NCBI RefSeq assembly: GCF_015706575.1
Contig: NW_024037060.1
Coordinates: 2,728,515-2,792,514, forward strand
DNA length: 64,000 nucleotides
DNA from: Patiria miniata
Taxonomy: Eukaryota
Direction of reading: 5' to 3'
Shown here: one piece after another, positions 1-64,000 of the stretch
Position numbering within the stretch: position 1 is the stretch's first letter
How the letters are laid out: every line of letters starts with the position of its first letter
Position numbers and translations under genes: made by a program
The notes under the pieces: generated by a model
Seen by the model: the letters and a program-made list of their open reading frames with translations, nothing else
Databases searched by the model: none
Told to the model about the DNA's origin: nothing

Positions 1-138
1 TACGGCGTTGGATGCTCTGTGAGTCTGTGGTACGATCTGAGGCAATTTCTGACCACTTTAACCAATGTTTTTTGAGGAAAAGATGGTGGTGTATACTCAT
101 TGCCTGCCTTTATTGCGACGTCACATAAAAAAAGGGTT

Positions 139-200
139 TCGGTTTTTTTTTTGGGGGGGGGGGATGACCCCCTTTGCCCCCCCCCCCGGATCCGCCCTTG
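139..200. repeat. Homopolymer tracts T10, G11 and C12 with a shared ggatccgccc flank. Similar G/C tracts are at 5404..5440, 6046..6110, 20590..20615 and 52460..52500.
   Basis: Read directly. Possible G-quadruplex-forming or slippage-prone low-complexity sequence. Confidence 0.9.
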
Positions 201-2035
201 AGTGGGTGGGCAGGGAAAACCAAGATCCCAGACAAATATGTCGGTAATGGGTTACATGAATTCTAAGTCCGACTCCTGAATTCTCGGTAAACACCCAAAT
301 TTTTTGTTATTCACAATATTTTTAACATTGTGTGCATACAAAAAAAAATATTCTGTTACTTATTTACATCGTGTTCAGAGTCGACGCGCTCGGATCGCTT
401 TGTGTCCCCTTTTTCGCTGAAACGGCTGAACTGTACTTTACCAAATCAATAATTAACCCGTAACCCCGATTTGAATGACCTGTCACATTAGTCCGCATTT
501 AGACTCTGCGAATTAATGAACAACTAGTACTACACGTATTTTGTTCGACGTGTGTGAGTCACAGGTCAATATTGATACATTACGGTGGCATATCATCTAT
601 TTGCCGAGTCTTTTAACAATACACAATAAAGTTCAAATGTTTCTGGGATGCCTCTTTGTCACGTACATGTACCAGTCTGTGTTGCGGACGGCGTTTATTA
701 TATGCACACGCTACTTCAAACACAGTACTTTAAAAGCCTTATACGAATTATAAATTCCTTAATATTTCCTTTTTTTCAGTTCCGTGTTCAAGTGGTTAAT
801 TTGAGATACGACTGCTCTTTTTTGTTTGTTAATTAGCTAACGCTTTATAAAAAGATTGATACAAAGCACTGCGAAATCAACAAAGGAAAAAAACACATCA
901 ATGCCAAACTTAAGGTGTTCGTCAGTTTGGATGAAATCGGTAAAACAATTCAATTTACTCTTATCACTCACAGCTGTTTGTGTGACTTTGTACTGCATGT
1001 AACTTGTTTCTACTAACGTTTCCTGTCAGTTTTTGGTAGCTTTTCAATTATCGCTTTTCAACTATATCAGCAATGATCGCTATTAGAAAGTCATTAGGCC
1101 TTGATACCACTGCAATCATTTCGTCGCAGATAATGCGAATCATTCCAAACAGTCAACCATTTTTTTACAACGCATTCTTTGTGAGTTAGTCATTGACTGA
1201 CTCACTGACTGAAACTTGTCAAACGGGCAGTTCTATCGTATAGGATTACCCCATATTCCACCAATGATTGGGCTAAATCTGTATACCAGATTCTGGAAAG
1301 ACTTCCAAGAATATAGCCATTCTGACTCAGTTAGCGTTCTGCAACTAGCCCAACTAGGCTTTCCTATACATGTTGTTTTGTTTTCTTACCCGAACACCCA
1401 TGAAACATATCCATGTACCAAAACGTTAACACTTATTAAGTTCCTTCCCTTGTTGTCTCCTTTGTTTTTATCACTACAGTAGATTTCTGTAGGCCTACTC
1501 AAGAAAATGCTATTTATAGGCAAAAGTTTCGGTTAAACGTTGTGTGTGTGCAATGTACATGACTTTTCTGTGTGTAGTTTTTGTGTTTGTTCAATTTTTG
1601 TGTGGAGCATTTTGTTAATCATTTACGACACAATAATGTACGACACAATATTTCACTCAAAACTAACAGCAAGCTAAATAAGCTAATTTTTTCAACAATT
1701 TGTACAAAGGTTGCCAAAATGTATGTAATCTAACATTTTCTTCACACAACTGCAAGTAAATAATAAATGCTATTTCAGATTCAAACGTGTGAAATTAATG
1801 AAAATAGTTTGGAAAAATCGTGCCACATTAAAAAAAAACCCCATATTTATAGACATGTGCATGTATCTTTACAGAAACGATTCTTTTATGGAATAAATTC
1901 CAGCGATATAATACACAAAATCTTTAGCTCTTCAACGCTTTGAATCATCAGGAATTTGATATGCGGTGAATACTTCACATCCTTAGTGTTTCAATATCTG
2001 TAGCAATCCCCGTTTTCTTGGGAATCTCTGTCTAC

Positions 2036-5000
2036 AGGTCACTCATCGACAGGTTTGCATTTCTTTGGGATGAGACACGTGATGGCCACGACGAAGACAG
2101 CGAAGATGATGTAGCCAATGAAGATACCAGCCAGCTCACCCGAAGACCAGTACGAGAGGATCGGAGGCTCTATAAGAACGAAACAATGCCAAATGAGACG
2201 GGTCCGTGATTCTCCCAGATTCAGAGGTCCCCGGCCCATCTCATCAAATTTGGAAGAAAACTTTTCTTATTATACTGGACTGAAATGATGAAACTGCGTT
2301 CTCACTGCGCAAAATGCGACATTTGCTTTTGGCACACTTGTTTGTTTGAAGTTACAAATTAATTGCCCAAAGTACAGGGTGAGCAAAAAATAAAGGAAAG
2401 CCAGGCAGGACCATTTTTTTAATCAAGTTCTGCATGTAGCACTTTCAAAATCTAGGATATAAAAGCCCAATTCATAAGCTTTCGTTTAGTACAAAAATCA
2501 TTCAAATCACTTATGTACTTTTCAAATCACGGAATTTTAAAGCACCGTTTTAAAGTTCTGTCCACACACCACCAAAAGGTTAGCGTTCTTTCAGCAAAAC
2601 GAAAACAATTCACATGAATAGTATCGTTTTGCTGAAAGAACCTTGCCTTTTTTTGTGGGGTGTTTAGTACCCAGTACGATCTTTAATCCGAGATAAACTT
2701 TTTGATAATAACTCGGTTAGTTATCTTTGGAATAAATTCAAATAATAATATATTCCTTTAAATTAACATTCTAATAACACTCAACATGAAAACATTAGGC
2801 CAAAAAAGTCTCCGGTTTCTGGTATGCGCGCGCGTCGCCGTAGTCATGCGCGTCAGCAAAATGAAAAAGTTTTTTTTCAATGAAAGATGATGTCTCAAAA
2901 CCGCCAAACTCACTGGTTTAACTGGAATCCTGCTTCTGCACAATTTCAACGTGTTTTTAGAAGGGGTTATGATCGAGAATAAGCTTTATGTGGCCTCTCT
3001 GGACTCCCATATATTTGCACTAAGTTTAGTCGGCCACCATTTGCAGTCATCAGCCGACATTTGAAGCAAAAAAATAAATAAATAAACCAGGTTAAAAAAA
3101 AAAAAAGCCGCGTCGCCGCACCACTTTTTGGGCAAGCTCCATACAAACAAGAAACCGGAGTCTTTTTTTTTGGCCTTACTTGGTAAACAAATTTCATATC
3201 GAAGTCTTTTGCTGTGTCGCTTACCGCAAAGTTCAGAGCTTTCGTCCGTTCCGTGAATGCAGTCTGCGTTCGAATCACAAAGAGCCCGTTCGTCAATGCA
3301 GTAGAAAGGGCCGTAGATACTTTGGCAACGGACTCCCGATTCACAGTCTAAAAAAAACACACAGTTGATAAAACTTTAGAAACATTCTCCTGAAGAAGTT
3401 TCCTTTTGGCCTTTGCAACCCTCTGAAAAAAAGGCTTCCATTGTGCGCACTAATTAATCCGCGCCGTGCAAGGGCCGGATTATACATGTATATAGTCGGG
3501 CCGCAAATAATCCAAATGTTGTACAGAATAATTCAATAACTAAACATCGGTGGACTTTTTTTTTCGTTCCATGTCACATTTGAGAGTGATTAACTTTTCT
3601 ATTGCTAGGAGTATATAAGTAACTGAAAAGAAATCGTGGTGAAACTCGTAAGAGCACGAAGAATACATCTTTAAGTTATCATGGTGCATCTGAATTATTT
3701 TCTCCCTATAGGATAGGACCCGGATTTATTTATTTAAATGAGAGTGCGAGAACCGCCATGCTCAAAAATGCTAAGTGGGCCAACAATGTATGAAGTCGAC
3801 TTAGTACTGGTAAATCAAGTGTAAGAAAGAATTTTCCCTTTTGATCTGCAATGCTAGAAAAGCTAAAAGCAAGGCGTGGGTTTGAATATCCTCCAATATC
3901 GGGCATTTTTGTCATTTCTACTATAATGGATGTACGCAGTTTCAATCCAAACGAACAATAACACAGCCAACTCATTCTTTTACAGTTTAGCTGAAGTAAT
4001 TTCTGATTCATTTTCTCCCTAAATCTCCAGAACTTCTGACTTAACTTGTGAATTGACTTGTGAATTGAATGACTTGTGAGTTGACTTGTGACTGACTCTG
4101 GTTGAAAGTCTGGTACAAGTCTGGTTGAAAATAACAAGAATTGTGGACTATGCATCTATGCATAGAGCTGTATTATGCAGCTCTATGATATTAATATGCC
4201 AACTCCGACAAAGTCAATGACTCACTACAAAAAGATGCGAATTCATCCTCGCCGGCATAGCAGTCGACCACAGAGTCGCAAACCTTATGAGATGGCAGAC
4301 AGTTGTTACCAGGTGAATAGAAGCAGTGAAACGCACAGGGTTCTTCGGTGCCTTCAAAAGAAAAAAACACAGCATAAATTTAGGCCTTTTCCCCATTTCG
4401 TTTATAGCTCACTCCAGAAATATTCACGAAAAATGATGCTCTATATACTGTACATACTGTCACTCGACTAAATTGAACTGACAGTAACAGAAATTGTGGA
4501 CTATTTACGCCGATCGTGCCAACTCCGACAAAGTCAAAAACTTACCACATCGAGAATAGTCTTCATCCTTGCCATCAGTGCAGTCGACTACAAAGTCGCA
4601 AATCTTAGAAGATGGTAGACAGCTGTACTGGTTGCCATTGTTTAGTTGATAACAGTAAAAATTCGACGAACAACTATCTGTGGTAAGTAAAAAAAACACA
4701 CACACACCCACACACATATAAGTGTGAATTTGCCTGCAATCGGGGACCCCAATATTGTCCCTCCTTTGTTTGTACTTTTTAACTTTTTAGGAAGACCTCA
4801 AATATGTTTTGTACACCATCGCTCAATTGGGGACCTTCGGGAATTGGGACCTATTATTGTTCAACGTCCCCTACTGAATGCAGAAACAAACTCACATAAT
4901 ATGTGATTATTTTTTAGTTACTCATGAGGGCTTGCCACTTTCCTTCTTTTGTTCCCTTTGGTTTGTACCTCAAGCTCCCATAAGGTTTGTATACGAAACT

Positions 5001-8000
5001 CTTTCGAGGACTGAAATTGGGGACAATATTAGACTTAGTGTAAAATTCAAACAATCGAATAGTTCGAGGTTTCACTCGAGTCTGCACTGGATCGGTCTTG
5101 GTCCTCCCCTTCCCCCTCCCAAATTGGTTTTGATCTAAACTTAGAGTGATTTTCCACTTTGTTAATGAGAGTAAGTGAAGCCAAATTCGACAGAGGCCTG
5201 GTTCAAACTTACCGTCGCAAAGTGCGTCTTCCTCGTCGTCTCCGTCTCGGCAATCAGGATATCCATCACAAATTTCAGGAGTTCGAACGCAAAGGGGGAA
5301 GCCGGAAGCATCCCGGCAATGAATTCCATCCGATGGACAATCTATAAAATCGAAGTCGAGAATTACAGCGCTGCTACTATACATCAGCAGTGACAGCAAC
5401 ATCACTCCCCCCCCCCAAAAAAAACCCCCCACACACAGATAAATAAACACACGATTCCAAAGTTCATATTATAATATAGGTTTCCCGGCTATTTTAAAAC
5501 ATTTTCCACTCAAATTCACCAACTCTAACAATCAATTTTGTCCGAGAAAAAATTCTCATGCTTTTAACACAACCAATTTAGTCATTATCATTCAATTTCA
5601 AAATTTGATCACCCATTTTAGTCACCGGGTCGATAATATTCGTCATTACAGATCAAATCCGTCTAAGCTGTTGCCGAATGGCAGCATTCAGAGATCAAAT
5701 TCGTCTTATATAAATCAATTAGACGAATTTGATTTCTGAATAACACGATTCGGCGTAGACGAGACGAAATCGAATACACCGGGTCGAAAACGTGTGCTCA
5801 TTGTTTTAATTTGTTTGAACTAAATTTGAAATTGTCAGACAAAAGACGAAATTAAACATTGAAAGTGCACTAAATCGATGTTGCCGGACGAAATGAATAT
5901 AAGAATCGGTGAATTCGAACGAAAAATGTTTTCAAATAGCCGGTAAAACCTATACTCATTAGAATGAAAAGCCGATAGCATTTTTGGCAATGACGACAGA
6001 ATGATACTGAAATATAGATGTGGACATACATCAGTTCCGCACTTAAAGGTGAGGGGGGGGGGGGGCACGTGCTCCAGCGGATGTCCGTTCCCCCTGTGCC
6101 CCCTCCCTCATTTAAAATTGAACTAAAAGACATTGATGTCTTTGGCTTCAGTAACACCCCTTGAAAAATGTGTGTACATACCTCAAGGTACCCCTCCCCT
6201 ACTTCCAAATTTTCCGATTTTAACCCCGGTTAGCCACTGACTAAGATATGCGAGATATTTGTATGGAGGGCGCAAAAGACAGAGTTATACACATACATCT
6301 CTCTGGCAAGGTATTCAATAGGGGCCGGACAACTACAAAGAGAAATCAATCAAAAAGAGGGAGGGCCGTTAGGGACCCTTTTAAACTCTTCGCAAAACAC
6401 AACATCAACGAGAGGCAATATCAGCAAAACACACCATCAACAAGAGACAATACGCATCAGCAAAACACAACATCAACAAGAGACAATACGCATCATTGAA
6501 TTTAACCGTATCGGCCAACGGGGCAACAACAATTTGTTTGATTTCTTCTGCCGACCGACCTATACCTCAGGCAACCAAATATGAGAACCATATAAATAAA
6601 TAGGGACGCCCTTATGAAATACAAATACAAATTAATTTAACGATAAAAATGACAGTTCATGGTATCTTTGGAACTAGAAGCACTTACCACAACGGCTATC
6701 TGTTTCGTCTTGGTTATGCCAGCAGTCGGTAACTCCATTGCACAGCTCTTCCACTGGAATGCACAGCCTCGTGTTCTCGTGAGTAGGGCAGACAATTCCT
6801 GAGTCACAATTAGCTGCATGGCGAAAACACAAAAAAGCCCTAAACGGTACAAGAACTGGCAGGTCGACCTGTGCGAACCAACGAGCTCTTGCGAGATATG
6901 TGTATGGAGAGCTGTTTGTTGGGGGATCTGTTACATGGTACCCTCTGGAGACATGGGTACAATATGGAACAAAAGATTGTATACGGACGTCTCCACAGGG
7001 CAATTTCTATAGATGAATACGTCTCCACAAGGTACACGAAATAGATATATGGATTTTACCCCCAAACTAGGAATTTTTCAAGGTGGGTTGATCCGTCGCA
7101 AATTGAAGTATTTTATGTAAGGGATATATGTAAATCCAAATATCCATAAAGGCAAATATCCATACCTTCATCCGAATGCCTAACATCGAAAACTTGGTCC
7201 CGTGGTCAATTTGACCTCTCTTGGAAAATTACACATAACTCTGTCAAAAATTATCAGATTTGGACATTTAATGTCTCATTTTAAAGTGTAGGGCCTAAAG
7301 GCGTATCTTTCACACCATACCTATATTGTCTATTTTGGTTACACATTCTACGTCCGGCATTCCATTATATTTTGTTTGCATTTAGTAGGAAGAAAATGAA
7401 CTGTGAAAACTTACTACAGTTCTTCTCATCACTACCGTCCGGACAATCAGGAAAACCATCGCAGATGTCACTCAACAAATAGCAAACCGGGTTATCTGTG
7501 CACTTGATTAGACCAGAGTAATAAGGACACTCCCAATCTGGAAACAAAGAGAGTTAAACATGAATACCAGCGGTGTCGAAGGTGGTGATAGTGGAGATGA
7601 GTGGTGGTGAAACCTTGCAAGTTGTGAATGTGATTGTTTGAGTTGCAGGGTGACCGTACGGTCAGAGCCAAATTCTGCTAAACGCACATCAAAAATCTGT
7701 CAGATTTATCAAAAATCTGCCAAATTACCCTGAATTACTTAAAATACACTATAAACACTTAAAATCACATGCAGATTAGTATTATTGCCTTAATTAAGAT
7801 TCAAATTACATAATAAACAATCTAGTCACATAAAGATATTGTGAAATTATTGGTAAATTTCGGGCCACGTTGATCCGGCCACGACGAAGTCCGTTTCCCA
7901 GTGAACCTCAGCACCTAGACCAGCCAACCTGTCCCATTATGCAAGGGTTTGTTTGAAAGGATTGAAGCTTTTTAAAACAAATGTACACTTTTTCGTTAAA

Positions 8001-11000
8001 ATTTGCTGTTTTTCTGTCAAATAACCATTTATGCAGAATTCTGCCAGAAATCTGCCAAAAAACCCATTCTGTCAAATTTTCTGTCGAACTAGTTTTTTAA
8101 CAAAAATTCTGTCAAAGTTAGCCGAAAATCGGCTAAAACGGTCACCCTGTTGAGTTGTGTCAATGCGGAGAAAACGACAGACCCTACCTTCAGAAGTCGA
8201 CGTGATCACCATGATTACCCCATCGTCTGTGCCTTGAGAATCCGTTTTAAACTTGACCGTCAGGAAACGGCCATAAGTCTCAACTGTAAAATAAGAACTG
8301 CCATACTTTCCACATAACTCTAGTAATAAGTCATCGCCATTTGTCCCGCTTCCCTCATAGTACGTCAGGCAATCATAATCCTCCAGTGAAAAACGATGAA
8401 ATCTAACCAGCAACCTGTGGTTAATCTGGGTGTACAGCATCATAGTGCAGGTTTTGGAATTACTGTACTGACTGCCCCTGTTGGTATGAAGCCAAATGGT
8501 TTTATTGGGATGCACCAGTGTGTCGTTCGAACAGAAGTCCTCCATGAAGTAGTTCGCTGTGATTAAAGAGAACGGAACATTTACTCCAGACAATCGTTAC
8601 TGAAACAAGACTAGACAACCCCAGTAAAACTAGTCCCAGAGCGCACAGAATTCTATTCAATTGATTCAGAAAGATTTAAAAAAAATATTGTAGAATAATG
8701 GAAAGCGGCACGCGATAGAAATGGAAAATCAATATTTGCATTTCGCATGAGTTTGACTTATTCCCTACTCTTATATCTTGAAAGTGCATGAAACAAGCGT
8801 CAGTAAGTAAGATAGGTAACCAGTCTAATTCCCAATTGACATGTCAGTCAGTTTGAGACTGAAGTAAGTCTAAGTCACAAGTTGAAAAAAAGAATAAGAA
8901 AAAGAAAACGATGATGATAGATGAATGACACCAATTTTGTATGTAATACATCCCCTACCTTCTACTGCAAACGTTGTGAGCGAGTAGGTGAGCCGATCAT
9001 TATATCTGATTCCGTCTGAGGCGTCTACGCCGAAAAGAATGGCAGGTCCTGTGGTAAGGAACACGGTGTCGTCGTAGAAGCGAAGTCCGCACTTGCGCAA
9101 CATGGAGCTTGCCGAGGTGGTGTTGCCGTCAAACAGTGTGACACAGACTTCCTCGTCAATCCACAACGGAGTCGTTGATTTCGCAAGGAACAGCGTTGGT
9201 GTAGGCGAATTGTAGGTGAAGGCCAGAGAGCAGTTTTCGTCGGACTTTTCATACCAGGCTCCATATTGCAAACGGACTTTAACGCTGCTTCCGAGCGGGA
9301 CACTGGAGATGTCAATAGATGTACCGTCGTTATGGGCACAGGCACCGTTTTTGTACAAGAAGTACTCATCTGAAAGCAAGAGAGGGCAGACAGAATTTCC
9401 AATTTTAATGCTCACCTAAAGTTCATGATGTTCATCTAACATAATAATGCCAGGGTCAAGGATAGCTGATAGTAAATATCAAGCGATGGTAATTTCCCCA
9501 TGGGTAAAATGTAAATCATTAACAGCGTACGTGTAGGCCAACGCGTAGTACTGACAGATGGTTAATAAGTCCTATAGCAGATTTTAACTAACAAGTGGGC
9601 ATTGGTGTGAATTATAATTGCCTTGTGAATTGTCGGTATCGAGCAGCGATACACGTTATGAATCCCTATCAGAGGCAATTTCCACGTACAATGTACGCAG
9701 CCTATAATCGTTCTAAAATGTCAACATCCGTAACAGTGAAACACCGAGGCCCCACCCCAAAAAAAGATATATCGTTTGGTCATAATTAACTTGAATTTCA
9801 GAATAATCATGTCGTTGAATGTTTTCTAAGTCTGAAATGTACAGTACAGATAATATTCCATTTAAAGCAATTGATGATTTTCCGCCATAATTTATGACCA
9901 CTCTTTATATCATGATTGGTCTATGCTCTTTTTCCACAAAAGTCTCATTTCGTCGGTCAAACTTCAATTCTACAGCAAACTGATTCAAGTCGTCAAAGAC
10001 TTTTCTATCTATTGTGTTTCTATGATTACTGTAAAGGCTGTAGTGCTGGTTAAAGCAATGTGCATACTTATTTGCAAACATTCACAAATGCAACGAGCAA
10101 ATTATTACGAAAAAAGCCTATGATTGAAAGTAATAGTATCAAGCGTCCTGGGAAATCTTAGCGTCTGGTATAATGCAGTCCGCAGCATTTTGCATATTGT
10201 TTCGGGGGGAAAAACACAAACTTAGAGAAAAGTTAGAATTTTGGCCGAATGCAGATATTAAGGTTAAATCCAAATAGACCTATACTCTACAGGTTTTCCC
10301 GACTATACCAAACGCTTTTTTGGTAGTCCAATTCTAATATTCATATTCGTCCGAGAATTTCACATGCTTATATTAAAAGCAATTTAGTAATCAATTTCAA
10401 AGGAGTTTGGTCAACGTATCTAAGCACTTGGCCAAGAATATCCGTCAATACACATTGAATCCGTCTTAGCTATCGCCGAACGGCAGCATTCGGAGATCGA
10501 ATTCGTCTGATGTCATACAATGTAGAAGTTGTGTCAGGTAAATTGACGCGCACAATTTAGCACATTCGTTCGCATGATGTTATCAGACCAAGTAGGTGTT
10601 CTTTACTCAGAGAGCAGTTACCAAAAGACAAGTGTAAATATAACCAAGAACAACAAACCATCAATAACCTTTTAATTTTGAAACGAATAAAACAAGTGTT
10701 CAAATGAAAAAAAGACAAATGTCAAAACTACGACGACCCTTTTAATATATTTTCCCGTGTAACGTTTGTGCCCAAAGCTGGGTCTAACGTACTTTTCAGA
10801 AGATCAAATCAAGCGAAGCAAATAATAGATGTATATGAAGAAACAAGGAAATAAAAAGGGCAGAAAACTCTTCCCATCAGCGGCATGCCTCCGCTGAAGT
10901 TGCAGCAAAGTAAGACGAAATTGAACAAAATTATGATTAAATTGTGTGACATAATAAGATGAATTGTTTGCTTTCTGAATAACACTGCTCGGCGTATAGA

Positions 11001-11279
11001 CGAGACAAAATCGAATGCTGCTTGACGTACATGTGTGCTCATGGTTTCAATTTCCTTGAACTGAATATAAAATTGTCTCACAAAAGACGAAATTATACAT
11101 TGGAAGTGCACTATATCGATGTTGATTGACGAATTTCAATATTAGAATCAGTGAATTTGAATGATAAATAGCCTGGAAAACAAACGCTAAAACATACCTG
11201 TGGAAGGGCCATCGCCACCACCTTCTGCACTGGCAACCATCAAGACAACAAGATAGAATACGATTCTAATGTTCGCCAT
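2036..11279 (-). CDS. Gene A: multi-exon gene for a type-I transmembrane protein with a signal peptide, 2 CUB domains, 6 LDLa repeats, a TM helix and a short cytoplasmic tail. Exons on the minus strand: 11198..11279 (ATG, signal peptide MANIRIVFYLVVLMVASAEGG, donor GTATGT); 8959..9369 (CUB1); 8188..8556 (CUB2); 7415..7538 (LDLa); 6688..6813 (LDLa); 5212..5341 (LDLa); 4546..4677 (LDLa); 4226..4351 (LDLa); 3225..3347 (LDLa); 2036..2169 (TM + tail + stop).
   Basis: Six-frame ORFs give CUB-like sequences (…CGKYGSSYFTVETYGRFLTVKFKTD… and …CSLAFTYNSP…TGPAILFGVDASDGIRYNDRLTYSLTTFAVEG). Repeated LDLa signatures C..C…C…CDG..DC.DGSDE..C occur in exon-sized ORFs: [104 protein letters not shown]. The hydrophobic stretch LAGIFIGYIIFAVFVVAITCLI is followed by PKKCKPVDE and a stop. 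Each exon is flanked by a polypyrimidine tract plus AG acceptor and a GTAAGT/GTGAGT/GTAGGG donor, which I checked individually. The signal-peptide exon is hydrophobic and starts with ATG. Exon phases were not all verified. Confidence 0.8.
4040..4130. repeat. Minisatellite of about 4 imperfect copies of gacttgtgaattga, plus a gtctggttgaaa duplication.
   Basis: Read directly; located in a gene A intron. Confidence 0.8.
5455..5962. mobile_element. MITE-like non-autonomous element, family 1, copy 1, about 510 bp, with roughly 20-bp terminal inverted repeats (tataggtttcccggctatt … aatagccggtaaaacctata).
   Basis: TIRs seen directly. An internal palindrome (aattcgtct…agacgaattt) is present. A second copy occurs at 10262..11180. 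The element is AT-rich and has no ORF. Confidence 0.7.
7648..8152. mobile_element. MITE-like element family 2, about 505 bp, with TIR cagggtgaccgt… …acggtcaccctg. It is internally rich in the short repeats aaatctgccaaa and ttctgtcaaa. Located in the gene A intron immediately 5' of the CUB2 exon.
   Basis: TIRs read directly: 7648 cagggtgaccgtacggtcag and 8137 taaaacggtcaccctg. Internal direct repeats. Confidence 0.55.
10262..11180. mobile_element. MITE-like element family 1, copy 2. It has the same ends and internal segments as 5455..5962 but carries an internal insertion of about 450 bp (about 10510..10960). It lies in intron 1 of gene A, within 20 bp of the signal-peptide exon donor.
   Basis: Shared blocks: ccgtcttagctatcgccgaacggcagcattcggagatcgaattcgtct vs ccgtctaagctgttgccgaatggcagcattcagagatcaaattcgtct; ctgaataacac..cggcgtagacgagac.aaatcgaat; ttgaaattgtc.cacaaaagacgaaatta.acattg.aagtgcacta.atcgatgttg; terminal aaatagcc.ggaaaac. 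Confidence 0.65.
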
Positions 11280-14200
11280 GATGGCTGGATTAGTCTGAAT
11301 ATATTATAAACGATGCGACTTGCTCAAACCAGACCGCTCTAATGATCCAAGCTGTTCCAGTATTGGCGTACCAGGCATTGGGCCCGGATTGACGATGCAA
11401 TGTTAGTGTCTACGCTGCGCTGCCGTGCCAAAGTTCATTCGGGCGGCTCATGTACCAATCAGTTTATTTAGTTTGTGACGTTAACATTAATTGTATTTTT
11501 TTTGTTAGATTCCAGAAAAAAACCCGACCCAGTTCCAGTATTTGAGTTTGAACATTGAACGGGCTACGCCTTTTTTATGTGATTGTCATTATTTAAGTCA
11601 AGTGTGCGTGTACAAAAATGTCTTGTTTTTCGCAACAGTCTTGTCGTACACAAAATACCGAGGCTGCGCTTGGAGGGGTCCACTAAACAGGAAAAAATCA
11701 AGACCACGAAAAAGGGGATTTAAAAATGTTACGATTGTGAATGTATACGTCTGTTGATCATTCAGTTAGGGTTACATGAGGGGCCATTCAAACCATAGAG
11801 CTACAGAGATTACGGTGTGCCAGTTTTTTTTAGTGTTTTTTTTTAGACACGTCACATAAGTATGATTAATGGAGCCAAAGTACCTCCTCAGCAGTGGACG
11901 GTCAATTATCGACAGTGGCGGATCTGCGGTGAGGGGTATATAGGGTTTAATCCCCGGCAAAAAAAGGTAAATCATGCAAAAAAATCACAGGAAATGTCTC
12001 TTAACCCGCAGCTAACCCGCTCTTGATCTAAAACGGGATCCGCCCCTGATCTACCAATCACGACGAGTTGTGCCTGTAATTGTCTTTGAAGCAATTCGTT
12101 TCAGTGTGTCAATTAGTCCAGCCCCACTTTAGAAATCATGTTGCCCAAGAGGTAAGCTAGTCAAGGCATTGAACACAAAATGTATAATACGCGAACCGCC
12201 GCAAGAGGGCGTTATAAATCATAAAATCTCCCCCTGAAAAAGGAAGGAAACTACCGGTCTTGTTCACGCGTGACTTCTGCCGGAAAATACAGTCTATTCT
12301 CGGTCGCATGCATAATACATACGACGACAGAGCTACCATGGAGTTGCGTTAAGTCTGGTAGCATCTTGTATGTTACTGCATGGCGGAAATTTGGTAAGGG
12401 GCTGATATGCAATGTGTAGGATGCGCGCTGCATTAGGCAAAACCATAGATAATTAGGAGAGGGACCGGTCACGTGAGAGGGTTTAACCAATAAAAGGGAA
12501 AAAAGAGTCCGATTTTCATACGCGTCTGATTTCCATATGACACCGGTACCCATTCAGAGGACTGTCAATTATCGACGTGCGCGCGCATGACACAACCATA
12601 GATATAGAATAAAAAACTTATTCTATATATAATTATGGACACAACCCCTCAAGAATCAAGATTCCAAAGACGCTGTGATTGCGGTTCGTGGACAACAGCT
12701 CGTTCCCATGGTGCTGAGCAGTACGCTTCCACCACATAAAAGGCAATCAATAGAGGGCAGCACCCCGTACATTATTCAGTTCGGATTGCGTGTCCTGAAA
12801 GCTTTCAACAGGCAATTTCTTCAGAAATGTTCATATAAATATTCAGAAATGTTGCCTTCCGTAACCCATTTCCTCCCTAGACATTATGATACATCACCAC
12901 AGAGCACAACGCAAACCTTGCAGGAGATCTTTGGCAATTGTGCGGAAAACGCTTTGTTTTAAAATATGATTACCTTTCTTGGAAAATAGATAATACTTGA
13001 AAGAAATACGTTAATAGAAGACTTGTTTGGCTGACTTCAGTCGTTTTCATATACATGTGCCTAAATTATACGCAATATTTTACAAGAAAGGTTTCTTGTT
13101 AGACTATAAACTAATGACACTTTATAGACCTAAATTGGCTTAATTGAATAATATTGTAAAGTTTATCACGCACACAAACCATGCACAAACTTAATGTGGC
13201 CTGACGTACCAATCTTAAGATCTTCAGAGGCAACTATATTCTAGTTCCATAGTTCACAATTAGAAGCCATGTTGTTATACAGAGAACAGAGGCGCAATTT
13301 CCACATCCCCCTTACAATTTCAACAATGTTTTCATTAATTTAGGCGTAAGCAAAGAACATATTAATGAAAATGTGTACAATTTTAATAGCGGTAAACATG
13401 TCGAATAGATTGAACCGGTCGTTACAACGCTCGACTGGTTACCTCTATGAAGTGTTCTCTATTGTCATATCATATATTACCGACAAATCATGGCTGCTTG
13501 TGCATTATAAAGACTGCCCCTTGAAATGTTTCCACAGTAAATAACTTTTTTTTAATAATAGCATGAAGATTCCTTTGCTGGGAATTATTTATGATTCTGA
13601 GTTGATTCTTTGTCATCAGCACTTACGGAAATAAGTTCTATCAGAGCTTTCGGTATTCATCCAGCTGCATTTTTCAATGTGGCTTTTTTGAAGAATCGTA
13701 TCATAGAAAGAAAAAATTCCTTAGAAAAAAATTAATTGAGAACCTGCTTACAAATTCTAAGTAAGTATGTTCAGAATGAACAAACCAAAAGATCATCAAA
13801 AACTTAACTGCATAAAAATCCACACATTGCATTTGCATTTAGTATCGAAAGTTTTTTAGTTAATAAGTGAAGTAGCTAGTTTTATATCCTTTATACAGCT
13901 TTTTTTTTTTAATGTAGCAAGTCAAACAACATTTTTGTCTGAGTATGCTAAATCGGTTTTGCAAAAGAAATTAACATGAGATGATAAAGTGTTTCACAAC
14001 CCTTGACAGGATTTTTGTTCTGTGTGATTTGGACCTGTTTTAAAAGTTACGCCAAATATTGTAATCAAAATCTGTTTTGTTCATTTTTCAGATCAGGTAT
14101 CTTAAGAAAAGCATTCACACACCTTCTTGGTATGTGAATGCCTTTTATTAAATACAAGATAATTTGAAAAGTGGTTCAACCTGGAATGAGATAAGATAAA

Positions 14201-14450
14201 GACCAATATGTAGAGTATTTACTATACCTTTAAACTCTATAGATACGTTTTTTTAAATTTATATTTATGGATTGACTGCTACAGTTTCATTGAAAAAAGC
14301 TGTAGATTTGCAATACACATTTCTCTTGACAACTGTATTTCAGAAATGGGAACTTTACAAAATAGTAGAGGGCAGCAGTATTTCAGTATTCAGTTCGCAC
14401 CGCGTTGCGATTCTTTTCAAGCACTTTCTTTTTTTGCCCATTAATGCATG

Positions 14451-17400
14451 ATCTTACTCTTCCTCAGGTTTGCATTTCTTTGGGATGAGACACGTGATGC
14501 CAATAATGATGACAGCGAAGACGGCGTATCCACTGAAGATACCAGCTAGCTGACCCGAAGACCAGTACGAGAGGAGCGGAGGTGCTGTAAGATCGATAAA
14601 GGAATAACGAGACAGATGCATCAAAGCAATAATTGTGGCCAAATTCAACTGGAACTACGTACCCTCTAAATGACTGCTCCGTTGTAATAAACACTAACGC
14701 TCACGCCATATCAACTTTCTGTTTTATTGGCTCATTAATTAGAAAGCAACCAAAAGCAAGGTTTAATAGTTAACATCATAACATAAGCTGTATACAAGTT
14801 GCAACGAAAAGAATCTCAGTTTGGGTGGACTGAGATCTGTCAAATAGCAATAAACAAAAGAATCTAAAAAAACCCAAATATAATATAATATAGTATAAAT
14901 AGCCACACAAAATTCCCCTCTCAATGGAACGAATATTTTTTGTTACCGCATAGTACGCTGTTCTCGTCCTCCTTGTTAAGGCATTCAGAGAACCCATCGC
15001 AGAGGGCGGTCTCGTAAACGCATTGAAAACCAAAGCCCGTATCACACTGAACATCAGAGGGGCAATTAGCTGAAAATTAGCGGATCAGACAGGAGGTAAG
15101 GCAAGCGGTGTCAACATGTGTACCGGTCTAAAATCCTTGTAGCGTATCAAACTAGCCCTTAAAAAACTTTGGAATTTAACTTGCAGCTTGTTATCAGATC
15201 TAGCTGTAAAATGTTGTAAAAAACATGTACATTCAACCGACTAGTATCAATATCTTCTTCCTGTTGTAAAAACAATGGGTATTTTTGACCCGACATTCTT
15301 CTGGGTCAAAATGAGGGGTTTTTGGTGTCCAAATGACACTTTCCAGGTTAAATGGCCCGGAAAAGGGACTTCAAGAAGTTTCACGAATCAGGTAAAATCT
15401 GATATGGCTCTTCCAGTGGGATCTGATTTGGGGGCTTTTGTCCGCCTTGCTCTGCAAGTCGTCAACGCTTTCAAGTGGAATATTGCTTTTAAAGAAAACA
15501 CGAGGGCACATTTGGCTATTCATGGTCAGGTATGGAACGTCTTTTAAAATTAGATACTTACTGCATAACCAGGAGGTTTCGTCCGCAGTATTCATGCAAT
15601 CACGCTTAGAATTGCAAATGGCAGAAGACGGCAAACACTCAAAGTCGCCCGTGAAATTGTAGCAATAAAACTTAGAGGGACAATCTGAGTTGAATAAAAA
15701 AGAAATGACTTCAACCCTTCGGTTTAATAGGCACAGCGATATTCATGACGAAAAAGAAAAATGCTCGAGTTCAAAGACTGCTTTCTGGTAATATTCTTAC
15801 AATAACAGACTAACCTGAAGTGGCATCCATCAATATTGGGACAAAATAAATATATAAGCGTAAATCCAGACATTAATTTGAATGATATATGATTTTAATC
15901 GCTACTCTCCAAATTCCAAAGAGTGACAATTCACTCCATTCGAGTGAAGATTCACTCCCACAGTCGGAAACTAGGGACTGGACGTTTTAGAGTGAAATTT
16001 CTTCAATCGTAAAGATCGAGTTTTCACTCGAGCTTCGACTGAAGTGGTTATTTTTCAGACTATTTCAATTGAAAAATTAATGAGAGTGATTTTCACTCTA
16101 AAACGTCTAGTCCCTAATTTCACTCTTGGGAATTTAGAGAGTACATCTCACTATACATTTGGGAAAGTAATGGACCATACAACTTAGGCTATATGGTAAC
16201 CGCCAAAGTAACCCCATAAAATAATAGAATTGATTTACCTTTGCTGCACAATGCAGTGTCTTCGTCTTCATCAAATTTGCAGTTTTGCCAGCCGTTGCAA
16301 ACATTATACTGTTCCGTGCACTGATATTGTCCCCATGTATTCAGGCAATGAAGGCCATCGCAGTCTAAAACAGACGACATATGAAACACAAGAACATCAG
16401 GTGTCACTGTGATTACCTTTAGCATTTTCATCGCATGGCCGATGAAATTTCCTTGCTTTTTGCTGTTATATTTGCATATGTGTATGGATCACCGTTATCT
16501 CCTGTCACCACTGTCGACATCGTTTTAATCAACATTATCCGCATGTATTGGAGTATGCAAACCTTTCTAAATCTTCCTTTCTTTTTTCACTCCTCCACGT
16601 TTGTTGGTAGAGTAGTTCGCACATGCTTTGTGCATTGGTAAACGTTTCCACAATCTATCCTGGAAATTGTATGCGATGACTCCTTACAATATCAAAAGTA
16701 GGGGGAACTTGGACTAACGTTGATTCCATTAATTTAGTTGTTGGTAGAGTAGAGTAGTTCGCACATACTATATTTTATATAATATGGCGTTTCTAAGCTA
16801 GAGGTGCTACATTGGTAATCTTCACAGAAGTAAAGTATGGAAGAAATCTTCACACAAGGGGATATTCTGGGGAAGATGTTCAGGGTATTGCAACCAAATA
16901 CAATGAGCTATGTTTTAGGTAAACTTGCCCGCAATCTTTCCTGGATATATTTTATGAGATCGCTCCTTACAAATACTAAAAGGAGCTCCTTGAAAACTTG
17001 CCCGGGTTAATTTACCCAAGCATGGGTGAAAACTGCAACTACCCAAAATTGGGTTGTCCTTTACCCAATTATTTGGGTTAGAATTTCTGGTAAATTCAAC
17101 CAAAACTTGTGGTCATACCAGACTAAATTTAATTTGGTCTTAACTTATGTTGAATTTACCAGAAATTCTAACCCAAATAATTGGGTAAAGGACAACCCAA
17201 TTTTGGGTAGTTGCAGTTTTCACCCTTGCTTGGGTAAAATTAACCCATACAGGCAATTTTTCAGCGGGGGGTTTGGACTTTTCAACGTTGATTCGATGAA
17301 TTCCGTTTCGGTATACTCACCGCAACGCGCATCGGTCTCATCTTCTCCATTTATGCAATCAGTCACCCCGTCACACATGGACAGCACAGGAACGCATGAG

Positions 17401-20225
17401 TCTGTGGTGCCGTCGTTCAAGACACATTTGACGCCAGAATGACAAACCAAAGCTGAAATAATAATAGTCAAGAAAACTATTGAGGGCACTGTGTCACCTA
17501 AACTCATGATAGGCCGAGTCTGAATTGGTTGGCTATGGCTTGTTTGGACTTACTGCAGTTTTTCTCGTCGCTGCCATCACGACAATCGACGATGCCGTCA
17601 CATTGCTGGGATTTCCGATAGCACGCCTTACCGTCGTTGCACTTGTAGTAATACAGGTAATCACAGACAACTGCCAAGAAGCAGAAAAAATGTAAAATGT
17701 TACCTTGGCTGTCACAGTTTTGTAGGTCTGAGGTTAGCAAGGTAGTTGCTCGAATGGGCCAGGCGGGAACAATATATAATGTAGCCATCTCGTGAGAATA
17801 AAAAAAAAAGACATGTTATTAAAAAGAACTTTGAAAAAGATCGTCTTAAAATACGTTTTTTTGAGATAAGACCACTGTGGGGCATATTCAATTGAGGGCG
17901 CTATTTTTGTTTCCGACAGTTTTAAGGTCATAAGGTGTATGGTTTTGAAGACTGCGTGACCCATCTCACACTCTTTTAGGAAAGTTTAATTAGGGAAGCA
18001 CAAAGACTTCTGGGTCTAACATGAGCTCGTGAAGTGTCGTCCCTGTCCGAAAGAGGGCTGCAAAGAAATAAACCCCTCACCATAGATTTGATAGGGCAGT
18101 GGTTACGTGCGATCGCGAATGAACGAAGTGACAGAATAAGTGAGATTTGATACCCTCTGATGTAGCATCAATGACCATCGCTGCTCCTAGTCCTTTGATC
18201 CGTCCATCCGTCTCAAACCTTATCGTAAGGAGACGTCCCATATTTTGAAACTGGAAATACTCATTGCGGTCGTTTTTACCGCATACGCCGTCGTTGTATG
18301 AACTGCCATCAGCCCAGCTGGAGTTATAGAAAGTTAGGCAGTCCGAACCGGTCACAAAGGCTGTCGATTGAACTCGGGCGTAGAACATATAGTCCGGGTC
18401 GGTGCGAAGGGTCACGGTGCAGTCCATCGGTTTGCCGTTGAGGTCGTCCCGGTTGGTGTGAAGCCAGATGGCCGTATCCGGACGAACCACTGTGTCTAAT
18501 GTACAGTTGTCAGACATGAAGAAGTTAGCTGTGGTGTTTGGAATAAAAGAAAACATCAAAAATCATGATGCGAGAATAAATTTGGATCCATTTTTAAGGA
18601 AGTTAATACTGAGGTGCCGAGTATACTATACACTCTAAAAACAACTTAGTCAAAATATTGACTGGTTTTCCTAGTTATTGAAAATTGACTAGCAATTTAG
18701 TAAAACATGCAAAGTTTCATATACTGTGACTAGAAAAAGTAGTTGGGTTCGACTCGAAATTCAGTTATTGGCATAACTATTTTTCCCAAGTCAATAATAC
18801 TGACTGGAAAAATCTAGTCAGATTGACTGATTTTCAGTTGCACCCAGCTGACCCTGAATGGCTAGTCATATTTAACTGGTTTCTAGTCAAATCTGACTAA
18901 TGCTTTTTTAGAGTGTAGAGTTTTGTGAGGTTTTACTTCATGTCAATGTAAACATGTCGTCACCGTTTCTGACGAAGTGACGAGTTCGTCTAAAGCTGGT
19001 ACGTATAATTTAATGCAACAAAAAAACCCAGATTTTTAATGTTGTCGGGAATCGGCCATCAAGATTTCAATCAAAAACATCGTAATTGTTAAAGTTTTTT
19101 TTTTTTTAACTGTACACGAATAGCAAAGTAGATGCTAAGAGATTTAAAAGATATATATACAGTACCTTCCACCTCAATCGGCGTAATGTCAAACGTGAAT
19201 CCTCGATAACGCAAGTCACCAGAAATGACGGTTGTAAAACGTATCAGAATTGCCGGCCCAGTCGTCAGGAAGCTAGCTTTACCGTAGAAATAGCCACATC
19301 GGTGAAGGTTTAGACTAGCCTCGCTAGTCGCGCCGTCGTATAGCGTCAGACAATCATTATTATTCAACCGGACGAAGTTCCCGCCCCCTCCGACATGGAA
19401 AAGCGCCGGGTTGCGATAGGTGAGTACCAGTGAGCAGTTGACGCCCCGGTCGTAATCTTCGTCAGACTGGGACTTGACAACCACGGAGGAGCCGTAAGAC
19501 ACGATGTCAGTCAGGTCAATGGGATCGTCCTGGCTATATACGCAGGCGCCTTTGTCGTACATGAAATACGTAACTGTAGGAGAGAAAGGGTTGTTACCAC
19601 ATGAACATTTGTCTGGTGCTTCAATTTTGACATGAGTGTTCAAAAAGAAGTTCATTATTCTCGACATGCACTATAGATATACATAACAAGTCGTGGATTT
19701 GGCGGGGATTGGAGTTGTATGAAGTCTAACAAACCAACCCCCACGAAAAAATATACAACATAATGACTAATGTCTTAAAATACTATGAATATCTCAATGA
19801 AAGCCCTGCTTGAAAATCCAGTCACTGTATTTATTTTTGGAAGATTTGTTTTCTCGATAATCAGGCCATGACAATTACTATATACTACCAGGTACTCACA
19901 TTTATAAATACAAATTAAATAAGGCGTCCTCGAAAAAAGAAAATGGTAAAACGTTTTTTTCCTGATTGTGATCAAATATCCTAAAATCAGAAAAAAATAA
20001 GTTTAAGTAGTTTTCAATAATGTTGCTCCCCCACCAGTGCCCGCTTTTCCAAACATTTGTTTGGGCACGAAAATGTTTTGACTTACAATTGTGCTACTCC
20101 TATTCCTGCGTAAAAGTCCGGATACTAATGCCACCCTCAAATAAAAGAACCTCACCTTTAGAACACTCTGACAATCCAGTCGTCATCAGCAAGACAAGAC
20201 TGCAAAAGATTCTGATACCCGTCAT
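14451..20225 (-). CDS. Gene B: tandem paralogue of gene A with a signal peptide, 2 CUB domains, 5 LDLa repeats, a TM helix and a tail. Exons on the minus strand: 20156..20225 ([24 protein letters not shown], donor GTGAGG); 19166..19573 (CUB1); 18154..18528 (CUB2); ~17545..17665 (LDLa); ~17310..17440 (LDLa); ~16250..16380 (LDLa); 15562..15684 (LDLa); 14948..15069 (LDLa); 14451..14583 (TM + tail + stop).
   Basis: The architecture and exon order match gene A. CUB1 aligns with gene A ([34 protein letters not shown] vs SDEYFLYKNGACAHNDGTSIDISSVPLGSSVKV). LDLa motifs are [72 protein letters not shown] and [18 protein letters not shown]. The TM exon [40 protein letters not shown] is about 85% identical to gene A's at the nucleotide level. 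Acceptors (ttacag, cacag, ctcag, tttcag) and donors (GTAAGT, GTATCA, GTACTG, GTAACA) were checked by eye. Confidence 0.8.
15905..16140. mobile_element. MITE-like element family 3, about 236 bp, with 13-bp TIR ctctccaaattcc…gggaatttagagag and an internal long inverted repeat (tagggactagacgttttagagtgaaa … ttttcactctaaaacgtctagtccctaa). Located in a gene B intron.
   Basis: An inverted-orientation copy lies at 21464..21694. Degenerate relatives are at 25640..25830 and 5025..5110 (shared cgagttttcactcgag core). Confidence 0.7.
17001..17243. repeat. Foldback element: a near-perfect palindrome with roughly 100-bp arms (gggttaatttacccaagc…ggtaaattcaac / gttgaatttacc…gcttgggtaaaattaaccc) around a loop of about 40 bp.
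   Basis: The two arms are reverse complements, checked base by base with 1-2 mismatches. It lies about 45 bp 3' of a gene B LDLa exon and gives the spurious plus-strand ORF 17026..17442. Confidence 0.85.
18628..18920. mobile_element. MITE family 4, about 293 bp, TIR tacactctaaaaa…tttttagagtgta. Located in the gene B intron between the CUB exons.
   Basis: A near-identical copy (>95%) is at 55001..55290 in the same orientation, which suggests recent transposition. Confidence 0.8.
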
Positions 20226-21050
20226 GACTTTCTCCTTGATTGAAACAGTCCACACGATTGCCGTATATGATTGTCACCACTCCTATCGAATGCTGTCAAC
20301 TGAACTACATGCATATAACCCAAACCTTTACCTCGGTGATTATGTTGATGTCTAACTCTAATTATAGCGGGTCATCAATGCAATGATCAAAGGCTAGATC
20401 AAAGTCCATTTTGGTAGCCGCATTACCTTTGGAATTGACCTACCTATTGTGACCTCCCTCAGTTTGATGACCGAACAATGACACGTTGTTAGCTTTGGGA
20501 TAGCAGCTCAATGTTATAGTCCGTTGGTTAGTTGGTAACAAAATGTTGACATTGACTATTGCTCCTATTATTTTGACCGATTGCAAATTCTGAACCCCCT
20601 ACCCCCCCCCCCAGATCCCCCACTGAAGCGCGGTCTTGAACAAGACTAGTCCTACTGGCCCAAAGCTTAAAAAAGAGAACTTTCTTACAAGATTGTTATT
20701 ACATGTACATTACATGAATCCAGAGAAATTCTGTCAAACGAGTGTATGCCAAGCTACTGGTACCTTGTCATGCATCATGAAGAACGATGTGTTACATCCT
20801 GTCATTTAGGACACCTGCTAATATTGATATGGTTTTCTGCACCCTTCCCGGTACCACTTAGGTCCAAGTTTATTACTTTGCCGTCAAATGCACTGAAAGC
20901 CTTTTCCAATTTTTTTTTAAAATTTGATCACTGAATAGTACATAAAAAGTAAGATTACAATATATTCTAAGAAAATACGTTTAAAAAAGAAAATGTGAAA
21001 TGCTGAACTGTCATTAATTACGCAATATTTATTTATTAATTTCTTAAAGT

Positions 21051-21150
21051 CGGTATATATACGTGCTTCTAAAAAAAAAAAAAAAGGTATATATACGTGC
21101 TTCTAAAAAAAAAAAAAAAGGTATATATACGTGCTTCTAAAAAACCCAAA
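21051..21150. repeat. Tandem repeat: 3 copies of a 33-34-bp unit (ggtatatatacgtgcttctaaaaaaaaaaaaaaa).
   Basis: Read directly; the third copy diverges in the poly-A tail. Confidence 0.9.
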
Positions 21151-21463
21151 AATTAGATATTTCTTTTTCGAACGAAATTTAAAGGAACATAATGTCCTGT
21201 AAACATATACATTTGCGTGTTTGTTTTTGCAGGCCCTTATACAGTTTTAAAAAGTGGTTTAAAGTGGCGCGCTCTAGTTCAGAAATGTCGCATCCCGCTC
21301 TTAATTCATAAGTTGAAATTATTTAATTGATAACTTGTCGAAGGCCGATTTTGTTCGCGCGATGTCTCATTGGATCGGAAAGCTCATAACCTATGGAATT
21401 GGTAGAAAATTATCAATTCAATTTGAAAATCTATTTTTCCAGGTGCCACATCAAAAAGCCTGC

Positions 21464-21694
21464 TCTCTAAATTCCAAATAGTGAAATTAGGGACTAGACG
21501 TTTTAGAGTGAAAACCACTCTCATTTTAGATTGAAATAGTCTGAAAAATGAACCACTTCAGTCGAAGCTCGAGTGAAAAATGGATCTTTACGATTGAAGA
21601 AATTTCTCTCTGAAACGTCTAGTCCCTAGTTTCCGACTGTGGGAGTGAATCTTCACTCGAATTGAGTAAATTGTCACTCTTCGGAATTTAGAGA
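21464..21694. mobile_element. MITE family 3, second copy, in reverse orientation relative to 15905..16140. It sits about 1.2 kb upstream of the gene B ATG.
   Basis: This sequence is the reverse complement of the 15905..16140 copy, with few mismatches. Confidence 0.7.
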
Positions 21695-22177
21695 TTGTAT
21701 ATACCAACCATAAGCTTGTTTTTTTAACCAGCATTTAATAACGTGTTATTCACAATCCGCACAAATTGTATTTATCACTCAACATAGGCATTTAAATGTA
21801 CTTTTTATAGAGTTTGTAAGGAATATTTCAACTCAATATTAATTACTAACTACAAACTGGTTTCGTATTCGGAAGATGTTTCTGTTAGTTTTAATAGGGC
21901 CTGCTGAAAATCTGCTCTAACTGTTTTTCAAGAAATCTCAATACTGAATTTAAGTTAGAACAAGCTCCTTTGAATGTAATTCGATTCTGTGCCAAGGGTC
22001 GAATTGGTGCCTTCATTCCATTCAAACAACACTTGTTAAAGTCTCAATGTTACATTAATTTTTTTTAATTAAAATTGATAACTATGTCAATAATCAATAC
22101 CTCTAGAACATTTACACAAAAATATTAACTGCACTGAAATTCATAAGACCTTACAGCATTACAAAATCTAAATGTTG

Positions 22178-25100
22178 GCTTCACTTGCTCAGAAGGCCAT
22201 GGGTAAAGGCGTCCCAGTCGACAAGTGCTCCAAACTGCCCTTCCACGCTCTCTACCGACCCTTTAATGTACGCGCTCGCCCGCTCGATGGCTTGTGAGAC
22301 CTTCCCAGCGACAGACGTGGGCAAGTCTAGCTGGGCAGACACGTTATGTAGGTGAAGGCGGGCGAGTAGAGTCGCCACCAGTCGGACGGCCAGATCAAAG
22401 ATGTCACCGACGTCTACCGTAGCTCCTTCTCGCGACATGACTACACAATAAACAACGAATTTATATTATAATTATGATGATATAAATATCATAAAAATAA
22501 ATGATTAAGCATGGTTAATTTTTAAGGGATTTTTAAAATTAAAAACGAGCATGCCTTTTGTATCCCTTATACTTATAGAAACGTATTGATGTGTCATAAT
22601 GGGGTATCTCATATTTCAAAAAATAATAAAAAAATATAATATTAACGTTTATTAATAATAACGGTGTGGACTTCTTTTGGTATAATATAAAATGATCTGA
22701 ACAGTGTTGGTCTATATTGATGATTATGTATTAATATATACATACGTTTCACCAACTCCCTCAAAAAAGGCCCAATAATCATTATCAAAATAACTTGGAC
22801 GACTATCGAAATTGAAGACAAGGATTCACTTGGGCCGTCTTACCTGATTTGAGTTTTTCTTTGAGACGTTGTTTGCACTCCAAGATGTTGATACCTAGAA
22901 TCTCCTCCAGTTCAGACTGAAACTCCCAATGTCCGTCCTGAAAAGCGGAAAACCCAATAAGCCCTTAGATTTCAGCCAACTAAGCTGTTTAGATTATAAT
23001 TAGCCATTTTTGACAGAAAGAAAGCACACATTCATAATGGAGCCTGACAGGTATTATAACACATACCACGTTTTGTAACTCAATAAGACGCAGCGTGTCT
23101 TTGGTGACAGTTTCTGGATCCTTTACAAGAGAAGCCATGGCGTCAGTCATCAGCTCATCATCGGAGCTCCCAACAGACACTTGAGGTGGACGTCGGGGAG
23201 GGGCGGTGCCTCCTAGGGTTGGTGGGGTAGGAGGTGGGGCAAGGCTTACTCCAGATGGTAGGGGAGGGGGAGGGGCGGCGCCTCCTGGTGGGGGCGGGGG
23301 AGGGGGAGGGGCGGCGCCTCCTGGCGGGGGAGGGGGAGGAGCGGAGCTGGCCATAGTTTCTAAAAGTGGAATGGGGGAAGCGCGCATACGTGCTGAGAAA
23401 GCTTCCTCATCAAATGATGGGGGATGGGGAGATAATTCCGGAGCGTCTCGACTAAGACTTTTCGGTTGCTTGCTCTTTTTCTTTTTAAATAAGCCCCCCA
23501 CTGCATCCTTTGCTGTCTTCATTATGCCTGGGCCGCTGGACTTCGGTCGTCTTTCAGGAGCGTAAGATGCTCCAGGCAATTCTTTTTCCTTTCTTGCAGC
23601 TTTGGCCCTTTTCTGAATGACAGGATTTTCTGAACCCTGAAGTACCTTGACTGGTTCAAAGGCCCTCTCTTCATAGCGTTGTGGCTCTGGCATGGTGAGT
23701 TCAAGCACTGGTTCCGGCATAACGACCTCCCTTTCGATCATCCTATCCGGTTCCAAGACAACTTCTCTTTCTTGTACAGCAAGTTCTCTAATATCCTCAC
23801 TTAGTTCGTGACGTTGTGGCATGGCTACAGTGTCAACAAACTGGGGAGAAAGACTCCTCTGCGGCTCTGGCATGAGAAGATCTCTTTCGATCATCAAATC
23901 CGGCTCAAAGACAACTTCTTCTCTAGCACTGGTGTAAAGCATCGGCCGTGGGACATATATTTCCTGTTCCATCACATCTTCCTCCAACACTTTCGCAGTC
24001 ATGATCTCCTGCGGCTCCTGTGGTTCCGCAACCCAGCTGCGGGATACAGTTACAAGGGTGTCTGTCTTAAGTGGTTCCATTTTGGGTCTTCCCATCGGTT
24101 CCTGTCCATAGCTGCATGTGTCTCGGTCTTCCACCCATGTCACTTCATCCCTTGTCAACTCATGAGAGACTGTCATCCATCTATCCATCTCCCCTGTTGA
24201 CTCTACATTGTCTTCCTGACTGACTACCACTAACTCCTCTCCTAACTCATCAATGTCTTCAAGATATACTTCCACTGACTCGTCTAATTCAGCCGGGATA
24301 TCGCGTAGGCTGGGTTTGTGCTCAGGCTGTACCGGCTGCGCATTGATCCTTGCCATCTCCATTTGACATCTGATTAGTACAAAGAAATGCAGTTTATATA
24401 ATTAGACATTTATTTATGTATTTATTTATTCCATTTCTTTGCCCAGGGTATGCCCAAACTGTTAGAAACTGGTTTCCATTAGGGCCCTGCATACTTACCA
24501 AATTATTAAAAAATGTTAAGTAAAGTTGACCTCGTAAGGAAAATACATTGGTGAAACATACGACGAACATTAATATTTTTATACAAGTACATGTATCTCA
24601 AAAATATTAAAGAAAAGCTATATACATTGTACATATTTTAAACATGCAACTATTTGGCATAAATTACTGATCACGCGGGACGGGCGAAAACCCCACAAAA
24701 ACCTTTAGGGGGAAAAAAGGAGAAATTCTTAATCCAGCTCCAAATTAATGCCATGGCAACCAAGTATATAGTCCGTAGATCAACGCATTTTGAACTAAAT
24801 TTCACTCACTTATGGTGTGAAATAAACTCAGATATGAAAATATAACATACTTAACCAACGAAGAACACCCTTCCCAAACAAGCTGGTAAAGGGTCGACGT
24901 TAGGTTCAAATAGGCACTGGTAAGGAAACGCTTAGTATAGATCTTTATCATGCTGCCACCATTTCAGTCTTGTTCCCTGTATCCAATAAAAATACTTTTT
25001 TTTGCGTACAAAAAGGAACCAGACTATTTTTACCTTCCAGCCTCGCTTTGGTTACGTTGATTTGAATGGGAAAAATCAAAACGGACGCAACATGATAATG

Positions 25101-28100
25101 GTCTATTATGTCACTTTGTCACGTACTATTAGTTGGCATTGTATACCGTTTTGCTGTGGGGTTGCTAAATTTGATGATTGTAGCAAAAGGGTGCCGACGC
25201 TATTTCCAAAGCGCTTTAAATTATGCTGTTTCTTCTAACGATACAGACCACGTTGTGCCCATACCTATTGAGACATAAAGATGATTTATAGGAAGGGAAG
25301 AAGGTATAGATACGTACGTTTCAGCCCAATCCACAGCTTGCTGCAAAGCATCTAGGTTATCAAGCTTCGAGGTATCTGCACAATTAAACCAAAAAAATGG
25401 ATTTAGTTTGAGACCACTCAGACCCAACAAGACACTTTTGGGGTACACTAGATGCCAATAAAACCCAGGCAGCATGTTTATAGGCCCTATACGGCCACCG
25501 TAACGATGCCAATGACATCATTTGAGTTCAAAGCGAGTCGTACTCATTGTGTCAATCATGAAGAACTGAGAGTATACTTGGTTGTGAAGAAATTCAGTAT
25601 AAAACGGATTCGGTAAAACGTTTTACTCTCTTATTTTATTATTTGCAAAGAGTGACAATTTGCTTTAATCGATGAAAAATTCCATCACGCCCCAGACGTT
25701 TCTGAGTATATTTTATTCAAACTAATAGGTCGAGTTTTCACTCGAGTTTCCACTGTAGGCCTATTGACTTTTTTCCAGAGGATTCAATTCCAAAATACAG
25801 GGTTTTTTCACTGTAAATCGTGTAGTTCCTTGTTTCACTGTTTTTTTTTTTTTTTTTAAATAAGAGGTTATTGTGATTTGAAACAAAAATCAGAATTCAT
25901 ATCGGCATTGATACCTTTGTGATTCTTCTCTTAATAGAGCAAACGTAAAGCTATAGTTTACTGTTCACCTTCAATTATTAACAATAAGATTAAGTTTACG
26001 GTTGCAAACTTAAGGTAAATCTTACCTTAAGGTAAGTTAACTTACCGTAAACTTACGGTAAATCTTACCTTCAATAACTGTTGTTTCTTGAACCTCGGCG
26101 AGTTCGGGCATAGCTTTCTTGGTCTCCAAGAACGCACCGTTGACGAGCTGAAACGCCTGGTCCATGTTGCGTTTGACTCGGGCACAAAACTTTGAAAATG
26201 AGTAGGCCACCTGAAAAAGGTAAATGATAGAAAAATAATGACTTCGTCACTTCTCTTCTCCGAAAACGCCCAAAATATTGCAGTAAATGGGTTCTTATTT
26301 TGTTTCTAGCTAGGTGTATAGATGTTACAGGATGCATGGTGGTATACTTAGCGGATGGAAACGTGGTTTGAAATTGCTTTGTCCGTGCTTAATAGTTTTG
26401 CCCCCGCAAAAATAACGTAAGTATTGAATTTATAGTGTTTTGAATACATGATTGATTGAAGTTTAACCAAGTTTGATGTTATTATAGATTTAAGGTATTG
26501 GAATTTGGAATCTCTTTCTTAAAATGTTCATGTCCACCATGCAAACTTACAGGTTTCAGTCATTCTTAAAATTTCAATAAATATTTTTTTGCACATTATG
26601 AAACATGGTAGAAATTTTACCAAATACATTGCAGAGTGTAGTGAAAGTTTAAAAAAAAAAAAAGTTTTCCCAACACCCAATGGAAATTTTAAATGCAATT
26701 CTAATGATTTAAAACTGTAAACAACTTTGTACCGTTAGGGTAATAGGCTGGGCGTAGGAGAGAGTCTCTTTGGCCAACCCGTACGCTTCCTCGAAGTACT
26801 TCTCTGCTGACTTGAAGGAGAATGAATCGGCGGCCACTTTGGCGGTTTTCAGAAGGCTGTGAACTCGCTTCAAAGGTGACAACTGGAGAGGAAAACGTTC
26901 ACCGTTCAGAAGATTCAACATAGTTTAGTCTGTCTGCTTTCAATTTCTCAAGAGAGAATCTAGGTTTTTCCGACTCCAACCTTGTTCAGCAAAGTAATGT
27001 TCCAAGAGCTGGGTGGTCGGGAACTTTCTCAAGTCGCTTAATGAAAGAAAAACAAATAATAAAAAACATTCTGGTTGGACTAGACATGCAGAGCCCATGC
27101 TTGTTAGGTTAAGTCTCAAACAATTAAACCATGATTAATTAACCTTCAGTCTCTGACGACGGGCAGAGCATACTGCCCGAAACGTTGGGTTTTCCCCGGT
27201 TCTTTTCAGAACCTCACAAACTCACCAAAGAGATATGTCACATGGTGCTACCTTTAATTGTTATATTTTTGCTATCGTCACCATGCAGTTATATAATTAC
27301 CAATGAGTTAGATAGACCTACAGAATTTGTTTGTAAGGTGTTTGTCCGACCTCACCTGTTCCGTTTCCGCCATTAGTTCCTCCCACTTGAGCGAGAGGAG
27401 ATGGTCGACATCTTCAGCATCGAGAAGTTTCTCTAGACTCAGAACTGTGGCAGGTCTCTGACCTTCTGTAAGCTGTTTCTGCTCAACCTGCAGGGAGCGG
27501 AAACGCAGGGAACGCAGAACGATACATTCAATCTTTCTTTTATCAAGAAGAAGTTTTTGTTACGGTCAGCGGAACAGAGTTCCAGCTGCAACATGACAAG
27601 TTAAAAAAATAATAACCACAGACAATTGAGTTTTACCTCATCTCTTTCCTCCACAGCGATGAAGCTCGTGAAGGGAGTGACAATCGAGTACTGGATGCTC
27701 AGCTCCACGATGCGCGTTTTCAGCTCGTTCTTCTGCGATTCGTGCTCTGTGCGATCAGCGTGGAGGGCGCCCTCTTCCCAATTCCTGATGACGGCGCGCG
27801 CGGCCAACTGGTGAAGAATCTGTGATTGCAACGGGATGGATTGCTTCATGTATTGCGTCTTAAACAATCCGTGGTCAACGATGACTTCTTGTGCAAGTAC
27901 TTCCTTTATCAAATCGTATAAGCTTGATTTGTCTCATTAAATAGGAACATGGTTCTCGGGGAACACAGTTCGTTTTATCACAGTTTCTTGCTATACATTG
28001 TTTCAGAGATCGAGAGGCGCCGAAATAAAGTTAGGCCCTATCTTTAAATAATTAATGACTTTACGTAAACATTTTGTAAGAAATCGGGTTTTAACTGTCT

Positions 28101-31100
28101 CCGTCTTTCACACATACTTTTATAGTTAACAATAACGGAAATTTCCAGTGTATTTCAGCTTTAATTTCAATCTAAAAAAATCGGTGCATTATTTATGTTG
28201 GATACATTAATTAACAAGCTTTCATTTGGACAGAGGTTGAAAGTCAGCTACTGACAGCAAAAATATATCGGAAGTAAAATTAGAGTTAATATTTTGGATT
28301 CTGAAGTACCTTTCCCTCCATTTTTGGATGATCTGTTGCCGAAAGCTCCATCTCAACCTTCCTGCCGTTGATCTCGGCAGTCAGCGTTGCCTGCATAAAC
28401 CACAACATAATCAACAATCTTTCATAATAACAATTTCAAGCAAATCCTATCATGGGCATTAGTCAAATAGTGTTTGATTTATGACGTAACTTAAAGTCAA
28501 TGGTTCAAACATAATAGCGTTACTTCTGGGTGCTGGTTCCGTGTTGTGCCTCATGATGCGCGCGACTAATTTAACGCTAACCTTCCTTATTATTGTTGAT
28601 CTTTAGCTGATATCGTTGAAGACTTTAATTAACGTGCACACGTCAGCGACTTGAACCTTAATAAACAATGCTTGTTTCGACAGTGGATTAGTCAAAACAA
28701 AAATCCGCAATTTCAAGCAAATCCTATCATGGGCATTAGTCAATGTGTTAATAACAGGGAGTGGAGTACACGTTGTTGGTTAACGGCATGTTGTCGACCA
28801 TTCATTATATGCGTTCACGATAGTTGCAATGGCCCGTCCAATATCGACACCTTTTGTCATTTTCGCCGTTGAGGGGGTAACTTACTTTCTGGCATTCTTG
28901 GACGAGTCCGTAGACCAGCAGCCTGTTGTGTCTAAACAAGGAGGTGATTTCTGCAGGAGCCTGGAGGGCAGGTGGGCGTGGCTCAGCATCATCTTGGTGC
29001 CACGTGACACGCAGGGATGCGACAGCCGGCTGGGATGCGCGAGAGACTTGCAATTGGATCTGTATAGAATCGAGAATAGACCGATCCATTAATAGGCTCC
29101 GCCCCATGGCGTTTCGACCAATCAAAGCCGTGATTAATGCCCAACATGCGTGAACGCGCATGTGAGTAGGCGGGGTCTCTAACCGATCAGTCTTAGCCTG
29201 GCATGTTCCTCACCAAATACTGCGGCCTTCAGGTGTTCATATAGAACGGGTGATACTCAGACTAGTGTTCATATTGACAGACCTTGCTTTGCAGATAATA
29301 TATTTTCCTGCTTCTGGTTAATTCCACGTACATACAATTAACAAAAGAACGATTATTGGAAACCGAATTCAATTTCTGTTAAAGATGGTTCTTTAAACTT
29401 AAATTATTAACCTGAGCTCTTTAGATCTTTTAATTCATGCATAAATACATCCTCTTCTCAAATATGAAGCGCACCTTTTGCTCCCAAGTGGATTTGGCCT
29501 TGGTGTCAAAGAACTCAAAAGCACCACCTCCTTGTCTGGCGGCTGCTGCCAGTAAATGCCGATTGGCTGTTTTGCTGTAAAAAATGGAAAATGTAGATAC
29601 ACAACCACTGATAGGTTAGTGAAAAAAAGATTTTGAAATTTGCCATCTCCCCTCTAGGTTTCTAAGACCGAGTCAGATGCATGATGAGTTGCAGTTATTA
29701 GCATTGTTATGACGATAATGATGATGATGATGCTGATAATACATAGTAACATTTTATTGGCTAAGACACGTTCACGTGACGTGTTTCAGAAGTTAATGTA
29801 TGATCACTTAATCCGATGCATCATCGGATTCAAATCGTTCAAAACCACATCCCAGCAGATACTACAATAATTTTACCTGACACCAAAAGTGAACACCCGG
29901 GAGTGTGCCCGGTGGCGTCCCACCGCCCTCAACGTTGCCTGTTCGTTGCTAAGGTGACCGTCTGTTATCAGAAACAGGTTTCTGAGGGCGCTCGTCGGCT
30001 TCAGGAGATGGTTGGACTGTAGAGGGCGCCAGAAGTCCGTGCAGCCCTGCTCGGCGGTAGCGCCCTTGATGAACTCCCTGGCCGCTTTCAGGTTGGCTTG
30101 TGTCTTGGGCTGGCTGGCAGGGAAAAGTTCGTCAAACTCTACAAAAAAAACAAGGATGAATTGTAGAAAATTAATTAAAATGTGACGAACTTGGTTATCT
30201 TTGTCAAATTTTGCCGAGCGTCAAACACAGTTGGCAAGTGGTAACATTATAAGGCTTATTCTATATAAATGAGAGCCCCTAACTGGTTACAAAGAGTGAG
30301 TTTAACAGACGGGACACTTGACCACACTGCTGCCTAATCAGGCCAGTAGCTCTTGCGAAAACGATACACCTGCACGCAGTCAATATTCGTGATCAATATG
30401 TGATTAAACCTTTTCGCACCTGTGCCAAAGAAGATGACATTAAAGGTGCACTGCGCGGGTAGATTCTGCAGAATGAGCAGCAGGAGTTTCTTGGCTTCCT
30501 CCAAGATCTCCCCTTTCATCGAGTTGGAAGAGTCCAGAACAAGAACCATGTCTGGATTGGTCACTGAGCCCACATCGATATCGGGGTAGAAGACAAGCAT
30601 GGCGGCCTGTATTGAAGAAATGAGATCTTTTGAATAACACTTTTAATTGCATGGGGACTTAGTGATGATTCTACCATTTTGGTGCAGAGGTGTAGGCATA
30701 CGGTTTCCTTGCTATCTATCTGTAATTTCAAATACCTCCCAGGCCTACATGAGATTGGGGCCAGTCCGTGCCTCGTGCCTATGTGGTTTTTTCCTGGAAT
30801 ATTTTCCTTGATTTCCTCCTGCCTCTAAAAATGATTTTTTTTTTGTCTTCAGACTTTCCGACAATATTGGTAAACCACTTTCCAGAAATACCCTGTTTAC
30901 ATCACGAGAAAGAACTGAATGAAATACAATATTCGTTACGTTGTTATGAAGGTCGCAGATTCAAACCCTGCTCCAGGCAATATCTTTGTACAAACTCACT
31001 ATTATAAACAAGAGACATAATAACATTTCAGACGTAAAATTTACCGAAGGAAAACCAAGGCCAACCGGCAATATATTGCAATAGCGTGGACCGGTATTTC

Positions 31101-34100
31101 TCTAAATCTGATTGGCTATTTTATGTTACCTGCTCTTTAGTTCCCGGATGTTCTTCCAACCACATCCGGGGCTTGTGCATCTCATCTAGACCAATCAAAA
31201 GCTGGAACCCATCATCCAGCTTGGAGTCCTTTCCCAATTTAATAGAGGCCTTTTTGTTGTCTCGCTGCAAAACAAACAAAATGATTCTGATTTCAAAAAA
31301 GAAAAGAACAAAATAATAATGCCATGCAAGGTACGTGATACCCGATTGAGGCTTTTGAAATAGTGAACTTATAACAGTTTGTCTAGTTTAACTATAGAAC
31401 CAATTCCTTGTTCCAATACGTTTATATGCATGGAAGCTTAAAATTTGTAACAAGGAGTTACTCAAGCCCATCGCAGCTGAGAAAAGTTTGTTATTATTTA
31501 CTTTCTTTCTTAAAACTTTGTTAAACTTACTTTGACAAGAATGGAGTGTGTGGGGGATTCGATGCATGTGATCTCGGATGCCATGGTAACCGCAACCTGA
31601 ACTGATTCTTCTCTGAGAAGGAAATAAAGGAAAAGACGAGCAACAATAGATTGCAGCAACTGGAGACTTTTGACATGCTAGGTTGCAGCAAGCACACCTG
31701 TCCTTTCAATCAATTACGTCTTCGAGCTAATGTTTAAAATGATGCAGATCGACAATATATAAAGACCACGCAAGCACCTAGCTATAGTTATGAGGAGTTC
31801 CTTTGTAAATGGGTATTTGGTATTCAGTGAGGTGGTCTGGAAAAATGAAATCAATCGGGAAAACTTGTTATCTACATTTCAAATACATAAAATGTTCTTT
31901 AATTACTTGTATATTGTTTCTAGGTCGACGTCGACGGCGTCCGCTCCTCCGGGGGCGCCCTTCGCCATCACCTCCTGTCGTTTCCATGGCGCCACGCTGC
32001 CTAGGAGTTTGAAGGCTAATTTGTCGCCCTCGACGGCCAGCTCAGTCACGTAGGTGACTTTGATCAGGACGTCGGAATGAGCTGGCAGATTGCCAACGCT
32101 GACGGAAAACACATTCTAAGGGCAAAAGACAAAGCGTTCCAGTAACGCATTGTGTAGCCTGTTGGAACCAACTTTGCACAAATCCAGGTGCAAGAAAAAT
32201 ATACAGTTGTATACACAGTACGATATTAAACAAAGGAAACCTTAAGATAAAGTTAAAAAGCAGTGGACAGGTCTGCGGTTTACGTCTTACCGGTGCCTCT
32301 TCATCCATGAGGTATGCTCCATGCCCCTCCTCCACCGCCTTACGGTACTCCTGGTGCGCCGCCTCTTTCTCCTTCACAACACCAACTACATGTTTGTTAT
32401 TGATAAACGCCTCGAAGCCACATACCGCGGCTGCTTCGTCCACAGGGAAGACGTATTTGGCCTCCATGGGTTCACTGCTGTTATTCCGGTAGGCCTGTAT
32501 GACGACAACCTGTGAGAAATCCGGTGTGAAATGTAAAAAAAAGCATTATTCCTAACATTTTTTGGTGTACTGTAGAAAATCCAGCAAGTTTGGAGAAAAA
32601 CCCGAGGTGAATGTGTATATTGGAACTTCCCACAAATTCAAAAGTGAATTAGAAGCCAATTTGACATCACGCGTCACGATGCTTTCGCAGCGATATTTAC
32701 CAAGCCGAAATGTGTTTATATTTCTTTAAAGGAATTGCGAAAACCTACCGGCACATGGCAAATACGCGAGGTAAAGTACAGCGAAAGTCAAGTACAAGCA
32801 CCACGTCTTGGGTATTTTGTGCGTGTACTATATATTTGTCTCTAAATTCTCCCAAATTCAGACCCAAAATTCTCATGCAAATGTTAAAAGAACAGACAAA
32901 CCTTTACAAAAACCAAGTATGTTAAATAAAATATACCAATTCACAATATATCATACGATGATTTAGATATTGGTTTATTTAAATAACAGCGCCCTTTACC
33001 TGTGCTACAAGATCTAGTATTTGTGCCCTGATGTGCACGGCTTGTAACGTCACAGTGTCTGATGTCTCATTGCTGCCGACCAAACCAGCTTCAATGCTGG
33101 CGATCGGGTCCTTAGCACATTCGATGTCACTCAAATCTGTCAATTAAGGGAGAAAAAACAGGTTTTTTATATCAACAGTGAAATAAAAACCGCACTTTGT
33201 CCCCTGAAAAAAATCATGATTTCCAGTAAAACTTCAAACTGAAACTGACCCCGAAAAACAAACAATATTTATGTATTGATGCCATTTTTAATCTTCTAAA
33301 ATAAAGTCCCGTTCCCTTTATACTTTATAACTGTGTACACCGACCGAACACGGCACTGTCCTGAAAACGTACACTTTCAAGGAATCAAGTTTTCGTATAG
33401 AGTCAGATTTGACATATTACCGTCCGTAGTGTTATTATAGTGGCAGAATTATGATTTCTTTCTTTTTAAGTTTCTGAGCAGACGAAGATCGATCTTATAC
33501 CAATATTACAAACAGAAAGACAATCAAACAGTAGGCCTAAATAATGTGGTTAAATACTTTTAAGTTCTGCATTAACGTGTCTATCAATTTAATTGCAACA
33601 GCCAAAAGTGTCGCCGTTTACGTTCAGCAACTCATGTCATTTTTTTTAAACAAAAAGTCGGGCAAAATGCAAAAATGTCACTCGTTAACACCCGACCCCT
33701 TGCAAAATCAGAAAGCCAACTGTATTTCATCGTTTTACCGATATCTGAAGGACGGGCGCTGCTTTCTTCTTGGGCCTGCTCAGGAAAGATCAGCTGCTCC
33801 ATAACTCCCTCCTCAACCTGCGGCGTCTCGCATAGCTGCATGTCGATCTCCTCGTCCCCCGGCAAGACGAACTCCACCAGGTACCGGATGCACTGCTGGT
33901 TCGCCTCGTACACAACAAACTCGTCATCCTAATTTTAAAGGGGGGAGGGGCGGGGGTGAGTAATCTGCAAGTCAATCCTGCATATATTCATTCAGTGGTA
34001 CAAACGTGTCTTATCTGTTCTCTCTCTCTCTGAAAACAAATTAGCGGAACACATCTGTTGTTCAATAAGAATTGGAAAACAGAAATTATGAAGTTGCTCA

Positions 34101-37100
34101 AAGTTCACCGTGAGTTTTCTATTTCAGTTTGTTCATGTTACTTGTTTAATGACTTTTTCTCCACTGTTTGTTTTTAATGTAAATAGTAACAAATATCTTC
34201 ATGTTGAAGTTAACGAGTAGCTCCAAGCCAGCAAAAAGCGGAAAATAAATGAAAGTTGATTCATCCATACCAAAAAATCCCTAATTCATGGTTATCCAGA
34301 TTTTTGTTCTGCTCACTCTGGGGTGCGAATATGGAGAACAGGAATTCCAGAGCCTTCTTAAATATTAAAAATGTTCAAGTCTTCTACCACTGCAACCAGG
34401 AGTGATTCCTATTTGGGATGACATTTAGGTTGAATCCACATCTGATCCCTTTGATTTCCCTTGCTGGGGTTTCCTCCAAGCAGTTAAATTAAATGCTTCG
34501 ACGTCGTCTCAACAGGCTTCCGAGCGACAGTGCCTTGCACTTTTGACGAACCCTTGGCCTCAGTATGATGTAGTAAGTTAAGGAAAGAAAGCACACACAA
34601 ATTCGACACGAACGCTGTACCTTGAACTCGGAGTCTCGTGTGCCGGTCCTGCTGACACCGTGGGTGCTATGGTAACCCTTAGGTGCCTCATTCAGGCTCA
34701 GATCAAACCAATACAGGTCTTTGATGTTGCCAAGGGCAACCTTGTTGACAACCATTAGTCTGGTGCCGGTCTGCTGGCTGGGTGACGAGTACTGCTGTGC
34801 AGTGCTGGGGATAAGCAAAACAAAATTAAAGTTAAAACCCTTCCTATAATAAAACGTAACATATGAGAAAATAAGTTCTTAATTGCAAGGTTACACGATA
34901 CAGAAATAGTCTCTCCGCATGATACATAAATAACTTTTATACCAATTATTGCTGTATCACGTGACACCCACCTGACTCGGTCGCCAAAATAGATTCCACT
35001 TCCCAGCATTCCTGCATCTCTCCGGGAACCCCCGAACACCTCGACGACAATCTTCGGGAGTAGAACACCCCTTACACGAGAGAAAACAAAACACAATTTC
35101 GTATCAACCTAACCTATAGAACGCTCGTGTTTTTCTCAGATTCCAAAGAAAAAAGATTGCATACCGCATGAAAAATATCTGGGCCTGATAACAACAGACA
35201 AAGCAGCTAGGGTAAAGGGGCCGGTCATTTAAGGACTCTTTCAATAATGGTTTTAAATTGTTGCTTTTACTTGAACACCCCTAAAGTGGAGCGAAACTGC
35301 ATTGTAGATTTTGGCTCTATTATTTTCTTATTCCCATTCGCAGTCGATTTCTTTACGAAGGTGAGTTACATCCACTTCCTTCGGAAGACGGATAGTGCCA
35401 CTTGCCGCCACAAAATTAGTGGCGGCCGCCACATAATAAGTGGCGGCCGCTGTACAAAAAATATTTTCACACGTACAAAAAATATATATATTCAGACTTA
35501 TTGAGTGGCACTATCCGTCTTCCGTAACTTCCGCCTGGAGATCGCACATTATTTGTTTCACTCAACTCACAGCAGTAGCCTAAACGCTGATATAAATTAT
35601 AAAACAGGTTTTGTCGTGTTCAGGTAATAGGCAATTGTTTGATAACACTCGTGCTAAAAGCTTCACACTTTTATTACTACGAGGGATCATCTTCACGTAC
35701 AGCGCATAAGTGTAATGCACTTAGAGATAACGGTATTTCGTTTCCTTTGTGGATACAACCTGTCAGAACAAAGTGCATCGCGTGAGAGACTTGAATCTGA
35801 AGGAGCTACTTATAAGTAGCAGAGGTTTCAAAGAAATATTGGTCATTTTTATGGCCAACTGCGGGAAAGTGTGTATGAAAGCTGAACATAGTATCCTCTT
35901 TTATGGGACGAATTCTGTAATGTTACTGACAGTATTAAATTGTGCAGCCTTACAGGTTTAATCATTTCTATCATGATTCGATATGTAATGTAATATTTGT
36001 TGTGCAATCCTTGGCAATCCTTTGTGTCCCATCCAACCTTATTTTCAATTATCGTTTCGCCATTTTGAAGGGTATTTTGGTGCCTTTTTGGTTTTATGCT
36101 AATGTGAATTACCATATTCATGAGCAAAAGTGTGACGTCTTTTCAGGCAGAAACCTCAAGATTACAGCTATTTTAGCATCAAGAGGTGCCAGAATTTTGG
36201 ATGCTTTGCTGATTAACACCATTTCATTACATTTTAGATTCCCGCCCTCTTCTGATTGCTTAAAGCAGTTTCAACGGCTGCTAGGCTACAATAATATTAA
36301 AGAATACAGAAAAGCTAAAAAAAAAATATACAAACAGCTGTTGCACTGTGTATTTTGAATGTGGGGTAGCTGTCGTGGCGCTGTGCAAAGTTTGTTTTCT
36401 CACCTAGAGAGAATCCCGAGGAAGTTAGCCGGCCTGGAAGCATGGAAGAGAAGCCGATCATTACCAGTGCCATGGGCATACACTGCTTCCTCGACCCCTC
36501 GGCTTGCTGCAAAAATGCGCTTAATTTCCAGAGGCTCGTCACTTGAAAAACAAGGAGTGCAAAATTAAAACACAAACGAAACAAAGTCACAAAAGACATA
36601 CATGGAACAAACAAAGGCCGTTTACCAAAGAGCATCCAGAGCTCCGACTACGTCAGCAGAGGGCGTGCACAGAGCGCCCTCACCGTGGGCAGGTTTTATT
36701 AAAATTCAGTGACAATGTATGTATCACATGTCTTCATAGCCGATTTTCGACCAGATCTGAACAGATTTTTTTGTAAAAAAAAAAATCTAGCAGAAAATCG
36801 AGCAGAATGGAAATTTTAGCAAATTTCTAGGAGAGTGTAAAATCGGTGATCAACTTGCAGAAAAACATAGCCGATTTGTTTTGAACAAGCTTCAATCACT
36901 TCAAACAAACCCTGGACACCACATTACACTAGGGGGCGCTGATATGGATGTATGTCAATAACATACTCACACTAACATCAAAATGGCGCTTTTTAAAAAC
37001 GCTCGTACTTTGTTTCTCCACTTTTCAGTGCTATTGAATACATTTTGGTTGTTGAGATGTTAGAAACATACCTCAAAATCCGAATTTATTTTTCTCATCA

Positions 37101-37104
37101 CAAA

Positions 37105-37153
<49 letters not shown>

Positions 37154-40100
37154 GGGTGGGTGAGGCGGGGGTTGATTTAGTAGCACACCCCTGGTCAAAA
37201 AGTGGGGTATACCCCCCACTCCATCCTGCCCCCGGATTTACACCCCTGTCAATATACAACAGCACTGCCCTCTATTACTCCGCCTTATCTTAACGCATAA
37301 AGTCTATACTTTTTAACTAATACCTCGACACGGTGGCTTTCACCAGTTTCTCCACCTTAACGAACTCCGGGTGATCAGGTGCCAGACAGTCCAGGTAGCA
37401 TTGCAATGCACGGTATCTGGACTGACTGGTGCTGCGTTGGGACCAGTCTGTCGCTTCACTCACCGCCACAATATCGTGAATAAGCTAGATACATAATACA
37501 AAATTGCAAATAATAACCACATAATCTCATAGGTGTCAATTCGTTGGTAGTTGTGAAATTTTATACATTTTTTTTTTCACCTAAGAGATTTCAGACATTT
37601 TTGGGGTTCAACGATGCTTTGAGATTAGTTGTTACAATTATTAGGTATTGCGTTTTGCTATAATGCATCGCAATGGTAGAATTATACTGATTCGTCTTGT
37701 AATAAAACACCGACTCATTTTGTGTAATAACCATTTGTCTAAAAAATGATTAGATTAAATCATTACCAGTTTTCATTTTGTGCTTCTCTGCTAAAAAATG
37801 TTTCAAATATCTACCTAACCTTATTCTTTTCTCCTCTGTGTTGTCAATTTTGGATTAGTTATTCGACTTTTTTCTCTTTTTTTTTGCTTTGTGTTTTGTG
37901 TTTTTTTTCAAAATGGCCTAATAGTAGGTTAGGCTCGTGGCTATACTTTAAAAAATAATTTATTAAAAATAAATTATGATATTACCAAATCGACTATTAA
38001 AACAAACATTTTGAAAAGCAAGGTTAATATAAATTATTACACATATTTTTGATCTGCTTCGTATTTGTCCCACCTGGCACAATTCCTGCTTGCCGGCTAG
38101 AGTGCGCTTGTTGTTCACGGGTGCCACGTGGTGTAATTTATGCGGTATCAGTCGGTAGAACTCGTCGTTCAGCTTATCGAGATCCGGTCCGTAGCCGTCG
38201 CAATCAGCGTCTAACATCTTCCTGATCTGGAGTAATATACCCTCCGCCTTTTCCACCTGAAAAGAACCCCCAAAAATATTTAAAATGAAAATAAAATCCT
38301 CATAGGAATTTGAAAATATTATCTAAGAAATACTGCAACAGCATGTAGTTAAAGTGAATCGGCGTACATTGATCATTTTAGTCAGGATTCGACTTTAACT
38401 AGCCACCCAGGTTTATTACAGATTCTGAACTAGCCGGGGCATTTTTGCTAGCCCGCATGTTTTCCTTTTATAGAGTGTCTCATAAACAACAATGTGCATA
38501 CATCTAAAACGTGTTTATGCTGAGGCAACTTTGTCAGTGTTTTTAATAAACAGATAATAGTTTAACCCTGAACAGTTAATATAATTAGAAACTAGTTCAT
38601 GCAGGTTTGCTTTCTGAATTGAATTATTTATTTCTGCTTGTCCTTTCATCTTTGCCGTAGCTCAATAATCTTTGACTCGCCAGCCGGGCTAGTACCTAGT
38701 AAGGAACAGCTTGGCTAGCCCGCCGCTGTTTTGACCGCGGCATTAGCGGGCTACCGCTAAAGTCGAACCCTGTAAAATTTAGCACGTTTTGAGGGTTGTG
38801 CAAAAAATTCAATATCGAAAACTATATTTAGAGTTTCACTATTGCAGCTGTGTCTATTATCCCTAGGTTGACTGCATTTCCTGAATGTCTGGCTATTTCC
38901 GGTTAACGCTGTATCTATTGAAACTGCCCGACACTCATGCATGCCGACACTGTCTCTATCCAGGTAGCGGTATGCATGGTTTTAATTGGGACATCAGAAT
39001 GTCTACGAGTGTGCGAGGCTTGAACAAAAACTTGATAACAAAACTGCGAGATGAACATATTTACGCCACGTGAAATATTTAATAACCCGCAAGTAGCAAG
39101 GAAATTCTGTGCCGCCTATACGTCTCTCGTACCTGCAACATTTCCAACTGTTCCTATAGTTTTTTACACTCAGACAACAGTATACTCACTGAAGATTACA
39201 TTTTGTGTTGCATGTGCACTGTTACAAGAAGTCTATTCCTGCAAACTCAGGTATATGTTGAAGATTAGCGGATATTTTTTTACAAGAAACTATCAAGAGT
39301 TTTGAGTTTCCATCAGGAGAATATTTGGGTTATTAATGCACAGCAATTTTCACTGGCACTCTCAATGAACGTTAAAGTTATGGGCATCGGGTAATACGAA
39401 ACAAATTCACGACATAATAAATTTCTTTTCAGTTTGTCTGCATTTTCTTCTAAGACATGCCTGAAAGCACAAAGCAGTTGCCTGTACACTGCTTCATGTG
39501 ACATGGCCCTATATTATAAGACCTACTTTTCCAATGCCTATTTTCCGGTAGGGAACTGATAAGATTTCTCGGAGTTCGCCATTCGCTTCCCGCCAGAGAT
39601 ACTCAACAAGCCTCGTCACTTCGTCTGAGATAGCTGGCCCGTCTGTTAGTCCAGTTTCCATCGCTTGCTGAAAGTTTAAAAAAAAAGAGGACATGACCTG
39701 AATCTACATTAGTCTCTTGTATGGCAGTCAAAAAAATCCGTTGGCAAAAAAAAAAGGTTCTAGATTGAAGTTCTTTTCGCTAAAAACCTTCACCTTACTT
39801 TCAGACCTTTTGTAGGTGAAAATGGAAATAAGAGGTTCAAATTGATTACAGGTCAAATCCAAACAACTAAATAGCAGGGATTATAATTGAAGCCGGGATT
39901 ATGGATCACAGGCCTCTTTTTCTGTTTTATTTTACAAAACATCAAGTGTTCCCCCCCTTTTTAGAGGCCACCACTGCGTATAAAAACGTTTGTATAGTCG
40001 GTAACGAATTTTGCAGTTACTCCACAATTCAGATTTTAGTAGTCGTCCGTTCACTATTCCGCGTATGTTTTTGTGTGCTTCTTTTGTCCTTTTTGCGACA

Positions 40101-41590
40101 ATGGCTCCATATTTTGCCTGAGATAATACAGCCTTGACGAAGCCGAAGAAAAGTCAATGCCCGAACGAAATCCTATTGCGAGTAGCTATATAGGTCACGC
40201 GCGTGATAACTTCCCCTGTGAGACATCCAGGCTAGGTACAAGAATTACCTTCCGGTAGACTGGGGAGCCTATCCATCGGGACAGGAACTTCTTGGTCTTG
40301 TGAAAGTCGGAGAAACTGGAGTAGATCTTGGCGTAGATACGAAGGGCTTCTTCGCAAGACGATGCGTAGTGACATTCCTTACTCCCATAGGTTTCATCCT
40401 GACGGAAAGACGTGTTGAACGCAGTGTTTTTTTGTTAACGTTGTTGTTGTTGTTTTTAAACTTTTTGGGAAGGTGGTCAATTTAGTTCAACAAATGCATA
40501 AAGACTTTTGGCGAAAATTATTAAACTTTTCCTTCAAATTCATTTGATAGTATGTATTTCCAATACATTAGACAAAAGTTGCATCTCAGGAGGCAAAAAA
40601 TTACTTCCAATGCATTAATTACTAAATATTAATTACTTAAATTTACTTCAATGAACAGCTTGTTAATATATAATCAGAAGAGTTATTACAATAAAAACTG
40701 CCGACAAAATTGAATTTATACATTGATTATAAAGATAAAAATTACTTACAATTTTGCTGATGATTTGACAAAGGAGGATTTGACGAAGAAATTATCATAA
40801 ATGGGAACTACTTTGATTTGGGAAACTTTTACCCGACTGTACTTTTCCGCATGAGATATTATGAACACCCACACAAATCTCATACAATAATAAAACGTCA
40901 GTAAGCAACACGGGTTTAGTGTTTATTGCTTTAACCTTGCAGTCGTTCAAGGAAGTTTAACAACATGAGAGGCCTTGACATGTATCATGAGATATGACAA
41001 GTGAGGCACGTGCAAATGGGAAAGGACGGACAGTGCGCATGTTAAACAAATAGTGGTTTAAATCTCCTACCTGCATTTCCAACAAGCGACCGGTGTGTGT
41101 AAACACGCGGCACGGGTATTCGGTCGGTGTTTGCCCGTCCGACTCGGTTTCGTTGTCGGTAGAGACAACGTGGAGCTCCAGAAGACGAAACTCCGCATCC
41201 TCACCCGGCTGGGGTTGGGGCGGGTCCTAGAAAGCCACAAGAGGGGAAGGGGAAACAAAGTGACCATCGTCCACCTTTTTTTCTCTTCTGGAAGGTTACC
41301 AAGAGTTCCAGGAATGTGTATTTGAATTTTGTGTAAAATAATTGCTTAAAATTCTGATTTTTTCTTTAGAAAAAGCTTGGTTTTTCGAAGACAGCTTTTT
41401 TTTTCACAAAAAAGCCCACAATAGGTACCAAAATGGAAAAAAAAAAATCAAATCCGATTAGTTTAAACCTCACGGGATGCAACTCTATATGTATCTATCA
41501 TAACGTTTACCTGAAAGAGGGCGCTTTTAGCTACATCATAATGGTCTTCTGGGAAACTGGGTGCAGCTGGATCGCCCCACTTCCAAACTC
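22178..41590 (-). CDS. PARP4: Vault poly(ADP-ribose) polymerase PARP4 orthologue, with at least 25 exons. Approximate coding exons on the minus strand: 41513..41590; 41090..41230; 40260..40400; 39509..39694; 38040..38260 (PARP regulatory domain, …KAEGILLQIRKML…DEFYRLIPHK); 37325..37490; 36400..36545 (LLFHASRPANFLGILS); 34920..35060 (GSGIYFGD); 34560..34810 (VALGNIKDLYWFDLSLNEAPKGYHSTHGVSRTG); 33700..33930 (DDEFVVYEANQQCIRYLVEFVLPGDEEI); 33000..33140; 32270..32510 (VIT: AKYVFPVDEAAAVCGFEAFINNKHVVGVVKEKEAAHQEYRKAVEEGHGAYLMDEEAP); 31903..32112 (FSVSVGNLPAHSDVLIKVTYVTEL…APWKRQ); 31530..31615; 31140..31270; 30334..30600 (VWA: MLVFYPDIDV…VLVLDSSNSMKGE…FNVIFFGTG); 29870..30130; 29470..29580; 28850..29100; 28310..28395; 27601..27912 (LHQLAARAVIRNWEEGALH…FTSFIAVEERDE); 27365..27490; 26709..26890; 26095..26213; 22989..24362 (giant proline-rich exon); 22800..22940 (DGHWEFQSELEEILGIN); 22178..22438 (C-terminus + stop).
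   Basis: Compared with the human PARP4 protein sequence as I recall it, the exon translations give long collinear matches. Examples: human AKYIFPLDDKAAVCGFEAFINGKHIVGEIKEKEEAQQEYLEAVTQGHGAYLMSQDAP; FTVSVGNLPPKAKVLIKITYITELS; DDEFVVYKTNQVKMKYIIKFSMPGDQI; MLVFQPDLDV…; IHKLAARALIRDYEDGILH…FTSFVAVEKRDE; TANRHVL…FEYFNAKSK; DGFWKLTPELGLIL. The domain order PARP-regulatory, PARP-catalytic, VIT, VWA, long C-terminal tail is specific to PARP4. Catalytic H (LLFHASR), Y (GIYFGD) and E (DDEFVVYE) are all present. Exon borders are approximate, and the 5' coding exons upstream of 41590 were not resolved. Confidence 0.9.
25987..26070. repeat. Palindromic cluster of GGTAAG/CGTAAG motifs (ttaaggtaaatcttaccttaaggtaagttaacttaccgtaaacttacggtaaatcttacc), directly downstream of the donor of the PARP4 exon 26095..26213.
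   Basis: Seen in sequence. On the minus (transcribed) strand it gives 4-5 consecutive consensus 5' splice sites within about 70 nt. Confidence 0.8.
37096..37162. repeat. (GT)14 microsatellite followed by a G24-type homopolymer tract, in a PARP4 intron.
   Basis: gtgtgtgtgtgtgtgtgtgtgtgtgtgggggggggggggggggggtgggtgagg. Confidence 0.95.
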
Positions 41591-44422
41591 TAAAATCACA
41601 ATTAATTAAATCACATTAGCTCAGATCAAAAAAACTGATCCCTTTGCGAAATGTTTAAACCAGCGCAACGATTACACGTCATACGAACTCGCCCAATAGA
41701 TCAATGTTCCAATTGGAATCAAAAGCTAAAAGTATACAATAGACAATGAAGAAAACCTTTATACCGTAAACCGAACAACCAGTTATAGGCTATATCAACT
41801 CAATCCCTGGCCTCACCTAAATGACAAATTTCATTTAGTCTCGACTCCACTCATTTAGACCATTCTTCTCCATGTTTAGACTATAACTACAAGTCCGACA
41901 ACCACCTCTGCATTCAAGCCAACTTACTCAACTCTACCAAACTCTACTCACTTGAACTTGACGTACTCAACGTGTTCGAAAAGTAAAACTCACCGAGTAG
42001 TTGATTCACCCATGGTGTTCGTGTTATGCACACGGGATTTATGATAATCGTGCACTCGTAGACTTTACTGAAAGGTCAATCAGCACACATCCTATACTCC
42101 AGTCTGCTATTCACTGCATGCATCGTGCTGTTTTACATCAAAAGGAAATATGTTTGTCAATGGTATTTCCTCATACAGTTAAGGTCAGGTGGAACCTGAG
42201 TACGCCTACAGTATTTGATGCGCAACCATTCACTGTCTGCTATAAGCATTTCGAGGTGGTGTTGTATTAGGCTACCAGGTAATTCTTACAGGACCAACTC
42301 CAACGTGTAGACATAACGATAAAGTACTAGGTCATGTACCTGTACTTCAGATTTGGCCTTTGAGATCCGTGGAGCGGAAAGTATGCATATTCATAGCATA
42401 CCCAGGCGCACTGACAATGCGTCAACCAAGTACCAGCAAAAGGAAAACCTCAGAAATGAATCAATCGTATCTTGGCTCGAAATTCGGTGACGACCAGACT
42501 ATGACTAGACCTTGTTTCCGAGGGAAGTGCGTTCACGGGAAAACCTCCAAGGCTATAGGCAAAACACGTCCCCTTTACATGTGTACAGGCACACAAAATA
42601 AGCCAAGGTTAAATTCAATAATTAGATTACCATAACACTTCGAGCTTTTCATACTAGGCTATCTTATTAGTTTCTTGCTCTGACTTTAACCTTGTGACAG
42701 AAATGTAGCCTGTACCTTAAGTCTCGGAATATATACATTATATATCTTTAATTTGCAATATCTGGCCGTTTGGCAAGTATAGTTTTAGCTTCCCACTATA
42801 TGGATGCATATGAAGCACGTACAACTATTATGACTCGACATGTATGGTTGTGAATCACGGGGCCAACCTTTTTTATTGTAAAAAATACTTGAGGCGTATA
42901 TCTTTTATGCCCGTTACAGTTGGGTGACACTGGAACCCAGATTTGTGGCTTTTGTCGGAGAAGAGGTATGGTCTATGCCAACTTTTTGTGTAACTACAAG
43001 TCTACTCAATTGTTTCCATTTTCAGTGCAGTGAATCTGATTGACTCAATCGGACATTGTCCAATAACAATATCTGAAAATCTTCTATCAAGATTACTTAA
43101 TTCTTTTCAGGGCAAATATGCATTGAATAAAATGGTTAGTCAGTGTAAAGATCAATGAACTTTAGACTCACGTGGGCATTTGTGAGCCTGCTCCCCTTAA
43201 TTACTTGTATCCAAGCAGCCCCCAACCACCATGACTCGCTCTCTTTTTTTCTTCTGCAGCAATTACTGCTCATTTTCATCAGATAAGAATGAGAGCATCT
43301 CACTTATTTTCTTCCAACAAAGTTAAACATTTGCCTCCTTTGAAATCGTTGTTCATCTGTGCACTGTAACAGTTCTTGCATTGCCCCTGCCCCAACATTA
43401 CGCGGCATTTTGTCTCGTTGTTTTAGAAGCTGTTATCGTCGTGATGCATCCGCAAGAACCTGTCTTTTGTTGAGTGGTGGACAAACAACAGGAGATGAAA
43501 TCTATGATGATTTTTTATTGGTGTTATCACAAACCGTCAGACATCTAGGACTCTGCACGTCCGGTTTACTTATTGAAGATACAAATCAACTTTGTCGAGT
43601 CGGTACATCGGTCCTTTTCAATTGAAATTCAGTCACGATTCCCGATGAATTTAGAGTTATATCCCAACTTTGTCTCGAGTCAATAATTATGGCTCCTCAG
43701 GTCAACATTTCTCTCCTTTTTTTGTATCAAACGGCTATGAGTGTGTTCCTTTTCTTCGCGAATTCCATCTGAGATTATTTCCTATAAAATATGATGAGTA
43801 AACGGAGGCATGTTTAGATTGTAATACCTAATGAGTTTATTCAGCACGTTTAGACGCGAATGTCATGAGATATTATTATGTGCCACAATTACTGCTTTTG
43901 TTAAGCCAAAAAAAAACTTTTGTGAAAGGTGTTAAAACGAGAAGTGAAAAACATTTGCCAAAGAAGAGTACACTGTTGCAATTAGTCCTCAGGAGAGCAA
44001 TTTCGAAATCCATCATGATCAATCGCGTCAATTGGAGCACATATGGGATCCCTTTGTCAACATTATTATCTGATGCTCGGTTACATTCCAAATCAATAAC
44101 TATATGTTGACATTTCTATATGAAAGGCTCGTGACGTCCGCAAATATGACGAAGCAGGGTCTCCACATTCGGCGCGTGCTGTGAGCGAGCATTCTTCCAA
44201 ATCAAGCTTCAACCGGTAGGTCTTTGATGAGCGGGGAACAAACAAACTGGAGGAACCGGCTGTCATGGCAACGACATGAAGCGGGAGTGATGTAACATTT
44301 CCGATTGTACACACTAAAGCCGACTCGCCTTTTCGTATTGACCGTAGCCTAAAGTCTGTCACCAATATATCACTTGCTCGTAATGAATGTCGCCGTATGT
44401 CACGTCAACATTGACATTTCAG

Positions 44423-44659
44423 TCAAAACTGCTTGCCGGGAATGTTGTAAATGAGGTACAGCTTCAATTGGCTATTACCGACTACAATTTCGAACTGAGA
44501 CCAATTTTCATTGGCCAGGAAAGCACATAATGTTTGCTTAGTACGGGACATAATATCATGCGTAACTACATTCAGGTTGCCGGCCAATTTGCATGTTTCT
44601 GCCGAGCAGTTCATAACACTTTGTCTTGGTGTCAAAACCTTGGTGATGCGCAAAGACAT
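44423..44659 (-). CDS. PARP4: Candidate first coding exon of PARP4 (BRCT-like N-terminus). The ORF starts MSLRITKVLTPRQSVMNCSAETCKLAGNLNVVTHDIMSRTKQ…; the exon presumably ends at an unidentified donor before the in-frame stop.
   Basis: There is weak similarity to the human PARP4 N-terminus (…KVKYLPQQQKKKLQTDIKENGGKFSFSLNPQCTHIILDN…), a TH.I motif, the expected position 5' of the 41513..41590 exon, and an ATG preceded by a CRE-like TGACGTCA promoter element. These are speculative; at least one intervening exon (the region corresponding to human …LSQYQLNSIQKNHVHIANPDF) was not found. Confidence 0.3.
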   Translation of the reverse strand: MSLRITKVLTPRQSVMNCSAETCKLAGNLNVVTHDIMSRTKQTLCAFLANENWSQFEIVVGNSQLKLYLIYNIPGKQF

Positions 44660-44663
44660 CCGA

Positions 44664-44679
44664 GTGTGACGTCATGATT
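44664..44679. promoter_or_regulatory. CRE-like palindrome TGACGTCA at 44668..44675, in the roughly 740-bp divergent region between the putative PARP4 5' exon (minus strand) and GPCR-1 (plus strand).
   Basis: An exact 8-bp cAMP-response-element consensus. Its position suggests a bidirectional promoter. Not tested. Confidence 0.3.
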
Positions 44680-45398
44680 GTGTCATGGTGTGTGGGAATT
44701 GGTTCATTGCTATAGGAGTACCGCGTGCGTTTGCATTTTTATCCTTTTTTTTTTAAACTTCCGTGCAGCAAGCTGAATTGTTTGAACGTAATCTAGACGG
44801 TTGATAGAGTTACCTGACGAAATAGCGGACTTTGACTTATTGGATCGATATCTTAGGCAGGTAGGGACCGGCCGATTCGCGCCGAAGCTAAACCTCATCT
44901 TTGGTGCAAGTCTGCCGCGGTGCTGCAAACATCACGTGATGCGGCACTTCATTAGCTGGATGGAAACAGTCCATCAATATTGGGATATGCTTGAATTTGA
45001 TAACGAAGCTGTGGTTAGGGCGATCTTTGTGTTTTGGATGATGAGAATAAAAAAAGGCCACAAGGAAGCAACATTTGCGTGTAAAGTGGTCTTCTTCAAC
45101 CGAACTTGTTTTTGGTTGAATGGAGAAACTTGTGACTGAAGACGGATTCGAACGTGCGCCTCCGAAACACGGTAGCAGCTCCACACCAACTCGGCCAGTC
45201 GATCAAAATAAAATAGGCACATCGTCAGCCTATAATTATAGACTTCCAGAACCTCTCTATTATTTCATTCGATGTCGGATGTCCATTAAACAGGTCAAAC
45301 TGATGGATGCGTTCTTTTAAAACTCTACCTATTCTGAAAAGCCGAAAATAGACTCGTTGTTATTGGATTGAAGATATCACGGAAAACTCCTTAAGACA

Positions 45399-46445
45399 AT
45401 GACGAATTGCAATGCTTCATCTTGCCTGATTTTCGGCACTGCTAACTCTTCTATCGACGAATCTCCTCCATTCCTGGATGATGAGCGTCATATAATAGTC
45501 ATTGTTGCCCAGACGTCCACGATGGTTATCATTCTTCTCCTCAGCGTGGTCGGTAACAGCCTGGTCCTGACTGCGATCTACCGGGACATCAAGCTACGCA
45601 ACACCGCCTCAGTCTACGTGGCCAACTTGGCCACTGCCGACCTCCTCAACGGGTTACTAACCATGCCTCTCATCGTAGCCTGCAGTGTCTTGGGGGAATG
45701 GCCCTTCGGTCCGGCACTCTGTTCCCTCAGCGGGGCTCTGACGACCCTCTTCTGCAGTGTGAGTGTCTTTACCCTGGGAACGATAGCCGTGGACCGCTAC
45801 ATCGCCATCGTGCATCCGCTACGCTACAGCACGCTCATGACGCGCCGTAAAATCGTGGCGTCCATCTGCGTTACGTGGCTCCAAGCTGTCATCCTATCCG
45901 CCTTGCCCATGCTGGGATGGTCCAGCTACCTGTACATCGACAAGGAGTATCTCTGCACGGCCGATTGGGGAGGGGTGCTCTCCTACACCCTGACGGCCTT
46001 CGCTATAGATTTGGGATTTCCTCTGACCACCATGTTCTTCTGCTACTACCACATTCTCAAATCGGCGCGCAAGCAGTCGCGGCAAGTGGCCGCGCTTCGA
46101 GTAGGCCTGAACCACGACGCACAGAACCGTAGCTCGCCTCAGAGAGGCACCAGCCAACAGCCTTCGAAACGGGCGAAGTCAGACATGAAAGCCGCTATGA
46201 CACTTCTCGCCGTCATAGGAACGTTCCTGCTCTGTTGGCTGCCACATGTTGTGACGATGGTCTGTCTCGGTAGACCGTACAATTGTAACATCCCCGACGC
46301 ATTGTTCGTCATCTCGACATGGCTAGCCATTGGTAACTCGGCCTGCAACCCCGTGATTTATGGCATACTGAACAGACAGTTCAGGCAGGCATTTCGTGAA
46401 ATCCTATGTGGTTGGAAGGCTAGCAGAAGAATGTTCTTTCGGTGA
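45399..46445 (+). CDS. Intronless class-A (rhodopsin-like) G-protein-coupled receptor, 348 aa, orphan. It has a short ICL3 and an N-glycosylation sequon at the N-terminus (NAS, NSS).
   Basis: Single uninterrupted ORF with seven hydrophobic segments. TM2 has LATADLL, the end of TM3 has the DRY motif (AVDRYIAIVHPLRY), TM6 has CWLP (FLLCWLPHVV), and TM7 has NPxxY (NPVIYGILNRQFRQAFREILC) followed by a helix-8-like basic stretch. No Lys in TM7, so it is not an opsin. No Asp at the expected amine-binding position in TM3, so it is probably not a biogenic-amine receptor. Confidence 0.85.
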   Translation: MTNCNASSCLIFGTANSSIDESPPFLDDERHIIVIVAQTSTMVIILLLSVVGNSLVLTAIYRDIKLRNTASVYVANLATADLLNGLLTMPLIVACSVLGEWPFGPALCSLSGALTTLFCSVSVFTLGTIAVDRYIAIVHPLRYSTLMTRRKIVASICVTWLQAVILSALPMLGWSSYLYIDKEYLCTADWGGVLSYTLTAFAIDLGFPLTTMFFCYYHILKSARKQSRQVAALRVGLNHDAQNRSSPQRGTSQQPSKRAKSDMKAAMTLLAVIGTFLLCWLPHVVTMVCLGRPYNCNIPDALFVISTWLAIGNSACNPVIYGILNRQFRQAFREILCGWKASRRMFFR

Positions 46446-47457
46446 AAAAAATGTCTTCAAACAGATGTCCAGATGTCCGGTAAAAAAAATTGTTCATGCT
46501 CACCTTATTCTCAATGTTACAAAAAATATGGAATATAATATCTATAACGAAAATCCTTGCATCGAACTATATGATCAGTCTTTTTCATTCAGAAAAATAG
46601 TAAAGGTAGATGATGAAATAATTAACTTATTAAAATGGACGCATTGTACTGCCGCCAAAACAAACAATACAAACTTAAAAAGCTAATAATGGCGATATAT
46701 GACGATCTAAATTGTACCCTAATTCTAATGTTCGTTTGGGTGTGTGTGTCAGCAAGTACACACGATCAAAAATCGGTGTCAATATGAAAGATGACATATC
46801 GTGTCCATTTTCAAAAGAAATATATCGTTTCAATGAAAGGTGAGCAGTTACATTTGCCTCAGTTACGACGCATAATATGTTGAATTCGGGAAACGAATTG
46901 GGTCAGTATTCTCGATGGCTTTGACTTGCGAGCATGGCAACACGTTTCGGGGTCCCACTTATTAAATTTGTCGGTTGGTGAGGACCTTTGATTATAGTCG
47001 TATCCCAAGTCAAACGATGTCCGTAATTTAATTCTTGGGAACGGAGTCATGCAGACAACCAATCGGACAGAAAACACAGACCGGGGTGGGTGTCTGATTA
47101 AGCGGGCTTTGGTAACTGCATGCTCATTTCGTAGTTGACACCCTTACAGCTCCTCCATGTAAGCCGAGGAGTTACCGAGCTTTACACGGGATAGGCCTAT
47201 CGGTGAATGCTGGATGGACTACCTAGCTCAACCTTGGACACAACACCGTTCAAAAGCTAAGATATTGTGTTAAAACAAGGTTGGATTTTATAACAGTATG
47301 TAAATTTCTTCGGGTTGTCATCAGTGGTTTTCCGTTACTGTATTGACCAGCCGTATCGACTAGGAAGGAGTGCACTATCTGGCTTGTCTAAGATAAGGCG
47401 TTGGGACATCGTCTTCAAGTTTTGAAAGTTGACAGTACCTGTGTGATCCGTACCACA

Positions 47458-48678
47458 ATGTCGCAGCTTGGCTCCTCTAACATCACTCTCCTTGTACCAG
47501 GCGGGACGGACACCGGCATAGCTGCCGCGATTGTCGCCTACTCCACCTTCATCCTGGTCCTCGGCGTGCCAGGGAACAGCCTCATCCTCCGCGTTTACTG
47601 GAGCAAGCGACACAAATCCAGCACTCATATTCTCATCATGGCACTCGCCGCGACTGACCTGCTTGTCTGCTTGCTTCGTCCGTACGAGATCACGCGGTTC
47701 ACCCTGGCTCTTGCCGGGGTTAGCGTACCGGAGGGACTTGACGATCGCTGGAACTGCTTCGAGAACATGTGCGTTGGAACCTCGGGGTTCATAACGGCCG
47801 TGATCGCAGTGGATCGCTACGACTGCGTGTGCCGTCCGCACAGACGCCTTCTAACCAAAGGCCGGATTAAAGTAGCCCTGCTAGCGGCCGTCGCTTCTGC
47901 AGTTGCCGCAAATGTTCCGCTTTGCGTTCAAGTGGTAATGGGGCCCGAGGCACCGGCCTCCTTGTATATAATCGTGACCGCTTTCCAAATGGGTGGTTTC
48001 GTTCCTGCGCTTGCCTTGATATTCGTTTGCTACGCAAAGGTACTCCTGAGAATACGTAAGCATGTCCGAGTCGGTACGAGGTCTCTAGGACGTGCGTTAG
48101 GCATGCGACATCAAACTGACGCGGCGAGATCTACGACAATTGCGACGGTGTCAGCACACGTGGGATCGCGGCACTGCAACAACCACACGTCATGTAGCGA
48201 CTTGGGGTCAGTTTGCAACAATAGCCTGAAAACTCCAGATGACTTTCTGAAGAGCATCGTCTCCCAATGGTCCTCCTCTTCAAAACTCAGTACGGAGAAT
48301 AAAAATCGGTACCCAGACTTAGGAAATTCTCCCCATTCTTCGACCCAGACAACGACAAATGACCGCAGCGCACGCAGCGCGACGTCGTCCACACGGCCAC
48401 CTAGGGTGCCAACCTCCGAACGCAGGCAAGCGTCTTCAATGGCGTTTCAACGCAAAACCACCACAATGCTCTTCGTTGTAACGCTAGTGTTTGTTATATT
48501 GTGGATTCCGTATTGGATCGCTCTAGTGTTTGATATCGTGGGTGCCGACAGGCCGTTCGTTCTTAACGCGTTCGTGTTCGCCCTGTATCTGAATAGCGCC
48601 ATTAATCCCGTCATCTACGGTCTGGCAAATAGACGGTTCCGGAAAGACTGCAAAGCTATCCTCTGTAGAATGAGATAA
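47458..48678 (+). CDS. Intronless class-A GPCR, about 406 aa from the ATG at 47458 (the ORF is open from 47401). It is a paralogue of the upstream GPCR with a long (~150 aa) Ser/Thr/Arg-rich third intracellular loop.
   Basis: TM2 has LAATDLL, TM3 has AVDRYDCVCRPHRR (DRY), TM6 has ILWIPYW, and TM7 has NPVIYGLANRRFRKDCKAILC. The C-terminal motif is nearly identical to the upstream receptor's NPVIYGILNRQFRQAFREILC. The N-terminal NIT sequon and hydrophobic TM1 follow MSQLGSSNITLL. Both are in the same orientation and about 1 kb apart, so they are tandem duplicates. Confidence 0.8.
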   Translation: MSQLGSSNITLLVPGGTDTGIAAAIVAYSTFILVLGVPGNSLILRVYWSKRHKSSTHILIMALAATDLLVCLLRPYEITRFTLALAGVSVPEGLDDRWNCFENMCVGTSGFITAVIAVDRYDCVCRPHRRLLTKGRIKVALLAAVASAVAANVPLCVQVVMGPEAPASLYIIVTAFQMGGFVPALALIFVCYAKVLLRIRKHVRVGTRSLGRALGMRHQTDAARSTTIATVSAHVGSRHCNNHTSCSDLGSVCNNSLKTPDDFLKSIVSQWSSSSKLSTENKNRYPDLGNSPHSSTQTTTNDRSARSATSSTRPPRVPTSERRQASSMAFQRKTTTMLFVVTLVFVILWIPYWIALVFDIVGADRPFVLNAFVFALYLNSAINPVIYGLANRRFRKDCKAILCRMR

Positions 48679-49485
48679 TTTCTTACTAACCCTGGTTGCG
48701 GCTAATTTCTTTCGGCTCTCATTGGATAGATTCTGCCATGCACCGACGTAATTTTCAACATTTTGTGTTGTAAGTTCACCATCAGTATTGTACAGTTTAG
48801 GCCAATTATTGTACCACTGCCGTCATTAAGTGCCAAAAATTCCTTTTCAAGCAAAATGTTGTGGGACATAAAATGGTTTATTACACGACATTTAACAAGA
48901 AATGTGATTGATTTAGAGAGGGGTTTGAGTCAATAAAGGAATGTAAATCATTAGAAAATTTTCAGCATATATAATAGTACTCGTAAAAAACGCTATTACT
49001 ACTTCATCGTGAGCTAAACTACTATTAATAATTAGTGTAATTTTAACACTACTATGAGTTGAACACATACAAAATCTTTACAAGTGTTTTCGTATTAAAA
49101 CAGGTACTAAGAGTAAAATGATAACAATTGAATTAATGTAATAAATAGTTCAAATATTTGACGTGTCCACAACCAATCGGAAATTTCGTGTGCTAATATT
49201 TTCGTATCCAGTGAAATGTACTATGACATTACGATAATTATTCAAATTGGCACGAAATGAATATCTCCAAACGAACGTTCTTTAGCAGAAAAAAGTCCTC
49301 TTTTGGTACATTGCGTAACTTAAAAAATTTTCATGTACCAATACTTCCAAAAGTCTAAGAACTATTTGCTATAACATTTTACAGTTTGTACAACTTAAAA
49401 TGAGTAATGTCCAAGTTAATACATATAATAGGTATAGTTACAAGTTTTTTTTTACATACCTTTTCAAAACGTTCCAAGCCAACGT

Positions 49486-49826
49486 CTATTGTTATACCTC
49501 TGTCTGGAATACTGTATTTTCATTGGCTTAAAACGATCACGTGTTAAGTTTATAAAAAGTCACGGCACACTCCCTGTGGGATATCACACACAGAGAGTGT
49601 GCTATGACTTTGTGCGTACGGTACGTACGGTGTGAAACGCTTGCATTGTTGGTACCCACGCTATTTTCATGAGTTGGAGCAGCGAACTAGCAGACGAGCA
49701 GCAGTTTCAAGCACGGTACGCGACATGCATGTGTGTTGACGTTCGATTGTCATGATAGTTGCTGTTTACTGATGTTTGTTTTCGTGTTTTCAAAGTCCAA
49801 AGAATCCAAGACAGAGGTATAACAAA
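49486..49826. repeat. Segment of about 340 bp bounded by a 17-bp inverted repeat (gttatacctctgtctgg … ccaagacagaggtataac) and containing two internal hairpins. It could be a MITE or a structured-RNA locus.
   Basis: The inverted terminal sequences are read directly. The internal palindromes are agtcacggcacactccctgtgggatatcacacacagagagtgtgctatgact and ttgttgact…agtcaacaa. Confidence 0.45.
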
Positions 49827-50639
49827 ACAATTGTTGACTTGGGTGCTACGCGCCCCTCGGGTGTTCAAAACGTCATATCCGACATCACAGCAGTCAACAA
49901 TTGTTAAATATCCTTAAAAAAATGTCTTGGTGCGCACTCAGATTGGAAACTCCATGTTCAATTTTAATCTCAAACAAAAATACATTTTCACGTGTACGCA
50001 TCCCTCACACTCTATTTTTCACCATAAAAGTGCTGTTCGTTAGTAATTATAGTACGGAGGAAAAATTAGTGTGACATAAGACACGGTACAATTTTACTTA
50101 AACATTTCTCACCAATCTTCATAATCAGTTATTCCGCAGAGCAAAATCTTTTGATATATGTTATTGTTTACTTGTTTACTTGCTCAGTAGAAATGCATCA
50201 TGCCCATTTATGAATATGCTGATACATTAAGTACTCTTCAATCAAATTTCCTTAAAGAAAACGGTCTTATATAAATAGTACATGGAAAATTCAAAGCTAA
50301 CAAAACCCACCAAATCGGCTACAAAAATGTAAATTTCGTGTATTTAAACAGGTTATAAAACGTGTAAGACATAATCTTGCACTGGGAAATGACAGCTGTA
50401 ATAATCATTATTATTACGCAATTAATAATTATAGTGGAATTCACAGTTAACTAAGATGAGCTTTGTAGTGCAGATACCAAAGCGCGCAGAGTAATGTAGT
50501 CAATATATTGAGAATGAGTATTCATTAGTGGTCTTTTCACGCATCTGGCTGGTATAGGCTACACAATGGACCAGATTTAGCACATTCATTGGTGTATGTT
50601 AATGGGTAATCCCCATACGATAACCCAGCCCAGATTGAA

Positions 50640-50700
50640 GTCGGGGAGTCAGTCAGTCAGTCAGTTCGTCAGTGAGTCAGCAGTGAGTGAGTTTGTCAGT
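50640..50700. repeat. (AGTC)n / (GTGA)n microsatellite.
   Basis: gtcagtcagtcagtcagttcgtcagtgagtcagcagtgagtgag. Confidence 0.9.
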
Positions 50701-51488
50701 ATAAAGTGAGAAAGGCGCAAAAAGGACTCTACAGGCTGGTCCTCTGGAACTATCAAAATGACCGAATTAAGCCACACATGCGTTCGTCATAAGGTTCGTC
50801 ATAACGTTCGTCAAAATCATTGCAAAACAGTAAAACGTTCATCAAGAGTTTAAAGCAGGTCCCCTTGCCTTTTACCGACTAACGAAATGCATTAAAATAT
50901 TATCCAAGGCGTTTTTTCCAAGCTTCCAACCAAAATACATTTCGGTTTTCATTGCTCCATTTATTTATCACAATGCACAGCATCAACCAAAGTTTCTGCT
51001 ACAAACTTTGCCACAGTAAATACAAGGCTCAAGAGAATGCCTTTGAAACAATACTCGTTTAATTCATCTAATACGCATCCTCACTAAAACAAGGGACAGT
51101 TTTGTTCGGTTGTTGATTCCATTTTAACAGACAGAAGAGACAGTGAATCAAGATAGAGAAAAACGTTATCGTGTAGCTTCTAAAATTATTGATTCACTTG
51201 GATAGGTGAGATGGGGTCGGGCGGGGGATCTCAGTTATTACAGTGTTGTTATACAAGCAACTGGCCTTTCGAGAGGTTGCCAAGGCTTTTTGAGGGGAGA
51301 AACTTTTGAGCACGATGCTCTATGGCAGTTTAAAAAAAACCTACCTCCCCCAAAAAAACTCCCTACCAAACTGCCAAACATTGCTACCCCTCTTTCAACC
51401 TCGTATACGAGGTAACTTTAATGCACAGATGATACCTTCCAGCAACAACTTGAGAAACAAAAACAAAAGAAAAGCATAACAGGCTTCA

Positions 51489-54400
51489 TCAACCTTTTAC
51501 GTATTTCTCTATAAAATCGAGAAATTGTGCTAGTCTGGAGTAGACCACGACCTGTCTGGGTGCCGAGCAGCTCGGGGTACCGCCTCGACTCACCAGCCCG
51601 ATCTGATACCACTTACCGGCGTCCGAGACGGTAAGAGGTCCGCCACTATCGCCCTGCACGATGTAAGAAAGAACACGGAGATTGAGGTCTTAAAATATCT
51701 GTTAACTTAAAGATGCGATGCCCATCCTTTCACGGAAAATAATTCCTCCTTTCTTTCTTCACGAATTGTTTGAAAGATCTATATTTTGAACGTTACAGAA
51801 TGGTGTATCGAAATCTCTGGATGTGGAATTAAAAATATTAATTTTCAGACAGATAATGGGGGAAAACACACCGTTTTTTTCCCAAATGTTTGCATAACTA
51901 TTAAACAAATGTTGGCCTAAAGGTTCGATCTTATAAGCAAGACCTAATTGTCTAAGACAAATTTGATTAATTGCGTTCTGGTGACTATTGGTGGAAAAAA
52001 AGACCGATGCCTTTAATCTTTCAAACTCCTTTGAATATAACGTGAAGAAATGGAGATCACACCATGTCATTTGCACATCATGATTGAATTACTTAAATAA
52101 TTGTTTTCCACCCTTGACCAACCTTGCAAGAATTTTGCTCCCCGTACTGATTCATGCAGCACACTACTCTCTCGTTGACGTAGGATATATCCTCGAAGTT
52201 CTTGCAGTTCTCCGTGTTGATGATTGTCGCCCTCGCCGTCTGGAGTATGTGAGGTGTATAGCCTACCGAAGAAATAAACGCATTTACGCTTTAATATGTC
52301 GTTTATTTTTTTTTTAACTTGAGAGTAGAAATGAAAGTAATGAAACAGAGGTTCTTTACTAAAAATACCAGGCTGTTCTGATGAATAATTTAAAGTTTGT
52401 GATCAAACACAACCTAATGGTTTAACCCTAAAAGGGCCAGGTTATTTTGACCATCTCTCAGCCGGGGGGGGGGGGGGGGGGGATTCCGCCCCCTAAGATC
52501 TCGGCCATCGAGTGACGAACAATTTTGAAACTTAATACATGCATAGAGCAACACATTATAAACATACCCACGAAATTTCATGACTATAGGTCAAAGTGTG
52601 TTGGAGTTGTGGCTAATTAATTATTCATATGAACGAATGGTAATTCTGCTCTGTGTGCACGACGTATATGGGAAAATTCAGTTTTCGCCGGAATTTTTTT
52701 CCTCCGGCCCTTTAAGGGTTAAGCCACATTAAACAAAGAAAACGTAAGTGAGGCCAGCTGCACTCCAATAGTCTGGCACCATCCCACTCAACAGTTTGCA
52801 ATTTATAAAACAGATTCAGGGAATCCGATTGAAAATGACTTCCTCGTCTAATAAGGTCTATATAGTACAATTATTGAACGCTGTTCTGACTTTAGAGGAG
52901 CAAAGCACCCTTCTCGAAATGATAGCTAGTTCGTCTTTGAGTCAGTTTCACACTTAAAGAAAAAATTCACACATGGCCTTCCTCTCAAATCTTCGATTGT
53001 TTCACCACGTAGCAGCCTTCAATCCGTGTTTATAGAGAGCAATTATGTCGACTCCAACTGAATACGAGGTTTAGAAGACTGAGAAAAGGGATTCCGTTTT
53101 TCTTCCTGAATATTTTATTCGATCGATGCTTCATTGCAAACCTTTCAAAAATATAACTGAGTGACACTCCCACGTGTATAGGCCAGAGAAGCTCATTCAT
53201 ACCGAATGGGACCGTGCCTCCCCAGCCAGAGACGGACGCCGAGGAGCCTTCCGCCGTCAAATGCGAGTCGTTCCTTGGAGGGAGGCAGACTGGCCGGACC
53301 CGGTCGCTGATCGATACGGGAACTTCCAACTCTAGCAAGGCTATGTCGTTGTAGTTGTAGTTGATGTATGAAGGGAAGGGAATACTTCGCTTGCTCTGTC
53401 GGACCTGCTCGTACCCATCATCCGATGTCAGGTTGACAGTGCCGGCTAGAATTTTGGGTTCAAGGAAACCGCTCCTGTGGGGGAAATTATAGTAAAACCA
53501 GAGGATCAGGTTTTATTTCTGTTTCCACCTCTCTGAGAGACATTTATTTCACTCTGGCTAGATATTGGAGTTCCAAAAACCTGCTCCAATGGGGAACTCC
53601 TCGGTGTTTTATTTTAATAACAGAAGAGAGAAAAAAATTGATTTGGAGTTGTTTCCACTTCTCTGGGAGACATTATTGCAATCTAGTGATGTCCATGACG
53701 GATCCAGAAATCGAAAAGGTTGGCTGAGGCTTAAGAGTCGACACACGAACAGACCAAAGGCCTTAGATCCGAGAGTTGCAATGATGTATGACGTTTGTTC
53801 AGAAATGCAAATTTTGGAATTGTTGTCCAGAAATGCGTAACTGTAATGTAGAATAATAAGAAGAACGATAGTGTGCTAAGCCACCCAACCCTCCCCTTTG
53901 TGAAAAAAACCATTAAAATTGGAGGATTCAAGACTGTTAGGTTTAATGACAAGTTGCAGCATTGTATTGATAGGTATACACATGCTCGCACATTGATTGT
54001 ATACGGTAGATTATGAATAAGCATAAGTGAACCTTCTCATATCGTTTGATTTAGATTCGCTCATCAGCATTACAATCGTGTACGATAGGTATTTCTATCA
54101 ATGTTAGGTATATTTTAGCTGGCCGTAGACCCATACATTTATGGCGGTATAAACCGCCTTGTTTATACGGGTCAAAGCTGGCCGGTTGTCATCTTGTTGG
54201 ACAAATGTCGTGATTCAATGGACTTAAGAAAACAAGGGCACTGAAAAGACACGCTGATTCTGGCCAGCCCCGTCGAGATGGATAAAAAAAGAACATTGTT
54301 TAAAGCCTACTCACACGCAATGGCCAGCGGTGATGACCCACTTGTTGGATATGAGGGCGCCCCCACAGTAATGATCGACGTTCTGTCTCTTGGGGTGGCT

Positions 54401-57400
54401 GAGGGAGACCATCCACGGCACCTCCCCTGGGAGGACGTCCCTACCGCTCACTACCCGTGGCATCTGCCCCTGCCTACCGCATTCTATTACACGAAACAAC
54501 AACAGCAAGTAAGTGATTGGTTACTGTGTCACTCTATTGGACGCTCGGGGTACAGCCCAGTAAAAAGGCCAAAATCCGTCGGCCGAGCTCATGAATAAAA
54601 GTTTTACACTCAAGTTATTCTGTATTAGCCAGTTTCGAGAGCCATGGAATTGGAGAACTGGAGACATATGGCACTTTACCTCTGGCCTGGACTTGGGCTT
54701 TCATGCAATTCTGAGCATTTAGGATGTAATTGGGTCCGAAAGTGGCGCTATTTAGGCATGTTGTGGAGGAATCATTCAAAATGGCTACTTTTCCAGTTTT
54801 GGAAGCATCATCGGTTTAAGGGGTGGTCTTCCTTGGATGTGAATTTCTCAAAAAAGTCAACGGTCAACCCACACAAAATTGAACAGAAAATGAAAGATGA
54901 CATGTTGATCATCACTTTTCTGTGCAGCCTAAATCCCTTTGAGAGTTCTGAGTATTTTAAAAAGATTTTTGAAGTATGGGCATTTAGCACTGGTGTCTAC
55001 ACTCTAAAAACAACTTGGTCAAAATATTGACTGGTTTTCCTAGTTATTGAAAATTTACTAGGAATTTAGTTAAACATGCAAAGTTTCATACTGTGACTAG
55101 AAAAAGTAGTTGGGTTCGACTCGAAATTCAGTTATCGGCATAACTACTTTTTCCAAGTCAATAATACTGACTGGAAAAATCTAGTCAGATTGACTGATTT
55201 TCAGTTGCACCCAGCTGACCCTGAATGGCTAGTCATATTTAACTGGTTTCTAGTCAAATCTGACTAATGCTTTTTTAGAGTGTATGGGAATTTAATACAG
55301 GGGTGCATCGCTCGGACGTCATGGCGACTAAGGCCCTGTCTGAAACGGGCGTTGCTGACAACCAACTACGGCTCTTCTCTAAAGCGCAAAACCATGGTCC
55401 TATCCACAAAATATCTGATTTGGGCTCAGTTTGGAATTAGAATTGCACAGAAATTAATTACTTAATTAAAACTACCTGTTGGTTTTTTTTATAAATAGTA
55501 AACAAACCTTGCTCTTCGCAGGATAATCGTATGACCTTCTGAGACGGACAGTTCTCACTAATGGGGACAAAGATATATAATAATAACATCAATGAATGTT
55601 AAAAAAAGAATCCTTTTCATAATAAAACCGACGACTGTGTTATTACATGACAATTATTTTACCGGTACGATGGCTTTAACATTTACAATCAATCAATGGT
55701 CTTGAATCAAGCCACAAAGCTTTATTTTATTTAAACATATAGCCTACATAAAACCTATTGACGGTTAAACTAGTGACATTTCTTTTTAATGGAAAATATC
55801 CCCAAGCAAGTCTATAAAAGCCACTCTTGGCAAAGGGCTAGAAAGAAGAAAAATATGATGAAATAATAATCAGGAAAGCTGGAGGTAGGAATTGATATTC
55901 CTCTTATTAGAGGATAGATCATAGAATGGAGGGACACAGCCACTAGGCAAGGAGTGCCAAGGAGGTACAGAACGTGGAAAAAAGTTATTCACAACGAATT
56001 GAAGAAATGATTCCAAACTTACAAATGTTTCACAATTTTGTAAAGCGCTGGCTTGGGGCCCGGAGATAGAAGTTTCGAAACCTCCTTTTCGTGCAGCATG
56101 TAATACCCGTCTGTGATTGGTCCAAATGTGCTGACGTCCTCAAAGCTAGTTTCATTCATAAAACTGGGACAACAAAAATGACACAAATAATAGTAGAGCA
56201 GGAAGTTTATACACTAAAACCCTTTCCATATTGTCAGAAATGGGAAAAGCTACAACACTGACCCGTAGCCGTATTCATTACATATGACGTCAGCGACGTC
56301 ATCGCTCCAGGTCTGTTCATCGTAACAGAGATACTTCTCATCACCTTCGATGGTAACCATCACCACTCCCTGCTTTCTCTGTGCTGAACCTCCCTGGTTC
56401 TCCAAACGTACTGCAACGAAAGTCCATAAAGGACACACTTCAATGTGATTGCGTCGTTAAAATGAATCTTGATGTTTCTGAACTTCCGTCTTTGCTGTAA
56501 GTTTGGAGGTCTTATAGATTGCGACAAGAAAACCTCTACGGGCAAAATAGACCTTATTCGTGAGGAAGCCATTTTCGATCGTGTTTCCTGAATGCATTAT
56601 ATAAATTATAAACTGTTGTATGGGATGGGTGCCAGACTATTTTATGATTGTAGTGTGTTCCAAGCCTCACTTTCAATTTTTTTTTTACATGTGGCTGAAA
56701 ATATTAGGGTATGTTTAATCACACATTTTTAATTATTCATCAGATCAGACTGGTATTAATTTGTAATGAACTGTTATTTCATTGCTGTCGTTTCCACTCG
56801 CAAGTTCCTAAAATGAAGAGTTTGCCTCGCTTTTAATTGAATATGGCCGACTCGTGGCTCTACGCATGTTGTACATATTTTGAATAAGTACATGTACAAG
56901 GAACACCGAATCACATGCTGTCGTTGTAATGTTGTATGGGGCCTTTTTTTGATCACACACACGAGACAGTATTGCAAAAAAAAAAGAACTTTGATTGACC
57001 AATGTGTCCAAATTTGATCCTGGAAGAACTGATTTAAAGATTTTCAGCACTTTTTTGGCATGAAATAATACTTACGACACTGTATCTCGTCCATGCCGGC
57101 CTTACAGTCTGGTTTCTGGTCGCACCAATTGGCCGACATGATGCATGTATCGTACTTGGATAAACACTGCTTCTGATCCTCTGGGCACACTGTCAGATAC
57201 AAAGCAAAGATTAGTAGGGTAACCAGGAGGCCGTAATGAAGGTTATCTTGCAATACTTGAAAGCAGAGGGTCGGAAGTTCTCCCTTACAGAAACGTCCAA
57301 CACTCCTAGAGCCAATTTCCAGATCCATTTTCTTCAAACTGTATGATTCATAAGTCTGGGGTTTTGTTCGTTATAAAACAAAAAAATACATGTCGAAGCT

Positions 57401-60400
57401 TTCACCTGTTGACAGATCTTCTACAGAAGGCAAGGCCCTGCTTACGATTATGAAGTGAGACCTATTTTGGAAGCCGGATAACTTAGTTTGTTGATCCTAA
57501 GAGAGTATGATTTCGTAATAACTTGCATACATAACAGCAGTTTACTGTAGTATTACCGGAACATAAACTAAAGAGGCAGAGAAGTGTTGCCCAGTGGTTA
57601 GGGTTTTGTGACTTATGATCAGGGGTCAGGGGTTCATGCCTGCTGCTGGAAATAATGTTGTGTCCTTGGGCGAGCGTCCCATCCAGGGGCAACAGAAACA
57701 ATCATTCAAAGGTGCTGGGAAAAACAGGGACAGGGTTTACATAACTTTACAAACTGTGAAAGATTTACAGTTTTCTTACCGTTTTTTATCGACGTTAAAA
57801 CGAGATCAAAAGTCAGAAAGGTCAACTCCGTTTCAAATTTGATCCACATTTTGTTGGCCTTGGACACCAAGGCCTTGTCGACCGGGATGTCGTAGGATTC
57901 CAAGGTCTCGCCCTCGTCGGTGGGATCGTGCCCGTGACCCACCCTCATCCGGTCCCTAGTCGGGTGATCCTTCAGCTTAGTCACAGTGATTCGGGTGTCC
58001 GGCGGACTTGTGATGAACCACAGACAGCTGGACGCAACGCCGGGGATCTCCGGGAAGGTGAGAGTGAAATTCTGGTCGACCGCGGTGAGTTCAATTTGCC
58101 GTTCACCACAGGCTGCGTGAGGATAGGTGAGAAGAATCAGATAGTCAGGTTGGTATAGTGACAACTTTTATTTTATTCGACTTGGATTCGAATATGGATT
58201 GGGTTTCAGTCCCCGTTTTATTTTGTGGGTATTGTCCTCGCACTTTCAACATTTTTCAGGTTTCTGAGCTCAAGTGTCTGTACCCTTTTTAAGAAACATT
58301 TGTGTACATTCTGGGGAGAGTGTGGCCTCGTGACTCATGATCAGAGGGTATGGGGTTCGAATCCAGCTGCTGGCCATATGCTTTGTCATTGGGCAAGCTA
58401 GCCACCTCACCCCTTCGATGGCAGACATTCCATCCAGGGGAGAATATGAATATTCTCTGCCGTTTCATACCAAGGAAACAGGAGATAAACGCAGGCCTGG
58501 TGGGCCAACTTGGCTCCTGGCAGACTATACGCCACTTGTGTACATTACCAAGAAAATAAAAAAATTAAAAAAATGATAAAGACAACATGAAAATGCAGTT
58601 TATTGTGGGTAACTGCAGGTGATTGACGCAATCGTTTACCTTCGTCTTGGGGAGCGATTGCCTGGTCACAGTCAACCTCGTCTTCGCCATCTTTACAGTT
58701 TACGATCCCATCACAAATACCTTGCTCCGGAACGCACTGCCTGTCGGAAGGGCACTGGAACGAGTCCGCAGGACACTCGATGAAAACACCAACTGACAAA
58801 AAAGACAAATGAAAAAAAAAAATAGTAATTGATATTTACCGAACAATGAAATAATCAAGTAACTTATAAAATAATGAATAAATAACAAAAAGGCTTCCAG
58901 TTCAAATTTCCAAATTACTTTAGTTCGTTGGTAGTTGGTTGTCGGTTTGAAGTTAAATGAGCCGGTTCAACTTTCGTAATCGTCTGCGACTTCCTGAACA
59001 GTCTTGTCTGCCTACTGTCATAACTGCCTAACGATCGTCTGTGACAGCCACTGCTTACTAATTGTGTGTAAGTACTTTGATTATTTGCGACTACTATACA
59101 TAACAGCTACCGTTATTTTGTGCTTTCAAATTGGCCGTGACTCCTTAACGATTTCGCAACTGAAGGAAAAATAACTGTTTAAAGATTGAACCGATTGTTG
59201 CTTACCCCATTATTGTTTACGACTGTTAACCGATTGTCTGTGACTGCTCACAAATGATCTGTGACTACATTATACTCACCACAGTAAGCTTCGTCGCTCC
59301 GGTCGGAACAGTCAAAGTATCCGTCGCAGAGACCGTCCGCTGAGATACATTCCAGGTTATCACACTCGTAATAATTACCCGGACAAGCTATATACAGAGG
59401 GTATACATTTAAACGAAACATTACGTCGCCTGTTCATCTTACCAACTTCCAATTCAAGCATGACAGAAAAGAAAACTCCACTCAAAGCTTAAATTAAAGC
59501 CAAAATACTTTTTGTGTTGAATCAATTCACTACGTCAATACTGCAAAAAAATGGCTTTTGCAAACTATCACCGTGGGATATTTATAATGAAAACAAAAGC
59601 AGTTCAAAAGTTTCTTCTCTTTTGCTTTGTTTGGCCGCTAGTATCCAGATAGTTAAACCTTGACAGCAAAGACGAATCACGTACGAGGGCAGTCCTGTTC
59701 ATCACTCCCGTCGCTACAGTCTGCCGAGTTGTCGCAGAAGAACCAAAAAGGAAGGCAAGCCCCGTCATCGCAGGGCCGCTTCCAATTAGAGCAGGCTGAC
59801 AAAAAGGGAGTACAAAAACTATGTCAGTCCGGTCTCCATTGTGCATTCATCAACTAAAGGGTACAATAGACCTTTAAAATGCTGCCACCATTTCAGTCAT
59901 GTTCCCTGAAGCCAATAGCAGTACTGAATGATAATGTTTTTGTGCAAAAAGGAACCAGACTATTTTCCCTTCCAGCCTCGCTTTGGTTACATTGATTTGA
60001 ATGGGAACAAAATTTAAATGGCTGCAACATAATAATGGTCTATAGGATCATTTGGTCTATAGGATCATTTGCTATTTTTTGTCGTTTGAAGCAGCATAAG
60101 TGCTCAAAATCACAAGAAGGGAGCATGACAACTAACTTGTTGAAGTTTCAGCTCACTGGTTACTTTATAGAATGTTGGGGGATTCGTAACCGGATTCCGT
60201 TGCCAAATTTTTCAGTGATTGTTTTCTTCGAAATGATACCATTTCAGGCGGCATAATTTCACAGGGTATTTGGTACCAGTGCTATCTTCTCTTTGAGCAA
60301 GGATTTTTTTTCCGCTAAATACGTGCGTTTTCGGGTGATTGCAAATGCTCCCACGTACCTTTTTTAAACAATATAAGTAAACTCTGAATAGTTTCCGAAT

Positions 60401-63400
60401 GCCAAATACCTCGCATCAAAATAGATTCGAAATAGGTTGCGATCTGCTGAACATAACCACATTTAAGGATGCCTAAATGAACTGGTTATCGGGGAGGCCC
60501 TTCATCAGACTTTTTCCAAGGTTTAACTGTTCATGCGCAGGCCTACACAAGCACCGGGCAATCTCAATTAGTTCTCTTGGCTGGGTTCTCTTGGCTGGGC
60601 ATGTTCCTGAATGTACTCACTGCAGTTCATTTCGTCGCTGCCGTCCGCACAGTCGTTCGTGCCGTCGCATAAATAGTTGAGAGGAACGCACCGCTCACCG
60701 CAGTCAAACTGTCTACCCTCAACGCATGCTGTTGAAATTCGAGAGGGAAAAAAAGAAGTGAATTTTCTAACACAGAATTTTGCTGAACCTTTGCTTTGTG
60801 GGTTTTTGCAGCATCAAACTGATCATCATCTCAAAAATTAGGCATTTGTGGCATTCGACAGTGTTATGATGCCGATTGAAACACTGATTTTATTTGGACA
60901 ATTTTCTTGTTTTAATATCAATCCTGATAAGTCTCGAATAAGATCTGGGGTGCTTTTCACTTTCTCGAACAATGCTACAACGTTTGTCAAATTTTTGGCA
61001 ACGTGTGTTTGCCAAAAACGTTGGTGAACGTTTGGAATGGTCCAATGTACCGTTTGCCAAAAATGTTGGTGAACGTTTGCAACCAAGGCGAACGCTTTTC
61101 CTGAGTCATTTGCTATGTTTTCCAAAATTGCAGACACACACAATGAAGGCCATGATAAATAATGTCGAGGCTGAATTCTCAGATTTCTAGATTCGCAGTA
61201 AGTTCAGACAATATTAGCAACATTTTACTTCCAGTAAAATTTGAATGAGTTTTCGAATTTTCAAAGCTGCTTTATTCAAACAGTCACGCTTGAAGGATTT
61301 CCTTACAGGGCGCCGCCATTTTGGAAACATTTTTTTTCATCGAGAGGGCGGCCTTTAGCTTACCACAATTGACCAGCTCATCAGCATGGTTACCACAATC
61401 GTTGAAGCTGTCACAAACGAGCAACTCGTTCAAGTAGATGCTGCTGTCCTCGTGACATAAAAACGCTGCACGGTAACACACAGATAAACAAAATGCCATG
61501 AAAACAAAAACGCCTTGAGCACAGTCTAGTTTTCAACTTGTTTAAATTTAAAATTTCAGAATACAAGGGCGGGAGCGTGTGGAATTATTATGCTGAGTTC
61601 TTCGTTGATACATGTAACATGAATAATGTTAAAACCTTTCTGTCGCCTGTCACTGCGCCGTCATACTGTGATCCTTGCTAAAATCTGGATTACTATTTAA
61701 CTGACGATAGTTCGTGGAACGTGGCGGGTATACTCTTATGGATCGGATGTGATCCTGAAAGATTTAGCCTTCAGACCGTATCAAGTTTTGCCAGGAAAAA
61801 CCCAATTCAACACTGCATGTTCATGTATATCATTTGAAAAATTAAAAAGGTTTTACTGATTGCCAAATACTGTGGAATTTGATAAAAATGTGAGAAATGT
61901 GTTTCGGGGCTTGTCAACAATTGAGCGGCATCATCTATGGTGACATGGTTCTCCCCTCCCAAAAACCAAACATCGACAACGACAGAAGAGGAACTTAACC
62001 CCACGGCTACAGTGCAAAGTAGTATTTAGGTAAAACTCTTGACAAGTTTATTCGCAAAAAGAGTGACGAATCGATGATCTACTAACTGCAGTTATCTTCA
62101 TCAGTGTCGCAATCGGGGTAATCATCGCAGACAGCGACCCGGTGAATGCAGGATCCATCCCCGCACTTGACCTGGTCGTAATACGGACACACTGAAACAA
62201 AAATGGAATAAAACAAATTCAACATGTCAACAGGTGGTCCTTGACGTCGACAATGGCATTTTAGCACATAATGTTGTCCGCAAAAAGTGACTATAATTCC
62301 AACAAGTTCTTTGAAGATATGATTTTTTCTCCTCCAAATCTGACATATGACATATACAGCGTGTCTAAAAAAAAAGGTCCCTCTGATAGACTGCTAAATT
62401 AATTCCAAAATCAAGTATTATTCTCAATTTAGTGTTCAGATTAAGAAAGCCCATTTAATTTTGTAACTTCTGTGAAAATTTCATTGGTCTCGCTTCATTG
62501 ATTTTGAATACACAGTCTATTATGTAACAGCAGTGCTTTTCAGCCCATTCCAAGTTTGCAGGTGGAAGGATGTGCAGGAGGACAATAAAAGTTTACAAGC
62601 TGGACATTGAAAAACAAACTATAAGTGGAACACACCCTGTGAAAGCAAACACGACCAGTGGAACTGAACTTTGATTAGTTTTCATTTAAAAAAAGTAAAT
62701 GAACTTGACTTTAGTTACTTAATAACAAAAACAAGAACCCAGTTGTTGAAATAAAAGTGAAGCATGGAATAAGGTATGGTATGTCTGTAGTGTGCATTTC
62801 TTTTTTTCATGCATTTCTTTTTATCAACTTGGAATGGGCCGGAAAGCACTGCTGTTACATAAAAGCCTGTGTATTCAAAACCAATGAAGCGATTTTCACA
62901 GGAACTACAAAATTAAGTGGGCTTTCTAAAAATGTAAACTTAATTGAGTATAAAACTTGATTTTGGTAATTATTCTGTGGTCTATGAGAGGGACATTTTT
63001 TTTGGGACACGCTGTATTTTAACAGAAAAAAACTACTTTTTCTTTCTTTGGACGTCAACAACCCGCTACAAAAGGCTTTTATTTTGCGAGTAGACTGGTT
63101 CCCTCCCCGGGCCACATTATCGATGCCGAAAGAGGGTGGGAGCTAGGCTGGCGGAAAATGAATTATAGTCGAGTTGAAAATAATTTCGACGTTTTTTGAA
63201 GTAATTCTTTCATTACTAAACGTGGGCTGATTTTGTTTAAGTCGATGTCTCATTCAAAGTGAATAAACTTTTTATTGCTAAAAAAATGATATTTAAAAAC
63301 ACAAGCTATAGACCATTATCATGTTGCGGCCATCTTGATTTTTCCCCATTCAAATCAACGTAACCAAAGCGAGGCTGGAAGGAAAAATAGTCTGGTTCCC

Positions 63401-63984
63401 TTTTGCACCAAAAAGTAATCATTCAGCACTGTTATTGGATACAGGGAACACGCCTGAAATGGTGGCAACATGATAAATGCCTATTTTGCGAGAAGGAACT
63501 CAAAAATAGTACGGACAGTATATAACTTAAACCCAAGAAATAACATGATATATCATCGCAATGCAATCCAATTTGATGTAAATTTCTATTAAATTCTAAG
63601 TTATACATTCAACCACAATATCTTGTTGTCAATGCAAGAGGGTGGTCACGTGATTGCACGTCATAAAGGTCAACAGAGGGGTGTGCAATCGACTGACTCA
63701 CCTTCGCACTCCAGTTCGTCTTTTTCGTCGTAGCAATCCGCGAAGCCGTCGCACAGTCGGGTGTTCGGAAAGCATCCGCCCACGTCGCAGAGGAATTCGT
63801 CATCGCCGCAAGTCTCTGCAATCAACCGGGGAAAGGAAGAAGACAACAAAGAAAAGATTTGTTGAGGTCGGTTTCTGTTGCTATCGAGTCCTTTTGCGAT
63901 CGAGTATACGGTGCTGAGGTAATGAACCAAGCTAGTGCTAAGGTCTTGTTGGTAGCGTTCTTTTGGGTTTCTTTTTGCATTCAA
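51489..63984 (-). CDS. 3' portion of a mosaic (probably type-II transmembrane or secreted) trypsin-like serine-protease gene; its 5' end lies beyond the window. Approximate exons on the minus strand: LDLa 63700..63830; LDLa 62095..62205; LDLa-like 61330..61480; LDLa 60610..60730; LDLa 59690..59800; LDLa 59285..59395; LDLa 58630..58800; CUB 57840..58130; LDLa 57080..57200; SRCR 56250..56440; protease His exon ~54330..54470 (…[19 protein letters not shown]…[20 protein letters not shown]); Asp exon ~53195..53470 (…[28 protein letters not shown]…SVSGWGGT); 52096..52262 (…[34 protein letters not shown]); Ser exon 51489..51660 ([56 protein letters not shown]).
   Basis: The canonical S1-family motifs TAGHC, DIALL and GDSGGP are in collinear exons, with the expected GWG and disulfide cysteines. 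CUB signature: [43 protein letters not shown]…YDIPV…[15 protein letters not shown]-like: [50 protein letters not shown]. Multiple LDLa modules: [115 protein letters not shown]. The stop TGA is the complement of 51489..51491. Confidence 0.85.
55001..55290. mobile_element. MITE family 4, second copy, in an intron of the serine-protease gene.
   Basis: Near-identical to 18628..18920 along its whole length, including the TIRs. Confidence 0.8.
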
Positions 63985-64000
63985 TATTGGACGTTGAACA

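What the first reader, a model, noticed from the sequence alone, without database searches (positions are those of the whole stretch)
2036..20225. Tandem pair of undescribed CUB-CUB-LDLa(n)-TM receptor genes with a conserved KKCKP cytoplasmic tail
Two adjacent paralogues, both on the minus strand, encode a signal peptide, 2 CUB domains, 5-6 LDLa repeats, a single TM helix and a cytoplasmic tail of only about 10 residues ([12 protein letters not shown] vs [12 protein letters not shown]). I do not recognise this architecture as a named family. It resembles NETO/LEV-10-type CUB-LDLa auxiliary subunits but has far more LDLa modules. Ectodomains are strongly diverged: CUB1 is roughly 35-40% identical between the two genes, and the LDLa exons cannot be aligned beyond the motif. 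The TM/tail exon, in contrast, is about 85% identical at the nucleotide level.
Basis: partly seen in the sequence, partly recalled or inferred. Interest (0 to 1): 0.75.

Follow-up and report, generated by a model that had tools for sequence, protein, structure and literature searches.

The report
Sea-star CUB–LDLa membrane protein gene pair
Two neighbouring sea-star (Patiria miniata) genes encode membrane-anchored proteins of a small, uncharacterised, apparently sea-star-only family that public databases already predict under misleading automatic names, and their membrane-anchor exon is unusually similar between the two copies even at silent codon positions.

Summary
Window 2036-20225 (minus strand) carries two intact, separately terminated genes from the sea star Patiria miniata. 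Each encodes signal peptide, divergent CUB, CUB, 6 (gene A) or 5 (gene B) LDLa modules, one TM helix and a 9-residue tail (PKKCKPVDE / PKKCKPEEE). Every intron is GT-AG and phase 1. My hand-built models equal RefSeq XP_038058552.1 ("LRP2-like") and XP_038058090.1 ("ST14 homolog") residue for residue, so the genes are already predicted. The names are automatic: there is no EGF/beta-propeller, NPxY motif, SEA domain or protease domain.

An exhaustive profile search of 1.84 billion proteins found full-length relatives only in P. miniata (a third paralogue on the same scaffold) and Acanthaster planci. Two shorter P. miniata proteins and one protein of unknown organism share the TM/tail signature YWxxGxxAGxxxG...[KR][KR]C[KR]. 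I found no paper on the family.

The TM exon is 84.7% identical at nucleotide level against 56-61% for the CUB exons. Identical residues use the same codon in 28 of 30 cases against 81 of 202 elsewhere (p=1.4e-8). That points to exon-limited gene conversion or synonymous constraint.

The most likely role is a Ca2+-dependent ligand-binding co-receptor that docks to a partner through its TM helix. This is inferred, not shown. Interest is modest.

The parts
11198..11279 (-). Gene A exon 1: start codon and signal peptide (MANIRIVFYLVVLMVASAEGGGDGPST). An alternative phase-1 donor lies at 11222.
   Evidence: The model using donor 11198 equals XP_038058552.1 exactly.
8959..9369 (-). Gene A exon 2: divergent CUB domain (CUB1)
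   Evidence: Phase 1-1 exon. hhalign against CUB2 gives 93.6% probability and against canonical CUB E 8e-5. All-beta in the AF2 model.
8188..8556 (-). Gene A exon 3: CUB domain (CUB2). It retains residues aligned to the canonical Y/E/D/D Ca2+-site positions.
7415..7537 (-). Gene A exon 4: LDLa module 1
6688..6813 (-). Gene A exon 5: LDLa module 2
5213..5341 (-). Gene A exon 6: LDLa module 3
4546..4677 (-). Gene A exon 7: LDLa module 4
4226..4351 (-). Gene A exon 8: LDLa module 5, which has no counterpart in gene B
3225..3347 (-). Gene A exon 9: LDLa module 6
2036..2169 (-). Gene A exon 10: stalk, TM helix (SYWSSGELAGIFIGYIIFAVFVVAITCLI), tail PKKCKPVDE and the stop codon (2038-2036)
   Evidence: AF2 predicts a helix at residues 552-573.
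20156..20225 (-). Gene B exon 1: start codon and signal peptide ([23 protein letters not shown])
   Evidence: The model equals XP_038058090.1 exactly.
19166..19573 (-). Gene B exon 2: divergent CUB domain (CUB1)
18154..18528 (-). Gene B exon 3: CUB domain (CUB2). The Tyr and Glu of the canonical Ca2+ site are not conserved here.
   Evidence: No Pfam CUB match was reported for gene B at E<=1.
17554..17670 (-). Gene B exon 4: LDLa module 1
17321..17452 (-). Gene B exon 5: LDLa module 2
16239..16364 (-). Gene B exon 6: LDLa module 3
15562..15684 (-). Gene B exon 7: LDLa module 4
14947..15069 (-). Gene B exon 8: LDLa module 5
14451..14584 (-). Gene B exon 9: stalk, TM helix ([29 protein letters not shown]), tail PKKCKPEEE and the stop codon (14453-14451)

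Best explanation
These are two tandemly duplicated, independently transcribed Patiria miniata genes. They belong to a small family of type I single-pass membrane glycoproteins that has so far been found, at full length, only in sea stars.

Architecture (shown): cleavable signal peptide, a divergent CUB domain, a recognisable CUB domain, five or six LDLa modules, a TM helix carrying a glycine-zipper-like YWxxGxxAGxxxG face, and a 9-residue tail with a membrane-proximal Cys and a [KR][KR]C[KR] cluster.

Mechanism (inferred):
- The CUB and LDLa ectodomain binds extracellular protein ligands. Binding is probably Ca2+-dependent, at least in gene A, whose CUB2 keeps the residues aligned to the canonical Y/E/D/D Ca2+ site.
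- The tail has no NPxY, YxxPhi or di-leucine motif and is too short to signal or to recruit endocytic adaptors. The proteins therefore most likely act as ligand-capturing co-receptor or auxiliary subunits, in the manner of NETO or LEV-10.
- They would couple to a partner, or self-associate, through the conserved TM helix and a probably palmitoylated, polybasic juxtamembrane stub.

Evolution: the ectodomains have diverged freely between paralogues (dN about 0.55, dS saturated). The TM/tail exon is kept similar across species by purifying selection. Between the two tandem copies it is additionally similar at synonymous sites, most simply explained by a short, exon-limited gene-conversion event.
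For: Gene structure:
- Canonical GT-AG, all-phase-1 introns and intact ORFs.
- Exact identity to XP_038058552.1 and XP_038058090.1.

Domains:
- Pfam Ldl_recept_a at 9.3e-22 and 4.1e-16. Pfam CUB at 28.9 bits for CUB2 of gene A.
- The CUB2 profile hits cubilin, neuropilin-2, NETO2, PCPE-1 and C1r in the PDB.
- CUB1 matches CUB2 at hhalign 93.6% and matches a canonical CUB profile at E 8e-5.
- All 11 LDLa modules have six Cys and the acidic cluster.

TM and tail:
- Hydrophobic helix at residues 552-573.
- Invariant C-x-P...YW..G..AG...G...F...C across seven family members.
- The Acanthaster TM/tail is 86% identical to gene A's, against 48% in the CUB region.

Family range: the exhaustive search found full-length relatives only in Patiria and Acanthaster.

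TM exon:
- 84.7% nucleotide identity against 56-61% for the SP and CUB exons.
- pS 0.13 against 0.79 elsewhere.
- 28/30 identical residues use the same codon, against 81/202 elsewhere, p=1.4e-8.
- The similarity block is bounded by the acceptor region and the last three codons.
- No RNA-structure signal.
- The distant member P0053 uses different codons.
Against: - There are no expression, localisation, ligand or partner data, so the co-receptor role rests on anatomy and on analogy with NETO and LEV-10.
- None of the LDLa modules keeps the aromatic residue two positions before Cys4 that I recall as part of the canonical Lys-binding pocket (plus my own knowledge). Ligand binding may therefore be atypical.
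- Gene B has lost the Tyr and Glu of the CUB2 Ca2+ site.
- Against a simple recent A-B conversion: at protein level the TM region shows the same branching as the rest of the gene. B is the outgroup, and A-Acanthaster identity (86%) exceeds A-B identity (72%).
- dN/dS within the exon is about 1, based on only 17 substitutions.
- Palmitoylation and glycine-zipper packing are motif-level inferences.
Confidence: 0.55

Rival explanations
1. They are autonomous endocytic or scavenger receptors of the LDL-receptor type, as the RefSeq name 'LRP2-like' implies. They would bind lipoproteins or other cargo through the LDLa modules and internalise it themselves.
For: Five or six tandem LDLa modules with intact Cys and acidic signatures. 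The best non-family hits of the full-length protein are LRP-type proteins.
Against: Pfam finds no EGF or YWTD beta-propeller (Ldl_recept_b) even at E<=1. The cytoplasmic tail is 9 residues with no NPxY, YxxPhi or LL motif (read directly from the sequence). The similarity to LRPs is confined to LDLa repeats, at 23-48% query coverage.
Confidence: 0.12
2. The TM helix is only a passive anchor. The ectodomain is the functional part, for example a shed or surface-displayed recognition molecule in immunity or gamete/larval recognition. On this reading the TM-exon similarity is purely a by-product of gene conversion between tandem copies and carries no functional constraint.
For: Within the TM exon dN/dS is about 1, and synonymous sites are as conserved as nonsynonymous ones. 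The ectodomains are strongly diverged in a tandem family, a pattern typical of recognition molecules.
Against: Gene conversion cannot act between species, yet the Acanthaster TM/tail is 86% identical to gene A's against 48% in the CUB region. The same YW..G..AG...G...[KR][KR]C[KR] signature persists in unlinked, far more divergent P. miniata paralogues and in P0053, which uses different codons.
Confidence: 0.2
3. The exons are pseudo-exons, or parts of one larger gene, or decaying pseudogenes.
Against: All 19 exons are open, with canonical splice sites and consistent phase. Each gene has its own start codon with signal peptide and its own stop codon. The genes are 3.2 kb apart, with poly(A) signals downstream of gene B's stop. 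The models are identical to two separate RefSeq proteins. A collinear orthologue exists in Acanthaster.
Confidence: 0.03
4. They are non-catalytic derivatives of matriptase-type (ST14-like) membrane serine proteases. They would have arisen by exon shuffling from a protease gene, such as the LDLa-trypsin gene at 53-64 kb in this window, and would act as decoys or regulators of such proteases.
Against: There is no SEA or trypsin domain, and the topology is type I rather than type II. tblastn of gene A against the neighbouring protease gene gives only weak LDLa-motif hits (E >= 0.003) and no CUB similarity. The best CUB matches are cubilin, neuropilin and TSG-6, not matriptase.
Confidence: 0.08

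Closest known systems
NETO1/NETO2 (and Drosophila Neto, C. elegans SOL-2): auxiliary subunits of kainate-type glutamate receptors
   Different: These genes have 5-6 LDLa modules instead of 1, and a 9-residue tail instead of a tail that I recall as long (well over 100 residues). Sequence similarity is weaker than to cubilin. P. miniata has a separate protein annotated as NETO2-like (XP_038066955.1), so these genes are not NETO orthologues.
Matriptase/ST14 and related type II transmembrane serine proteases (TMPRSS6, enteropeptidase)
   Different: These genes have no N-terminal signal anchor, no SEA domain and no protease domain. The membrane anchor is at the C-terminus.
LDL receptor family (LRP2/megalin, LRP1, LDLR, VLDLR)
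   Same: Clusters of LDLa modules, each encoded by its own phase-1 exon.
   Different: No EGF or YWTD propeller, no NPxY tail, and the presence of CUB domains.
LRP3/LRP10/LRP12 (CUB- and LDLa-containing LRPs)
   Same: Type I membrane proteins built only of CUB and LDLa modules. LRP3 proteins appear among the weak hits (E about 1e-7).
   Different: In LRP3/10/12 the CUB and LDLa modules are interleaved (visible in the Anolis LRP3 sequence) and followed by a long cytoplasmic tail. Here the two CUBs come first, then all the LDLa modules, then a 9-residue tail.
Small invertebrate SP-CUB-LDLa-TM proteins (e.g. Solemya velum KAL5022315.1) and, as an untested lead from memory, vertebrate LDLRAD2
   Same: They share the CUB subtype that begins Y[FY]M[DE]xxC, followed by LDLa and a TM.
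   Different: They have one CUB and one LDLa, a longer Pro/Tyr-rich tail, and no YWxxGxxAGxxxG/[KR][KR]C[KR] signature. The relation to LDLRAD2 was not tested.

Membership tests
LDL receptor family (RefSeq name of gene A: LRP2-like) | Cluster(s) of LDLa (complement-type) repeats | tested here: met
   Pfam PF00057: 6 stretches in A (9.3e-22) and 4 above threshold in B (4.1e-16). By Cys pattern there are 6 and 5.
LDL receptor family (RefSeq name of gene A: LRP2-like) | EGF-precursor homology region (EGF repeats plus YWTD beta-propeller) | tested here: not met
   No Ldl_recept_b or EGF hit at E<=1. No sequence remains unassigned between the last LDLa module and the TM.
LDL receptor family (RefSeq name of gene A: LRP2-like) | Cytoplasmic tail with NPxY (or other) endocytic motif | tested here: not met
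   The tails are PKKCKPVDE and PKKCKPEEE.
Matriptase / ST14 (RefSeq name of gene B) | Type II topology with N-terminal signal anchor and SEA domain | tested here: not met
   There is an N-terminal cleavable-type signal peptide and a C-terminal TM. No SEA hit.
Matriptase / ST14 (RefSeq name of gene B) | Two CUB domains followed by LDLa repeats | tested here: met
   CUB-CUB-LDLa(5-6), against 4 LDLa modules in matriptase.
Matriptase / ST14 (RefSeq name of gene B) | C-terminal trypsin-like serine protease domain | tested here: not met
   No PF00089 hit. The ORF ends 9 residues after the TM.
NETO (neuropilin and tolloid-like) | SP, two CUB domains, exactly one LDLa, TM | tested here: not met
   Two CUBs and a TM are present, but there are 5-6 LDLa modules.
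NETO (neuropilin and tolloid-like) | Long cytoplasmic domain that mediates intracellular interactions | tested here: not met
   The tail is 9 residues.
NETO (neuropilin and tolloid-like) | Association with ionotropic glutamate receptors | not testable with these tools
   Requires co-expression or co-IP.
LRP3/LRP10/LRP12 | Interleaved CUB-LDLa-CUB-LDLa order with a long cytoplasmic tail | tested here: not met
   The order here is CUB-CUB-LDLa(n) with a short tail. Compare the Anolis LRP3 sequence.
CUB domain superfamily (PF00431) | Second domain: CUB sequence profile and beta-sandwich fold | tested here: met
CUB domain superfamily (PF00431) | First domain: CUB sequence profile and fold | tested here: inconclusive

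The most novel reading that the evidence does not exclude
The family is a sea-star-specific set of diversified surface recognition receptors, for immune, gamete or settlement cues. Their fast-evolving CUB/LDLa ectodomains would all plug into one shared, still unknown signalling or endocytic partner through a dedicated TM 'docking' exon (YWxxGxxAGxxxG plus palmitoylated [KR][KR]C[KR]). That exon would be actively kept uniform among tandem paralogues by exon-limited gene conversion, giving a modular 'variable head, constant anchor' system.
Probability: 0.2. Interest if true: 0.55.

Novelty: new variant of a known kind. Interest (0 to 1): 0.3.

Why it matters
1. It corrects misleading automatic names. 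'LRP2-like' and 'suppressor of tumorigenicity 14 homolog' would propagate into echinoderm comparative and expression studies, although these proteins are neither.
2. It defines a lineage-restricted CUB/LDLa membrane-protein family with a diagnostic TM/tail signature. That signature can be used to search other echinoderm genomes.
3. The contrast between saturated divergence in the ectodomain and near-identical codons in the 131-nt TM exon is a clean, testable small case of exon-scale concerted evolution or synonymous constraint.

None of this bears on a long-standing open question, so the value is mainly for annotation and hypothesis generation.

Tried and rejected
The decisive cross-species synonymous-site test could therefore not be run.
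- A TM/tail-only profile search of the 5.8-billion-protein database returned nothing, not even the family itself. This is uninformative, probably because of filtering of a short hydrophobic profile.
- A degenerate DNA pattern for TC[LM]IPKKCKP gave 0 hits in JGI metagenome contigs.
- The full-length AF2 model was too poor to use (pLDDT 47). It was replaced by the CUB1-CUB2 model.
- The AFDB50 fold library was unavailable.
- Literature searches by domain terms, accession numbers and assembly id found nothing on this family. The LDLRAD2 search gave no architectural information.
- An RNA secondary structure as the cause of synonymous conservation is rejected (z +1.07 and +0.46).
- A PDZ-ligand reading of the tail is rejected, because the C-terminal residues are E or G. 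A KKxx ER-retrieval reading is rejected, because the lysines are at -5, -7 and -8 rather than -3 and -4/-5. Both rest on the sequence plus my own knowledge of those motifs.
- The origin of P0053 (assembly GCA_014845345.1) could not be resolved to an organism.
Full report
**What is there.** The window has about 40% G+C and is clearly eukaryotic. On the minus strand between 2036 and 20225 the stop-free segments rich in Cys or longer than 90 codons fall into two collinear series. Scoring acceptors and donors showed that every candidate exon has a polypyrimidine-AG acceptor leaving two bases before the first full codon. Each also has a GT donor leaving one base after the last full codon. All introns are therefore phase 1, as expected for shuffled CUB and LDLa module exons. 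Signal-peptide exons with a phase-1 donor lie at 11279-11198 (gene A) and 20225-20156 (gene B). Joining the exons gives uninterrupted ORFs of 583 aa (A, 10 exons) and 534 aa (B, 9 exons).

**Independent corroboration and origin.** A search of the 5.8-billion-protein database returned a 583-aa Patiria miniata protein at 99% identity over 100% of the query. The query used the shorter of two possible first-exon donors. With the longer donor (11198) my model is the same sequence as that protein. An exact-sequence look-up identifies it as XP_038058552.1, 'low-density lipoprotein receptor-related protein 2-like'. The same look-up shows that my gene B model is exactly XP_038058090.1, 'suppressor of tumorigenicity 14 protein homolog'. 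UniProt calls both 'CUB domain-containing protein'. The window is therefore bat-star DNA. Both genes are already predicted as separate genes, and the exon structures I derived from sequence alone agree with RefSeq.

**Domains.**
- *Pfam.* It finds Ldl_recept_a strongly in both proteins. It finds CUB only in the second CUB of gene A (28.9 bits, cutoff 21.4).
- *CUB2.* A four-sequence profile of CUB2 hits cubilin (2.3e-8), neuropilin-2, NETO2, PCPE-1 and C1r among PDB sequences. It also matches a canonical CUB profile at 96.6% probability.
- *CUB1.* Its profile hits nothing in the PDB by sequence. It is, however, homologous to CUB2 by hhalign (93.6%, E 2e-7). It also aligns to the canonical CUB profile at E 8e-5 with the conserved cysteines in register.
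- *LDLa.* All eleven modules keep six cysteines with canonical spacing and the D-x-x-x-D ... D-E acidic cluster. None keeps an aromatic residue two positions before Cys4.
- *Ca2+ site.* In the alignment to canonical CUBs, gene A's CUB2 keeps residues at the positions that I know as the Ca2+-site Y/E/D/D. Gene B has lost the Tyr and the Glu.
- *Anchor.* The C-terminal exon encodes a short stalk, a 22-residue hydrophobic helix and PKKCKPVDE or PKKCKPEEE.

**The family.** Gene A and gene B are 39% identical and collinear.

- A third paralogue, XP_038058195.1 (572 aa, 53% identical to A, tail PKKCRPVDG), sits on the same 8.3-Mb scaffold but not in this window.
- Acanthaster planci has one orthologue, XP_022106156.1 (536 aa, 45% identical).
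- I ran an exhaustive HMMER search of 1.84 billion representative proteins with a CUB1-CUB2-TM profile from which the LDLa region had been removed. It found these three representatives at E about 1e-155. Next came three short ENA fragments (1e-40 to 1e-29), then generic multi-CUB proteins such as cubilin-like, tolloid-like and CSMD-like.
- The TM/tail signature recurs in two shorter P. miniata proteins on other scaffolds, XP_038078844.1 and XP_038076165.1 (one CUB-like domain, which Pfam does not call, followed by several LDLa repeats and the tail HKKCRKQVG). It also recurs in a 232-aa SP-CUB-LDLa-TM protein (tail NRRCKK) from assembly GCA_014845345.1, whose organism I could not determine.
- Across these seven sequences the invariant positions are C-x-P ... 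Y-W-x-x-G-x-x-A-G-x-x-x-G-x-x-x-F ... C.

**The TM exon.** It is 111/131 = 84.7% identical between A and B, against 56-61% for the SP and CUB exons and 50-66% for LDLa exons.

- Nei-Gojobori counts give pS = 0.13 (dS 0.146) and dN = 0.15 for this exon, against pS = 0.79 (saturated) and dN = 0.55 for the rest.
- Among identical residues with degenerate codons, 28 of 30 use the same codon in the TM exon against 81 of 202 elsewhere (Fisher p = 1.4e-8).
- The similarity block starts about 15 nt inside the intron, ends 10 nt before the stop, and falls to background on both sides.
- Selection on the protein alone does not explain conserved silent sites. A short gene-conversion tract, or constraint on the nucleotides, is needed.
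- I found no RNA structure signal, and the distant member uses different codons. Both favour conversion.
- Conversion cannot be the whole story. The Acanthaster TM/tail is 86% identical to A's, against 48% for the CUB region.
- The TM region also shows the same branching order as the rest of the gene, with B as outgroup.
- I therefore conclude that purifying selection on the anchor is shown across species, and that nucleotide-level homogenisation between A and B is shown as a statistical excess. Its cause is unresolved.

**Mechanism.** The type I topology, the ligand-binding module types and the absence of any known endocytic or signalling motif in a 9-residue tail are shown. The following is inferred. 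The proteins capture extracellular ligands. They act through a partner, or as oligomers, engaged by the conserved glycine-zipper-like TM face and a palmitoylatable, polybasic juxtamembrane stub. This would be functionally analogous to CUB/LDLa auxiliary subunits such as NETO or LEV-10.

Rival readings are scored in the report sections: an autonomous LDLR-type endocytic receptor, a passive anchor with a conversion artefact, pseudo-exons or a single gene, and a non-catalytic matriptase-stem derivative. The first and third fail direct tests here.

**Comparison with known families.** The genes fail defining features of each family considered:
- the LDLR family (no EGF/propeller, no NPxY);
- ST14 (no type II anchor, SEA or protease domain);
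- NETO (LDLa number, tail length, and a separate NETO-like gene exists in the species);
- LRP3/10/12 (module order, tail).

They are best described as a new arrangement of familiar modules with a family-specific anchor. Literature searches found no description of them.

**Verdict.** Interest is modest at 0.3.

Noticed in passing
window 22992-38322, minus strand: A PARP4-like (vault PARP) gene. Exons match PARP_reg (37966-38322), the PARP catalytic domain (34492-34878), VIT (32045-32545) and VWA_3 (29876-30220). A 470-codon Pro-rich open segment at 22992-24401 has no Pfam hit. It may be the 3' part of this gene or a separate gene.
   Followed up: partly
window 45372-46442 (+) and 47392-48675 (+): Two adjacent single-exon rhodopsin-family GPCR ORFs (7tm_1 at 4.8e-60 and 3.1e-30). 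The second has a long, Ser/Thr-rich third intracellular loop.
   Followed up: partly
window about 53000-64000, minus strand (runs off the window end): An LDLa-rich serine-protease gene. It has a trypsin-domain exon at 53033-53512 and LDLa-like exons near 57.1, 58.7, 59.3, 59.7, 60.65, 62.1 and 63.7 kb (Pfam LDLa at 63673-63999). An open segment at 57709-58167 looked CUB-like by eye but had no Pfam hit. Its similarity to genes A and B is at LDLa-motif level only.
   Followed up: partly
window 17004-17100 and 17149-17245: A 97-nt inverted repeat, 96% complementary, with a 48-nt loop. It lies in the intron between the LDLa-2 and LDLa-3 exons of gene B and looks like a MITE-type insertion.
   Followed up: no
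gene B CUB2 exon, window 18154-18528: Relative to gene A, the third paralogue and Acanthaster, gene B has replaced the Tyr and the Glu at positions that align to the canonical CUB Ca2+-binding site, although the third paralogue's Glu position is ambiguous. This suggests that ligand-binding chemistry has diverged between the two tandem copies.
   Followed up: partly
Acanthaster planci XP_022106155.1 (P0026; not in the window): 'Isoform X1' (651 aa, 'sortilin-related receptor-like') carries extra LDLa modules. It ends in a hydrophobic, Ser/Leu-rich C-terminus (…RLVDWMASLLVTSSLLSSSLSLRA) in place of the family TM/tail. I suspect that the TM exon is read in another frame, or that the gene model is wrong.
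   Followed up: no
L001 (GCA_014845345.1 contig JACSEG010029768.1), 64-762: A 232-aa SP-CUB-LDLa-TM-NRRCKK family member is encoded without introns on a 1.3-kb contig, whereas the P. miniata genes have an intron between every module. It could be a retrogene or a transcript-derived contig. The source organism was not identified.
   Followed up: partly

Follow-up and report, generated by a model that had tools for sequence, protein, structure and literature searches.

Probable short, patchy gene conversion in a conserved transmembrane exon of two tandem CUB/LDLa paralogues in Patiria miniata

Tandem CUB/LDLa genes and their last coding exons

The window analysed here, a 64-kb stretch of DNA from Patiria miniata, contains two paralogues (genes A and B) that lie head-to-tail, both on the minus strand. 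The model for gene A reproduces the NCBI protein XP_038058552.1 (P0001) at 100%, and that for gene B is exactly XP_038058090.1 (P0039, 534 aa). Exon 1 of gene B was predicted here and matches XP_038058090.1; the last coding exons, referred to below as the transmembrane (TM) exons, were delimited by splice sites and translation. The features of the two genes are:

2039-11279, minus strand: gene A, 10 coding exons
11279-11198, minus strand: gene A exon 1, signal exon
9369-8959, minus strand: gene A CUB-like exon
8556-8188, minus strand: gene A CUB exon
7537-7415, 6813-6688, 5341-5213, 4677-4546, 4351-4226 and 3347-3225, minus strand: the six gene A LDLa exons
2169-2039, minus strand: gene A TM exon, last coding exon, acceptor ttatag/AG, phase 1, TGA stop included
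14454-20225, minus strand: gene B, 9 coding exons
20225-20156, minus strand: gene B exon 1, signal exon
19573-19166 and 18528-18154, minus strand: gene B CUB-like exons
17670-17554, 17452-17321, 16364-16239, 15684-15562 and 15069-14947, minus strand: the five gene B LDLa exons
14584-14454, minus strand: gene B TM exon, last coding exon, acceptor cttacag/CA, TAA stop included

The internal exons of A and B are all of phase 1-1 and have canonical AG/GT boundaries. In both genes the domain order is signal peptide, two CUB-like exons, LDLa modules that each occupy a single exon (six in A, five in B), TM helix and tail. With the signal exons and the TM helix read straight from the sequence, the predicted products are type-I membrane proteins built from CUB-like and LDLa modules. 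Pfam recognizes Ldl_recept_a in gene A (77.2 bits, cut-off 24.1) and in gene B (59.2 bits). CUB scores 28.8 bits in gene A (cut-off 21.4) and stays under threshold in gene B, whose CUB-like exons align to those of A at 39-40%. Only the second CUB-like exon of A clears the Pfam cut-off, and the CUB label for gene B, and for the first CUB-like exon of both genes, is therefore a putative one.

The NCBI names of these proteins ('LRP2-like' and 'suppressor of tumorigenicity 14 homolog') come from automatic annotation and should not be read as statements of function. A membrane serine protease of the ST14/matriptase or corin type was considered for gene B and rejected, since Pfam gives Ldl_recept_a only, with no protease domain; the 534-residue protein stops 11 residues past the TM helix. 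Another candidate that was set aside is an 80% match between 5717-5927 and 10953-11169, which might have been an extra exon pair; since both copies lie within introns of gene A, it represents an interspersed repeat and no coding homology.

A distance of 12.4 kb separates the TM exons of A and B, which have the same orientation. Each encodes a juxtamembrane segment, a single TM helix and an 11-residue tail with KKCKP, and the two peptides are identical to the C-termini of XP_038058552.1 (A) and XP_038058090.1 (B). A preliminary description of the window, made from the sequence, had drawn attention to this exon pair. The limits that it gave fall within 1-3 nt of those set by the splice sites (A 2169..2039, B 14584..14454), the sequence strings that it quoted are found in both copies, and so is its juxtamembrane motif SYWSSG.LAGIF.GY.

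Divergence of the TM exon within and between species

A blastn self-comparison of the window pairs 2041-2181 with 14456-14596 (141 nt, 85.1% identity, E=3e-39). Between the splice-site limits (A 2039-2169, B 14454-14584) the two copies differ at 20 of the 131 nt (85% DNA identity). The match is thus strong, though the phrase 'almost base for base' in the preliminary description overstates it. Its companion remark, that the other homologous exon pairs have drifted extensively, is borne out in all seven: when codon-aligned, these retain 49-55% nucleotide and 38-55% amino-acid identity, as against 87% and 74% for the TM exon.

Is this similarity simply what a conserved peptide would produce, or have the synonymous sites also been kept alike? 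By the Nei-Gojobori method the TM exon of A and B has pS 0.13, pN 0.14, dS 0.15 and dN 0.15, the error on dS being wide because the exon is short (42 codons, some 30 synonymous sites). In the seven other exon pairs pS is saturated, at 0.65-1.02, and pN is 0.34-0.42. A low dS, of about 0.15, is therefore confined to the TM exon, and the similar dS in all exons that would have pointed to purifying selection on the protein and no conversion is not what is seen. Codon counts tell the same story. Where A and B encode the same residue, the codon is identical in 28/30 cases in the TM exon and in 77/190 elsewhere (Fisher p=3.5e-8). Peptides that are identical in other A-B exon pairs are encoded quite differently: DGSDEKNC differs at 6 of its 8 codons and FLTTGPAIL at 7 of its 9. 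Selection at the protein level alone is therefore insufficient to account for the DNA identity of the TM exon.

The similarity has sharp edges, extending some 12 nt into the intron on the acceptor side and ending at the stop codon. Beyond these points (past -12 nt on one side and past the stop on the other) 400-nt flanks of A and B align only as well as shuffled sequence does. By comparison, a pair of young duplicates in Acanthaster planci have flanks that align strongly. These duplicates, Ap1 (which encodes P0003) and Ap2 (a young truncated tandem copy), make up the orthologous region of that species (L001). A Kelch/BTB gene adjoins the Acanthaster pair and has no counterpart within the 64-kb window of Patiria.

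The DNA comparison took in A, B and this one outgroup species. For the TM exon, A and Ap1 give dS 0.85 and dN 0.07, and B and Ap1 give dS 0.91 and dN 0.19. The pS of Ap1 against either Patiria copy is 0.51-0.53, so that about half of the synonymous sites differ, as in the rest of the gene. Nor are same-residue codons held identical in this exon more often than elsewhere: the counts are 23/35 in the TM exon vs 122/215 in the rest for A and Ap1 (p=0.36), and 18/29 vs 94/184 for B and Ap1 (p=0.32). The A-Ap1 peptide is better conserved than that of A-B (86% vs 74% amino-acid identity) and yet has undergone far more synonymous change. Between species, then, the TM exon behaves as coding exons under strong constraint ordinarily do, with synonymous sites that are free to drift, and its peptide is shown to be under strong purifying selection across asteroids.

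Mosaic structure and origin of the similarity

Informative sites were sorted by whether A and B agree against Ap1, A and Ap1 agree against B, or B and Ap1 agree against A, and are given below in that order. At third positions the counts are 13:3:1 in the TM exon and 62:112:84 in the rest of the gene (chi-square p=1.4e-5); at all positions they are 17:12:2 and 175:263:196. Within the TM exon, the first pattern outnumbers the third by 17:2 at all positions (binomial p=7e-4). Outside the TM exon A groups with Ap1 and not with B, and identical codons there number 77/190 for A-B vs 122/215 for A-Ap1 (p=0.0014). Kimura protein distances from B to A, to a third Patiria paralogue, C (XP_038058195.1, located on the same 8.3-Mb scaffold), and to Ap1 are 1.0-1.2, and that between A and Ap1 is 0.85. 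(A family tree rooted with P0044 was discarded because its topology was unstable and affected by long branches; pairwise distances and synonymous counts were used instead.) Judged from these sequences, A and B were duplicated no later than the split between Patiria and Acanthaster, and at synonymous sites outside the TM exon their divergence predates that of A and Ap1. A recent shared history restricted to a single exon of old paralogues is characteristic of interlocus gene conversion.

The differences are unevenly spread along the exon:

exon nt 1-51: 5 between A and B, 11 between A and Ap1, 14 between B and Ap1
exon nt 52-85 (TM core): 11 between A and B, 6 between A and Ap1, 11 between B and Ap1
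exon nt 86-120: 0 between A and B, 5 between A and Ap1, 5 between B and Ap1
exon nt 121-131 (tail): 4 between A and B, 1 between A and Ap1, 4 between B and Ap1

These segments were drawn post hoc, after inspection of the data, and the contrast between them (Fisher p=0.006) is to be read with that in mind. The exon looks like a mosaic in which the 5' and 3' parts have been converted and the TM core and tail keep the signal of orthology. In coordinates of the window, its main parts would be:

A 2119..2181 and B 14534..14596, minus strand: putative 5' converted tract, made up of exon nt 1-51 and at most 12 nt of the adjoining acceptor-side intron
A 2085..2118, minus strand, and B 14500-14533: TM core, apparently unconverted; A groups here with Ap1, as elsewhere in the gene
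A 2050..2084 and B 14465..14499, minus strand: putative 3' converted tract, an identical run of 35 nt encoding 11 residues

If the 20 differences are placed at random over the 131 nt, an identical run of 35 nt has P=0.023. The run contains a CACGTG palindrome. The replacement differences between A and B lie mostly in the apparently unconverted core and tail, which would explain why dN is about equal to dS over the exon as a whole. That near-equality does need an added assumption, either the unconverted core or relaxed or adaptive change in the TM core of B. GC3 in the TM exon vs the rest of the gene is 0.69 vs 0.52 for A, 0.60 vs 0.58 for B and 0.67 vs 0.54 for Ap1; since it is raised equally in Ap1, GC3 does not discriminate and lends conversion no additional support.

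The explanation that we favor, and consider probable, is short, patchy interlocus gene conversion superimposed on constraint at the protein level. The preliminary description had offered localized gene conversion as one of two readings, and both the per-exon dS and the Acanthaster orthologue support it; the pattern is observed directly, and from it we infer the mechanism. After the Patiria-Acanthaster split, a non-reciprocal copying between A and B, an interlocus gene conversion accompanying the repair of a DNA break, would have overwritten at most ~140 bp, essentially the TM exon and about 12 nt of intron. This would have reset the synonymous divergence of the exon to about 0.15 and left the other exons saturated. 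Exon nt 1-51 and 86-120 would have been homogenized, nt 52-85 and the last 11 nt keeping the old difference between A and B. Such patchiness could have arisen from a single heteroduplex by discontinuous mismatch repair, or from two short conversions that occurred separately. The copying may have gone from A to B or from B to A, or the sequence may have come from a third donor such as paralogue C. Protein constraint presumably kept the TM exon as the sole stretch of A and B alike enough to pair; conversion would then have been confined to it, and could have gone on there well after A and B had ceased to be alignable elsewhere.

The other reading in the preliminary description, a dual-coding or regulatory constraint on this exon, fared less well. 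In its general form, a constraint at the nucleotide level (an overlapping frame, a splicing or regulatory element, a small-RNA target or a structured RNA) would fix synonymous sites. It too would predict that the limits of similarity coincide almost exactly with those of the exon, and the 35-nt perfect run with its palindrome could be taken the same way. The antisense frames of A and B also match, though this follows automatically from identity of the DNA. Against such a constraint, the TM exon of Acanthaster has dS 0.85-0.91 to both Patiria copies, no different from what the gene shows elsewhere, and this drift between species removes any dual coding, splicing or regulatory element, small-RNA target or RNA structure that asteroids share. 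There is, moreover, no Rfam match in the 64-kb window and no excess of RNA structure, the exon RNAs having folding z-scores of +0.99, +0.34 and +0.19 and folding differently from copy to copy. The Acanthaster comparison bears on constraint common to asteroids, and one specific to Patiria is conceivable, though nothing observed favors it; overall we regard nucleotide-level constraint as improbable. Purifying selection on the protein acting alone has still less to recommend it, and we would be very surprised if it sufficed. It is true that the TM exon encodes the best-conserved part of the family, with 26 of 43 columns of the module invariant in A, B, C and Ap1, that dN between A and Ap1 is only 0.07, and that the module recurs in further asteroid proteins. 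Selection of this kind does not, however, fix synonymous sites, and yet 28 of 30 A-B codons are identical in this exon vs 41% elsewhere. In other exons, peptides just as well conserved are encoded for the most part by different codons, and the more similar A-Ap1 peptides carry by far the greater synonymous change.

The direct orientation of the tandem genes would favor unequal exchange, and one of them might recently have acquired its entire 3' end by segmental duplication or unequal crossover instead of by a short conversion. At dS of about 0.15, however, the intron and the 3' flank should be some 85% identical, and they are at the level of shuffled sequence; inside the exon, moreover, the TM core and tail keep their old divergence, and such an exchange seems quite unlikely. 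The GC3 of the TM exon exceeds that of the rest of the gene, which might suggest that a codon bias of the species, or a local mutational cold spot, had driven the two Patiria copies to the same codons. But outside this exon the identical codons of A and B amount to only 41%, vs 57% for A and its Acanthaster orthologue, contrary to what codon bias would predict, and a cold spot should lower dS between species too, which it does not; we give this idea very little credence. Finally, a collapsed or chimeric repeat in the assembly could in principle make two exons look alike. The copies differ at 20 positions, they sit in unique flanks that cannot be aligned, and both genes are annotated independently by NCBI as full-length proteins, so that the chance of an artefact is negligible.

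Related systems and the TM/tail module

Conversion of this sort is a known kind of event, found here in a new gene family; no new class of mechanism is involved. Estimates for human non-allelic conversion put the mean tract at 250 bp (CI 63-1000; bioRxiv 10.1101/135152), and the A-B tract, of at most ~141 bp, lies inside that range. As in non-allelic conversion generally (PMC3924818), A and B are linked duplicates with tracts of tens to hundreds of bp, a dependence on identity and a mosaic of divergence. Most documented cases, however, concern young duplicates that are similar overall, whereas A and B are synonymously saturated elsewhere, leaving the TM exon as an isolated island for pairing.

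The closest parallel is with the protocadherin clusters of fugu, in which regional, lineage-specific conversion was diagnosed by the same synonymous-site logic (PMC1852091), and of zebrafish (Noonan et al. 2004, cited in PMC1852091). There, as for A and B, tandem paralogues encoding type-I membrane proteins have a homogenized C-terminal part and a divergent N-terminal ectodomain, and the effect is specific to a lineage. The protocadherin tracts are, however, hundreds of bp to kb long, more than 99% identical, spread over many paralogues and accompanied by raised GC3 (PMC1852091). The present case concerns one pair from an unrelated CUB/LDLa family and a tract of at most ~140 bp that is patchy, 85% identical and without a specific GC3 signal; at that identity it would also be older than the protocadherin tracts.

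A and B thus offer a clean, small-scale case of what appears to be interlocus conversion persisting in one short exon of otherwise saturated paralogues, and they illustrate that per-exon dS together with a single outgroup can tell conversion from constraint. For practical purposes, the TM exon is best excluded when trees are built, or duplications dated, in the A/B family.

The analysis also delineates a TM/tail module, so far known only from asteroids, in which a glycine zipper is followed by a KKCK-type motif. With the pattern P.I..YW.GGQ.AG..IG..IF...KKCK, it recurs in further small CUB/LDLa proteins, from Patiria, Asterias rubens and A. amurensis. An exhaustive HMMER profile search found none outside asteroids, and a degenerate DNA pattern for ITC[LM]IPKKC[KR]P had 0 matches in metagenome contigs. 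The GxxxGxxxG sequence (G11, G15 and G19) is invariant in A, B, C and Ap1. It is found also in P0040-P0044 (as GQLAGLFIG, GQMAGIVIG and similar), and so in 9/9 asteroid module sequences. By its sequence, the TM helix qualifies as a glycine-zipper helix-packing motif. The preliminary description had suggested that the juxtamembrane segment might be a dimerization motif; this is a plausible candidate role, to which the glycine zipper lends some substance. A more speculative idea, which we think unlikely, is that A, B and possibly C assemble via their glycine-zipper helices and that repeated short conversions have been selected because they keep the interacting surfaces matched. If true, a TM interaction module would here be undergoing concerted evolution within a receptor family that is specific to asteroids and whose ectodomains diversify freely.

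In vertebrates, NETO1/2 and LRP3/LRP12 likewise have a signal peptide, CUB domains, LDLa modules and a single TM helix. A and B resemble them in architecture but have a cytoplasmic tail of only ~11 residues. The best vertebrate matches are to LRP3, with E of about 4e-7 over 38-40% of the query, and reflect generic LDLa/CUB similarity.

The TM/tail module outside the gene pair

The TM/tail module encoded by the last exons of genes A and B also occurs on the small proteins P0040-P0044 from Patiria, Asterias rubens and A. amurensis, where it stands beside one CUB and/or 1-6 LDLa modules. In it a glycine zipper precedes an HKKCKK-type C-terminal ending. Beyond sea stars, an exhaustive profile search of 1.84 billion representatives gave no match to the module.

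Duplications in gene A and in Acanthaster

In gene A, one LDLa exon has been duplicated in tandem, giving L4 and L5 (window 4197-4306 vs 4517-4626); their DNA identity is 78% and the match takes in ~29 nt of downstream intron. This duplication is found neither in gene B nor in Ap1, the Acanthaster orthologue, both of which have five LDLa exons. Acanthaster has a duplication at the level of the gene:

L001 (orthologous region) 26675-31080, Acanthaster planci DF978686.1: Ap2, a young tandem copy of Ap1

In Ap2 the signal exon is accompanied by four LDLa exons, no CUB exons are detectable, and the TM exon contains frameshifts. The NCBI isoform X1 (P0038, 651 aa, named 'sortilin-related receptor-like') reads through from Ap1 into Ap2, and in it the Ap2 TM exon is read out of frame (…SAPSGTGRLVDWMASLLVTSSLLSSSLSLRA). 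This read-through is probably an annotation artefact or the mark of a decaying copy.

Other coding features of the window

A third LDLa-rich gene was located by tblastn, with trypsin-like serine-protease exons after its LDLa repeats; a TM exon like that of A and B is absent from it. Three ORFs are listed with it.

51498-63885, minus strand: third LDLa-rich gene
about 57068-63885, minus strand: many LDLa repeats of this gene
54502-54314, 53506-53108 and 51659-51498, minus strand: its trypsin-like serine-protease exons
22989-24362, minus strand: 457-aa ORF with long proline runs (PPPPPPGGAAPPPPPPPPGG…), directly upstream of gene B
45399-46445, plus strand: long intronless ORF, GPCR-like features
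47401-48678, plus strand: long intronless ORF, GPCR-like features

In tblastn the LDLa/protease gene resembles corin/enteropeptidase-type proteases. The two intronless ORFs share ~34% identity over 96 aa, and the stretch that holds them has a GC content of 47% vs about 40%. Judged from sequence, both are putative 7-TM proteins with features of rhodopsin-type GPCRs (DRY, NPxxY).

Repeats in and around the genes

Self-comparison by blastn revealed a 289-nt repeat of 97% identity (window 18629-18917 vs 54998-55284), one copy of which lies in the gene B intron between the two CUB-like exons and the other in an intron of the protease gene. A young interspersed element is the most likely source. The same comparison gave further non-coding repeats:

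5717-5927 vs 10953-11169: repeat in/around genes A and B
15906-16141 vs 21694-21463: repeat in/around genes A and B
16991-17263 and 2564-2663: self-inverted repeats

All of these are in or around genes A and B, and among them are palindromic, MITE-like intron segments, one of them ~400 nt upstream of the gene A TM exon.

Follow-up and report, generated by a model that had tools for sequence, protein, structure and literature searches.

Introduction

In human PARP4, a disordered, positively selected segment of more than 100 aa separates the ITIH-like region from the MVP-interaction domain (MVP-ID) (PMC10450202). In PARP4 cryo-EM, the MINT domain alone is ordered, owing to long disordered regions (PMC12280208). 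A recent structural paper regarded the PARP4-binding residues of MVP as vertebrate-only. We found no paper on the polyproline arrays of the PARP4 linker.

We compared the locus studied here with the closest described systems: (i) human PARP4, where segment ~1230-1570 likewise lies between the ITIH-like region and the MVP-ID/MINT and is long, Pro-rich, predicted to be disordered, and fast-evolving, but has no sequence similarity to our linker, no long Pro runs, and no counterpart of its acidic 51-aa duplication; (ii) formin FH1 regions, which also have polyproline tracks of 6-8 residues with short Gly/Ala/Ser spacers in a disordered region, but which adjoin FH2, whereas the sequence downstream here is an MVP-ID, the host protein is an ADP-ribosyltransferase, and profilin binding is hypothetical; and (iii) other VIT-VWA proteins that combine a Pro-rich linker with a DGxW helical domain at the C-terminus (the VWA5A type, Penicillium P0121, and T. 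brucei 9e5c_4t), which differ in having no PARP domain.

The locus is a 64-kb stretch of DNA (the window), whose minus strand contains an open reading frame (ORF) at 22989..24362, 457 aa counted from its first ATG. An earlier note had read this ORF as the end of a PARP4 orthologue with a lineage-specific, FH1-like tail. We find that the exon most probably encodes this species' own version of the hypervariable linker known from PARP4, rather than marking a new actin-linked PARP.

Results

The core belongs to PARP4

A Pfam scan of exon ORFs placed PARP_reg, PARP, VIT, and VWA exons on the same strand as the large exon. PF02877, matched on one exon alone, stayed under the cut-off with 22.8 bits, PF00644 scored 38.4 bits, and PF08487 (66.3 bits) and PF13768 (32.8 bits) indicate an ITIH-like region with VIT and VWA present. 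The best database matches of an 810-aa concatenate of the core were all named PARP4, with 41-50 % identity, and tblastn showed the core exons to be colinear with PARP4 of Antedon and Saccoglossus. Relative to other species, the PARP4 core of S. purpuratus is closest to that of the window. The H, Y, and E positions are seen in the exon translations (LLFHAS, GIYFGD, and DDEFVVY). With the MVP-ID-type end described below, these results bear out the assignment of the gene as a PARP4 orthologue.

A 14-3-3-like region upstream of the large exon matched PF00244 with 27.5 bits (E 2.8e-6) over profile positions 135-206 only, below the Pfam cut-off of 33.2. By sequence it is a partial resemblance, short of family membership, and in the Pfam scans that we ran this piece was matched in invertebrate sequences only. 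No BRCT exon was found within the window 5' of position 41597, even at E <= 20; an N-terminal BRCT exon may lie past the two GPCR genes or off the end of the window. Models of PARP4 from S. purpuratus and Amphiura have no N-terminal BRCT either. None of the at least 120 listed core matches was longer than 1415 aa, against 1724 aa for human PARP4, and we therefore compared invertebrate tails at their genomic loci.

The large ORF is a probable internal exon near the 3' end of the gene

Five consecutive exons join in one frame with a single terminal stop, through canonical GT-AG sites with matching phases (Table 1). The 58-nt exon, whose split codon gives 2 bases to the acceptor, ends in a phase-2 donor (AC/gtacgt). 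The large exon begins at a strong acceptor with a pyrimidine tract (ttctttgtactaatcag/A), 7 nt 5' of the in-frame ATG at 24362, and ends in a phase-0 donor (GTG/gtatgt). Its length is 1 mod 3, and skipping it would therefore shift the frame of the C-terminal domain. Judged by these splice phases, the ORF is coding and part of the PARP4 gene, as the earlier note held. Its place is different, since two further exons follow the polyproline: the sequence points to the third-from-last coding exon of an invertebrate PARP4 (vault PARP) gene, probably encoding a disordered linker, rather than a terminal exon. The invertebrate is probably an echinoderm. Core and tail probably share one transcript, with indirect support from intron phases that match in the window as well as in S. 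purpuratus.

Table 1. Features of the 3' part of the PARP4 gene in the window
Feature	Position	Strand	Description
PARP4 core exons	27628..41597	-	WGR-like region, helical regulatory domain, ADP-ribosyltransferase, VIT, VWA, remaining ITIH-like region
58-nt exon	25318..25375	-	(..D)TSKLDNLDALQQAVDWAE(T..); last helix of 14-3-3-like helical region
Large exon	23067..24369	-	1303 nt = 1 base + 434 codons
Acidic block	23628..24368	-	exon aa 1-247; pI 4.25; net charge -37; rich in E, V, P, M
Two tandem 51-aa units within acidic block	23631..23921	-	conserved cores 23918-23859 (EVVFEPDLMIERDLLMPEPQ) and 23765-23706 (EVVLEPDRMIEREVVMPEPV)
Basic block	23361..23627	-	exon aa 248-336; KRAKAARKEKE + GGLFKKKKSKQPK; pI 10.4; net charge +11
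Polyproline block	23184..23360	-	exon aa 337-395; 47.5 % Pro; five degenerate 12-aa units APPPPxPxxGGx
Last 18 codons of large exon	23067..23120	-	DPETVTKDTLRLIELQNV; first helix + LxELQ motif of MVP-interaction-type domain
Intron read-through part of ORF	22989..23066	-	VCVIIPVRLHYECVLSFCQKWLIII*; 3' of GTG/gtatgt donor; last 26 ORF codons
94-nt exon	22844..22937	-	DGHWEFQSELEEILGINILECKQRLKEKLKS(V); acceptor phase 0, donor phase 1
Last exon	22181..22440	-	..MSREGATVDVGDIFDLAVRLVATLLARLHL...DWDAFTHGLLSK*; 260 nt including TGA stop 22181-22183

We considered whether the ORF might be non-functional. It could be an intron retained in transcripts or a pseudo-exon in decay, or else a frame that is open by chance and contains minisatellite expansions. 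Its tandem low-complexity repeats and the lack of a detectable homologue for most of the exon would fit such an origin. However, the minus-strand frame 24401..22992 runs for 470 codons without a stop, and the chance expectation of one such frame anywhere in the 64-kb window is ~9e-9 (p(stop) = 0.062). GC content is 0.52 inside the exon versus 0.36 in each flanking intron, the conserved end domain is in frame only with the large exon included, a counterpart of the exon, in identical phases, exists in S. purpuratus, and synonymous differences exceed non-synonymous ones in the repeat cores. We regard a non-functional ORF as extremely improbable.

The large exon and the two exons downstream could also form a separate gene 3' of a shorter PARP4, starting at ATG 24362 and encoding an acidic/basic/polyproline protein of ~555 aa with an MVP-ID end. 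The in-frame ATG starts 8 nt into the large exon, the large exon of S. purpuratus also opens with an ATG, and the tail has been called as a separate gene in S. purpuratus (496 aa), B. lanceolatum (281 aa, PF26156), B. floridae x japonicum (P0131, 177 aa), and Porites. Yet the phases agree at all four window junctions and at the homologous S. purpuratus junctions, including the one before the large exon. The strong acceptor and its pyrimidine tract directly before the ATG argue for splicing, an AF2 helix spans the junction of exon 25 and the large exon, and the MVP-ID is the C-terminus of PARP4 in vertebrates. Fish PARP4 tails are likewise mis-split as small 'PARP4-like' models, and hence the splitting may be an artefact of the low-complexity exon. 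A separate gene is thus unlikely, and we retain the single PARP4 gene in what follows.

The linker consists of acidic, basic, and polyproline blocks

Single-sequence AF2 predicted coil for the acidic block, with a pLDDT of about 30-37, and for tail residues 27-420 as a whole, with a pLDDT of 30-45; we take low pLDDT as a proxy for disorder. The acidic block contains a duplication with a Smith-Waterman score of 87, versus 27.5 +/- 5.4 for shuffled sequence, and none of 2000 shuffles scored as high. The copies are ~80 % identical over their first ~63 nt, and the motif MPEP(Q/V) occurs three times in the region. The two tandem copies reported earlier are therefore real, but their period is 51 aa (153 nt) and not ~40 aa; similarity is strong over 20 aa and weaker over ~38 aa. 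Within the 20-codon cores, pN/pS is 0.29 and pS is 0.58.

The polyproline peptide quoted in the earlier note occurs verbatim in the ORF. It includes the tracts APPPPPPG and APPPPPPPPG plus three degenerate units. At the DNA level, TRF found a 36-nt period at 23195-23344, with 3.6 copies at 23195-23322 and 2.2 copies of 95 % identity at 23261-23339.

Outside the prolines the exon has no detectable homologue. An exon-only homology search gave no match at E <= 1e-3, and a Pfam scan of the exon and linker gave no family at E <= 10. Exhaustive phmmer of the 570-aa tail against 1.84e9 proteins found no linker homologue past polyproline low-complexity matches; it otherwise returned two VIT/VWA-type end domains and one 89-aa fragment.

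The gene ends in an MVP-interaction-type domain

The last ~18 codons of the large exon, together with exons 22937..22844 and 22440..22181, encode an MVP-ID-type domain. The segment within the large exon aligns to the vertebrate motif ..LFxLQxxDGxW.. and is helical in an AF2 model, whose input alignment for the end domain consists mostly of vertebrate sequences. The 94-nt exon gave repeated tblastn matches to the fish PARP4 motif EGYWELTTELGELLNVN, and the last exon is 41 % identical to fragment P0128. Overall, the end domain is colinear with the vertebrate MVP-ID at 19-27 % identity, with the ..VATLL.. motif and one Trp invariant.

Profile comparisons agree with this alignment. An hhalign comparison of invertebrate and vertebrate profiles of the end domain gave 96.4 % with E 1.2e-9, and a profile including the window sequence retrieved solely proteins with PF26156 (PARP4_MVP-ID). 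An HMM of 25 vertebrate MVP-IDs scored only 13.4 bits, versus a maximum of 6.9 in 2000 shuffles. A phmmer search of the end domain against PDB sequences gave no match.

At the level of single residues, the human MVP-contact residue R1689 is replaced by Gln in the window sequence in both the hhalign and the MAFFT alignment; the Branchiostoma end domain retains Arg at this position. The equivalents of S1614 and K1618 depend on the alignment, being S and R in hhalign and D and a gap in MAFFT. We conclude from the sequence that the end domain is homologous to the vertebrate PARP4 MVP-interaction domain, with MVP binding putative. Because the end of the large exon and the exons downstream encode this homologue, the vault-binding-type end has been kept and not replaced, contrary to the suggestion that a different partner may have taken the place of MVP: an MVP-ID-type domain follows the polyproline.

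The layout of the linker recurs in other species

We compared the window with the S. purpuratus locus (L002), where an in-frame exon chain links the annotated PARP4 to tail exons at 27433-28579, 29159-29243, and 29641-29900. In both species a phase-2 intron is followed by a large exon (1147 nt in S. purpuratus, also 1 mod 3) and then a phase-0 intron. The last exon is 260 nt in both, and the penultimate exon is 85 nt in S. purpuratus versus 94 nt in the window. In both, a Lys-rich block is followed by (P)nGAA-type polyproline repeats (S. purpuratus: PPGAAPPSPPGAAPPPSPPPGAAPPPPGAAPPPPPPPPPPP) and then by the MVP-ID-type end. S. purpuratus differs in having no long acidic repeat block upstream, and an acidic patch follows its prolines. 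With the window tail as query, tblastn matches on the S. purpuratus and Amphiura loci were not significant after composition correction, and Smith-Waterman scores between the window and S. purpuratus tails outside the proline block were no higher than those of shuffles. The case for exon orthology is therefore one of position, phases, and composition, and not of sequence.

Branchiostoma lanceolatum and Porites evermanni also have a large low-complexity ORF between the 14-3-3-like and MVP-ID exons. The Branchiostoma linker carries (PPPPPPPSSAR)x6 and that of Porites PPPPPPFPPPPPG, each with acidic and basic patches. These tails differ from the window in their repeat units, in FG-like and YSPTSPS-like motifs that are absent from the window, and in being annotated as separate genes. 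Lys/Arg clusters comparable to the basic block sit in the PARP4 linkers of S. purpuratus, Porites, and fishes.

Among vertebrates, many species have runs of Pro or tandem Pro repeats in the linker, for example Sigmodon, Mastacembelus, Sander, Cirrhinus, and Poecilia. The human PARP4 linker is Pro-rich without long Pro runs, which explains the earlier impression of a non-vertebrate feature; Pro repeats are in fact found in many fish and rodent PARP4 linkers. Nor is the polyproline lineage-specific, as S. purpuratus, Branchiostoma, Porites, and numerous vertebrates have it at the same place in the linker. The orthologue comparison that the earlier note had proposed thus finds the polyproline to be ancestral or recurrent, an outcome which that note had itself named as evidence against its reading.

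The polyproline resembles FH1 in composition

On the earlier reading, the polyproline would be an FH1-like module particular to this lineage, with profilin, SH3, or WW proteins as ligands and with an actin role or a new partner replacing MVP. Tracts of 6 and 8 consecutive Pro with GGAA spacers do look like FH1 tracks, and our exhaustive search returned mainly other polyproline proteins. In Amphiura and Saccostrea, PARP4-like gene models finish with a fragment of the actin N-terminus, and a pN/pS of about 0.3 in the repeat core suggests some peptide constraint in the linker. Against this, no FH2, WH2, or any actin-related Pfam family was found in the exon or tail at E <= 10, and an HMM of the actin fragment gave no match in six frames of the window; the likeness to FH1 is compositional only. 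The Amphiura actin piece adjoins tandem actin-exon fragments and an actin-like gene, and probably reflects a fused gene model. The MVP-ID-type end domain is still present, and a polyproline found at the same place from coral to rodents argues against a lineage-specific module. On this evidence, we judge the FH1-like reading very unlikely.

We rejected two candidates. A WH2 motif in GIMKTAKDAVGGLFKKKK was set aside because the basic and polyproline block had no PF02205 match at E <= 10, and a frame-shifted 'GRPRH' at 24132, considered in the search for the actin fragment, is due to chance.

Discussion

We propose that a linker of ~415 residues, which we infer to be disordered, joins a folded enzyme body to the C-terminal helical MVP-interaction-type domain. 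The body comprises a PARP1-like catalytic part, an ITIH-like VIT/VWA part, and a 14-3-3-like helical piece. Within the linker, the acidic block carries an old 51-aa duplication, and the polyproline block probably arose as a 36-nt unit expanded by a slippage-type process. The C-terminal domain of human PARP4 anchors to MVP inside the vault, with the remainder mobile through long disordered regions. By analogy, the linker may act as a flexible tether or spacer, in which the polyproline part could be a stiff PPII stretch where proline-recognition domains might dock. The basic cluster, again by analogy, might serve as an NLS or an RNA contact.

The acidic, Lys-rich, and polyproline layout before the MVP-ID recurs from coral to the echinoderm-like species and many vertebrates, and for this reason may be a functional module. 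We consider it unlikely that the layout is a conserved module rather than neutral filler. If it were, it might, for example, offer multivalent docking to profilin, SH3, WW, or EVH1 proteins, or alternatively act as a charge-patterned element that governs how PARP4 is loaded into vaults. On that view, the duplicated EVV(F/L)EPDxMIER..MPEP would be a short linear motif, specific to the lineage and kept by purifying selection.

For the family, these comparisons have two consequences. Gene callers often cut off the PARP4 tail at the long low-complexity exon, which hides the end domain in invertebrate annotations. Read through that exon, invertebrate PARP4 has kept a vault-binding-type end domain, in the window species as in sea urchin, amphioxus, and coral.

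A probable internal exon of PARP4

Our analysis indicates that the large exon, which makes up most of the ORF singled out by the earlier note, codes for an internal part of PARP4, that it precedes a homologue of the MVP (major vault protein) interaction domain, and that this layout is common to PARP4 orthologues. The assignment to PARP4 was borne out: PARP_reg, PARP, VIT and VWA lie on same-strand exon ORFs, and an 810-aa concatenate found only PARP4 proteins (41-50 % identity) among the matches listed. None of the 120 PARP4 matches listed exceeds 1415 aa (human PARP4, 1724 aa); long proteins seem to be missing from the collection or from its index, a bias for any conclusion on full-length orthologues. 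By tblastn, crinoid and acorn-worm PARP4 are colinear with the window from 41597 down to 27628. Of the cores compared, that of the window is the closest relative of the divergent S. purpuratus protein (44.8 %; 37-41 % for the others), pointing to an echinoderm as its probable source. At 41600-45300 (-), on the 5' side of the WGR-like exon at 41597, a search with thresholds up to E <= 20 found no BRCT exon of PARP4; such an exon may be located past the GPCR genes or outside this window.

Several other features were seen at the locus (see table). Two intronless rhodopsin-type GPCR ORFs lie on the strand opposite PARP4, just upstream of its first detectable exon, and a 7tm_1 gene is nested inside the Porites PARP4 locus. 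There are also a trypsin-like exon and genes with LDL-receptor class A modules; large Cys-poor exons in the same regions gave no match in a Pfam scan. A 14-3-3-like helical region separates the ITIH-like part from the linker and also occurs in PARP4 models of Branchiostoma, Amphiura, S. purpuratus, Saccoglossus and coral; P0081, the sole vertebrate sequence scanned, has no PF00244 match.

Features of the PARP4 locus and of related tails (slashes mark exon-intron borders)
Feature	Position	Length	Details
Exon 24	ends about 26070 (-)		ends ..TTVIE; donor G/gtaaga, phase 1
Exon 25	25375..25318 (-)	58 nt	begins with 2 bases of split codon; donor AC/gtacgt, phase 2
Large exon	24369..23067 (-)	1303 nt	acceptor aatcag/A; donor GTG/gtatgt, phase 0
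Exon 27	22937..22844 (-)	94 nt	phase 1 at its end
Last exon	22440..22181 (-)	260 nt	TGA at end
Acidic block	exon aa 1-247		pI 4.25, net charge -37
Basic block	exon aa 248-336		pI 10.4; KRAKAARKEKE, LFKKKKSKQPK
Polyproline block	exon aa 337-395		47.5 % Pro; five degenerate APPPPxPxxGGx units
End-domain start	exon aa from about 417		first helix of MVP-ID-type domain
36-nt tandem repeat	23195-23322		3.6 copies
36-nt tandem repeat, overlapping stretch	23261-23339		2.2 copies, 95 % identity
14-3-3-like region	~26924-26745, ~26210-26070, 25375-25318 (-)		PF00244, 27.5 bits, E 2.8e-6, under cut-off
GPCR ORF	45399-46445 (+)		PF00001, 203.7 bits
GPCR ORF	47401-48678 (+)		PF00001, 106 bits
LDL-receptor class A genes	2-20 kb and 57-64 kb (-)		multi-exon; PF00057 confirmed at 17504-17788
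Trypsin-like exon	53030-53338 (-)
S. purpuratus exons (locus L002)	26026-26110, 26377-26464, 27433-28579, 29159-29243, 29641-29900		canonical sites, one frame
Branchiostoma lanceolatum ORF		763 codons	(PPPPPPPSSAR)x6; between 14-3-3-like exon and MVP-ID exons
Porites locus			acidic ORF, then GAFKKFAGK, then PPPPPPFPPPPPG; precedes PF26156 gene

The window is eukaryotic, with a GC content of about 40 % and short exons between AT-rich introns. The ORF listing returned the 457-aa ORF at 22989..24362 (-) exactly as described earlier, and its frame is free of stops for 470 codons (24401..22992). At a stop probability of 0.062 per codon, from window base composition, about 9e-9 such frames are expected in the window. 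The large exon has a GC content of 0.52, both flanking introns 0.36. That the ORF is non-coding is extremely improbable, being contradicted by its length, its composition, the frame requirements and an urchin counterpart. The reading of it as a tail did not hold, as splice sites give two further exons after it; its last 26 codons are intron read-through. Splice-site reading leaves one stop in the spliced frame, at its 3' end. The length of the large exon is 1 mod 3, so a transcript lacking it would read the conserved end domain in the wrong frame.

Repeats and predicted disorder in the linker

The polyproline peptide quoted in the earlier note is found verbatim in the ORF, encoded by a 36-nt tandem repeat that may have arisen by slippage. 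The acidic duplication also exists (EVVFEPDLMIERDLLMPEPQ and EVVLEPDRMIEREVVMPEPV), with a measured period of 51 aa (153 nt) rather than about 40 aa. Its copies align with a score of 87 versus 27.5 +/- 5.4 for shuffles (0 of 2000 as high) and are about 80 % identical across the initial 63 nt. Between the two 20-codon cores, a small sample, pS is 0.58 and pN 0.17, pointing to an old duplication with some constraint on the peptide.

The blocks matched zero Pfam families at E <= 10, hence the exon holds neither FH2 nor WH2, and a word-indexed protein search with the large exon alone found no homologue. An exhaustive phmmer search of the 570-aa tail, which runs through the two small downstream exons, against 1.84 billion representatives gave 10 matches at E <= 1e-3, none at <= 1e-10, mostly polyproline proteins; one is an 89-aa fragment with 41 % identity to the last exon. 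Two other matches, Penicillium P0121 and metagenomic P0125, share the tail's arrangement, in which polyproline is followed by L(I/V)ELQxF(D/E)GxW and a helical domain. Single-sequence AF2 predicts coil for tail residues 27-420 (pLDDT 30-45) and helices only at 3-28, spanning the exon 25/large exon junction, and 422-569.

Polyproline was held to be lineage-specific, yet runs or Pro repeats also occur in the linkers of vertebrates, S. purpuratus, Branchiostoma and Porites. Among the proteins retrieved, many vertebrate linkers, which connect the ITIH-like region with the DGxW motif, carry them: HPPPPPLLGS repeats in Sigmodon, up to nine prolines per run in three repeats in Mastacembelus, P7 in Sander, P8 in P0033, APMPPPPPPPAAAPSLFGVT x3 in Cirrhinus, and runs or tandem repeats in Camelus and Poecilia. 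In human PARP4 this segment is rich in proline, though long runs are absent. RNA polymerase II CTD-like heptads were seen in linker ORFs of amphioxus (Branchiostoma lanceolatum, L003 36020-38308, a 23-letter stretch) and Porites (L005 76183-76671, KYSPTSPS), with FG-like repeats too in amphioxus; both are absent from the window.

In S. purpuratus, the annotated PARP4 is directly followed by a 434-codon ORF with Lys-rich stretches and PPGAAPPSPPGAAPPPSPPPGAAPPPPGAAPPPPPPPPPPP. The urchin large exon shares with that of the window its flanking intron phases and a length of 1 mod 3; the last exon is 260 nt in both. With prolines excluded, similarity between the two large exons is no higher than for shuffles. 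Linker composition and layout are conserved while the sequence itself changes, a common pattern in disordered regions. The annotated urchin PARP4 (P0017, 1255 aa) runs into intron sequence at its end, and the neighbouring 496-aa "gene" is its tail; five exons (L002 26026-29900) link up in frame with a single stop. Such splitting in several annotations, and an ATG at the start of the large exon, would suit a separate gene downstream of PARP4; we consider this unlikely, as intron phases agree in the two species and fish PARP4 tails suffer the same mis-splitting.

A vault-binding-type end domain

The final codons of the large exon, with both small exons, encode ..TKDTLRLIELQNV/DGHWEFQSELEEILGI.. 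and ..VRLVATLLARLHL..DWDAFTHGLLSK, colinear with the following parts of vertebrate PARP4's C-terminal domain: ..LFxLQxxDGFWKLTPELG.., ..LRLVATLLVLQ.. and ..DWDSATKQLLG. Identity is 19-27 %, with A-T of VATLL and one Trp invariant. Single-sequence methods are weak for this domain: BLASTP gave E 0.009, phmmer against PDB sequences gave no match, and a vertebrate HMM scored 13.4 bits (at most 6.9 in 2000 shuffles). By hhalign, an invertebrate-only profile (window, fragment P0128 and S. purpuratus) matched a vertebrate-only profile with probability 96.4 % and E 1.2e-9 over 115 columns. Every protein retrieved with a four-sequence invertebrate profile is annotated PF26156 PARP4_MVP-ID, and a vertebrate-dominated profile lands on human PARP4 residues 1571-1722. 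These clear matches indicate that the window PARP4 keeps a vault-binding-type end domain, which, on homology, argues against the suggested change of partner from MVP. Human R1689, at the MVP interface (PMC12280208), aligns with Gln; equivalents of S1614 and K1618 vary with the alignment used.

PARP4-like models with a terminal actin N-terminal fragment (PF00022) occur in Amphiura (40.5 bits) and Saccostrea (P0008, 33.8 bits). In Amphiura filiformis (L001 86871-91096), a tandem array of eight copies of actin aa 17-42, spaced at about 170 nt, precedes an actin-like exon. Since the fragment adjoins these pieces and an actin-like gene, two gene models were probably fused here, or an actin exon gave rise to an odd satellite. 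The Littorina saxatilis PARP4-like protein P0016 has a ubiquitin-like stretch in its tail (..LHLVLRLRGG; PF00240 in the precomputed list), either an odd addition or a fused gene model. An FH1-like actin module, which the polyproline resembles in composition only, is a very doubtful reading: no FH2, WH2 or actin element was found, the MVP-ID-type end domain is kept, the tract is not confined to this lineage, and the Amphiura actin piece is probably a fusion.

Discussion

Human PARP4 contains a long disordered segment under positive selection that connects its MVP-ID with its ITIH-like region (PMC10450202), and in vault cryo-EM the MINT domain alone is ordered, since long disordered regions leave the remaining PARP4 mobile (PMC12280208). 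Vaults are known from sea urchins, and a VPARP homologue is present in the urchin genome (PMC550661). We infer that the large exon would provide a flexible tether, in which the polyproline may act as a stiff spacer of PPII type and could be bound by proline-recognition domains, while the basic cluster might be an NLS or contact RNA. An end domain of MVP-ID type is retained in invertebrate PARP4, where gene callers often cut it off, and polyproline arrays in the PARP4 linker are old and recurrent.

Follow-up and report, generated by a model that had tools for sequence, protein, structure and literature searches.

The 5' splice sites of tau exon 10 and SMN2 (TSL2) are attenuated by local stem-loops. 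Stem-loop attenuation of a 5' splice site has also been described in MLV (PMC2794156), while in PAH intron 11 the binding of U1 at +17/+20 is stimulatory (PMC5933811). Donors can occur in tandem, and those lying 2–12 nt apart form a recognised class (PMC2878309, PMC1779574). At the level of DNA, template-switch mutations are able to create or perfect hairpins, and the perfect arms that they leave (PMC5453318, PMC8794818), like the pattern left by quasi-palindrome mutagenesis (PMC7202029), match those of the locus described here, an array of donor-like sites at the 5' end of an intron in Patiria miniata. The block that holds this array is probably a lineage-specific product of neutral local duplication and template switching, which created cryptic donors without a selected function.

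In the window, i.e., the whole 64-kb stretch of DNA that was analysed, Pfam matches on the minus strand follow in the order PARP_reg, PARP catalytic, VIT and vWA, and collinearity with sea-urchin and amphioxus PARP4 or PARP4-like proteins (residues ~208–1208) extends over approximately 15 exons. A single protein in which VIT and vWA domains come after the PARP regulatory and catalytic ones marks PARP4 (vault PARP). The host gene has this layout and is PARP4-like, and both the domain order and the exon collinearity with sea urchin and amphioxus support an earlier note on this DNA that had assigned it to PARP4. The closest proteins around the array exons share ~39–47% identity in an exhaustive representative search, with local stretches of the upstream exon reaching ~62%. 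No match was returned for the peptides of the surrounding exons in a word-indexed protein search, for a back-translated exon against metagenome contigs, or for the neighbouring 457-aa ORF in an exact protein look-up.

The coding exon next to the array occupies 26069..26210 (minus strand; 142 nt), between the acceptor cag|GTGGCC and the donor ATTGAAG|GTAAGA, with the first G of the intron at 26068. It is entered in phase 0 and left in phase 1, encoding VAYSFSKFCARVKRNMDQAFQLVNGAFLETKKAMPELAEVQETTVIE plus the G that forms the first base of a split codon, and the homologous sea-urchin exons have the same start position and the same end phase. The exon had previously been placed at 26095..26213, which is wrong and is corrected here to 26210..26069 on the minus strand. 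A GAG|GTTCAA site by that former exon end, which would close the exon at 26094, one base away from 26095, was rejected since, as worked out by hand, it puts the next exon out of frame. The intron that bears the array at its 5' end (25376..26068, minus strand; 693 nt, 34% GC) closes with the acceptor ...TTTTTTTGGTTTAATTGTGCAG|AT, and the coding exon that follows (25318..25375, minus strand; 58 nt) sets the frame test for every candidate donor.

The reading frame into this next exon is kept only by the donor at 26069|26068 or by a site 12 nt downstream of it (+12). At the former the junction reads ...TTVIE-D-TSKLDNL..., its split codon G|AT lying in phase 1 as in Diadema, and in the PARP4-like genes of both Diadema and Lytechinus an intron falls at that very place, likewise in phase 1 (G|GTAAGA and G|GTAAAG, respectively); the amphioxus PARP4 homologue has no intron at the corresponding position. 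Given that the frame is kept and the intron position is common to homologues, 26069|26068 appears to be the genuine productive donor, the site that productive mRNA requires, and the first GTAAG had been correctly named as such, with both position and phase of the intron common to sea urchins. Use of the +12 site would be in frame and free of stops, replacing D by GKIYH (GKIY inserted, with H in place of D). The site at +23 would shift the frame and lead to a premature stop in the next exon, and the 43-nt extension from the site at +43 holds an in-frame TAA, again a premature stop. A donor further downstream, with the array itself coding, was ruled out by an in-frame TAA 31–33 nt into the intron. 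The Pfam 14-3-3 alignment stops short of the junction and so does not discriminate between the +0 and the +12 variant. The GT at +12, with GTAAGT, has the spacing of TassDB-type donors (GY donors 2–12 nt apart), a class to which +23 and +43 do not belong.

The intron string that had drawn attention to the locus, GGTAAGATTTACCGTAAGTTTACGGTAAGTTAACTTACCTTAAGGTAAGATTTACCTTAAG, was found as an exact match on the minus strand at 26069..26009, within the interval given for it. Where four to five U1-binding sites had been claimed, the transcribed strand carries four GTAAG sites that each form 7 or more Watson-Crick pairs with the 5' end of U1, with G at 26068, 26056, 26045 and 26025 (the true donor and three extras), and the fifth GTAAG (26032) belongs to the opposite strand only. 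The genuine 5' splice site, AAG|GTAAGATT (26061..26071, minus strand), makes 8 Watson-Crick pairs with the U1 5' end, in a duplex of −9.5 kcal/mol. The three extra sites make 7–8 such pairs and all lie within 43 nt downstream of the donor, namely ACC|GTAAGTTT at +12 (26049..26059, minus strand; G at 26056; −5.7 kcal/mol), ACG|GTAAGTTA at +23 (26038..26048, minus strand; G at 26045; −9.3 kcal/mol) and AAG|GTAAGATT at +43 (26018..26028, minus strand; G at 26025; −9.5 kcal/mol), the last being identical to the genuine donor over 11/11 nt. With both strands of the window checked, this is the only place where four such sites fall within 50 nt (214 sites on the minus strand), and the 53 occurrences of GTAAG on the minus strand give a Poisson estimate of ~0.04 expected per 44 nt. 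No comparable cluster was found at the ~20 other donors of the PARP4-like gene.

These sites are part of a nested block of short repeats, ~86 nt long (26071–25986, minus strand), at the 5' end of the intron. Its first half, c1, is a 43-nt quasi-palindrome (26071–26029, minus strand) that starts 3 nt inside the exon (AAG|GTAAG...CTTACCTT) and aligns with its own reverse complement with a score of 24, which 0/2000 shuffles equalled. The second half, c2 (25986..26028, minus strand), is a diverged tandem copy of c1 that holds the +43 site, and the alignment of the two (score 23) was likewise equalled by 0/2000 shuffles; within them, a 23-nt unit that includes the donor recurs 43 nt downstream at 22/23 identity (96%). 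Both halves are composed of GGTAAGTTTAC-like subunits of ~11 nt each, and TRF reports a period-11 array at 26039–26069 (2.7 copies, score 46). Perfect inverted arms of 10, 12 and 8+8 nt stand amid imperfect surroundings. Head-to-tail copies, as in a short tandem repeat or minisatellite, are thus present both at period 11 and as the 43-nt unit, which occurs twice. A microsatellite-like repeat, one of the options raised in the earlier note, comes closest to this anatomy, but it is uncommon in the window.

An exact 9-nt direct repeat, ATTGAAGGT, is found at 26067..26075 (minus strand), where it spans the real exon/intron junction, and again at 25967..25975 (minus strand), where it forms a pseudo-junction (AAG|GTGAAC) at the 3' boundary of the repeat block. 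These are the only two copies in the whole window and they lie exactly 100 nt apart; a direct repeat of at least 9 nt arises in 78/2000 shuffles of the region. The 100-nt blocks that begin with the two copies (26075–25976 and 25975–25876) align better than shuffles, with the 9-mer supplying most of the score, so that a 100-nt tandem duplication is suggestive only.

The predicted fold of 26085–25975 reaches −34.3 kcal/mol, compared with −17.3 ± 3.4 kcal/mol in dinucleotide shuffles (z = −4.99; 0/200 as good). The palindromic arrangement of extra consensus 5' splice sites just downstream of the donor, as described earlier, is confirmed; in place of the perfect single hairpin that had been envisaged, the minimum free energy (MFE) structure consists of three adjacent hairpins. 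Hairpin 1 is formed by c1 (26029..26071, minus strand; 18 bp, a 3-nt bulge and an AGUU loop; −19.1 kcal/mol) and contains the genuine donor together with the +12 and +23 sites. The other two are formed by c2. Hairpin 2, CUUAAGGUAA-GAU-UUACCUUAAG (26009..26031, minus strand; −9.1 kcal/mol), has perfect 10-bp arms (100% complementary), and hairpin 3, UAAGUUUGC-AACC-GUAAACUUA (25991..26012, minus strand; 9 bp; −7.2 kcal/mol), has a 3' arm, ACCGTAAACTTA, that is also perfectly complementary (12 nt, 100%) to TAAGTTTACGGT at 26055–26044. In MFE structures an inverted copy of the donor, CUUACCUU (26029..26036, minus strand), pairs with AAGGUAAG of the genuine donor, and positions −3 to +5 of the donor are, by prediction, paired in the stable local stem of hairpin 1. 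Overlapping this inverted copy is ACUUACCU (26037–26030), which equals nt 3–10 of the metazoan U1 snRNA 5' end; ACTTACCT has a single occurrence on the minus strand of the window.

The fold is stable across context lengths from 111 to 601 nt, over which the genuine donor has a mean probability of being unpaired of 0.03–0.11 and is, along with the +23 decoy, the most buried site; the +12 and +43 decoys are more open (~0.35). For the genuine donor this probability is ~0.45 before 40 nt of intron exist and 0.03–0.11 once at least 40 nt are present. The proposal that structure sequesters the decoys is therefore opposed by the predicted fold, which hides the genuine donor more deeply than it hides two of the three decoys. 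In a GC-corrected ranking the locus is the fourth most structured in the window, so that its structure is unusual there, not unique. Several other inverted repeats in these 64 kb, unrelated to this one, are of comparable strength, from which it follows that hairpin-forming repeats are ordinary in the P. miniata genome. An Rfam search at E up to 10 returned only sub-threshold chance matches to bacterial sRNAs (none above 17 bits, where the gathering scores are 38 or higher). A mirtron or pre-miRNA was rejected, the largest hairpin being 43 nt with 18 bp compared with the ~55–70 nt and at least ~22 bp required.

Within the window, BLAST and two mismatch-tolerant motif searches recovered no further copies of the block, giving self-matches only, and the 23-nt unit had zero matches among 241 million records of metagenome contigs. 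Neither a GTAAG array nor a palindrome follows the donor of the same-position intron in Diadema or Lytechinus; these two sea urchins are very distant comparators (~39% amino-acid identity in the region), and the absence of the array from them says little about conservation within the clade of P. miniata itself.

The block was most likely produced by replication errors at a quasi-palindrome, in which slipped-strand duplication and short template switches would have copied the sequence next to the donor, some of it directly and some of it inverted. As the copied sequence is a consensus 5' splice site, direct copies would automatically be strong U1-complementary cryptic donors (+12, +23 and +43), and as the template is the donor, inverted copies would automatically mimic the U1 5' end and pair with donor sites. 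A 'decoy array in a hairpin' is then a by-product of copying the donor in the two orientations and not evidence of design. During transcription the pre-mRNA would fold into the three hairpins after ~40 nt of the intron had emerged, and U1, recruited co-transcriptionally, would mostly use the first site. Use of the cryptic sites would be minor, and the +23 and +43 products would be removed by NMD. The analysis gave no sign of a role as a regulatory device.

This history of template switching and duplication is read from one sequence. Several observations count against the neutral reading, namely the strength of the fold (z = −5), the perfect 8-nt U1 mimic (26036–26029) that lies 32 nt away from the genuine donor and is paired with it, and the perfect arms, which could mean maintenance instead of recent origin. 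In Eperon-type experiments, stems at such a short distance can reportedly form in vivo.

A selected structural cis-regulatory element is an unlikely alternative to neutral origin. The U1 mimic CUUACCUU would close the 18-bp stem over the genuine donor, and folding kinetics, helicases or RNA-binding proteins would gate the access of U1, thereby tuning productive PARP4 mRNA against unproductive outcomes (+23, +43 or retention). The fall in donor accessibility from ~0.45 to 0.03–0.11 with at least 40 nt of intron, a hairpin 1 of −19.1 kcal/mol against −9.5 kcal/mol for the U1:5' splice site duplex, a fold robust in contexts of 111–601 nt and the precedent for stem-loop attenuation (PMC2794156) all speak for such an element; on the other hand, neither of the two sea-urchin introns at this position has the array, decay of c2 is already visible when it is set beside c1, and copying of donor sequence accounts for the whole anatomy. 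Very unlikely is a sharper version, a kinetic switch in which ACUUACCU (26037–26030), as a U1 mimic in cis born in one template-switch step, would compete with U1 for the donor while the +23 and +43 decoys, identical to it or nearly so, captured U1 unproductively, setting the balance between productive PARP4 splicing and NMD or retention. It is quite unlikely that the extra U1 sites act as an intronic enhancer or in telescripting, aiding definition of the 142-nt exon or curbing premature intronic cleavage. There are three of them, no further than 43 nt from the donor and with 7–8 Watson-Crick pairs, PAH intron 11 sets a precedent in that U1 bound at +17/+20 is stimulatory there (PMC5933811), and AATAAA/ATTAAA hexamers, which resemble polyadenylation signals, occur near +352, +400 and +429 in the 693-nt intron. 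Such hexamers are nevertheless expected by chance in an intron of 34% GC, and the natural donor, being near consensus with 8 pairs, needs no help and already supplies a U1 site. Moreover, predicted stems hide two of the four sites, the ~20 other donors of the gene do without such sites, and the array is not conserved in the two sea urchins compared.

True alternative use of the +12 site, giving an isoform with GKIY added and D changed to H in a C-terminal 14-3-3-like region, seems rather improbable. It would be in frame and without a stop, its intron part is GTAAGT, and tandem donors 2–12 nt apart are recognised as a class (PMC2878309, PMC1779574); against it stand a poor exon side (ACC), a U1 duplex weaker than those of the other three sites (−5.7 kcal/mol) and sea-urchin and amphioxus homologues that show no matching insertion here. 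Low probability also attaches to the remnant or excision footprint of a mobile element, i.e., a palindromic insert of ~91 nt at the junction, flanked by ATTGAAGGT as a 9-bp target-site duplication. Palindromic content, an exact 9-nt direct repeat present in just two copies 100 nt apart and MITE-like inverted repeats elsewhere in the window speak for such an insertion, yet the inverted repeats of the block are internal rather than terminal, and no inverted counterpart of its 3' end (...TTGTTAATA) occurs at the 5' end. The terminal inverted repeats abutting the duplication that mark a MITE or DNA transposon are therefore lacking, as are dispersed copies, with no second copy in the 64-kb window or the metagenome collection, and the weak alignment of the sequence past the second ATTGAAGGT with the first block fits better with local duplication. 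Palindromes are a known class of artefact. An assembly or sequencing error, e.g., a fold-back chimera, is nonetheless extremely unlikely, since the block, only ~90 nt long, is imperfect, its copies have diverged and the surrounding gene model is intact and in frame.

If the ordinary reading, that of neutral copying, is right, the locus offers a caution and a small illustration, in that a donor copied in direct and inverted orientation instantly mimics an engineered decoy array, and motif content alone is no evidence of regulation. The array would then be a concrete case of local replication errors seeding cryptic donors and stems that occlude a 5' splice site, raw material on which alternative splicing can draw. 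Were the regulatory reading true, the array would offer a clear example from nature of a U1 mimic encoded in cis that gates donor choice; the support for that reading is limited to thermodynamic prediction.

As at tau exon 10 and SMN2 TSL2, where local stem-loops regulate the 5' splice site, the donor of the array is predicted to be paired. Stems of the MLV, tau and SMN2 type are conserved and experimentally validated, whereas that of the array is lineage-specific and predicted, and in it the donor would pair with a literal copy of itself in inverted orientation. The stem-loop-regulated MLV 5' splice site (PMC2794156) further resembles the array in that the donor would pair with a nearby partner downstream. 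Like PAH intron 11 (PMC5933811) and the sites of U1 telescripting, the array places U1-complementary sequence a few tens of nucleotides downstream of a used donor; PAH, however, has a weak exon and a single degenerate motif, while the array has a strong donor and perfect-copy sites at which U1 binding is putative. The second GT at +12, in frame and with a good intronic consensus, recalls the GYNGYN donors of TassDB (PMC1779574, PMC2878309). Unlike those pairs, the array has four sites, generated by a repeat and embedded in hairpins, and two of the four would be unproductive. It differs from described template-switch cases in that its template is a 5' splice site, so that the copies carry a splicing signal, and in that the event itself is deduced. 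It is nevertheless like the hairpins formed by template switching (Loytynoja & Goldman 2017, PMC5453318; Monttinen & Loytynoja 2022, PMC8794818) in its short perfect arms (10, 12 and 8+8 nt) lying close together, and in that a single neighbouring sequence, its copies in the two orientations combined, would yield a stable RNA hairpin with no need of selection.

The repeats at the 5' end of the 693-nt intron (26068..25376, minus strand) of a PARP4-like gene form an array at ~26071-25986, which is a real, non-random sequence feature. A 43-nt quasi-palindrome (26071-26029) is followed by a diverged tandem copy (26028-25986), with AAGGTAAGATTTACCGTAAGTTT (26071-26049, 23 nt) repeated 43 nt downstream as AAGGTAAGATTTACCTTAAGTTT (26028-26006; 22/23 identical). 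The alignments of the first copy with the second and with its own reverse complement both lay far above all 2000 shuffles, and the palindrome quality of the second copy is much below that of the first. TRF detected a period-11 sub-structure (transcribed-strand consensus TACGGTAAGTT), and stretches of 10, 12 and 8+8 nt form perfect inverted arms within otherwise imperfect sequence. Together these features point to local, nested duplication of donor-proximal sequence in both direct and inverted orientation. The 9-mer spanning the junction, ATTGAAGGT (26075-26067), has a second copy exactly 100 nt downstream (25975-25967; pseudo-junction AAG/GTGAAC) and no third copy in the window, and the pair may be the trace of an insertion or of an earlier ~100-nt duplication. 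A direct repeat of such length occurred in 3.9% of shuffles of the region, and the block aligned only weakly with the next 100 nt.

On the minus strand, Pfam matches to PARP_reg, PARP catalytic, VIT and vWA follow in that order, conserved exons match proteins named PARP4 from fish, ascidian and oyster, and ~15 exons (40416 to 27637) align collinearly with PARP4 or PARP4-like proteins of sea urchins and amphioxus over residues ~208-1208; together these matches support the PARP4 label. The nearest proteins in the searched collections were sea-urchin PARP4-like, with an identity of only ~39% in the C-terminal region. The spliced C-terminal peptide (three exons, 26885-25318, minus strand) gave a Pfam 14-3-3 match (E = 7e-8) at 32.7 bits, slightly below the cut-off of 33.2 bits; PF00244 is also present in amphioxus PARP4 (P0100, locus L003), and from these two matches invertebrate PARP4 proteins seem to hold a 14-3-3-like helical segment.

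The string quoted in the earlier note matches the minus strand exactly from 26069 down to 26009, and the junction reads ...CAGTTATTGAAG/GTAAGATTTACCGTAAGTTTACGGTAAGTTAACTTACCTTAAGGTAAGATTTACCTTAAGTTTGCAACCGTAAACTTAATCTTATTGTTAATAATTGAAGGTGAACAG...; the exon, placed there at 26095..26213, is corrected to 26210..26069 (minus strand, 142 nt; acceptor cag/GTGGCC; exon end 26069, intron start G26068). Since the preceding exon ends in phase 0 (…ACG/GTACAA), this exon has a phase 1 end. With the next good acceptor, TTTTTTTGGTTTAATTGTGCAG/AT (25376/25375), the open frame continues into the next exon as ...TTVIE-D-TSKLDNLDALQQAVDWAE from junction 26069/26068 alone. The homologous exons of Diadema and Lytechinus PARP4-like genes share the start position and the phase 1 end, with donors G/GTAAGA and G/GTAAAG, and in Diadema, as here, Asp is the codon split at the junction. 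An intron corresponding in position and phase (phase 1, G/GTAA) to the array-bearing one (26069/26068) is present in two sea-urchin genes (L001, 31641; L002, 18591), in both of which it lacks the array; amphioxus has no intron at this position, a single exon crossing the region (L003, 24806-25174).

Each GT was scored by the number of Watson-Crick pairs its site can form with the 5' end of U1 (AUACUUACCUG), with a threshold of at least 7 pairs. Four minus-strand sites reach it, namely the genuine donor AAG/GTAAGATT (G26068, 8 pairs), +12 (G26056, ACC/GTAAGTTT, 7 pairs), +23 (G26045, ACG/GTAAGTTA, 7 pairs) and +43 (G26025, AAG/GTAAGATT, 8 pairs). Four to five U1-binding sites had been proposed; four are found on the transcribed strand, a fifth GTAAG being confined to the opposite strand. 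The minus strand of the 64 kb holds 214 sites with at least 7 pairs, and the array is the sole place on either strand of the window with four inside 50 nt; no comparable cluster was found at ~20 other donors of the gene. Use of +12 would keep the frame (D to GKIYH), +23 would shift the reading frame and run into a stop codon in the following exon, and the +43 extension would carry an in-frame TAA.

The predicted fold of 26085-25975 (111 nt) reaches -34.3 kcal/mol, while dinucleotide shuffles average -17.3 ± 3.4 (z = -4.99, 0/200). Instead of the one perfect hairpin described previously, the MFE structure has three on the minus strand, at 26071-26029 (18 bp, UAA bulge, AGUU loop, -19.1 kcal/mol), 26031-26009 (perfect 10-bp arms, -9.1 kcal/mol) and 26012-25991 (9 bp, -7.2 kcal/mol). 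In the first, the genuine donor AAGGUAAG is predicted to pair with CUUACCUU (26036-26029), which overlaps ACUUACCU, a string identical to U1 nt 3-10. When 111 to 601 nt of context are folded, the genuine donor and +23 have mean predicted unpaired probabilities (positions -3 to +6) of 0.04-0.10 and 0.02-0.12, respectively, compared with ~0.35-0.40 at +12 and ~0.33-0.36 at +43, and folding of 5' prefixes left the genuine donor ~45% open up to +36 and closed after transcription of +40. These values argue against a hairpin that sequesters the decoys; if anything, the predicted structure would hide the real site, and not selectively the decoys.

In a sliding 110-nt scan the array ranked as the fourth most structured locus in the window after GC correction (z = -4.7), the other top loci being unrelated inverted repeats. 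The strongest predicted fold, with 97-nt arms of 96% complementarity separated by 48 nt (17004-17100 / 17149-17245), looks like a MITE and lies in the gene that follows PARP4 downstream, among its LDL-receptor class A exons. Further unrelated inverted repeats, with arms of 23-37 nt and 75-87% complementarity, lie at 2574-2652, 5673-5754, 14092-14160 and 49556-49611, which shows that repeats able to form hairpins are common in this genome and recur every several kb. Rfam returned no family match for the array, and a mirtron was ruled out, the hairpins being too short.

Tandem repeats of other kinds are also present. A perfect 34-nt repeat (21052-21144, 2.7 copies; GGTATATATACGTGCTTCT then A15) lies in the stretch separating the PARP4-like gene from the gene downstream, and GC-rich 36-nt repeats (23195-23344) encode repeated PPPPPPGGAAPPPP stretches within a 457-aa ORF (22989-24362) for which neither Pfam nor an exact look-up gave a match. 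Between PARP4-like coding exons, (GT)15 runs directly into a G-rich run of ~35 nt (37107-37171). No further copy of the array was found elsewhere in the 64-kb window, and metagenome contigs gave no match.

The most likely reading, which we hold with moderate confidence, is that the array is a neutral, lineage-specific product of duplication and template switching. When a consensus 5' splice site is what gets copied, its direct copies inevitably become decoy donors and its inverted copies inevitably become U1 mimics that pair with them, and neither the motifs nor the hairpins require selection as an explanation; the first site would serve as the productive donor, and the remaining sites would be cryptic and seldom used. 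Template switching and slippage at quasi-palindromes are a documented mutational route to perfect-armed hairpins (PMC5453318, PMC8794818, PMC7202029), and the array's absence from the same-position introns of the two sea urchins, the rest of the window and metagenome contigs, together with the lack of an Rfam or mirtron fit, favours the same reading.

By analogy, the predicted stem may be regulatory and occlude the 5' splice site, as in MLV (PMC2794156), intronic U1 binding may be stimulatory, as in PAH intron 11 (PMC5933811), and the extra sites may give tandem-donor isoforms, for which precedents exist (PMC1779574, PMC2878309). The 9-nt flanking repeat gives a weak hint of a mobile-element origin for the block, but the block has no terminal inverted repeats, and no further copies turned up in the window or in metagenome contigs. 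The earlier account was broadly correct in its description and overdrawn in its interpretation, and the array belongs to known kinds, that is, cryptic tandem donors combined with a quasi-palindromic local repeat.

Follow-up and report, generated by a model that had tools for sequence, protein, structure and literature searches.

Two neighbouring single-exon class-A GPCR genes of Patiria miniata: a GPR161-related orphan receptor and a member of a starfish-specific expansion

Two intronless GPCR genes, here called GPCR1 and GPCR2, lie 1 kb apart on the same strand in a 64,000-nucleotide stretch of the Patiria miniata genome (NW_024037060.1:2728515-2792514; hereafter the window). Did one of them arise from the other by local duplication, as a preliminary description of this DNA had proposed, or do they stand side by side by happenstance? 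On the sequence comparisons and structure predictions presented here, they are very probably independent, functional, single-exon class-A genes that became neighbours by happenstance and do not form a tandem-duplicate pair.

Two class-A receptor genes beside a PARP4-like gene

Two open reading frames were found on the + strand of the full stretch. The first, at 45399..46445, starts with ATG and encodes GPCR1 (348 aa), and the second, at 47401..48678, encodes GPCR2, for which the first ATG at 47458 gives a protein of 406 aa (Table 1). The chance probability of such stop-free runs is 8e-9 for GPCR1 and 4e-10 for GPCR2. Each CDS consists of one exon, and the spacer of 1012 bp between them has a GC content of 39.7%, versus 54% in the two CDSs. 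The middle of the spacer (46951-47054) showed weak collinear homology to the spacer of Acanthaster planci (blastn, 66% over 106 bp, E 5e-8).

Both proteins matched Pfam 7tm_1 over model positions 1-260 of 260, with 203.7 bits (E 4.5e-60) for GPCR1 and 106.2 bits (E 2.6e-30) for GPCR2 at a gathering cut-off of 30.5 bits. Seven transmembrane (TM) helices plus helix 8 were predicted by AF2 for both (GPCR1, pLDDT 88.7 and pTM 0.85; GPCR2, 78.4 and 0.73), with pLDDT >90 in the TM blocks, and more than 1500 GPCR matches were returned by Foldseek, supporting the seven-helix fold. The microswitches are intact in GPCR1 (GNSLV, LATADLL, DRY, CWLP, NPVIY and helix 8 at 326-336) and in GPCR2 (GNSLI, LAATDLL, DRY, LWIP, NPVIY and helix 8 at 392-405). 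The reading of this locus as an intronless pair of class-A GPCRs is therefore upheld by ORFs, Pfam and AF2 alike, and all strings quoted for it were found in the sequence (NPVIYGILNRQFRQAFREILC, NPVIYGLANRRFRKDCKAILC, DRYIAIVHPLRY and DRYDCVCRPHRR).

The two receptors had also been described as neither aminergic nor opsin, in agreement with the absence of both Asp3.32 and the opsin Lys7.43 from either protein. Position 3.32 is Thr in GPCR1. In GPCR2, an ungapped count from DRY places an acidic Glu at 3.32, consistent with an ungapped TM3 alignment to CCK-A; the position is a gap in hmmalign, and the column is hypervariable across the GPCR2 family. Position 7.43 is Ile in GPCR1 and Tyr in GPCR2. 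The pocket residues Tyr7.43, Tyr6.51 and Trp6.52 of GPCR2 are partly reminiscent of aminergic receptors, but the pocket is variable in the family.

The neighbour on the - strand has the domain set of PARP4, namely PARP_reg, PARP catalytic (Pfam 1.9e-18), VIT (6.2e-28) and VWA_3 (7.2e-14). Its divergent placement relative to GPCR1 was as first described, and the head-to-head arrangement is kept at the A. planci locus (L001). Of the PARP4 exons identified with confidence, the 5'-most one ends at 41594, which leaves 3.8 kb to the ATG of GPCR1. Weak blocks conserved with A. planci at 43441-43506 and 44244-44314, which gave no Pfam signal, could be 5' exons or promoter. A promoter common to PARP4 and GPCR1, with start sites of transcription no more than ~1 kb apart, is putative.

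Table 1. Features of the receptor locus, in positions of the window.
Feature	Position	Strand	Evidence
PARP4-like gene, divergent from GPCR1	30337..41594	-	Pfam domains; exon-by-exon conservation with A. planci L001 758-4900
GPCR1 CDS (348 aa + stop), conserved orphan class-A receptor, GPR161-related, aminergic-like, Thr3.32	45399..46445	+	ORF; Pfam 7tm_1; A. planci orthologue; dN/dS; AF2
GPCR1 ECL2 motif Y-L-C-T-A-D-W-G, residues 184-191, family hallmark	45948..45971	+	Alignments; AF2 beta-hairpin; GPR161 mutagenesis (PMC10245861)
GPCR1 NPVIY, helix 8 and Cys337 (NPVIYGILNRQFRQAFREILC)	46347..46409	+	Sequence; AF2 helix 326-336; generic-motif statistics
Spacer GPCR1-GPCR2, 1012 bp	46446..47457		blastn against A. 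planci spacer; GC
Interval with ~1.3-kb presence/absence difference from A. planci, including entire GPCR2	47055..48845		Collinear anchors on both sides; tblastn
GPCR2 CDS (406 aa + stop), large starfish-specific rhodopsin-type expansion, candidate chemoreceptor	47458..48678	+	ORF; Pfam 7tm_1; relatives; conserved positions; tree
GPCR2 ICL3, residues 220-323, disordered, Ser/Thr/Arg-rich	48115..48426	+	AF2; composition; family length distribution
GPCR2 NPVIY and helix 8 (NPVIYGLANRRFRKDCKAILC); family signature NPxIYG(L/I/V)ANRRFRKDC	48604..48666	+	Family alignment
Conserved non-coding block common to A. planci, downstream anchor of the presence/absence interval	48846..49113		68% over 278 bp

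Relationship of GPCR1 to GPCR2

According to the preliminary description, a local duplication produced tandem paralogues, after which the second copy acquired its long ICL3 and its DRY context diverged. The shared strand, the distance of 1 kb, the lack of introns in both genes and the superficially alike NPVIYG..NR.FR...ILC tails speak for such a history. The tails had been considered distinctive, but they proved to be the generic class-A NPxxY-x5,6-F(R/K) helix-8 motif, which occurs in 93% of the sampled D3.32 aminergic-type receptors and was likewise seen in the 5-HT1A and CCK-A alignments. BLASTP of GPCR1 against GPCR2 gave 30-34% identity in partial HSPs only. Scored with an HMM of the GPCR1 family, the GPCR2 family reached a median of 83 bits, versus 243 bits for ordinary aminergic receptors. 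A neighbour-joining (NJ) tree (Poisson distances, 100 bootstrap replicates) placed the two in separate families, with support of 100/100 for the GPCR2 family, 92/100 for the GPCR1 family and 100/100 for GPCR1 with its orthologue. The tree distance between GPCR1 and GPCR2 was 1.45, compared with 1.16 between GPCR1 and aminergic receptors, 0.34 between GPCR1 and its orthologue and 0.86-0.90 inside each family, so vertebrate-type aminergic receptors stand closer to GPCR1 than GPCR2 does. The ICL3 length and DRYDCVCRP context attributed to the second copy are common to more than 90 paralogues elsewhere in other starfish genomes.

Comparison with A. planci scaffold DF978686.1, on which the exons are fully collinear at 73-86% identity, gave a further argument. 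GPCR2 is absent from the syntenic interval although collinear anchors flank both sides, with a difference of ~1.3 kb, and tblastn of GPCR2 against the locus returned nothing except TM7 of the GPCR1 orthologue. GPCR2 has therefore had a history of gain or loss at this site separate from that of GPCR1. The tandem-duplication view is thus effectively refuted, with hardly any probability left to it, and the two genes are not close paralogues.

GPCR2 and the starfish-specific expansion

GPCR2 had 106 relatives at E<=1e-5, 74 of which are named starfish proteins (Patiria, two Asterias species and Acanthaster) at 30-42% identity; outside starfish, its matches reached at most 27-34% identity or were partial. 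GPCR2 is an ordinary representative of an expansion confined to starfish, in which at least 74 paralogues are annotated. The family is marked by DRYDC(V/I)CRP, LQRKTT and NRRFRKDC and by an extended ICL3 of ~120 aa that is disordered and rich in Ser/Thr, and GPCR2 keeps 59 of the 62 family-conserved positions with conservative changes only. The DRY context of GPCR2 (DRYDCVCRPHRR), thought unusual at first, is in fact a family-wide trait: IAVDRYDCVCRPHRR is present unchanged in GPCR2 and 8 paralogues, 9 of the 94 sequences in the alignment, and close variants of it are found in nearly every one.

The ICL3 is indeed long and rich in Ser, Thr and Arg (19.8%, 11.9% and 10.3%, respectively), but the length of ~150 aa given for it was too high, as the landmarks of the family delimit 126 aa and ~104 aa are non-helical in the AF2 model, where TM5 ends at 219, TM6 begins at 324 and pLDDT is <50 at 227-258 and 269-307. 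Nor was this loop acquired by a second copy, since a long ICL3 is found across the family (median 118.5 aa, range 65-168). Judged from sequence, the loop is a likely site of phosphorylation-dependent desensitisation.

The absence of GPCR2 from the syntenic A. planci site may also be read as the mark of a copy that was inserted of late by retroposition or transposition and is a nonfunctional young pseudogene with its frame still open. The ~1.3-kb difference is close to the 1221-bp CDS, and GPCR2 is intronless and stands alone, outside the clusters of its family. However, the lack of introns is uninformative because the entire GPCR2 family is single-exon, and no poly(A) tract was found by GPCR2, and no target-site duplication above chance (D2 15/19 nt); the flanks are free of repeats and TEs. 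The frame is open over all 406 codons, for which the chance probability is given above, the microswitches and family-conserved positions are retained, and a purine occupies -3 before the start codon. Since none of the relatives sampled is more than 42% identical to it, GPCR2 is not a recent duplicate of any of them. A retrocopy is accordingly regarded as improbable, and GPCR2 as a functional member of its family.

Large OR-like expansions have been published for echinoderms (PMC5442662, PMC7042368), and GPCR2 resembles the sea-urchin surreal-GPCRs and the A. planci ApORs (groups A-K) in being single-exon and part of a large lineage-specific expansion. Its relatives are clustered elsewhere, with 20 on one Patiria chromosome-scale contig and 3 on one A. 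planci scaffold. Conserved TM helices with divergent ICL3 and C-terminus, reported for ApORs (PMC5442662), are likewise a feature of the GPCR2 family. The DRY-xxx-C-x-P of GPCR2 is a partial fit to the OR motif MAxDRYxxxCxPLxY (PMC7042368), whereas the other OR signatures KAxxTxxxH and PxxNPxxY have no match in GPCR2. Tandem arrays were defined by four or more genes in PMC5442662, and no further GPCR-like sequence was found within the 64-kb window, so that GPCR2 is a singleton beside unrelated genes and falls outside that definition. Expansion within one lineage, a single exon and a variable pocket column at 3.32 are all in keeping with the OR-like chemosensory families of echinoderms, and by this analogy the GPCR2 family is probably chemosensory.

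GPCR1, the amine receptors and GPR161

The A. planci protein named octopamine receptor beta-2R-like (P0001) is the 1:1 syntenic orthologue of GPCR1 (70% aa and 73.6% nt identity), encoded by a single exon in the same orientation and flanked likewise by PARP4-like and HYR/LDLa/Fz/CUB/trypsin genes. It differs in 19 additional N-terminal residues before the Met that aligns with the GPCR1 start, and its locus differs in having no GPCR2 downstream. The dN/dS between the two is 0.10-0.18. Beyond this pair, a discrete shell of sequences at 40-47% identity forms the GPCR1 family, with members named from Amphiura, Lytechinus, Anneissia, Asterias, Glandiceps and Nematostella, and GPCR1 keeps 96% of the positions conserved in it. 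GPCR1 is a member of a small, old orphan family of sea stars, brittle stars, sea urchins, crinoids, hemichordates and cnidarians; in database searches the family was seen in cnidarians, echinoderms and hemichordates and was not found among vertebrates. All class-A switches are kept (D2.50, DRY, CWLP, NPVIY and helix 8 with Cys), and with every activation switch in place GPCR1 should signal via heterotrimeric G proteins.

GPCR1 might genuinely be a receptor for a biogenic amine (octopamine, serotonin or tyramine), which is what the names given automatically to its relatives would suggest. It is broadly similar to beta-adrenergic, octopamine-beta2, 5-HT1A and H2 receptors, being 29-32% identical to beta-adrenergic-like octopamine, 5-HT1A/4, H2 and D1 receptors at 130-146 bits (profile, 190-212 bits), and it shares their overall architecture and the aminergic-style helix 8 FRxAFxxIL-Cys. 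The names, however, conflict between species, and the residues Asp3.32, Tyr7.43 and Phe6.51/6.52 of the aminergic receptors are replaced by Thr, Ile and His/Val in GPCR1. At 3.32 the family has N/T/V/I/L/S/M/G, and Asp in 0 of 20 members, indicating that GPCR1 is no amine receptor. In the NJ tree the GPCR1 family paired with GPR161 in 76/100 replicates, a moderate support, versus 7/100 with aminergic D3.32 receptors. An amine receptor identity is thus very unlikely.

GPR161, a vertebrate orphan and constitutively active Gs-coupled ciliary receptor with known structures (8KH4, 8SMV), is the nearest characterised relative of GPCR1, though GPCR1 is not GPR161 itself. It was the co-best PDB sequence match (146 bits, a single full-length stretch), and GPR161-Gs was the best structural match of the GPCR1 model by rmsd (Foldseek, rmsd 2.5 A, TM 0.90-0.91). 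Asp3.32 is likewise missing from GPR161, the TM7 pattern TWL..(N/S)(S/A)xC(N/H)PxIYG is common to both, and the two residues of the sterol triad found in GPCR1, I7.52 and R8.51, are both generic. With a GPR161 HMM, the GPCR1 family reached a median of 163 bits versus 112 for 75 aminergic receptors; in the reverse test with the GPCR1-family HMM, GPR161 scored ~255 bits, within the aminergic range of 216-281.

GPCR1 could on these grounds be taken for the echinoderm orthologue of GPR161, the ciliary receptor of the Hedgehog pathway, and one family member is named GPR161-like by NCBI. Orthology is contradicted, however, by GPR161 of vertebrates and amphioxus having N2.50 and H7.49 (LSNFLL; HPxxY), where D2.50 and N7.49 are found in GPCR1 and in 20 of 20 members of its family. 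The third residue of the sterol-site triad I7.52/W7.56/R8.51 (PMC10245861) is Leu in GPCR1 and L/M/T/F across its family. GPR161 has 510-550 aa and a PKA-RI-binding (AKAP) helix, for which the 348-aa GPCR1, with a C-tail of 11 residues past Cys337, has no room; the AKAP helix is unclear in invertebrate GPR161 too (PMC10245861). The GPR161 HMM gave GPCR1 164 bits, versus 364 for an amphioxus GPR161-like protein and 294 for P0315, and the GPR161 sequences formed their own 100/100 split from which the GPCR1 family was excluded. A sea-urchin GPR161 with conserved sterol triad has been reported (PMC10245861), implying a separate echinoderm GPR161 orthologue. Orthology of GPCR1 to GPR161 is thus as doubtful as an amine receptor identity.

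A further likeness between GPCR1 and GPR161 lies in ECL2. Residues M177/V179/W182 of GPR161 plug the orthosteric pocket and drive constitutive Gs/cAMP signalling (PMC10245861), and the plug W-M-C-V-A-A-W (M177/C178/V179/W182) aligns with Y184-L185-C186-T187-A188-D189-W190 of GPCR1. The motif (I/L)-C-(T/S)-x-x-W is kept at each position in 20 of 20 GPCR1-family members, C186/T187/A188/D189/W190/G191 are invariant in the family alignment, and AF2 models a beta-hairpin at 177-180/185-188. In opsins, too, ECL2 forms a beta-hairpin and carries an aromatic residue at Cys+4, and the motif is therefore by itself no proof of self-activation. From the hydrophobic-Cys-Thr/Val-x-x-Trp likeness to GPR161, we infer that the pocket of GPCR1 may be capped by ECL2, possibly with high basal activity. 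It is conceivable, though rather unlikely, that the GPCR1 family is an unrecognised ancient sister family of GPR161 that shares the self-activating ECL2 plug, has the canonical D2.50 and NPxxY and lacks the sterol-site Trp.

The two genes are largely ordinary, adding further members to already known receptor kinds, and the match between the GPCR1 ECL2 motif and the GPR161 plug is the lead worth keeping. If the sister-family reading were true, ECL2 self-activation would be older than the recruitment of GPR161 to ciliary Hedgehog signalling, and the GPCR1 family would offer a simpler model for ligand-independent class-A GPCR activity.

The two receptor genes and their relationship

The two receptor reading frames of the preliminary description, here named GPCR1 and GPCR2, were borne out as single-exon class-A receptor genes at the positions listed in the table. 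Given that stops occur at 0.052 per codon across the window, the chance of such open frames is 8e-9 for GPCR1 and 4e-10 for GPCR2. The G+C content of both coding sequences is 54% versus 34-43% in the flanks, both start codons carry A at position -3, and upstream in-frame stops lie 10 and 23 codons away. The whole Pfam 7tm_1 model was covered by each protein (E 4.5e-60 for GPCR1 and 2.6e-30 for GPCR2), and the AlphaFold2 models showed seven helices and helix 8 for both GPCR1 (pLDDT 88.7, pTM 0.85) and GPCR2 (pLDDT 78.4, TM blocks >90). The spacer between the two genes is 1012 bp, and no further GPCR-like sequence was detected by tblastn across the 64-kb window.

Features of the window and their matches at the A. 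planci locus L001 (scaffold DF978686.1)
Feature	Window	Strand	L001	Remarks
CUB-like unit, first copy	8075-9415	-		two exons
CUB-like unit, second copy	18080-19667	-		two exons
LDLa exon	4917-5450			
Repeat-rich open exon	22992-24362	-		457 aa
PARP4-like exons	36398-41594	-	758-4900	collinear match
Weak conserved blocks	43441-43506, 44244-44314			conserved with A. planci
GPCR1 ORF	45399-46445	+		348 aa, ATG start
GPCR1, matched region	45383-46447	+	10038-11094	73.6% nt identity
Collinear spacer segment	46951-47054			66% over 106 bp, E 5e-8
Direct repeat D2	47303-47321, 48704-48722			19 nt, 15/19 identical
GPCR2 ORF	47401-48678 (first ATG 47458)	+		406 aa from ATG
Conserved non-coding block	48846-49113		12129-12384	68% over 278 bp
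Protease-like gene exons	51487-58114 (region to 58164)	-	14575-20714	77-86% nt identity
Inverted, non-syntenic match	56545-56678		2171-2291	134 bp, 77.6%

The reading of the two genes as a tandem paralogous pair is effectively refuted. BLASTP gave no more than two partial alignments between the proteins, one of 96 aa at 34% identity and one of 109 aa at 30%, and a GPCR1-family profile gave a median of 83 bits (45-107) for the GPCR2 family versus 243 bits for aminergic receptors carrying Asp3.32. An unrooted neighbor-joining tree, computed with Poisson distances over 316 columns and with 100 bootstraps, placed GPCR2 inside a starfish family in 100/100 replicates; it joined GPCR1 to its A. planci orthologue in 100/100 and placed GPCR1 within the GPCR1 family in 92/100. 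The GPCR1-GPCR2 distance (1.45) exceeded that from GPCR1 to the aminergic receptors (1.16). With GPCR2 also absent from the A. planci locus, GPCR1 and GPCR2 are not close paralogues.

The C-terminal motif shared by the two proteins, formerly regarded as distinctive, proved to be generic. GPCR1 and GPCR2 alone contain the exact form NPVIYG[IL].NR.FR. Its underlying pattern, NPxxY-x5,6-F[RK], was present in 93% of 75 aminergic-type receptors with Asp3.32; the share was 95% in the GPCR2 family, 58% in the GPCR1 family and 49% among other distant matches. A tighter version, NP[VILFM][IVLM]Y...N[RK].F[RKQ], was present in 36% of the aminergic-type set. This motif was also seen in PDB alignments with 5-HT1A (20 residues) and CCK-A (NPIIYCFMNKRFR). 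The shared motif is that of NPxxY and helix 8 in class A, followed as usual by a Cys, a putative palmitoylation site.

Collinearity with A. planci and the presence or absence of GPCR2

The best database matches of GPCR1 and GPCR2 were starfish proteins throughout, and the A. planci region that holds the best match of GPCR1 is collinear with the window. The window therefore derives from a starfish that is related to A. planci but distinct from it (dS ~1.1-1.7). Exact-sequence look-ups of the two window proteins and of the best Patiria match gave no record. The minus-strand gene upstream of GPCR1 contains PARP catalytic (1.9e-18), PARP_reg, VIT (6.2e-28) and vWA domains, a set that corresponds, on domain matches, to the PARP4 architecture. 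The divergent arrangement proposed earlier was confirmed, GPCR1 and the PARP4-like gene being head-to-head in both the window and A. planci; the last confident PARP4-like exon ends 3.8 kb from the GPCR1 ATG, with the two weak conserved blocks lying between them. On the other side, the A. planci counterpart of the minus-strand protease-like gene carries HYR, LDLa, Fz, CUB and trypsin domains (corin-like multidomain serine protease).

GPCR2 is missing from this otherwise collinear interval in A. planci, where tblastn of the locus for a GPCR2 counterpart matched just GPCR1's own TM7. The distance from the GPCR1 stop to the conserved non-coding block is 2399 bp in the window versus 1035 bp in A. 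planci. Global MAFFT alignment of this interval forced its middle part, so the comparison relied on local alignment, with shuffled sequences as controls, and on sensitive blastn. The latter recovered the collinear spacer segment, a weak but significant match, and the difference of ~1.3 kb is thus confined to 47055-48845, including the 1221-bp GPCR2 coding sequence. The difference may represent a gain in the window lineage or a loss in A. planci, either polarity being compatible with the comparison. A search around GPCR2 for signs of retroposition or transposition revealed neither poly(A) nor a repeat or transposable element, and target-site duplications did not exceed chance; repeats were not seen elsewhere in the window either. 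The direct repeat D2 brackets the GPCR2 coding sequence, its copies lying 1401 bp apart, near the estimated size of the difference; with 12 families of this sort in 3 kb, it does not rise above chance.

The conserved non-coding block contains several near-identical stretches of 15-20 nt, although synonymous sites are near saturation between the window and A. planci, and TTTATT (AATAAA on the minus strand) is also present in it. The block may correspond to the end of the 3' UTR of the minus-strand protease-like gene or to a regulatory element.

Other features were observed along the window. The CUB-like unit occurs twice, ~10 kb apart, as a genuine tandem duplication, with 40% aa identity between 8075-8593 and 18080-18559 (E 7e-28) and 38% between 8873-9415 and 19092-19667 (E 9e-24); 8075-8593 matches Pfam CUB. 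In the repeat-rich open exon, EPD.MIER..(V/L)MPEP units recur alongside a proline-rich tract (PPPPPPGGAAPPPPPPPPGGAAPPPP). This exon gave no Pfam match, and might belong to the PARP4-like gene as its C-terminal exon or form a gene of its own. The inverted, non-syntenic match lies within the protease-like gene in the window and within the PARP4-like gene region in A. planci, and is probably a shared repeat or transposable element fragment. A PARP4-like intron holds a (CA)n/(TG)n-type microsatellite at ~37100-37270, seen as THTHTH and PPPPPP runs in six-frame translation.

GPCR2 and its starfish family

The search for relatives of GPCR2 returned 106 proteins at E<=1e-5, among which 74 are named starfish proteins with 30-42% identity (42 from Patiria miniata, 13 from Asterias amurensis, 11 from A. 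rubens and 8 from A. planci). Their automated names are contradictory (D2-like, CCK-like, GPR84-like, 5-HT-like and others), and they are clustered, with 20 on one 19.6-Mb Patiria contig and 3 on one A. planci scaffold.

Two features singled out in the preliminary description turned out to be traits of this family. The DRY context, described as unusual, follows the hallmark IA(V/A/L)DRYDC(V/I)CRP..R in an alignment of 94 GPCR2-family sequences, 9 of which carry exactly IAVDRYDCVCRPHRR; NPxIYG(L/I/V)ANRRFRKDC and LQRKTT are further hallmarks. The third intracellular loop (ICL3), thought to be newly acquired by GPCR2, is 126 aa from RIRKHV to FQRKTT against a family median of 118.5 (65-168), ranking 64/94, and the long ICL3 is therefore ancestral. 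Residues 220-323 were non-helical in the AlphaFold2 model, with pLDDT <50 for 227-258 and 269-307, and Ser and Thr make up 32% of the GPCR2 ICL3 versus 22% in the family.

Since dN/dS between GPCR2 and its closest A. planci relative was saturated (dS >= 2), retention of conserved positions was used instead: GPCR2 keeps 59 of the 62 family positions conserved at >=85%, and the three deviations are conservative. At the column aligned to 3.32 the family is hypervariable, with E, N, D, G, Y, S and further residues; the GPCR2 pocket has Glu at this position by ungapped counting, with Tyr7.43, Tyr6.51 and Trp6.52.

Echinoderm OR-like GPCRs have been described as single-exon, clustered products of lineage-specific expansion with conserved helices and divergent ICL3 and C-terminus (PMC5442662, PMC7042368, PMC9759900). 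The GPCR2 family is alike in its single exon, starfish expansion, clusters elsewhere, kept helices and variable ICL3 and C-terminus, and its DRY-xxx-C-x-P fits in part the quoted OR motif MAxDRYxxxCxPLxY. DRYDC and NRRFRKDC were absent from the supplements of three echinoderm chemoreceptor papers, and the family was not linked to a named ApOR or surreal-GPCR group. A chemosensory role of GPCR2 would thus be an analogy and not a result. Present or absent in an otherwise collinear interval, GPCR2 cleanly illustrates how a chemoreceptor-type expansion can have its members scattered or lost one gene at a time.

The GPCR1 family and its relation to GPR161

GPCR1 and its A. planci orthologue (P0001, annotated as octopamine receptor beta-2R-like) share 70% aa identity with a dN/dS of 0.10-0.18, and GPCR1 is under purifying selection. 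Anchored on the 5-HT1A and GPR161 alignments, its pocket comprises Thr3.32, Ile7.43, W6.48, His6.51 and Val6.52, in agreement with the earlier observation that it has neither the amine-receptor Asp nor the opsin Lys. An opsin reading of the receptors was rejected on the lack of Lys7.43. Melatonin receptors carry NRY/NAxxY; a melatonin-receptor reading was also rejected, the NPxxY and DRY motifs being canonical and the PDB match to GPR50 weaker at 123.6 bits.

An exhaustive HMMER search delimited a discrete shell of GPCR1 relatives, which share 40-47% identity and score 229-292 bits; the plateau below the shell lies at ~150-165 bits. Asp3.32 was found in 0/20 shell members, the ECL2 motif (I/L)-C-(T/S)-x-x-W in 20/20, and CW(L/I)PH in TM6 and TWLAM.NS.CNP.IYG in TM7 in nearly all. 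Source names in the shell include octopamine beta-2R-like and GPR161-like (Amphiura), tyramine receptor 1-like and D2-like (Lytechinus), 5-HT1A-alpha-like (Anneissia), octopamine receptor 1-like (Asterias) and 5-HT1A (Nematostella). A hemichordate H2-like protein (P0200) lies just outside the shell and also lacks Asp3.32. At least seven differing automated names thus occur within one Asp3.32-less orphan family (P0001, P0180, P0181, P0182, P0183, P0190, P0191, P0200). The surroundings of distant GPCR1 relatives (P0002 and environmental ENA contigs) showed no synteny.

Against solved structures, the GPCR1-family profile gave a plateau of 200-212 bits comprising octopamine beta2, GPR161, beta1AR, 5-HT4, 5-HT1A and H2. 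A GPR161 HMM was built from 12 species, following a search with the human GPR161 core in which vertebrate GPR161 alone appeared among the 120 matches listed. This HMM scored the GPCR1 family at a median of 163 bits versus 112 for 75 aminergic receptors, and an amphioxus GPR161-like protein at 364. Foldseek of the GPCR1 model gave the lowest rmsd (2.5 A, TM 0.90-0.91) to two GPR161-Gs structures, and the GPCR1 family grouped with GPR161 in 76/100 tree replicates versus 7/100 with aminergic receptors. All three results point towards a specific link with GPR161, though not one of orthology. Residues specific to GPR161 are not shared, the GPCR1 family having D2.50 not N, N7.49 not H and L/M7.56 not the sterol-site W, and the GPCR1 tail is short, unlike that of GPR161.

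In GPR161, the orthosteric pocket is occupied by M177, V179 and W182 of the hairpin W-M-C-V-A-A-W, and constitutive cAMP production is abolished when these residues are mutated (PMC10245861). The GPCR1 segment L185-C186-T187-A188-D189-W190 is aligned to this ECL2 plug and lies in a predicted beta-hairpin. On this basis, and with the motif invariant across the shell, the GPCR1 pocket may be capped by ECL2, possibly with high basal activity.

The sequence observation is sound, whereas its reading as a tandem pair with a distinctive motif and a new ICL3 is not; what had seemed distinctive is either generic or common to a whole family. An annotated orthologue of GPCR1 already exists, and GPCR2 adds one member to a very large starfish family. 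The value as a discovery is limited; both genes are ordinary members of receptor families already in annotated echinoderm genomes under inconsistent automated names. The one lead worth keeping concerns ECL2, where the GPCR1 family carries a GPR161-like motif that offers a cheap, testable hypothesis of constitutive activity. The GPCR1 family, whose members bear octopamine-, tyramine-, serotonin-, dopamine-, histamine- and GPR161-like names with no amine-binding Asp in any of them, deserves a single orphan-family label.

Follow-up and report, generated by a model that had tools for sequence, protein, structure and literature searches.

The 64,000-nucleotide stretch of Patiria miniata DNA analyzed here (contig NW_024037060.1; referred to as the window) very probably contains the 3' part of a gene for a 1293-aa membrane-anchored serine protease of the TTSP class whose modular stem was shuffled together long ago, and not from its neighbors, next to two separate genes, A and B, that are whole-gene tandem duplicates. 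The protease gene is already annotated and is conserved in sea stars; it is a real but ordinary member of the corin/enteropeptidase-type mosaic serine proteases. We found no mention of this P. miniata gene in the literature.

Structure of the protease gene and its product

The minus strand between positions 63815 and 51489 comprises 16 GT-AG exons that encode seven LDLa modules, a CUB-like domain, a further LDLa module, an SRCR-like domain and a trypsin domain. The spliced model matches the P. miniata database protein "atrial natriuretic peptide-converting enzyme-like" (P0141, 1293 aa) at 100% identity over residues 518-1293, and the model's reading frame is unbroken, with canonical splice sites in 16 of 16 exons. 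Since the first exon in the window has a phase-1 acceptor and no start codon, the gene's 5' end must lie beyond the window, as a first-pass annotation of this DNA had stated. Using the orthologous Acanthaster planci locus as a proxy for the 5' exon structure, we infer that the window portion represents the 3' 60% of the gene, with 16 of 24 coding exons. The same annotation had placed the gene at 51489-63984; the gene itself holds, but the upper coordinate is merely the edge of an open frame, and the coding sequence begins at 63815. Its observation that each LDLa repeat sits on its own exon is borne out for all eight modules of the protease, each of them on a phase 1-1 exon:

63702..63815, minus strand: LDLa-4 exon, the first in the window (phase 1-1, 114 nt; as long as A. 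planci exon 9)
62087..62191, minus strand: LDLa-5 exon (phase 1-1, 105 nt)
61364..61465, minus strand: LDLa-6 exon, a 4-Cys variant in which the C1-C3 disulfide is missing (phase 1-1, 102 nt; PF00057 22.2 bits)
60621..60728, minus strand: LDLa-7 exon (phase 1-1)
59685..59795, minus strand: LDLa-8 exon (phase 1-1)
59280..59387, minus strand: LDLa-9 exon (phase 1-1)
58640..58792, minus strand: LDLa-10 exon plus short linker (phase 1-1)
57780..58112, minus strand: divergent CUB exon, the second CUB of the protein, without the second disulfide (phase 1-1, 333 nt)
57076..57189, minus strand: LDLa-11 exon (phase 1-1)
55508..56410, minus strand: SRCR-like (SRCR_2) exons 56410-56263 (phase 1-2), 56163-56023 (2-2) and 55557-55508 (2-1)
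51489..54483, minus strand: S1 domain in four exons, 54483-54315, 53474-53203, 52262-52123 and 51653-51489, with the stop codon at 51491-51489

The donor of the middle SRCR exon at 56023 (GTAAGT, phase 2) is annotated and conserved and matches P0141. Another donor, at 56107 (GTATTA, phase 2), was rejected; the short exon that it yields gives Pfam only half of an SRCR domain.

The mosaic of LDLa, CUB, SRCR and serine protease domains described in the first-pass annotation was confirmed. In the spliced model, Pfam recognized the trypsin domain (E = 1.5e-49) and Ldl_recept_a in seven stretches (E = 8.8e-44). LDLa modules (PF00057) are about 40 residues long and possess six cysteines and a C-terminal acidic Ca2+-binding cluster. 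Seven of the eight modules in the window are of this type, and the eighth (61465-61364; 22.2 bits, E = 1.7e-4) has four cysteines and lacks C1 and C3, a variant that is kept in three sea stars and in the sea urchin Diadema. The CUB domain encoded in the window scores below the Pfam threshold when taken alone (14.4 bits versus a cut-off of 21.4). We nevertheless read it as a CUB domain because the Diadema orthologue has a bona fide CUB (57.8 bits) at the corresponding position, and because a profile built from four sequences of this domain matches a CUB domain of PCPE-1 (E = 5.5e-5). The SRCR domain is of the short SRCR_2 type and is barely at threshold in the full protein (residues 960-1049; 27.3 bits versus a cut-off of 27). 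When compared with solved structures, the SRCR-plus-protease unit of hepsin aligns across query residues 19-360, and the SRCR-like domain sits directly N-terminal to the S1 protease, as it does in the corin subfamily.

As judged from the database protein, the 5' part of the gene outside the window encodes the cytoplasmic tail, the signal-anchor transmembrane (TM) segment, a HYR domain, three LDLa modules, one Frizzled (Fz) domain and one CUB domain. The predicted architecture of the whole protein is consequently cytoplasmic tail, signal-anchor TM, HYR, three LDLa, Frizzled, CUB, seven LDLa, CUB, LDLa, SRCR-like and S1 protease. Pfam analysis of P0141 reported HYR, Fz (residues 276-378, 52.6 bits), CUB, nine scored LDLa stretches, SRCR_2 and Trypsin, while a regular-expression count gives 11 LDLa modules in total; a single Fz domain is also present in both sea-star orthologues. 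P0141 possesses one hydrophobic segment (residues ~50-73, Kyte-Doolittle mean 3.74) that is preceded by the basic stretch KSPRFFKLK, and no N-terminal signal peptide. The cytoplasmic tail followed by a single signal anchor that typifies TTSPs is thus found in the database protein, in a region lying outside the window. Neither SEA nor MAM domains were matched by Pfam at E<=0.01 in P0141, P0142 and P0143.

Age of the stem and the neighboring genes A and B

A regular-expression scan and a six-frame LDLa HMM scan put the number of LDLa-coding segments in the window at exactly 19. All are minus-strand, with eight at 57.0-63.8 kb (the protease), five at 14.9-17.7 kb and six at 3.2-7.5 kb. The latter two clusters belong to genes B and A, both of which are real and built of LDLa and CUB modules, as had been noted before:

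2039..11279, minus strand: gene A, 583 aa, identical to P0121; signal peptide 11279-11198, CUB 9369-8959, CUB 8556-8188, TM and 12-aa tail 2169-2039
7537-7415, 6813-6688, 5341-5213, 4677-4546, 4351-4226 and 3347-3225, minus strand: the six LDLa exons of gene A; all internal exons phase 1-1
14454..20225, minus strand: gene B, 534 aa, identical to P0124; signal peptide 20225-20156, CUB 19573-19166, CUB 18528-18154, TM 14584-14454
17670-17554, 17452-17321, 16364-16239, 15684-15562 and 15069-14947, minus strand: the five LDLa exons of gene B; all internal exons phase 1-1

A module-wise comparison shows A and B to be colinear; they are old whole-gene tandem duplicates and form a CUB-CUB-LDLa5/6-TM family separate from the protease. 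Full-length relatives were recovered by homologue searches only from sea stars, and the TM helix of the family is unusually conserved. Among their CUB domains, Pfam recognized just the second one of A (32.6 bits), and the first domain, searched as a sequence profile against the PDB, returned no match. In an AF2 model (pLDDT 72.7), the N-terminal domain pair adopts a tandem CUB fold whose best Foldseek match is CUB1-CUB2 of PCPE-1 (E = 3.7e-12), with neuropilin a1a2 and Neto2 ranking next; it is through this structure prediction alone that the first domain is identified as CUB-like. In the LDLa modules of A and B, which have a form of their own, C5 and C6 lie further apart. Their scores are mostly between 20 and 31 bits and mostly below the Pfam threshold, with the third module of B at 9.7 bits.

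The presence of three such genes within 64 kb had led the first-pass annotation to suggest local exon shuffling or duplication of a module cassette; recent copying of LDLa and CUB exons between the protease, A and B in this way is an explanation that we now regard as very improbable. The three genes do lie on one strand, an A. planci gene of the A/B family and the protease orthologue are found on the same 889-kb scaffold, DF978686.1, and the exons are capable of being shuffled, all 19 LDLa and all five CUB exons of the window being of symmetric phase 1-1. This is the phase pattern that had been predicted, but phase 1-1 symmetry is shared by extracellular modules of metazoans in general (PMC7259759) and therefore cannot distinguish local from ancient shuffling. 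The modules themselves speak against a local origin. We compared them with an outgroup of LDLa modules from 15 unrelated proteins of other taxa, all of them species other than P. miniata, and found that those of the protease are less similar to the A/B modules (mean normalized score 0.246) than to these unrelated ones (0.315; Mann-Whitney p = 4.7e-13). With orthologues removed, their nearest neighbors are modules of lion LRP2, a hemichordate and amphioxus, and not those of A or B, whose LDLa form is distinct. Moreover, blastn detected no similarity between the protease, A and B loci except for interspersed transposon-like repeats. The proposal thus fails on the very point that its authors had named as refuting it, namely that the modules of the three genes are no more related to each other than to LDLa modules elsewhere in the genome. 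Physical clustering of LDLa/CUB genes alone is accordingly no sign of recent module exchange.

Also at odds with a recent local origin is the conservation of the array in other echinoderms. Orthologues of the protease are present in A. planci (75% identity) and Asterias amurensis (62%; 1293 and 1304 aa, respectively) and, as a partial sequence, in Diadema setosum; a query spanning the CUB domain to the protease additionally found a 65% match on an unannotated sea-star contig (GCA_014845345.1), together with arthropod proteases. The A. planci gene possesses 24 coding exons, of which exons 9-24 equal the 16 window exons in length and phase, and its exons 3-17 (HYR, Fz, two CUB and 11 LDLa) form a series of 15 consecutive exons that are all 1-1. 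For each LDLa module of the P. miniata protease, the nearest neighbor is the position-matched orthologue in Acanthaster or Asterias (0.59-0.92), and the module order is partly colinear in sea urchin. Classical phase 1-1 exon shuffling most likely put the stem together before the asteroids radiated and, in the case of LDLa-5 to LDLa-9, before the asteroid/echinoid split. With fifteen one-module 1-1 exons in a row whose lengths are frozen between two sea stars, the protease gene is a clean textbook case of this process; its significance beyond annotation is small.

Catalytic domain and expected specificity

The membership of the protease in the enteropeptidase/matriptase/TMPRSS class, proposed from domain order, is upheld by its catalytic region, whose best matches among solved structures are enteropeptidase (5.4e-39), TMPRSS2 and hepsin (~1e-38), and whose scores are similar for enteropeptidase, TMPRSS2, hepsin and kallikrein. 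It carries the activation site QMPR/VVSG, in line with the Arg/Lys | Ile/Val-Val-Gly-Gly type of motif of TTSP zymogens, and the His/Asp/Ser triad is intact (AGHC, NDIALL, GDSGGP). A cysteine in EQECG upstream of the activation site and another in RPVCLPP are available for a tethering disulfide. The S1 pocket, in contrast, is not the trypsin-like one of the corin subfamily (Asp189, Gly216, Gly226); it consists of Asn189/Gly216/Val226, and where enteropeptidase has Asp189 and Gly226 the alignment shows Asn and Val. The Asn189/Val226 pocket is common to three sea stars, Diadema has Ser189, and EQNSCKGDSGGP is conserved in 3/3 sea stars.

Since Asn189/Gly216/Val226 replace a pocket with Asp189 and Gly226, the enzyme would be expected, from these three pocket residues, to prefer non-basic residues at P1; with such a preference it should not auto-activate. 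By analogy with its family, the protease would be made as a membrane-anchored zymogen that an Arg-specific convertase cuts at QMPR/VVSG, after which the catalytic domain would stay tethered to the stem through the disulfide between the pre-site cysteine and that of RPVCLPP. The long stem, with its Ca2+-binding LDLa modules, CUB and Fz domains, may recruit and position substrates or partners. A non-basic S1 pocket behind an Arg activation site would place the enzyme downstream of another convertase; that this echinoderm "corin-like" enzyme is a functionally distinct TTSP which cuts after non-basic residues, with the CUB-CUB-LDLa-TM neighbors A and B as possible membrane partners or substrate-presenting co-receptors, is an idea to which we assign little probability. 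The conserved Asn189/Val226 pocket argues against presuming a corin-like Arg specificity in studies of echinoderm peptide hormones.

One might take the divergent features of the locus (the sub-threshold CUB, the 4-Cys LDLa module and the unusual S1 residues) as signs of a decaying, non-functional copy, either a pseudogene or a pseudo-protease. This is extremely unlikely in view of the open frame, the canonical splicing and the intact triad, the 75% identity to A. planci with identical exon lengths, and the conservation across species of the 4-Cys module and Asn189 themselves.

Relationship to known membrane proteins and proteases

In layout the A/B family resembles NETO1/2 (type I membrane anchorage, a pair of CUB domains at the N terminus, then LDLa and TM), and Neto2 is among its structural matches. 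It differs through its five to six divergent LDLa modules, where NETO has a single one, and through a cytoplasmic tail of ~12 residues, where that of NETO is substantial; NETO was absent from the A/B homologue search, and no sequence-level orthology was seen. Matriptase and matriptase-2 (ST14, TMPRSS6) are, like the P. miniata protease, TTSPs with CUB and LDLa domains in the stem, and ST14 is among the homologue matches. Their order is SEA-CUB-CUB-LDLa x3-4 directly before the protease, without SRCR and Fz, whereas here Pfam matched no SEA domain and the modules are ordered differently; we rejected this assignment on domain content. Automated names such as "ANP-converting enzyme-like," "LRP2-like" and "ST14 homolog" claim more than is known.

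With enteropeptidase (TMPRSS15), the top solved-structure match, the sea-star protein has the C-terminal CUB-LDLa-SRCR-protease order in common, and one could envisage it as an enteropeptidase-like starter of a digestive zymogen cascade. Enteropeptidase cleaves after Lys, whereas the pocket found here is non-basic and lacks Asp189; SEA and MAM are missing by Pfam, Fz, HYR and many more LDLa modules are present instead, and the E-value barely beats those of TMPRSS2 or hepsin. Such a role is therefore distinctly improbable.

Because the full protein also contains HYR and Frizzled domains, the closest named architecture is that of corin, which refines the resemblance originally drawn to enteropeptidase, matriptase and TMPRSS proteases while leaving the TTSP class unchanged. 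Both proteins combine a type II anchor and an Arg activation site with Frizzled, multiple LDLa modules and an SRCR-like domain right before the C-terminal S1 protease (PMC9138375). Together with the NCBI name, this might suggest a true functional orthologue of vertebrate corin, i.e., an Arg-specific pro-hormone convertase for a natriuretic-peptide-like precursor. We consider this unlikely, since the pocket carries Asn189 and Val226 where that of corin is trypsin-like, the protein shares only 28% identity with Anolis corin over about half (~49%) of the query, and the catalytic domain is equally near to enteropeptidase, TMPRSS2, hepsin and kallikrein. Corin has two Fz domains flanking its LDLa clusters, in contrast to the single one of the sea-star protein, which possesses HYR and two CUB domains in addition. 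The number of LDLa modules, previously thought to be unusually high, is not exceptional: the 11 of the sea-star protein lie between the eight of corin (PMC9138375, Fig. 1 legend) and the 12 of a Lingula corin.

Gene model and domain architecture of the protease

In the window, which is metazoan DNA with a G+C content of about 40%, a six-frame regex scan and a purpose-built LDLa HMM located exactly 19 LDLa-coding segments, all of them on the minus strand:

57.0-63.8 kb, minus strand, LDLa group of 8 segments
14.9-17.7 kb, minus strand, LDLa group of 5 segments
3.2-7.5 kb, minus strand, LDLa group of 6 segments

By reading the splice sites around each LDLa segment, we obtained a protease model of 16 GT-AG exons that spans 63815 down to its stop codon (51491-51489) and is matched by the Pfam families Trypsin (E=1.5e-49) and Ldl_recept_a (E=8.8e-44). 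A homologue search with the spliced model recovered P0141, a P. miniata protein of 1293 amino acids named 'atrial natriuretic peptide-converting enzyme-like' by NCBI. Since the model (with the SRCR middle exon at 56163-56023) exactly equals residues 518-1293 of P0141, the gene is one that had been annotated before, and its 3' 60% lies in the window. The mosaic LDLa/CUB/SRCR/trypsin protease that the first-pass annotation had read from the DNA is confirmed by both the model and the P0141 match. Inside the SRCR middle exon (56023-56163, minus strand) there is a further GT in phase (GTATTA at 56106); this hypothetical splice, if used, would remove 28 residues and keep the frame.

We derived the full-length architecture from Pfam searches on P0141, module counting and a hydropathy scan. 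The part encoded before the window comprises, in this order, a cytoplasmic tail, a signal-anchor TM segment, HYR, three LDLa modules, Frizzled and CUB:

P0141 about residues 50-73, signal-anchor TM (hydropathy scan)
P0141 76-158, HYR (Pfam)
P0141 276-378, Frizzled (Pfam)
P0141 412-507, first CUB (Pfam)

Within the window follow seven LDLa modules, a divergent CUB, a further LDLa, SRCR_2 and Trypsin. Of the LDLa modules in the window, the third (61465-61364, minus strand) is a four-cysteine variant, with exactly the C1-C3 disulfide pair gone; three sea stars, Acanthaster and Asterias among them, and the sea urchin Diadema setosum share it in the matching position. By simple pattern matching, hemichordate LDLa proteins commonly contain similar four-cysteine modules. 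The in-window CUB scores only 14.4 bits alone in Pfam; in Diadema, the domain that aligns with it is a bona fide CUB in the corresponding position, and a joint profile of this domain and its relatives matches the CUB domains of PCPE-1, spermadhesin, neuropilin and MASP.

Intron phases, genes A and B, and relationships of the LDLa modules

In the window, the protease's CUB exon and each of its eight LDLa exons are phase 1-1, as is every internal exon of the neighbouring CUB/LDLa genes A and B. When we mapped P0142, the orthologue from A. planci, onto its genomic locus (L002), 24 coding exons were found; exons 3-17 (HYR, three LDLa, Fz, CUB, seven LDLa, CUB, LDLa) are all 1-1, and exons 9-24 exactly equal the 16 window exons in length and phase. 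The first-pass annotation, which suggested local exon shuffling or cassette duplication among the three genes, had named symmetrical 1-1 phases as a result that would support shuffling. The phases are indeed symmetrical but do not carry that conclusion, since PMC7259759, citing Patthy (1999) and Franca et al. (2012), describes phase 1-1 as a generic signature of metazoan extracellular modules. They confirm ancient assembly by shuffling and are mute on local or recent events.

All pairs were compared among 190 LDLa modules, taken from the three genes of the window, from relatives of these and from 15 unrelated LDLa proteins. For each protease LDLa, the closest module is the one at the matching position in A. 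planci and Asterias (normalised pairwise score 0.59-0.92), and for several the position-matched Diadema module comes second. With orthologues excluded, modules of lion LRP2, hemichordates and amphioxus come nearest, not those of A or B. Mean similarity of the protease to A/B modules (0.246) is significantly lower than to the outgroup (0.315; p=4.7e-13), the latter drawn from the 15 unrelated proteins of other taxa rather than from other parts of the P. miniata genome. In DNA, interspersed repeats are all that the loci have in common, apart from the TM exon of A and B. Local shuffling among the three genes is thus contradicted; with an outgroup from other species, the protease modules show the very relationship that the first-pass annotation had named as counting against its proposal. 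Module similarity within a gene (0.286) is unremarkable as well, so that recent internal duplication has not taken place.

Genes A and B encode type I membrane proteins with a signal peptide, two CUB domains, six (A) or five (B) LDLa modules, a TM segment and a 12-residue tail. The gene A model (583 aa) is 100% identical to the protein P0121. The two proteins are colinear module by module with 39% identity; their scaffold also carries a third paralogue, and the homologue search found full-length relatives in P. miniata and Acanthaster only; A and B are products of whole-gene tandem duplication. Their LDLa modules are divergent (mostly 20-31 bits, one at 9.7 bits). The first CUB gave no match with Pfam or PDB sequence profiles; an AlphaFold model of the CUB pair (pLDDT 72.7) matched structures with tandem CUB domains, PCPE-1 best (E=3.7e-12), followed by neuropilin a1a2 and Neto2. 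The TM/short-tail exons (2039-2169 in A, 14454-14584 in B, minus strand) are 85% identical in DNA, the remainder being without blastn similarity, and their peptide ...SYWSSGxLAGIFxGY... is near-invariant in all four family members, Acanthaster included. This suggests either gene conversion or constraint from an interaction within the membrane. For genes A and B, NCBI uses the misleading product names 'LRP2-like' and 'suppressor of tumorigenicity 14 homolog'; these 534-583-aa CUB-CUB-LDLa5/6-TM proteins (2039-20225, minus strand) have neither protease nor YWTD/EGF parts.

Other neighbouring genes and repeats

Two intronless rhodopsin-family GPCR genes lie downstream of the protease in tail-to-tail orientation, and a multi-exon VIT-domain gene (about 22989-35100, minus strand) is situated between these and gene B:

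45399-46445, plus strand, GPCR ORF (7tm_1, E=4.5e-60)
47458-48678, plus strand, GPCR ORF (7tm_1, E=2.6e-30)
32042-32467, minus strand, VIT domain exon (E=3.4e-18)

Since the A. planci orthologue also has a 7tm_1 gene at this place beside it (L002 51344-52435), the protease-GPCR microsynteny is conserved. A SGIYFGD-like motif (34755-35096) hinted at a PARP4-type identity of the VIT-domain gene, which Pfam did not confirm; its Pro/Glu-rich open exon of 457 codons (22989-24362, minus strand) had zero Pfam matches.

A 289-bp interspersed repeat, probably a young mobile element, is present in 96.9% identical copies in a protease intron (54998-55284) and in the inter-CUB intron of gene B (18629-18917). 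A second family is present in three copies (82-87% identical) with a short ORF (MLPPFQ.CSL...): two in protease introns, oriented oppositely to each other (63308-63477 and 59866-60043), and one in the VIT-domain gene region (24937-25106).

The catalytic domain and comparison with known proteases

In its catalytic region the protease comes closest to the transmembrane serine proteases of type II (TTSPs) enteropeptidase, TMPRSS2 and hepsin (all about 1e-38). The first-pass annotation was right about the protease class as well as about the exon structure. The catalytic triad is intact, the activation site reads QMPR|VVSG, and the Cys residues required for tethering are present. Alignment to enteropeptidase places Asn at Asp189 and Val at Gly226; the pocket (52123-52262 and 51489-51653, minus strand) thus reads Asn189/Gly216/Val226 in place of Asp189/Gly226, with Arg for Trp215. 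EQNSCKGDSGGP is kept in three sea stars; the orthologues from Acanthaster and Asterias also have Asn189, the Diadema one Ser189. Since a pocket without Asp189 is combined with an Arg activation site, self-activation is unlikely. From knowledge of the family, we infer that the protease would be made as a membrane-anchored zymogen and activated by an upstream Arg-specific protease, that the activated enzyme may prefer a non-basic P1 residue, and that the LDLa/CUB/Fz stem might recruit substrates or partners.

The protease is an unremarkable addition to the TTSPs, already in RefSeq as a predicted protein, and only its conserved non-trypsin S1 pocket and its HYR/Fz/CUB combination are mildly surprising. 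Its LDLa number had been regarded as unusually high, which proved wrong: the full-length protein has 11 modules, compared with eight LDLR repeats in corin, which besides its protease also has two Fz domains and one scavenger-receptor-like domain (Fig. 1 legend of PMC9138375), and with 12, counted in the same way, in a brachiopod 'corin' among our homologue matches.
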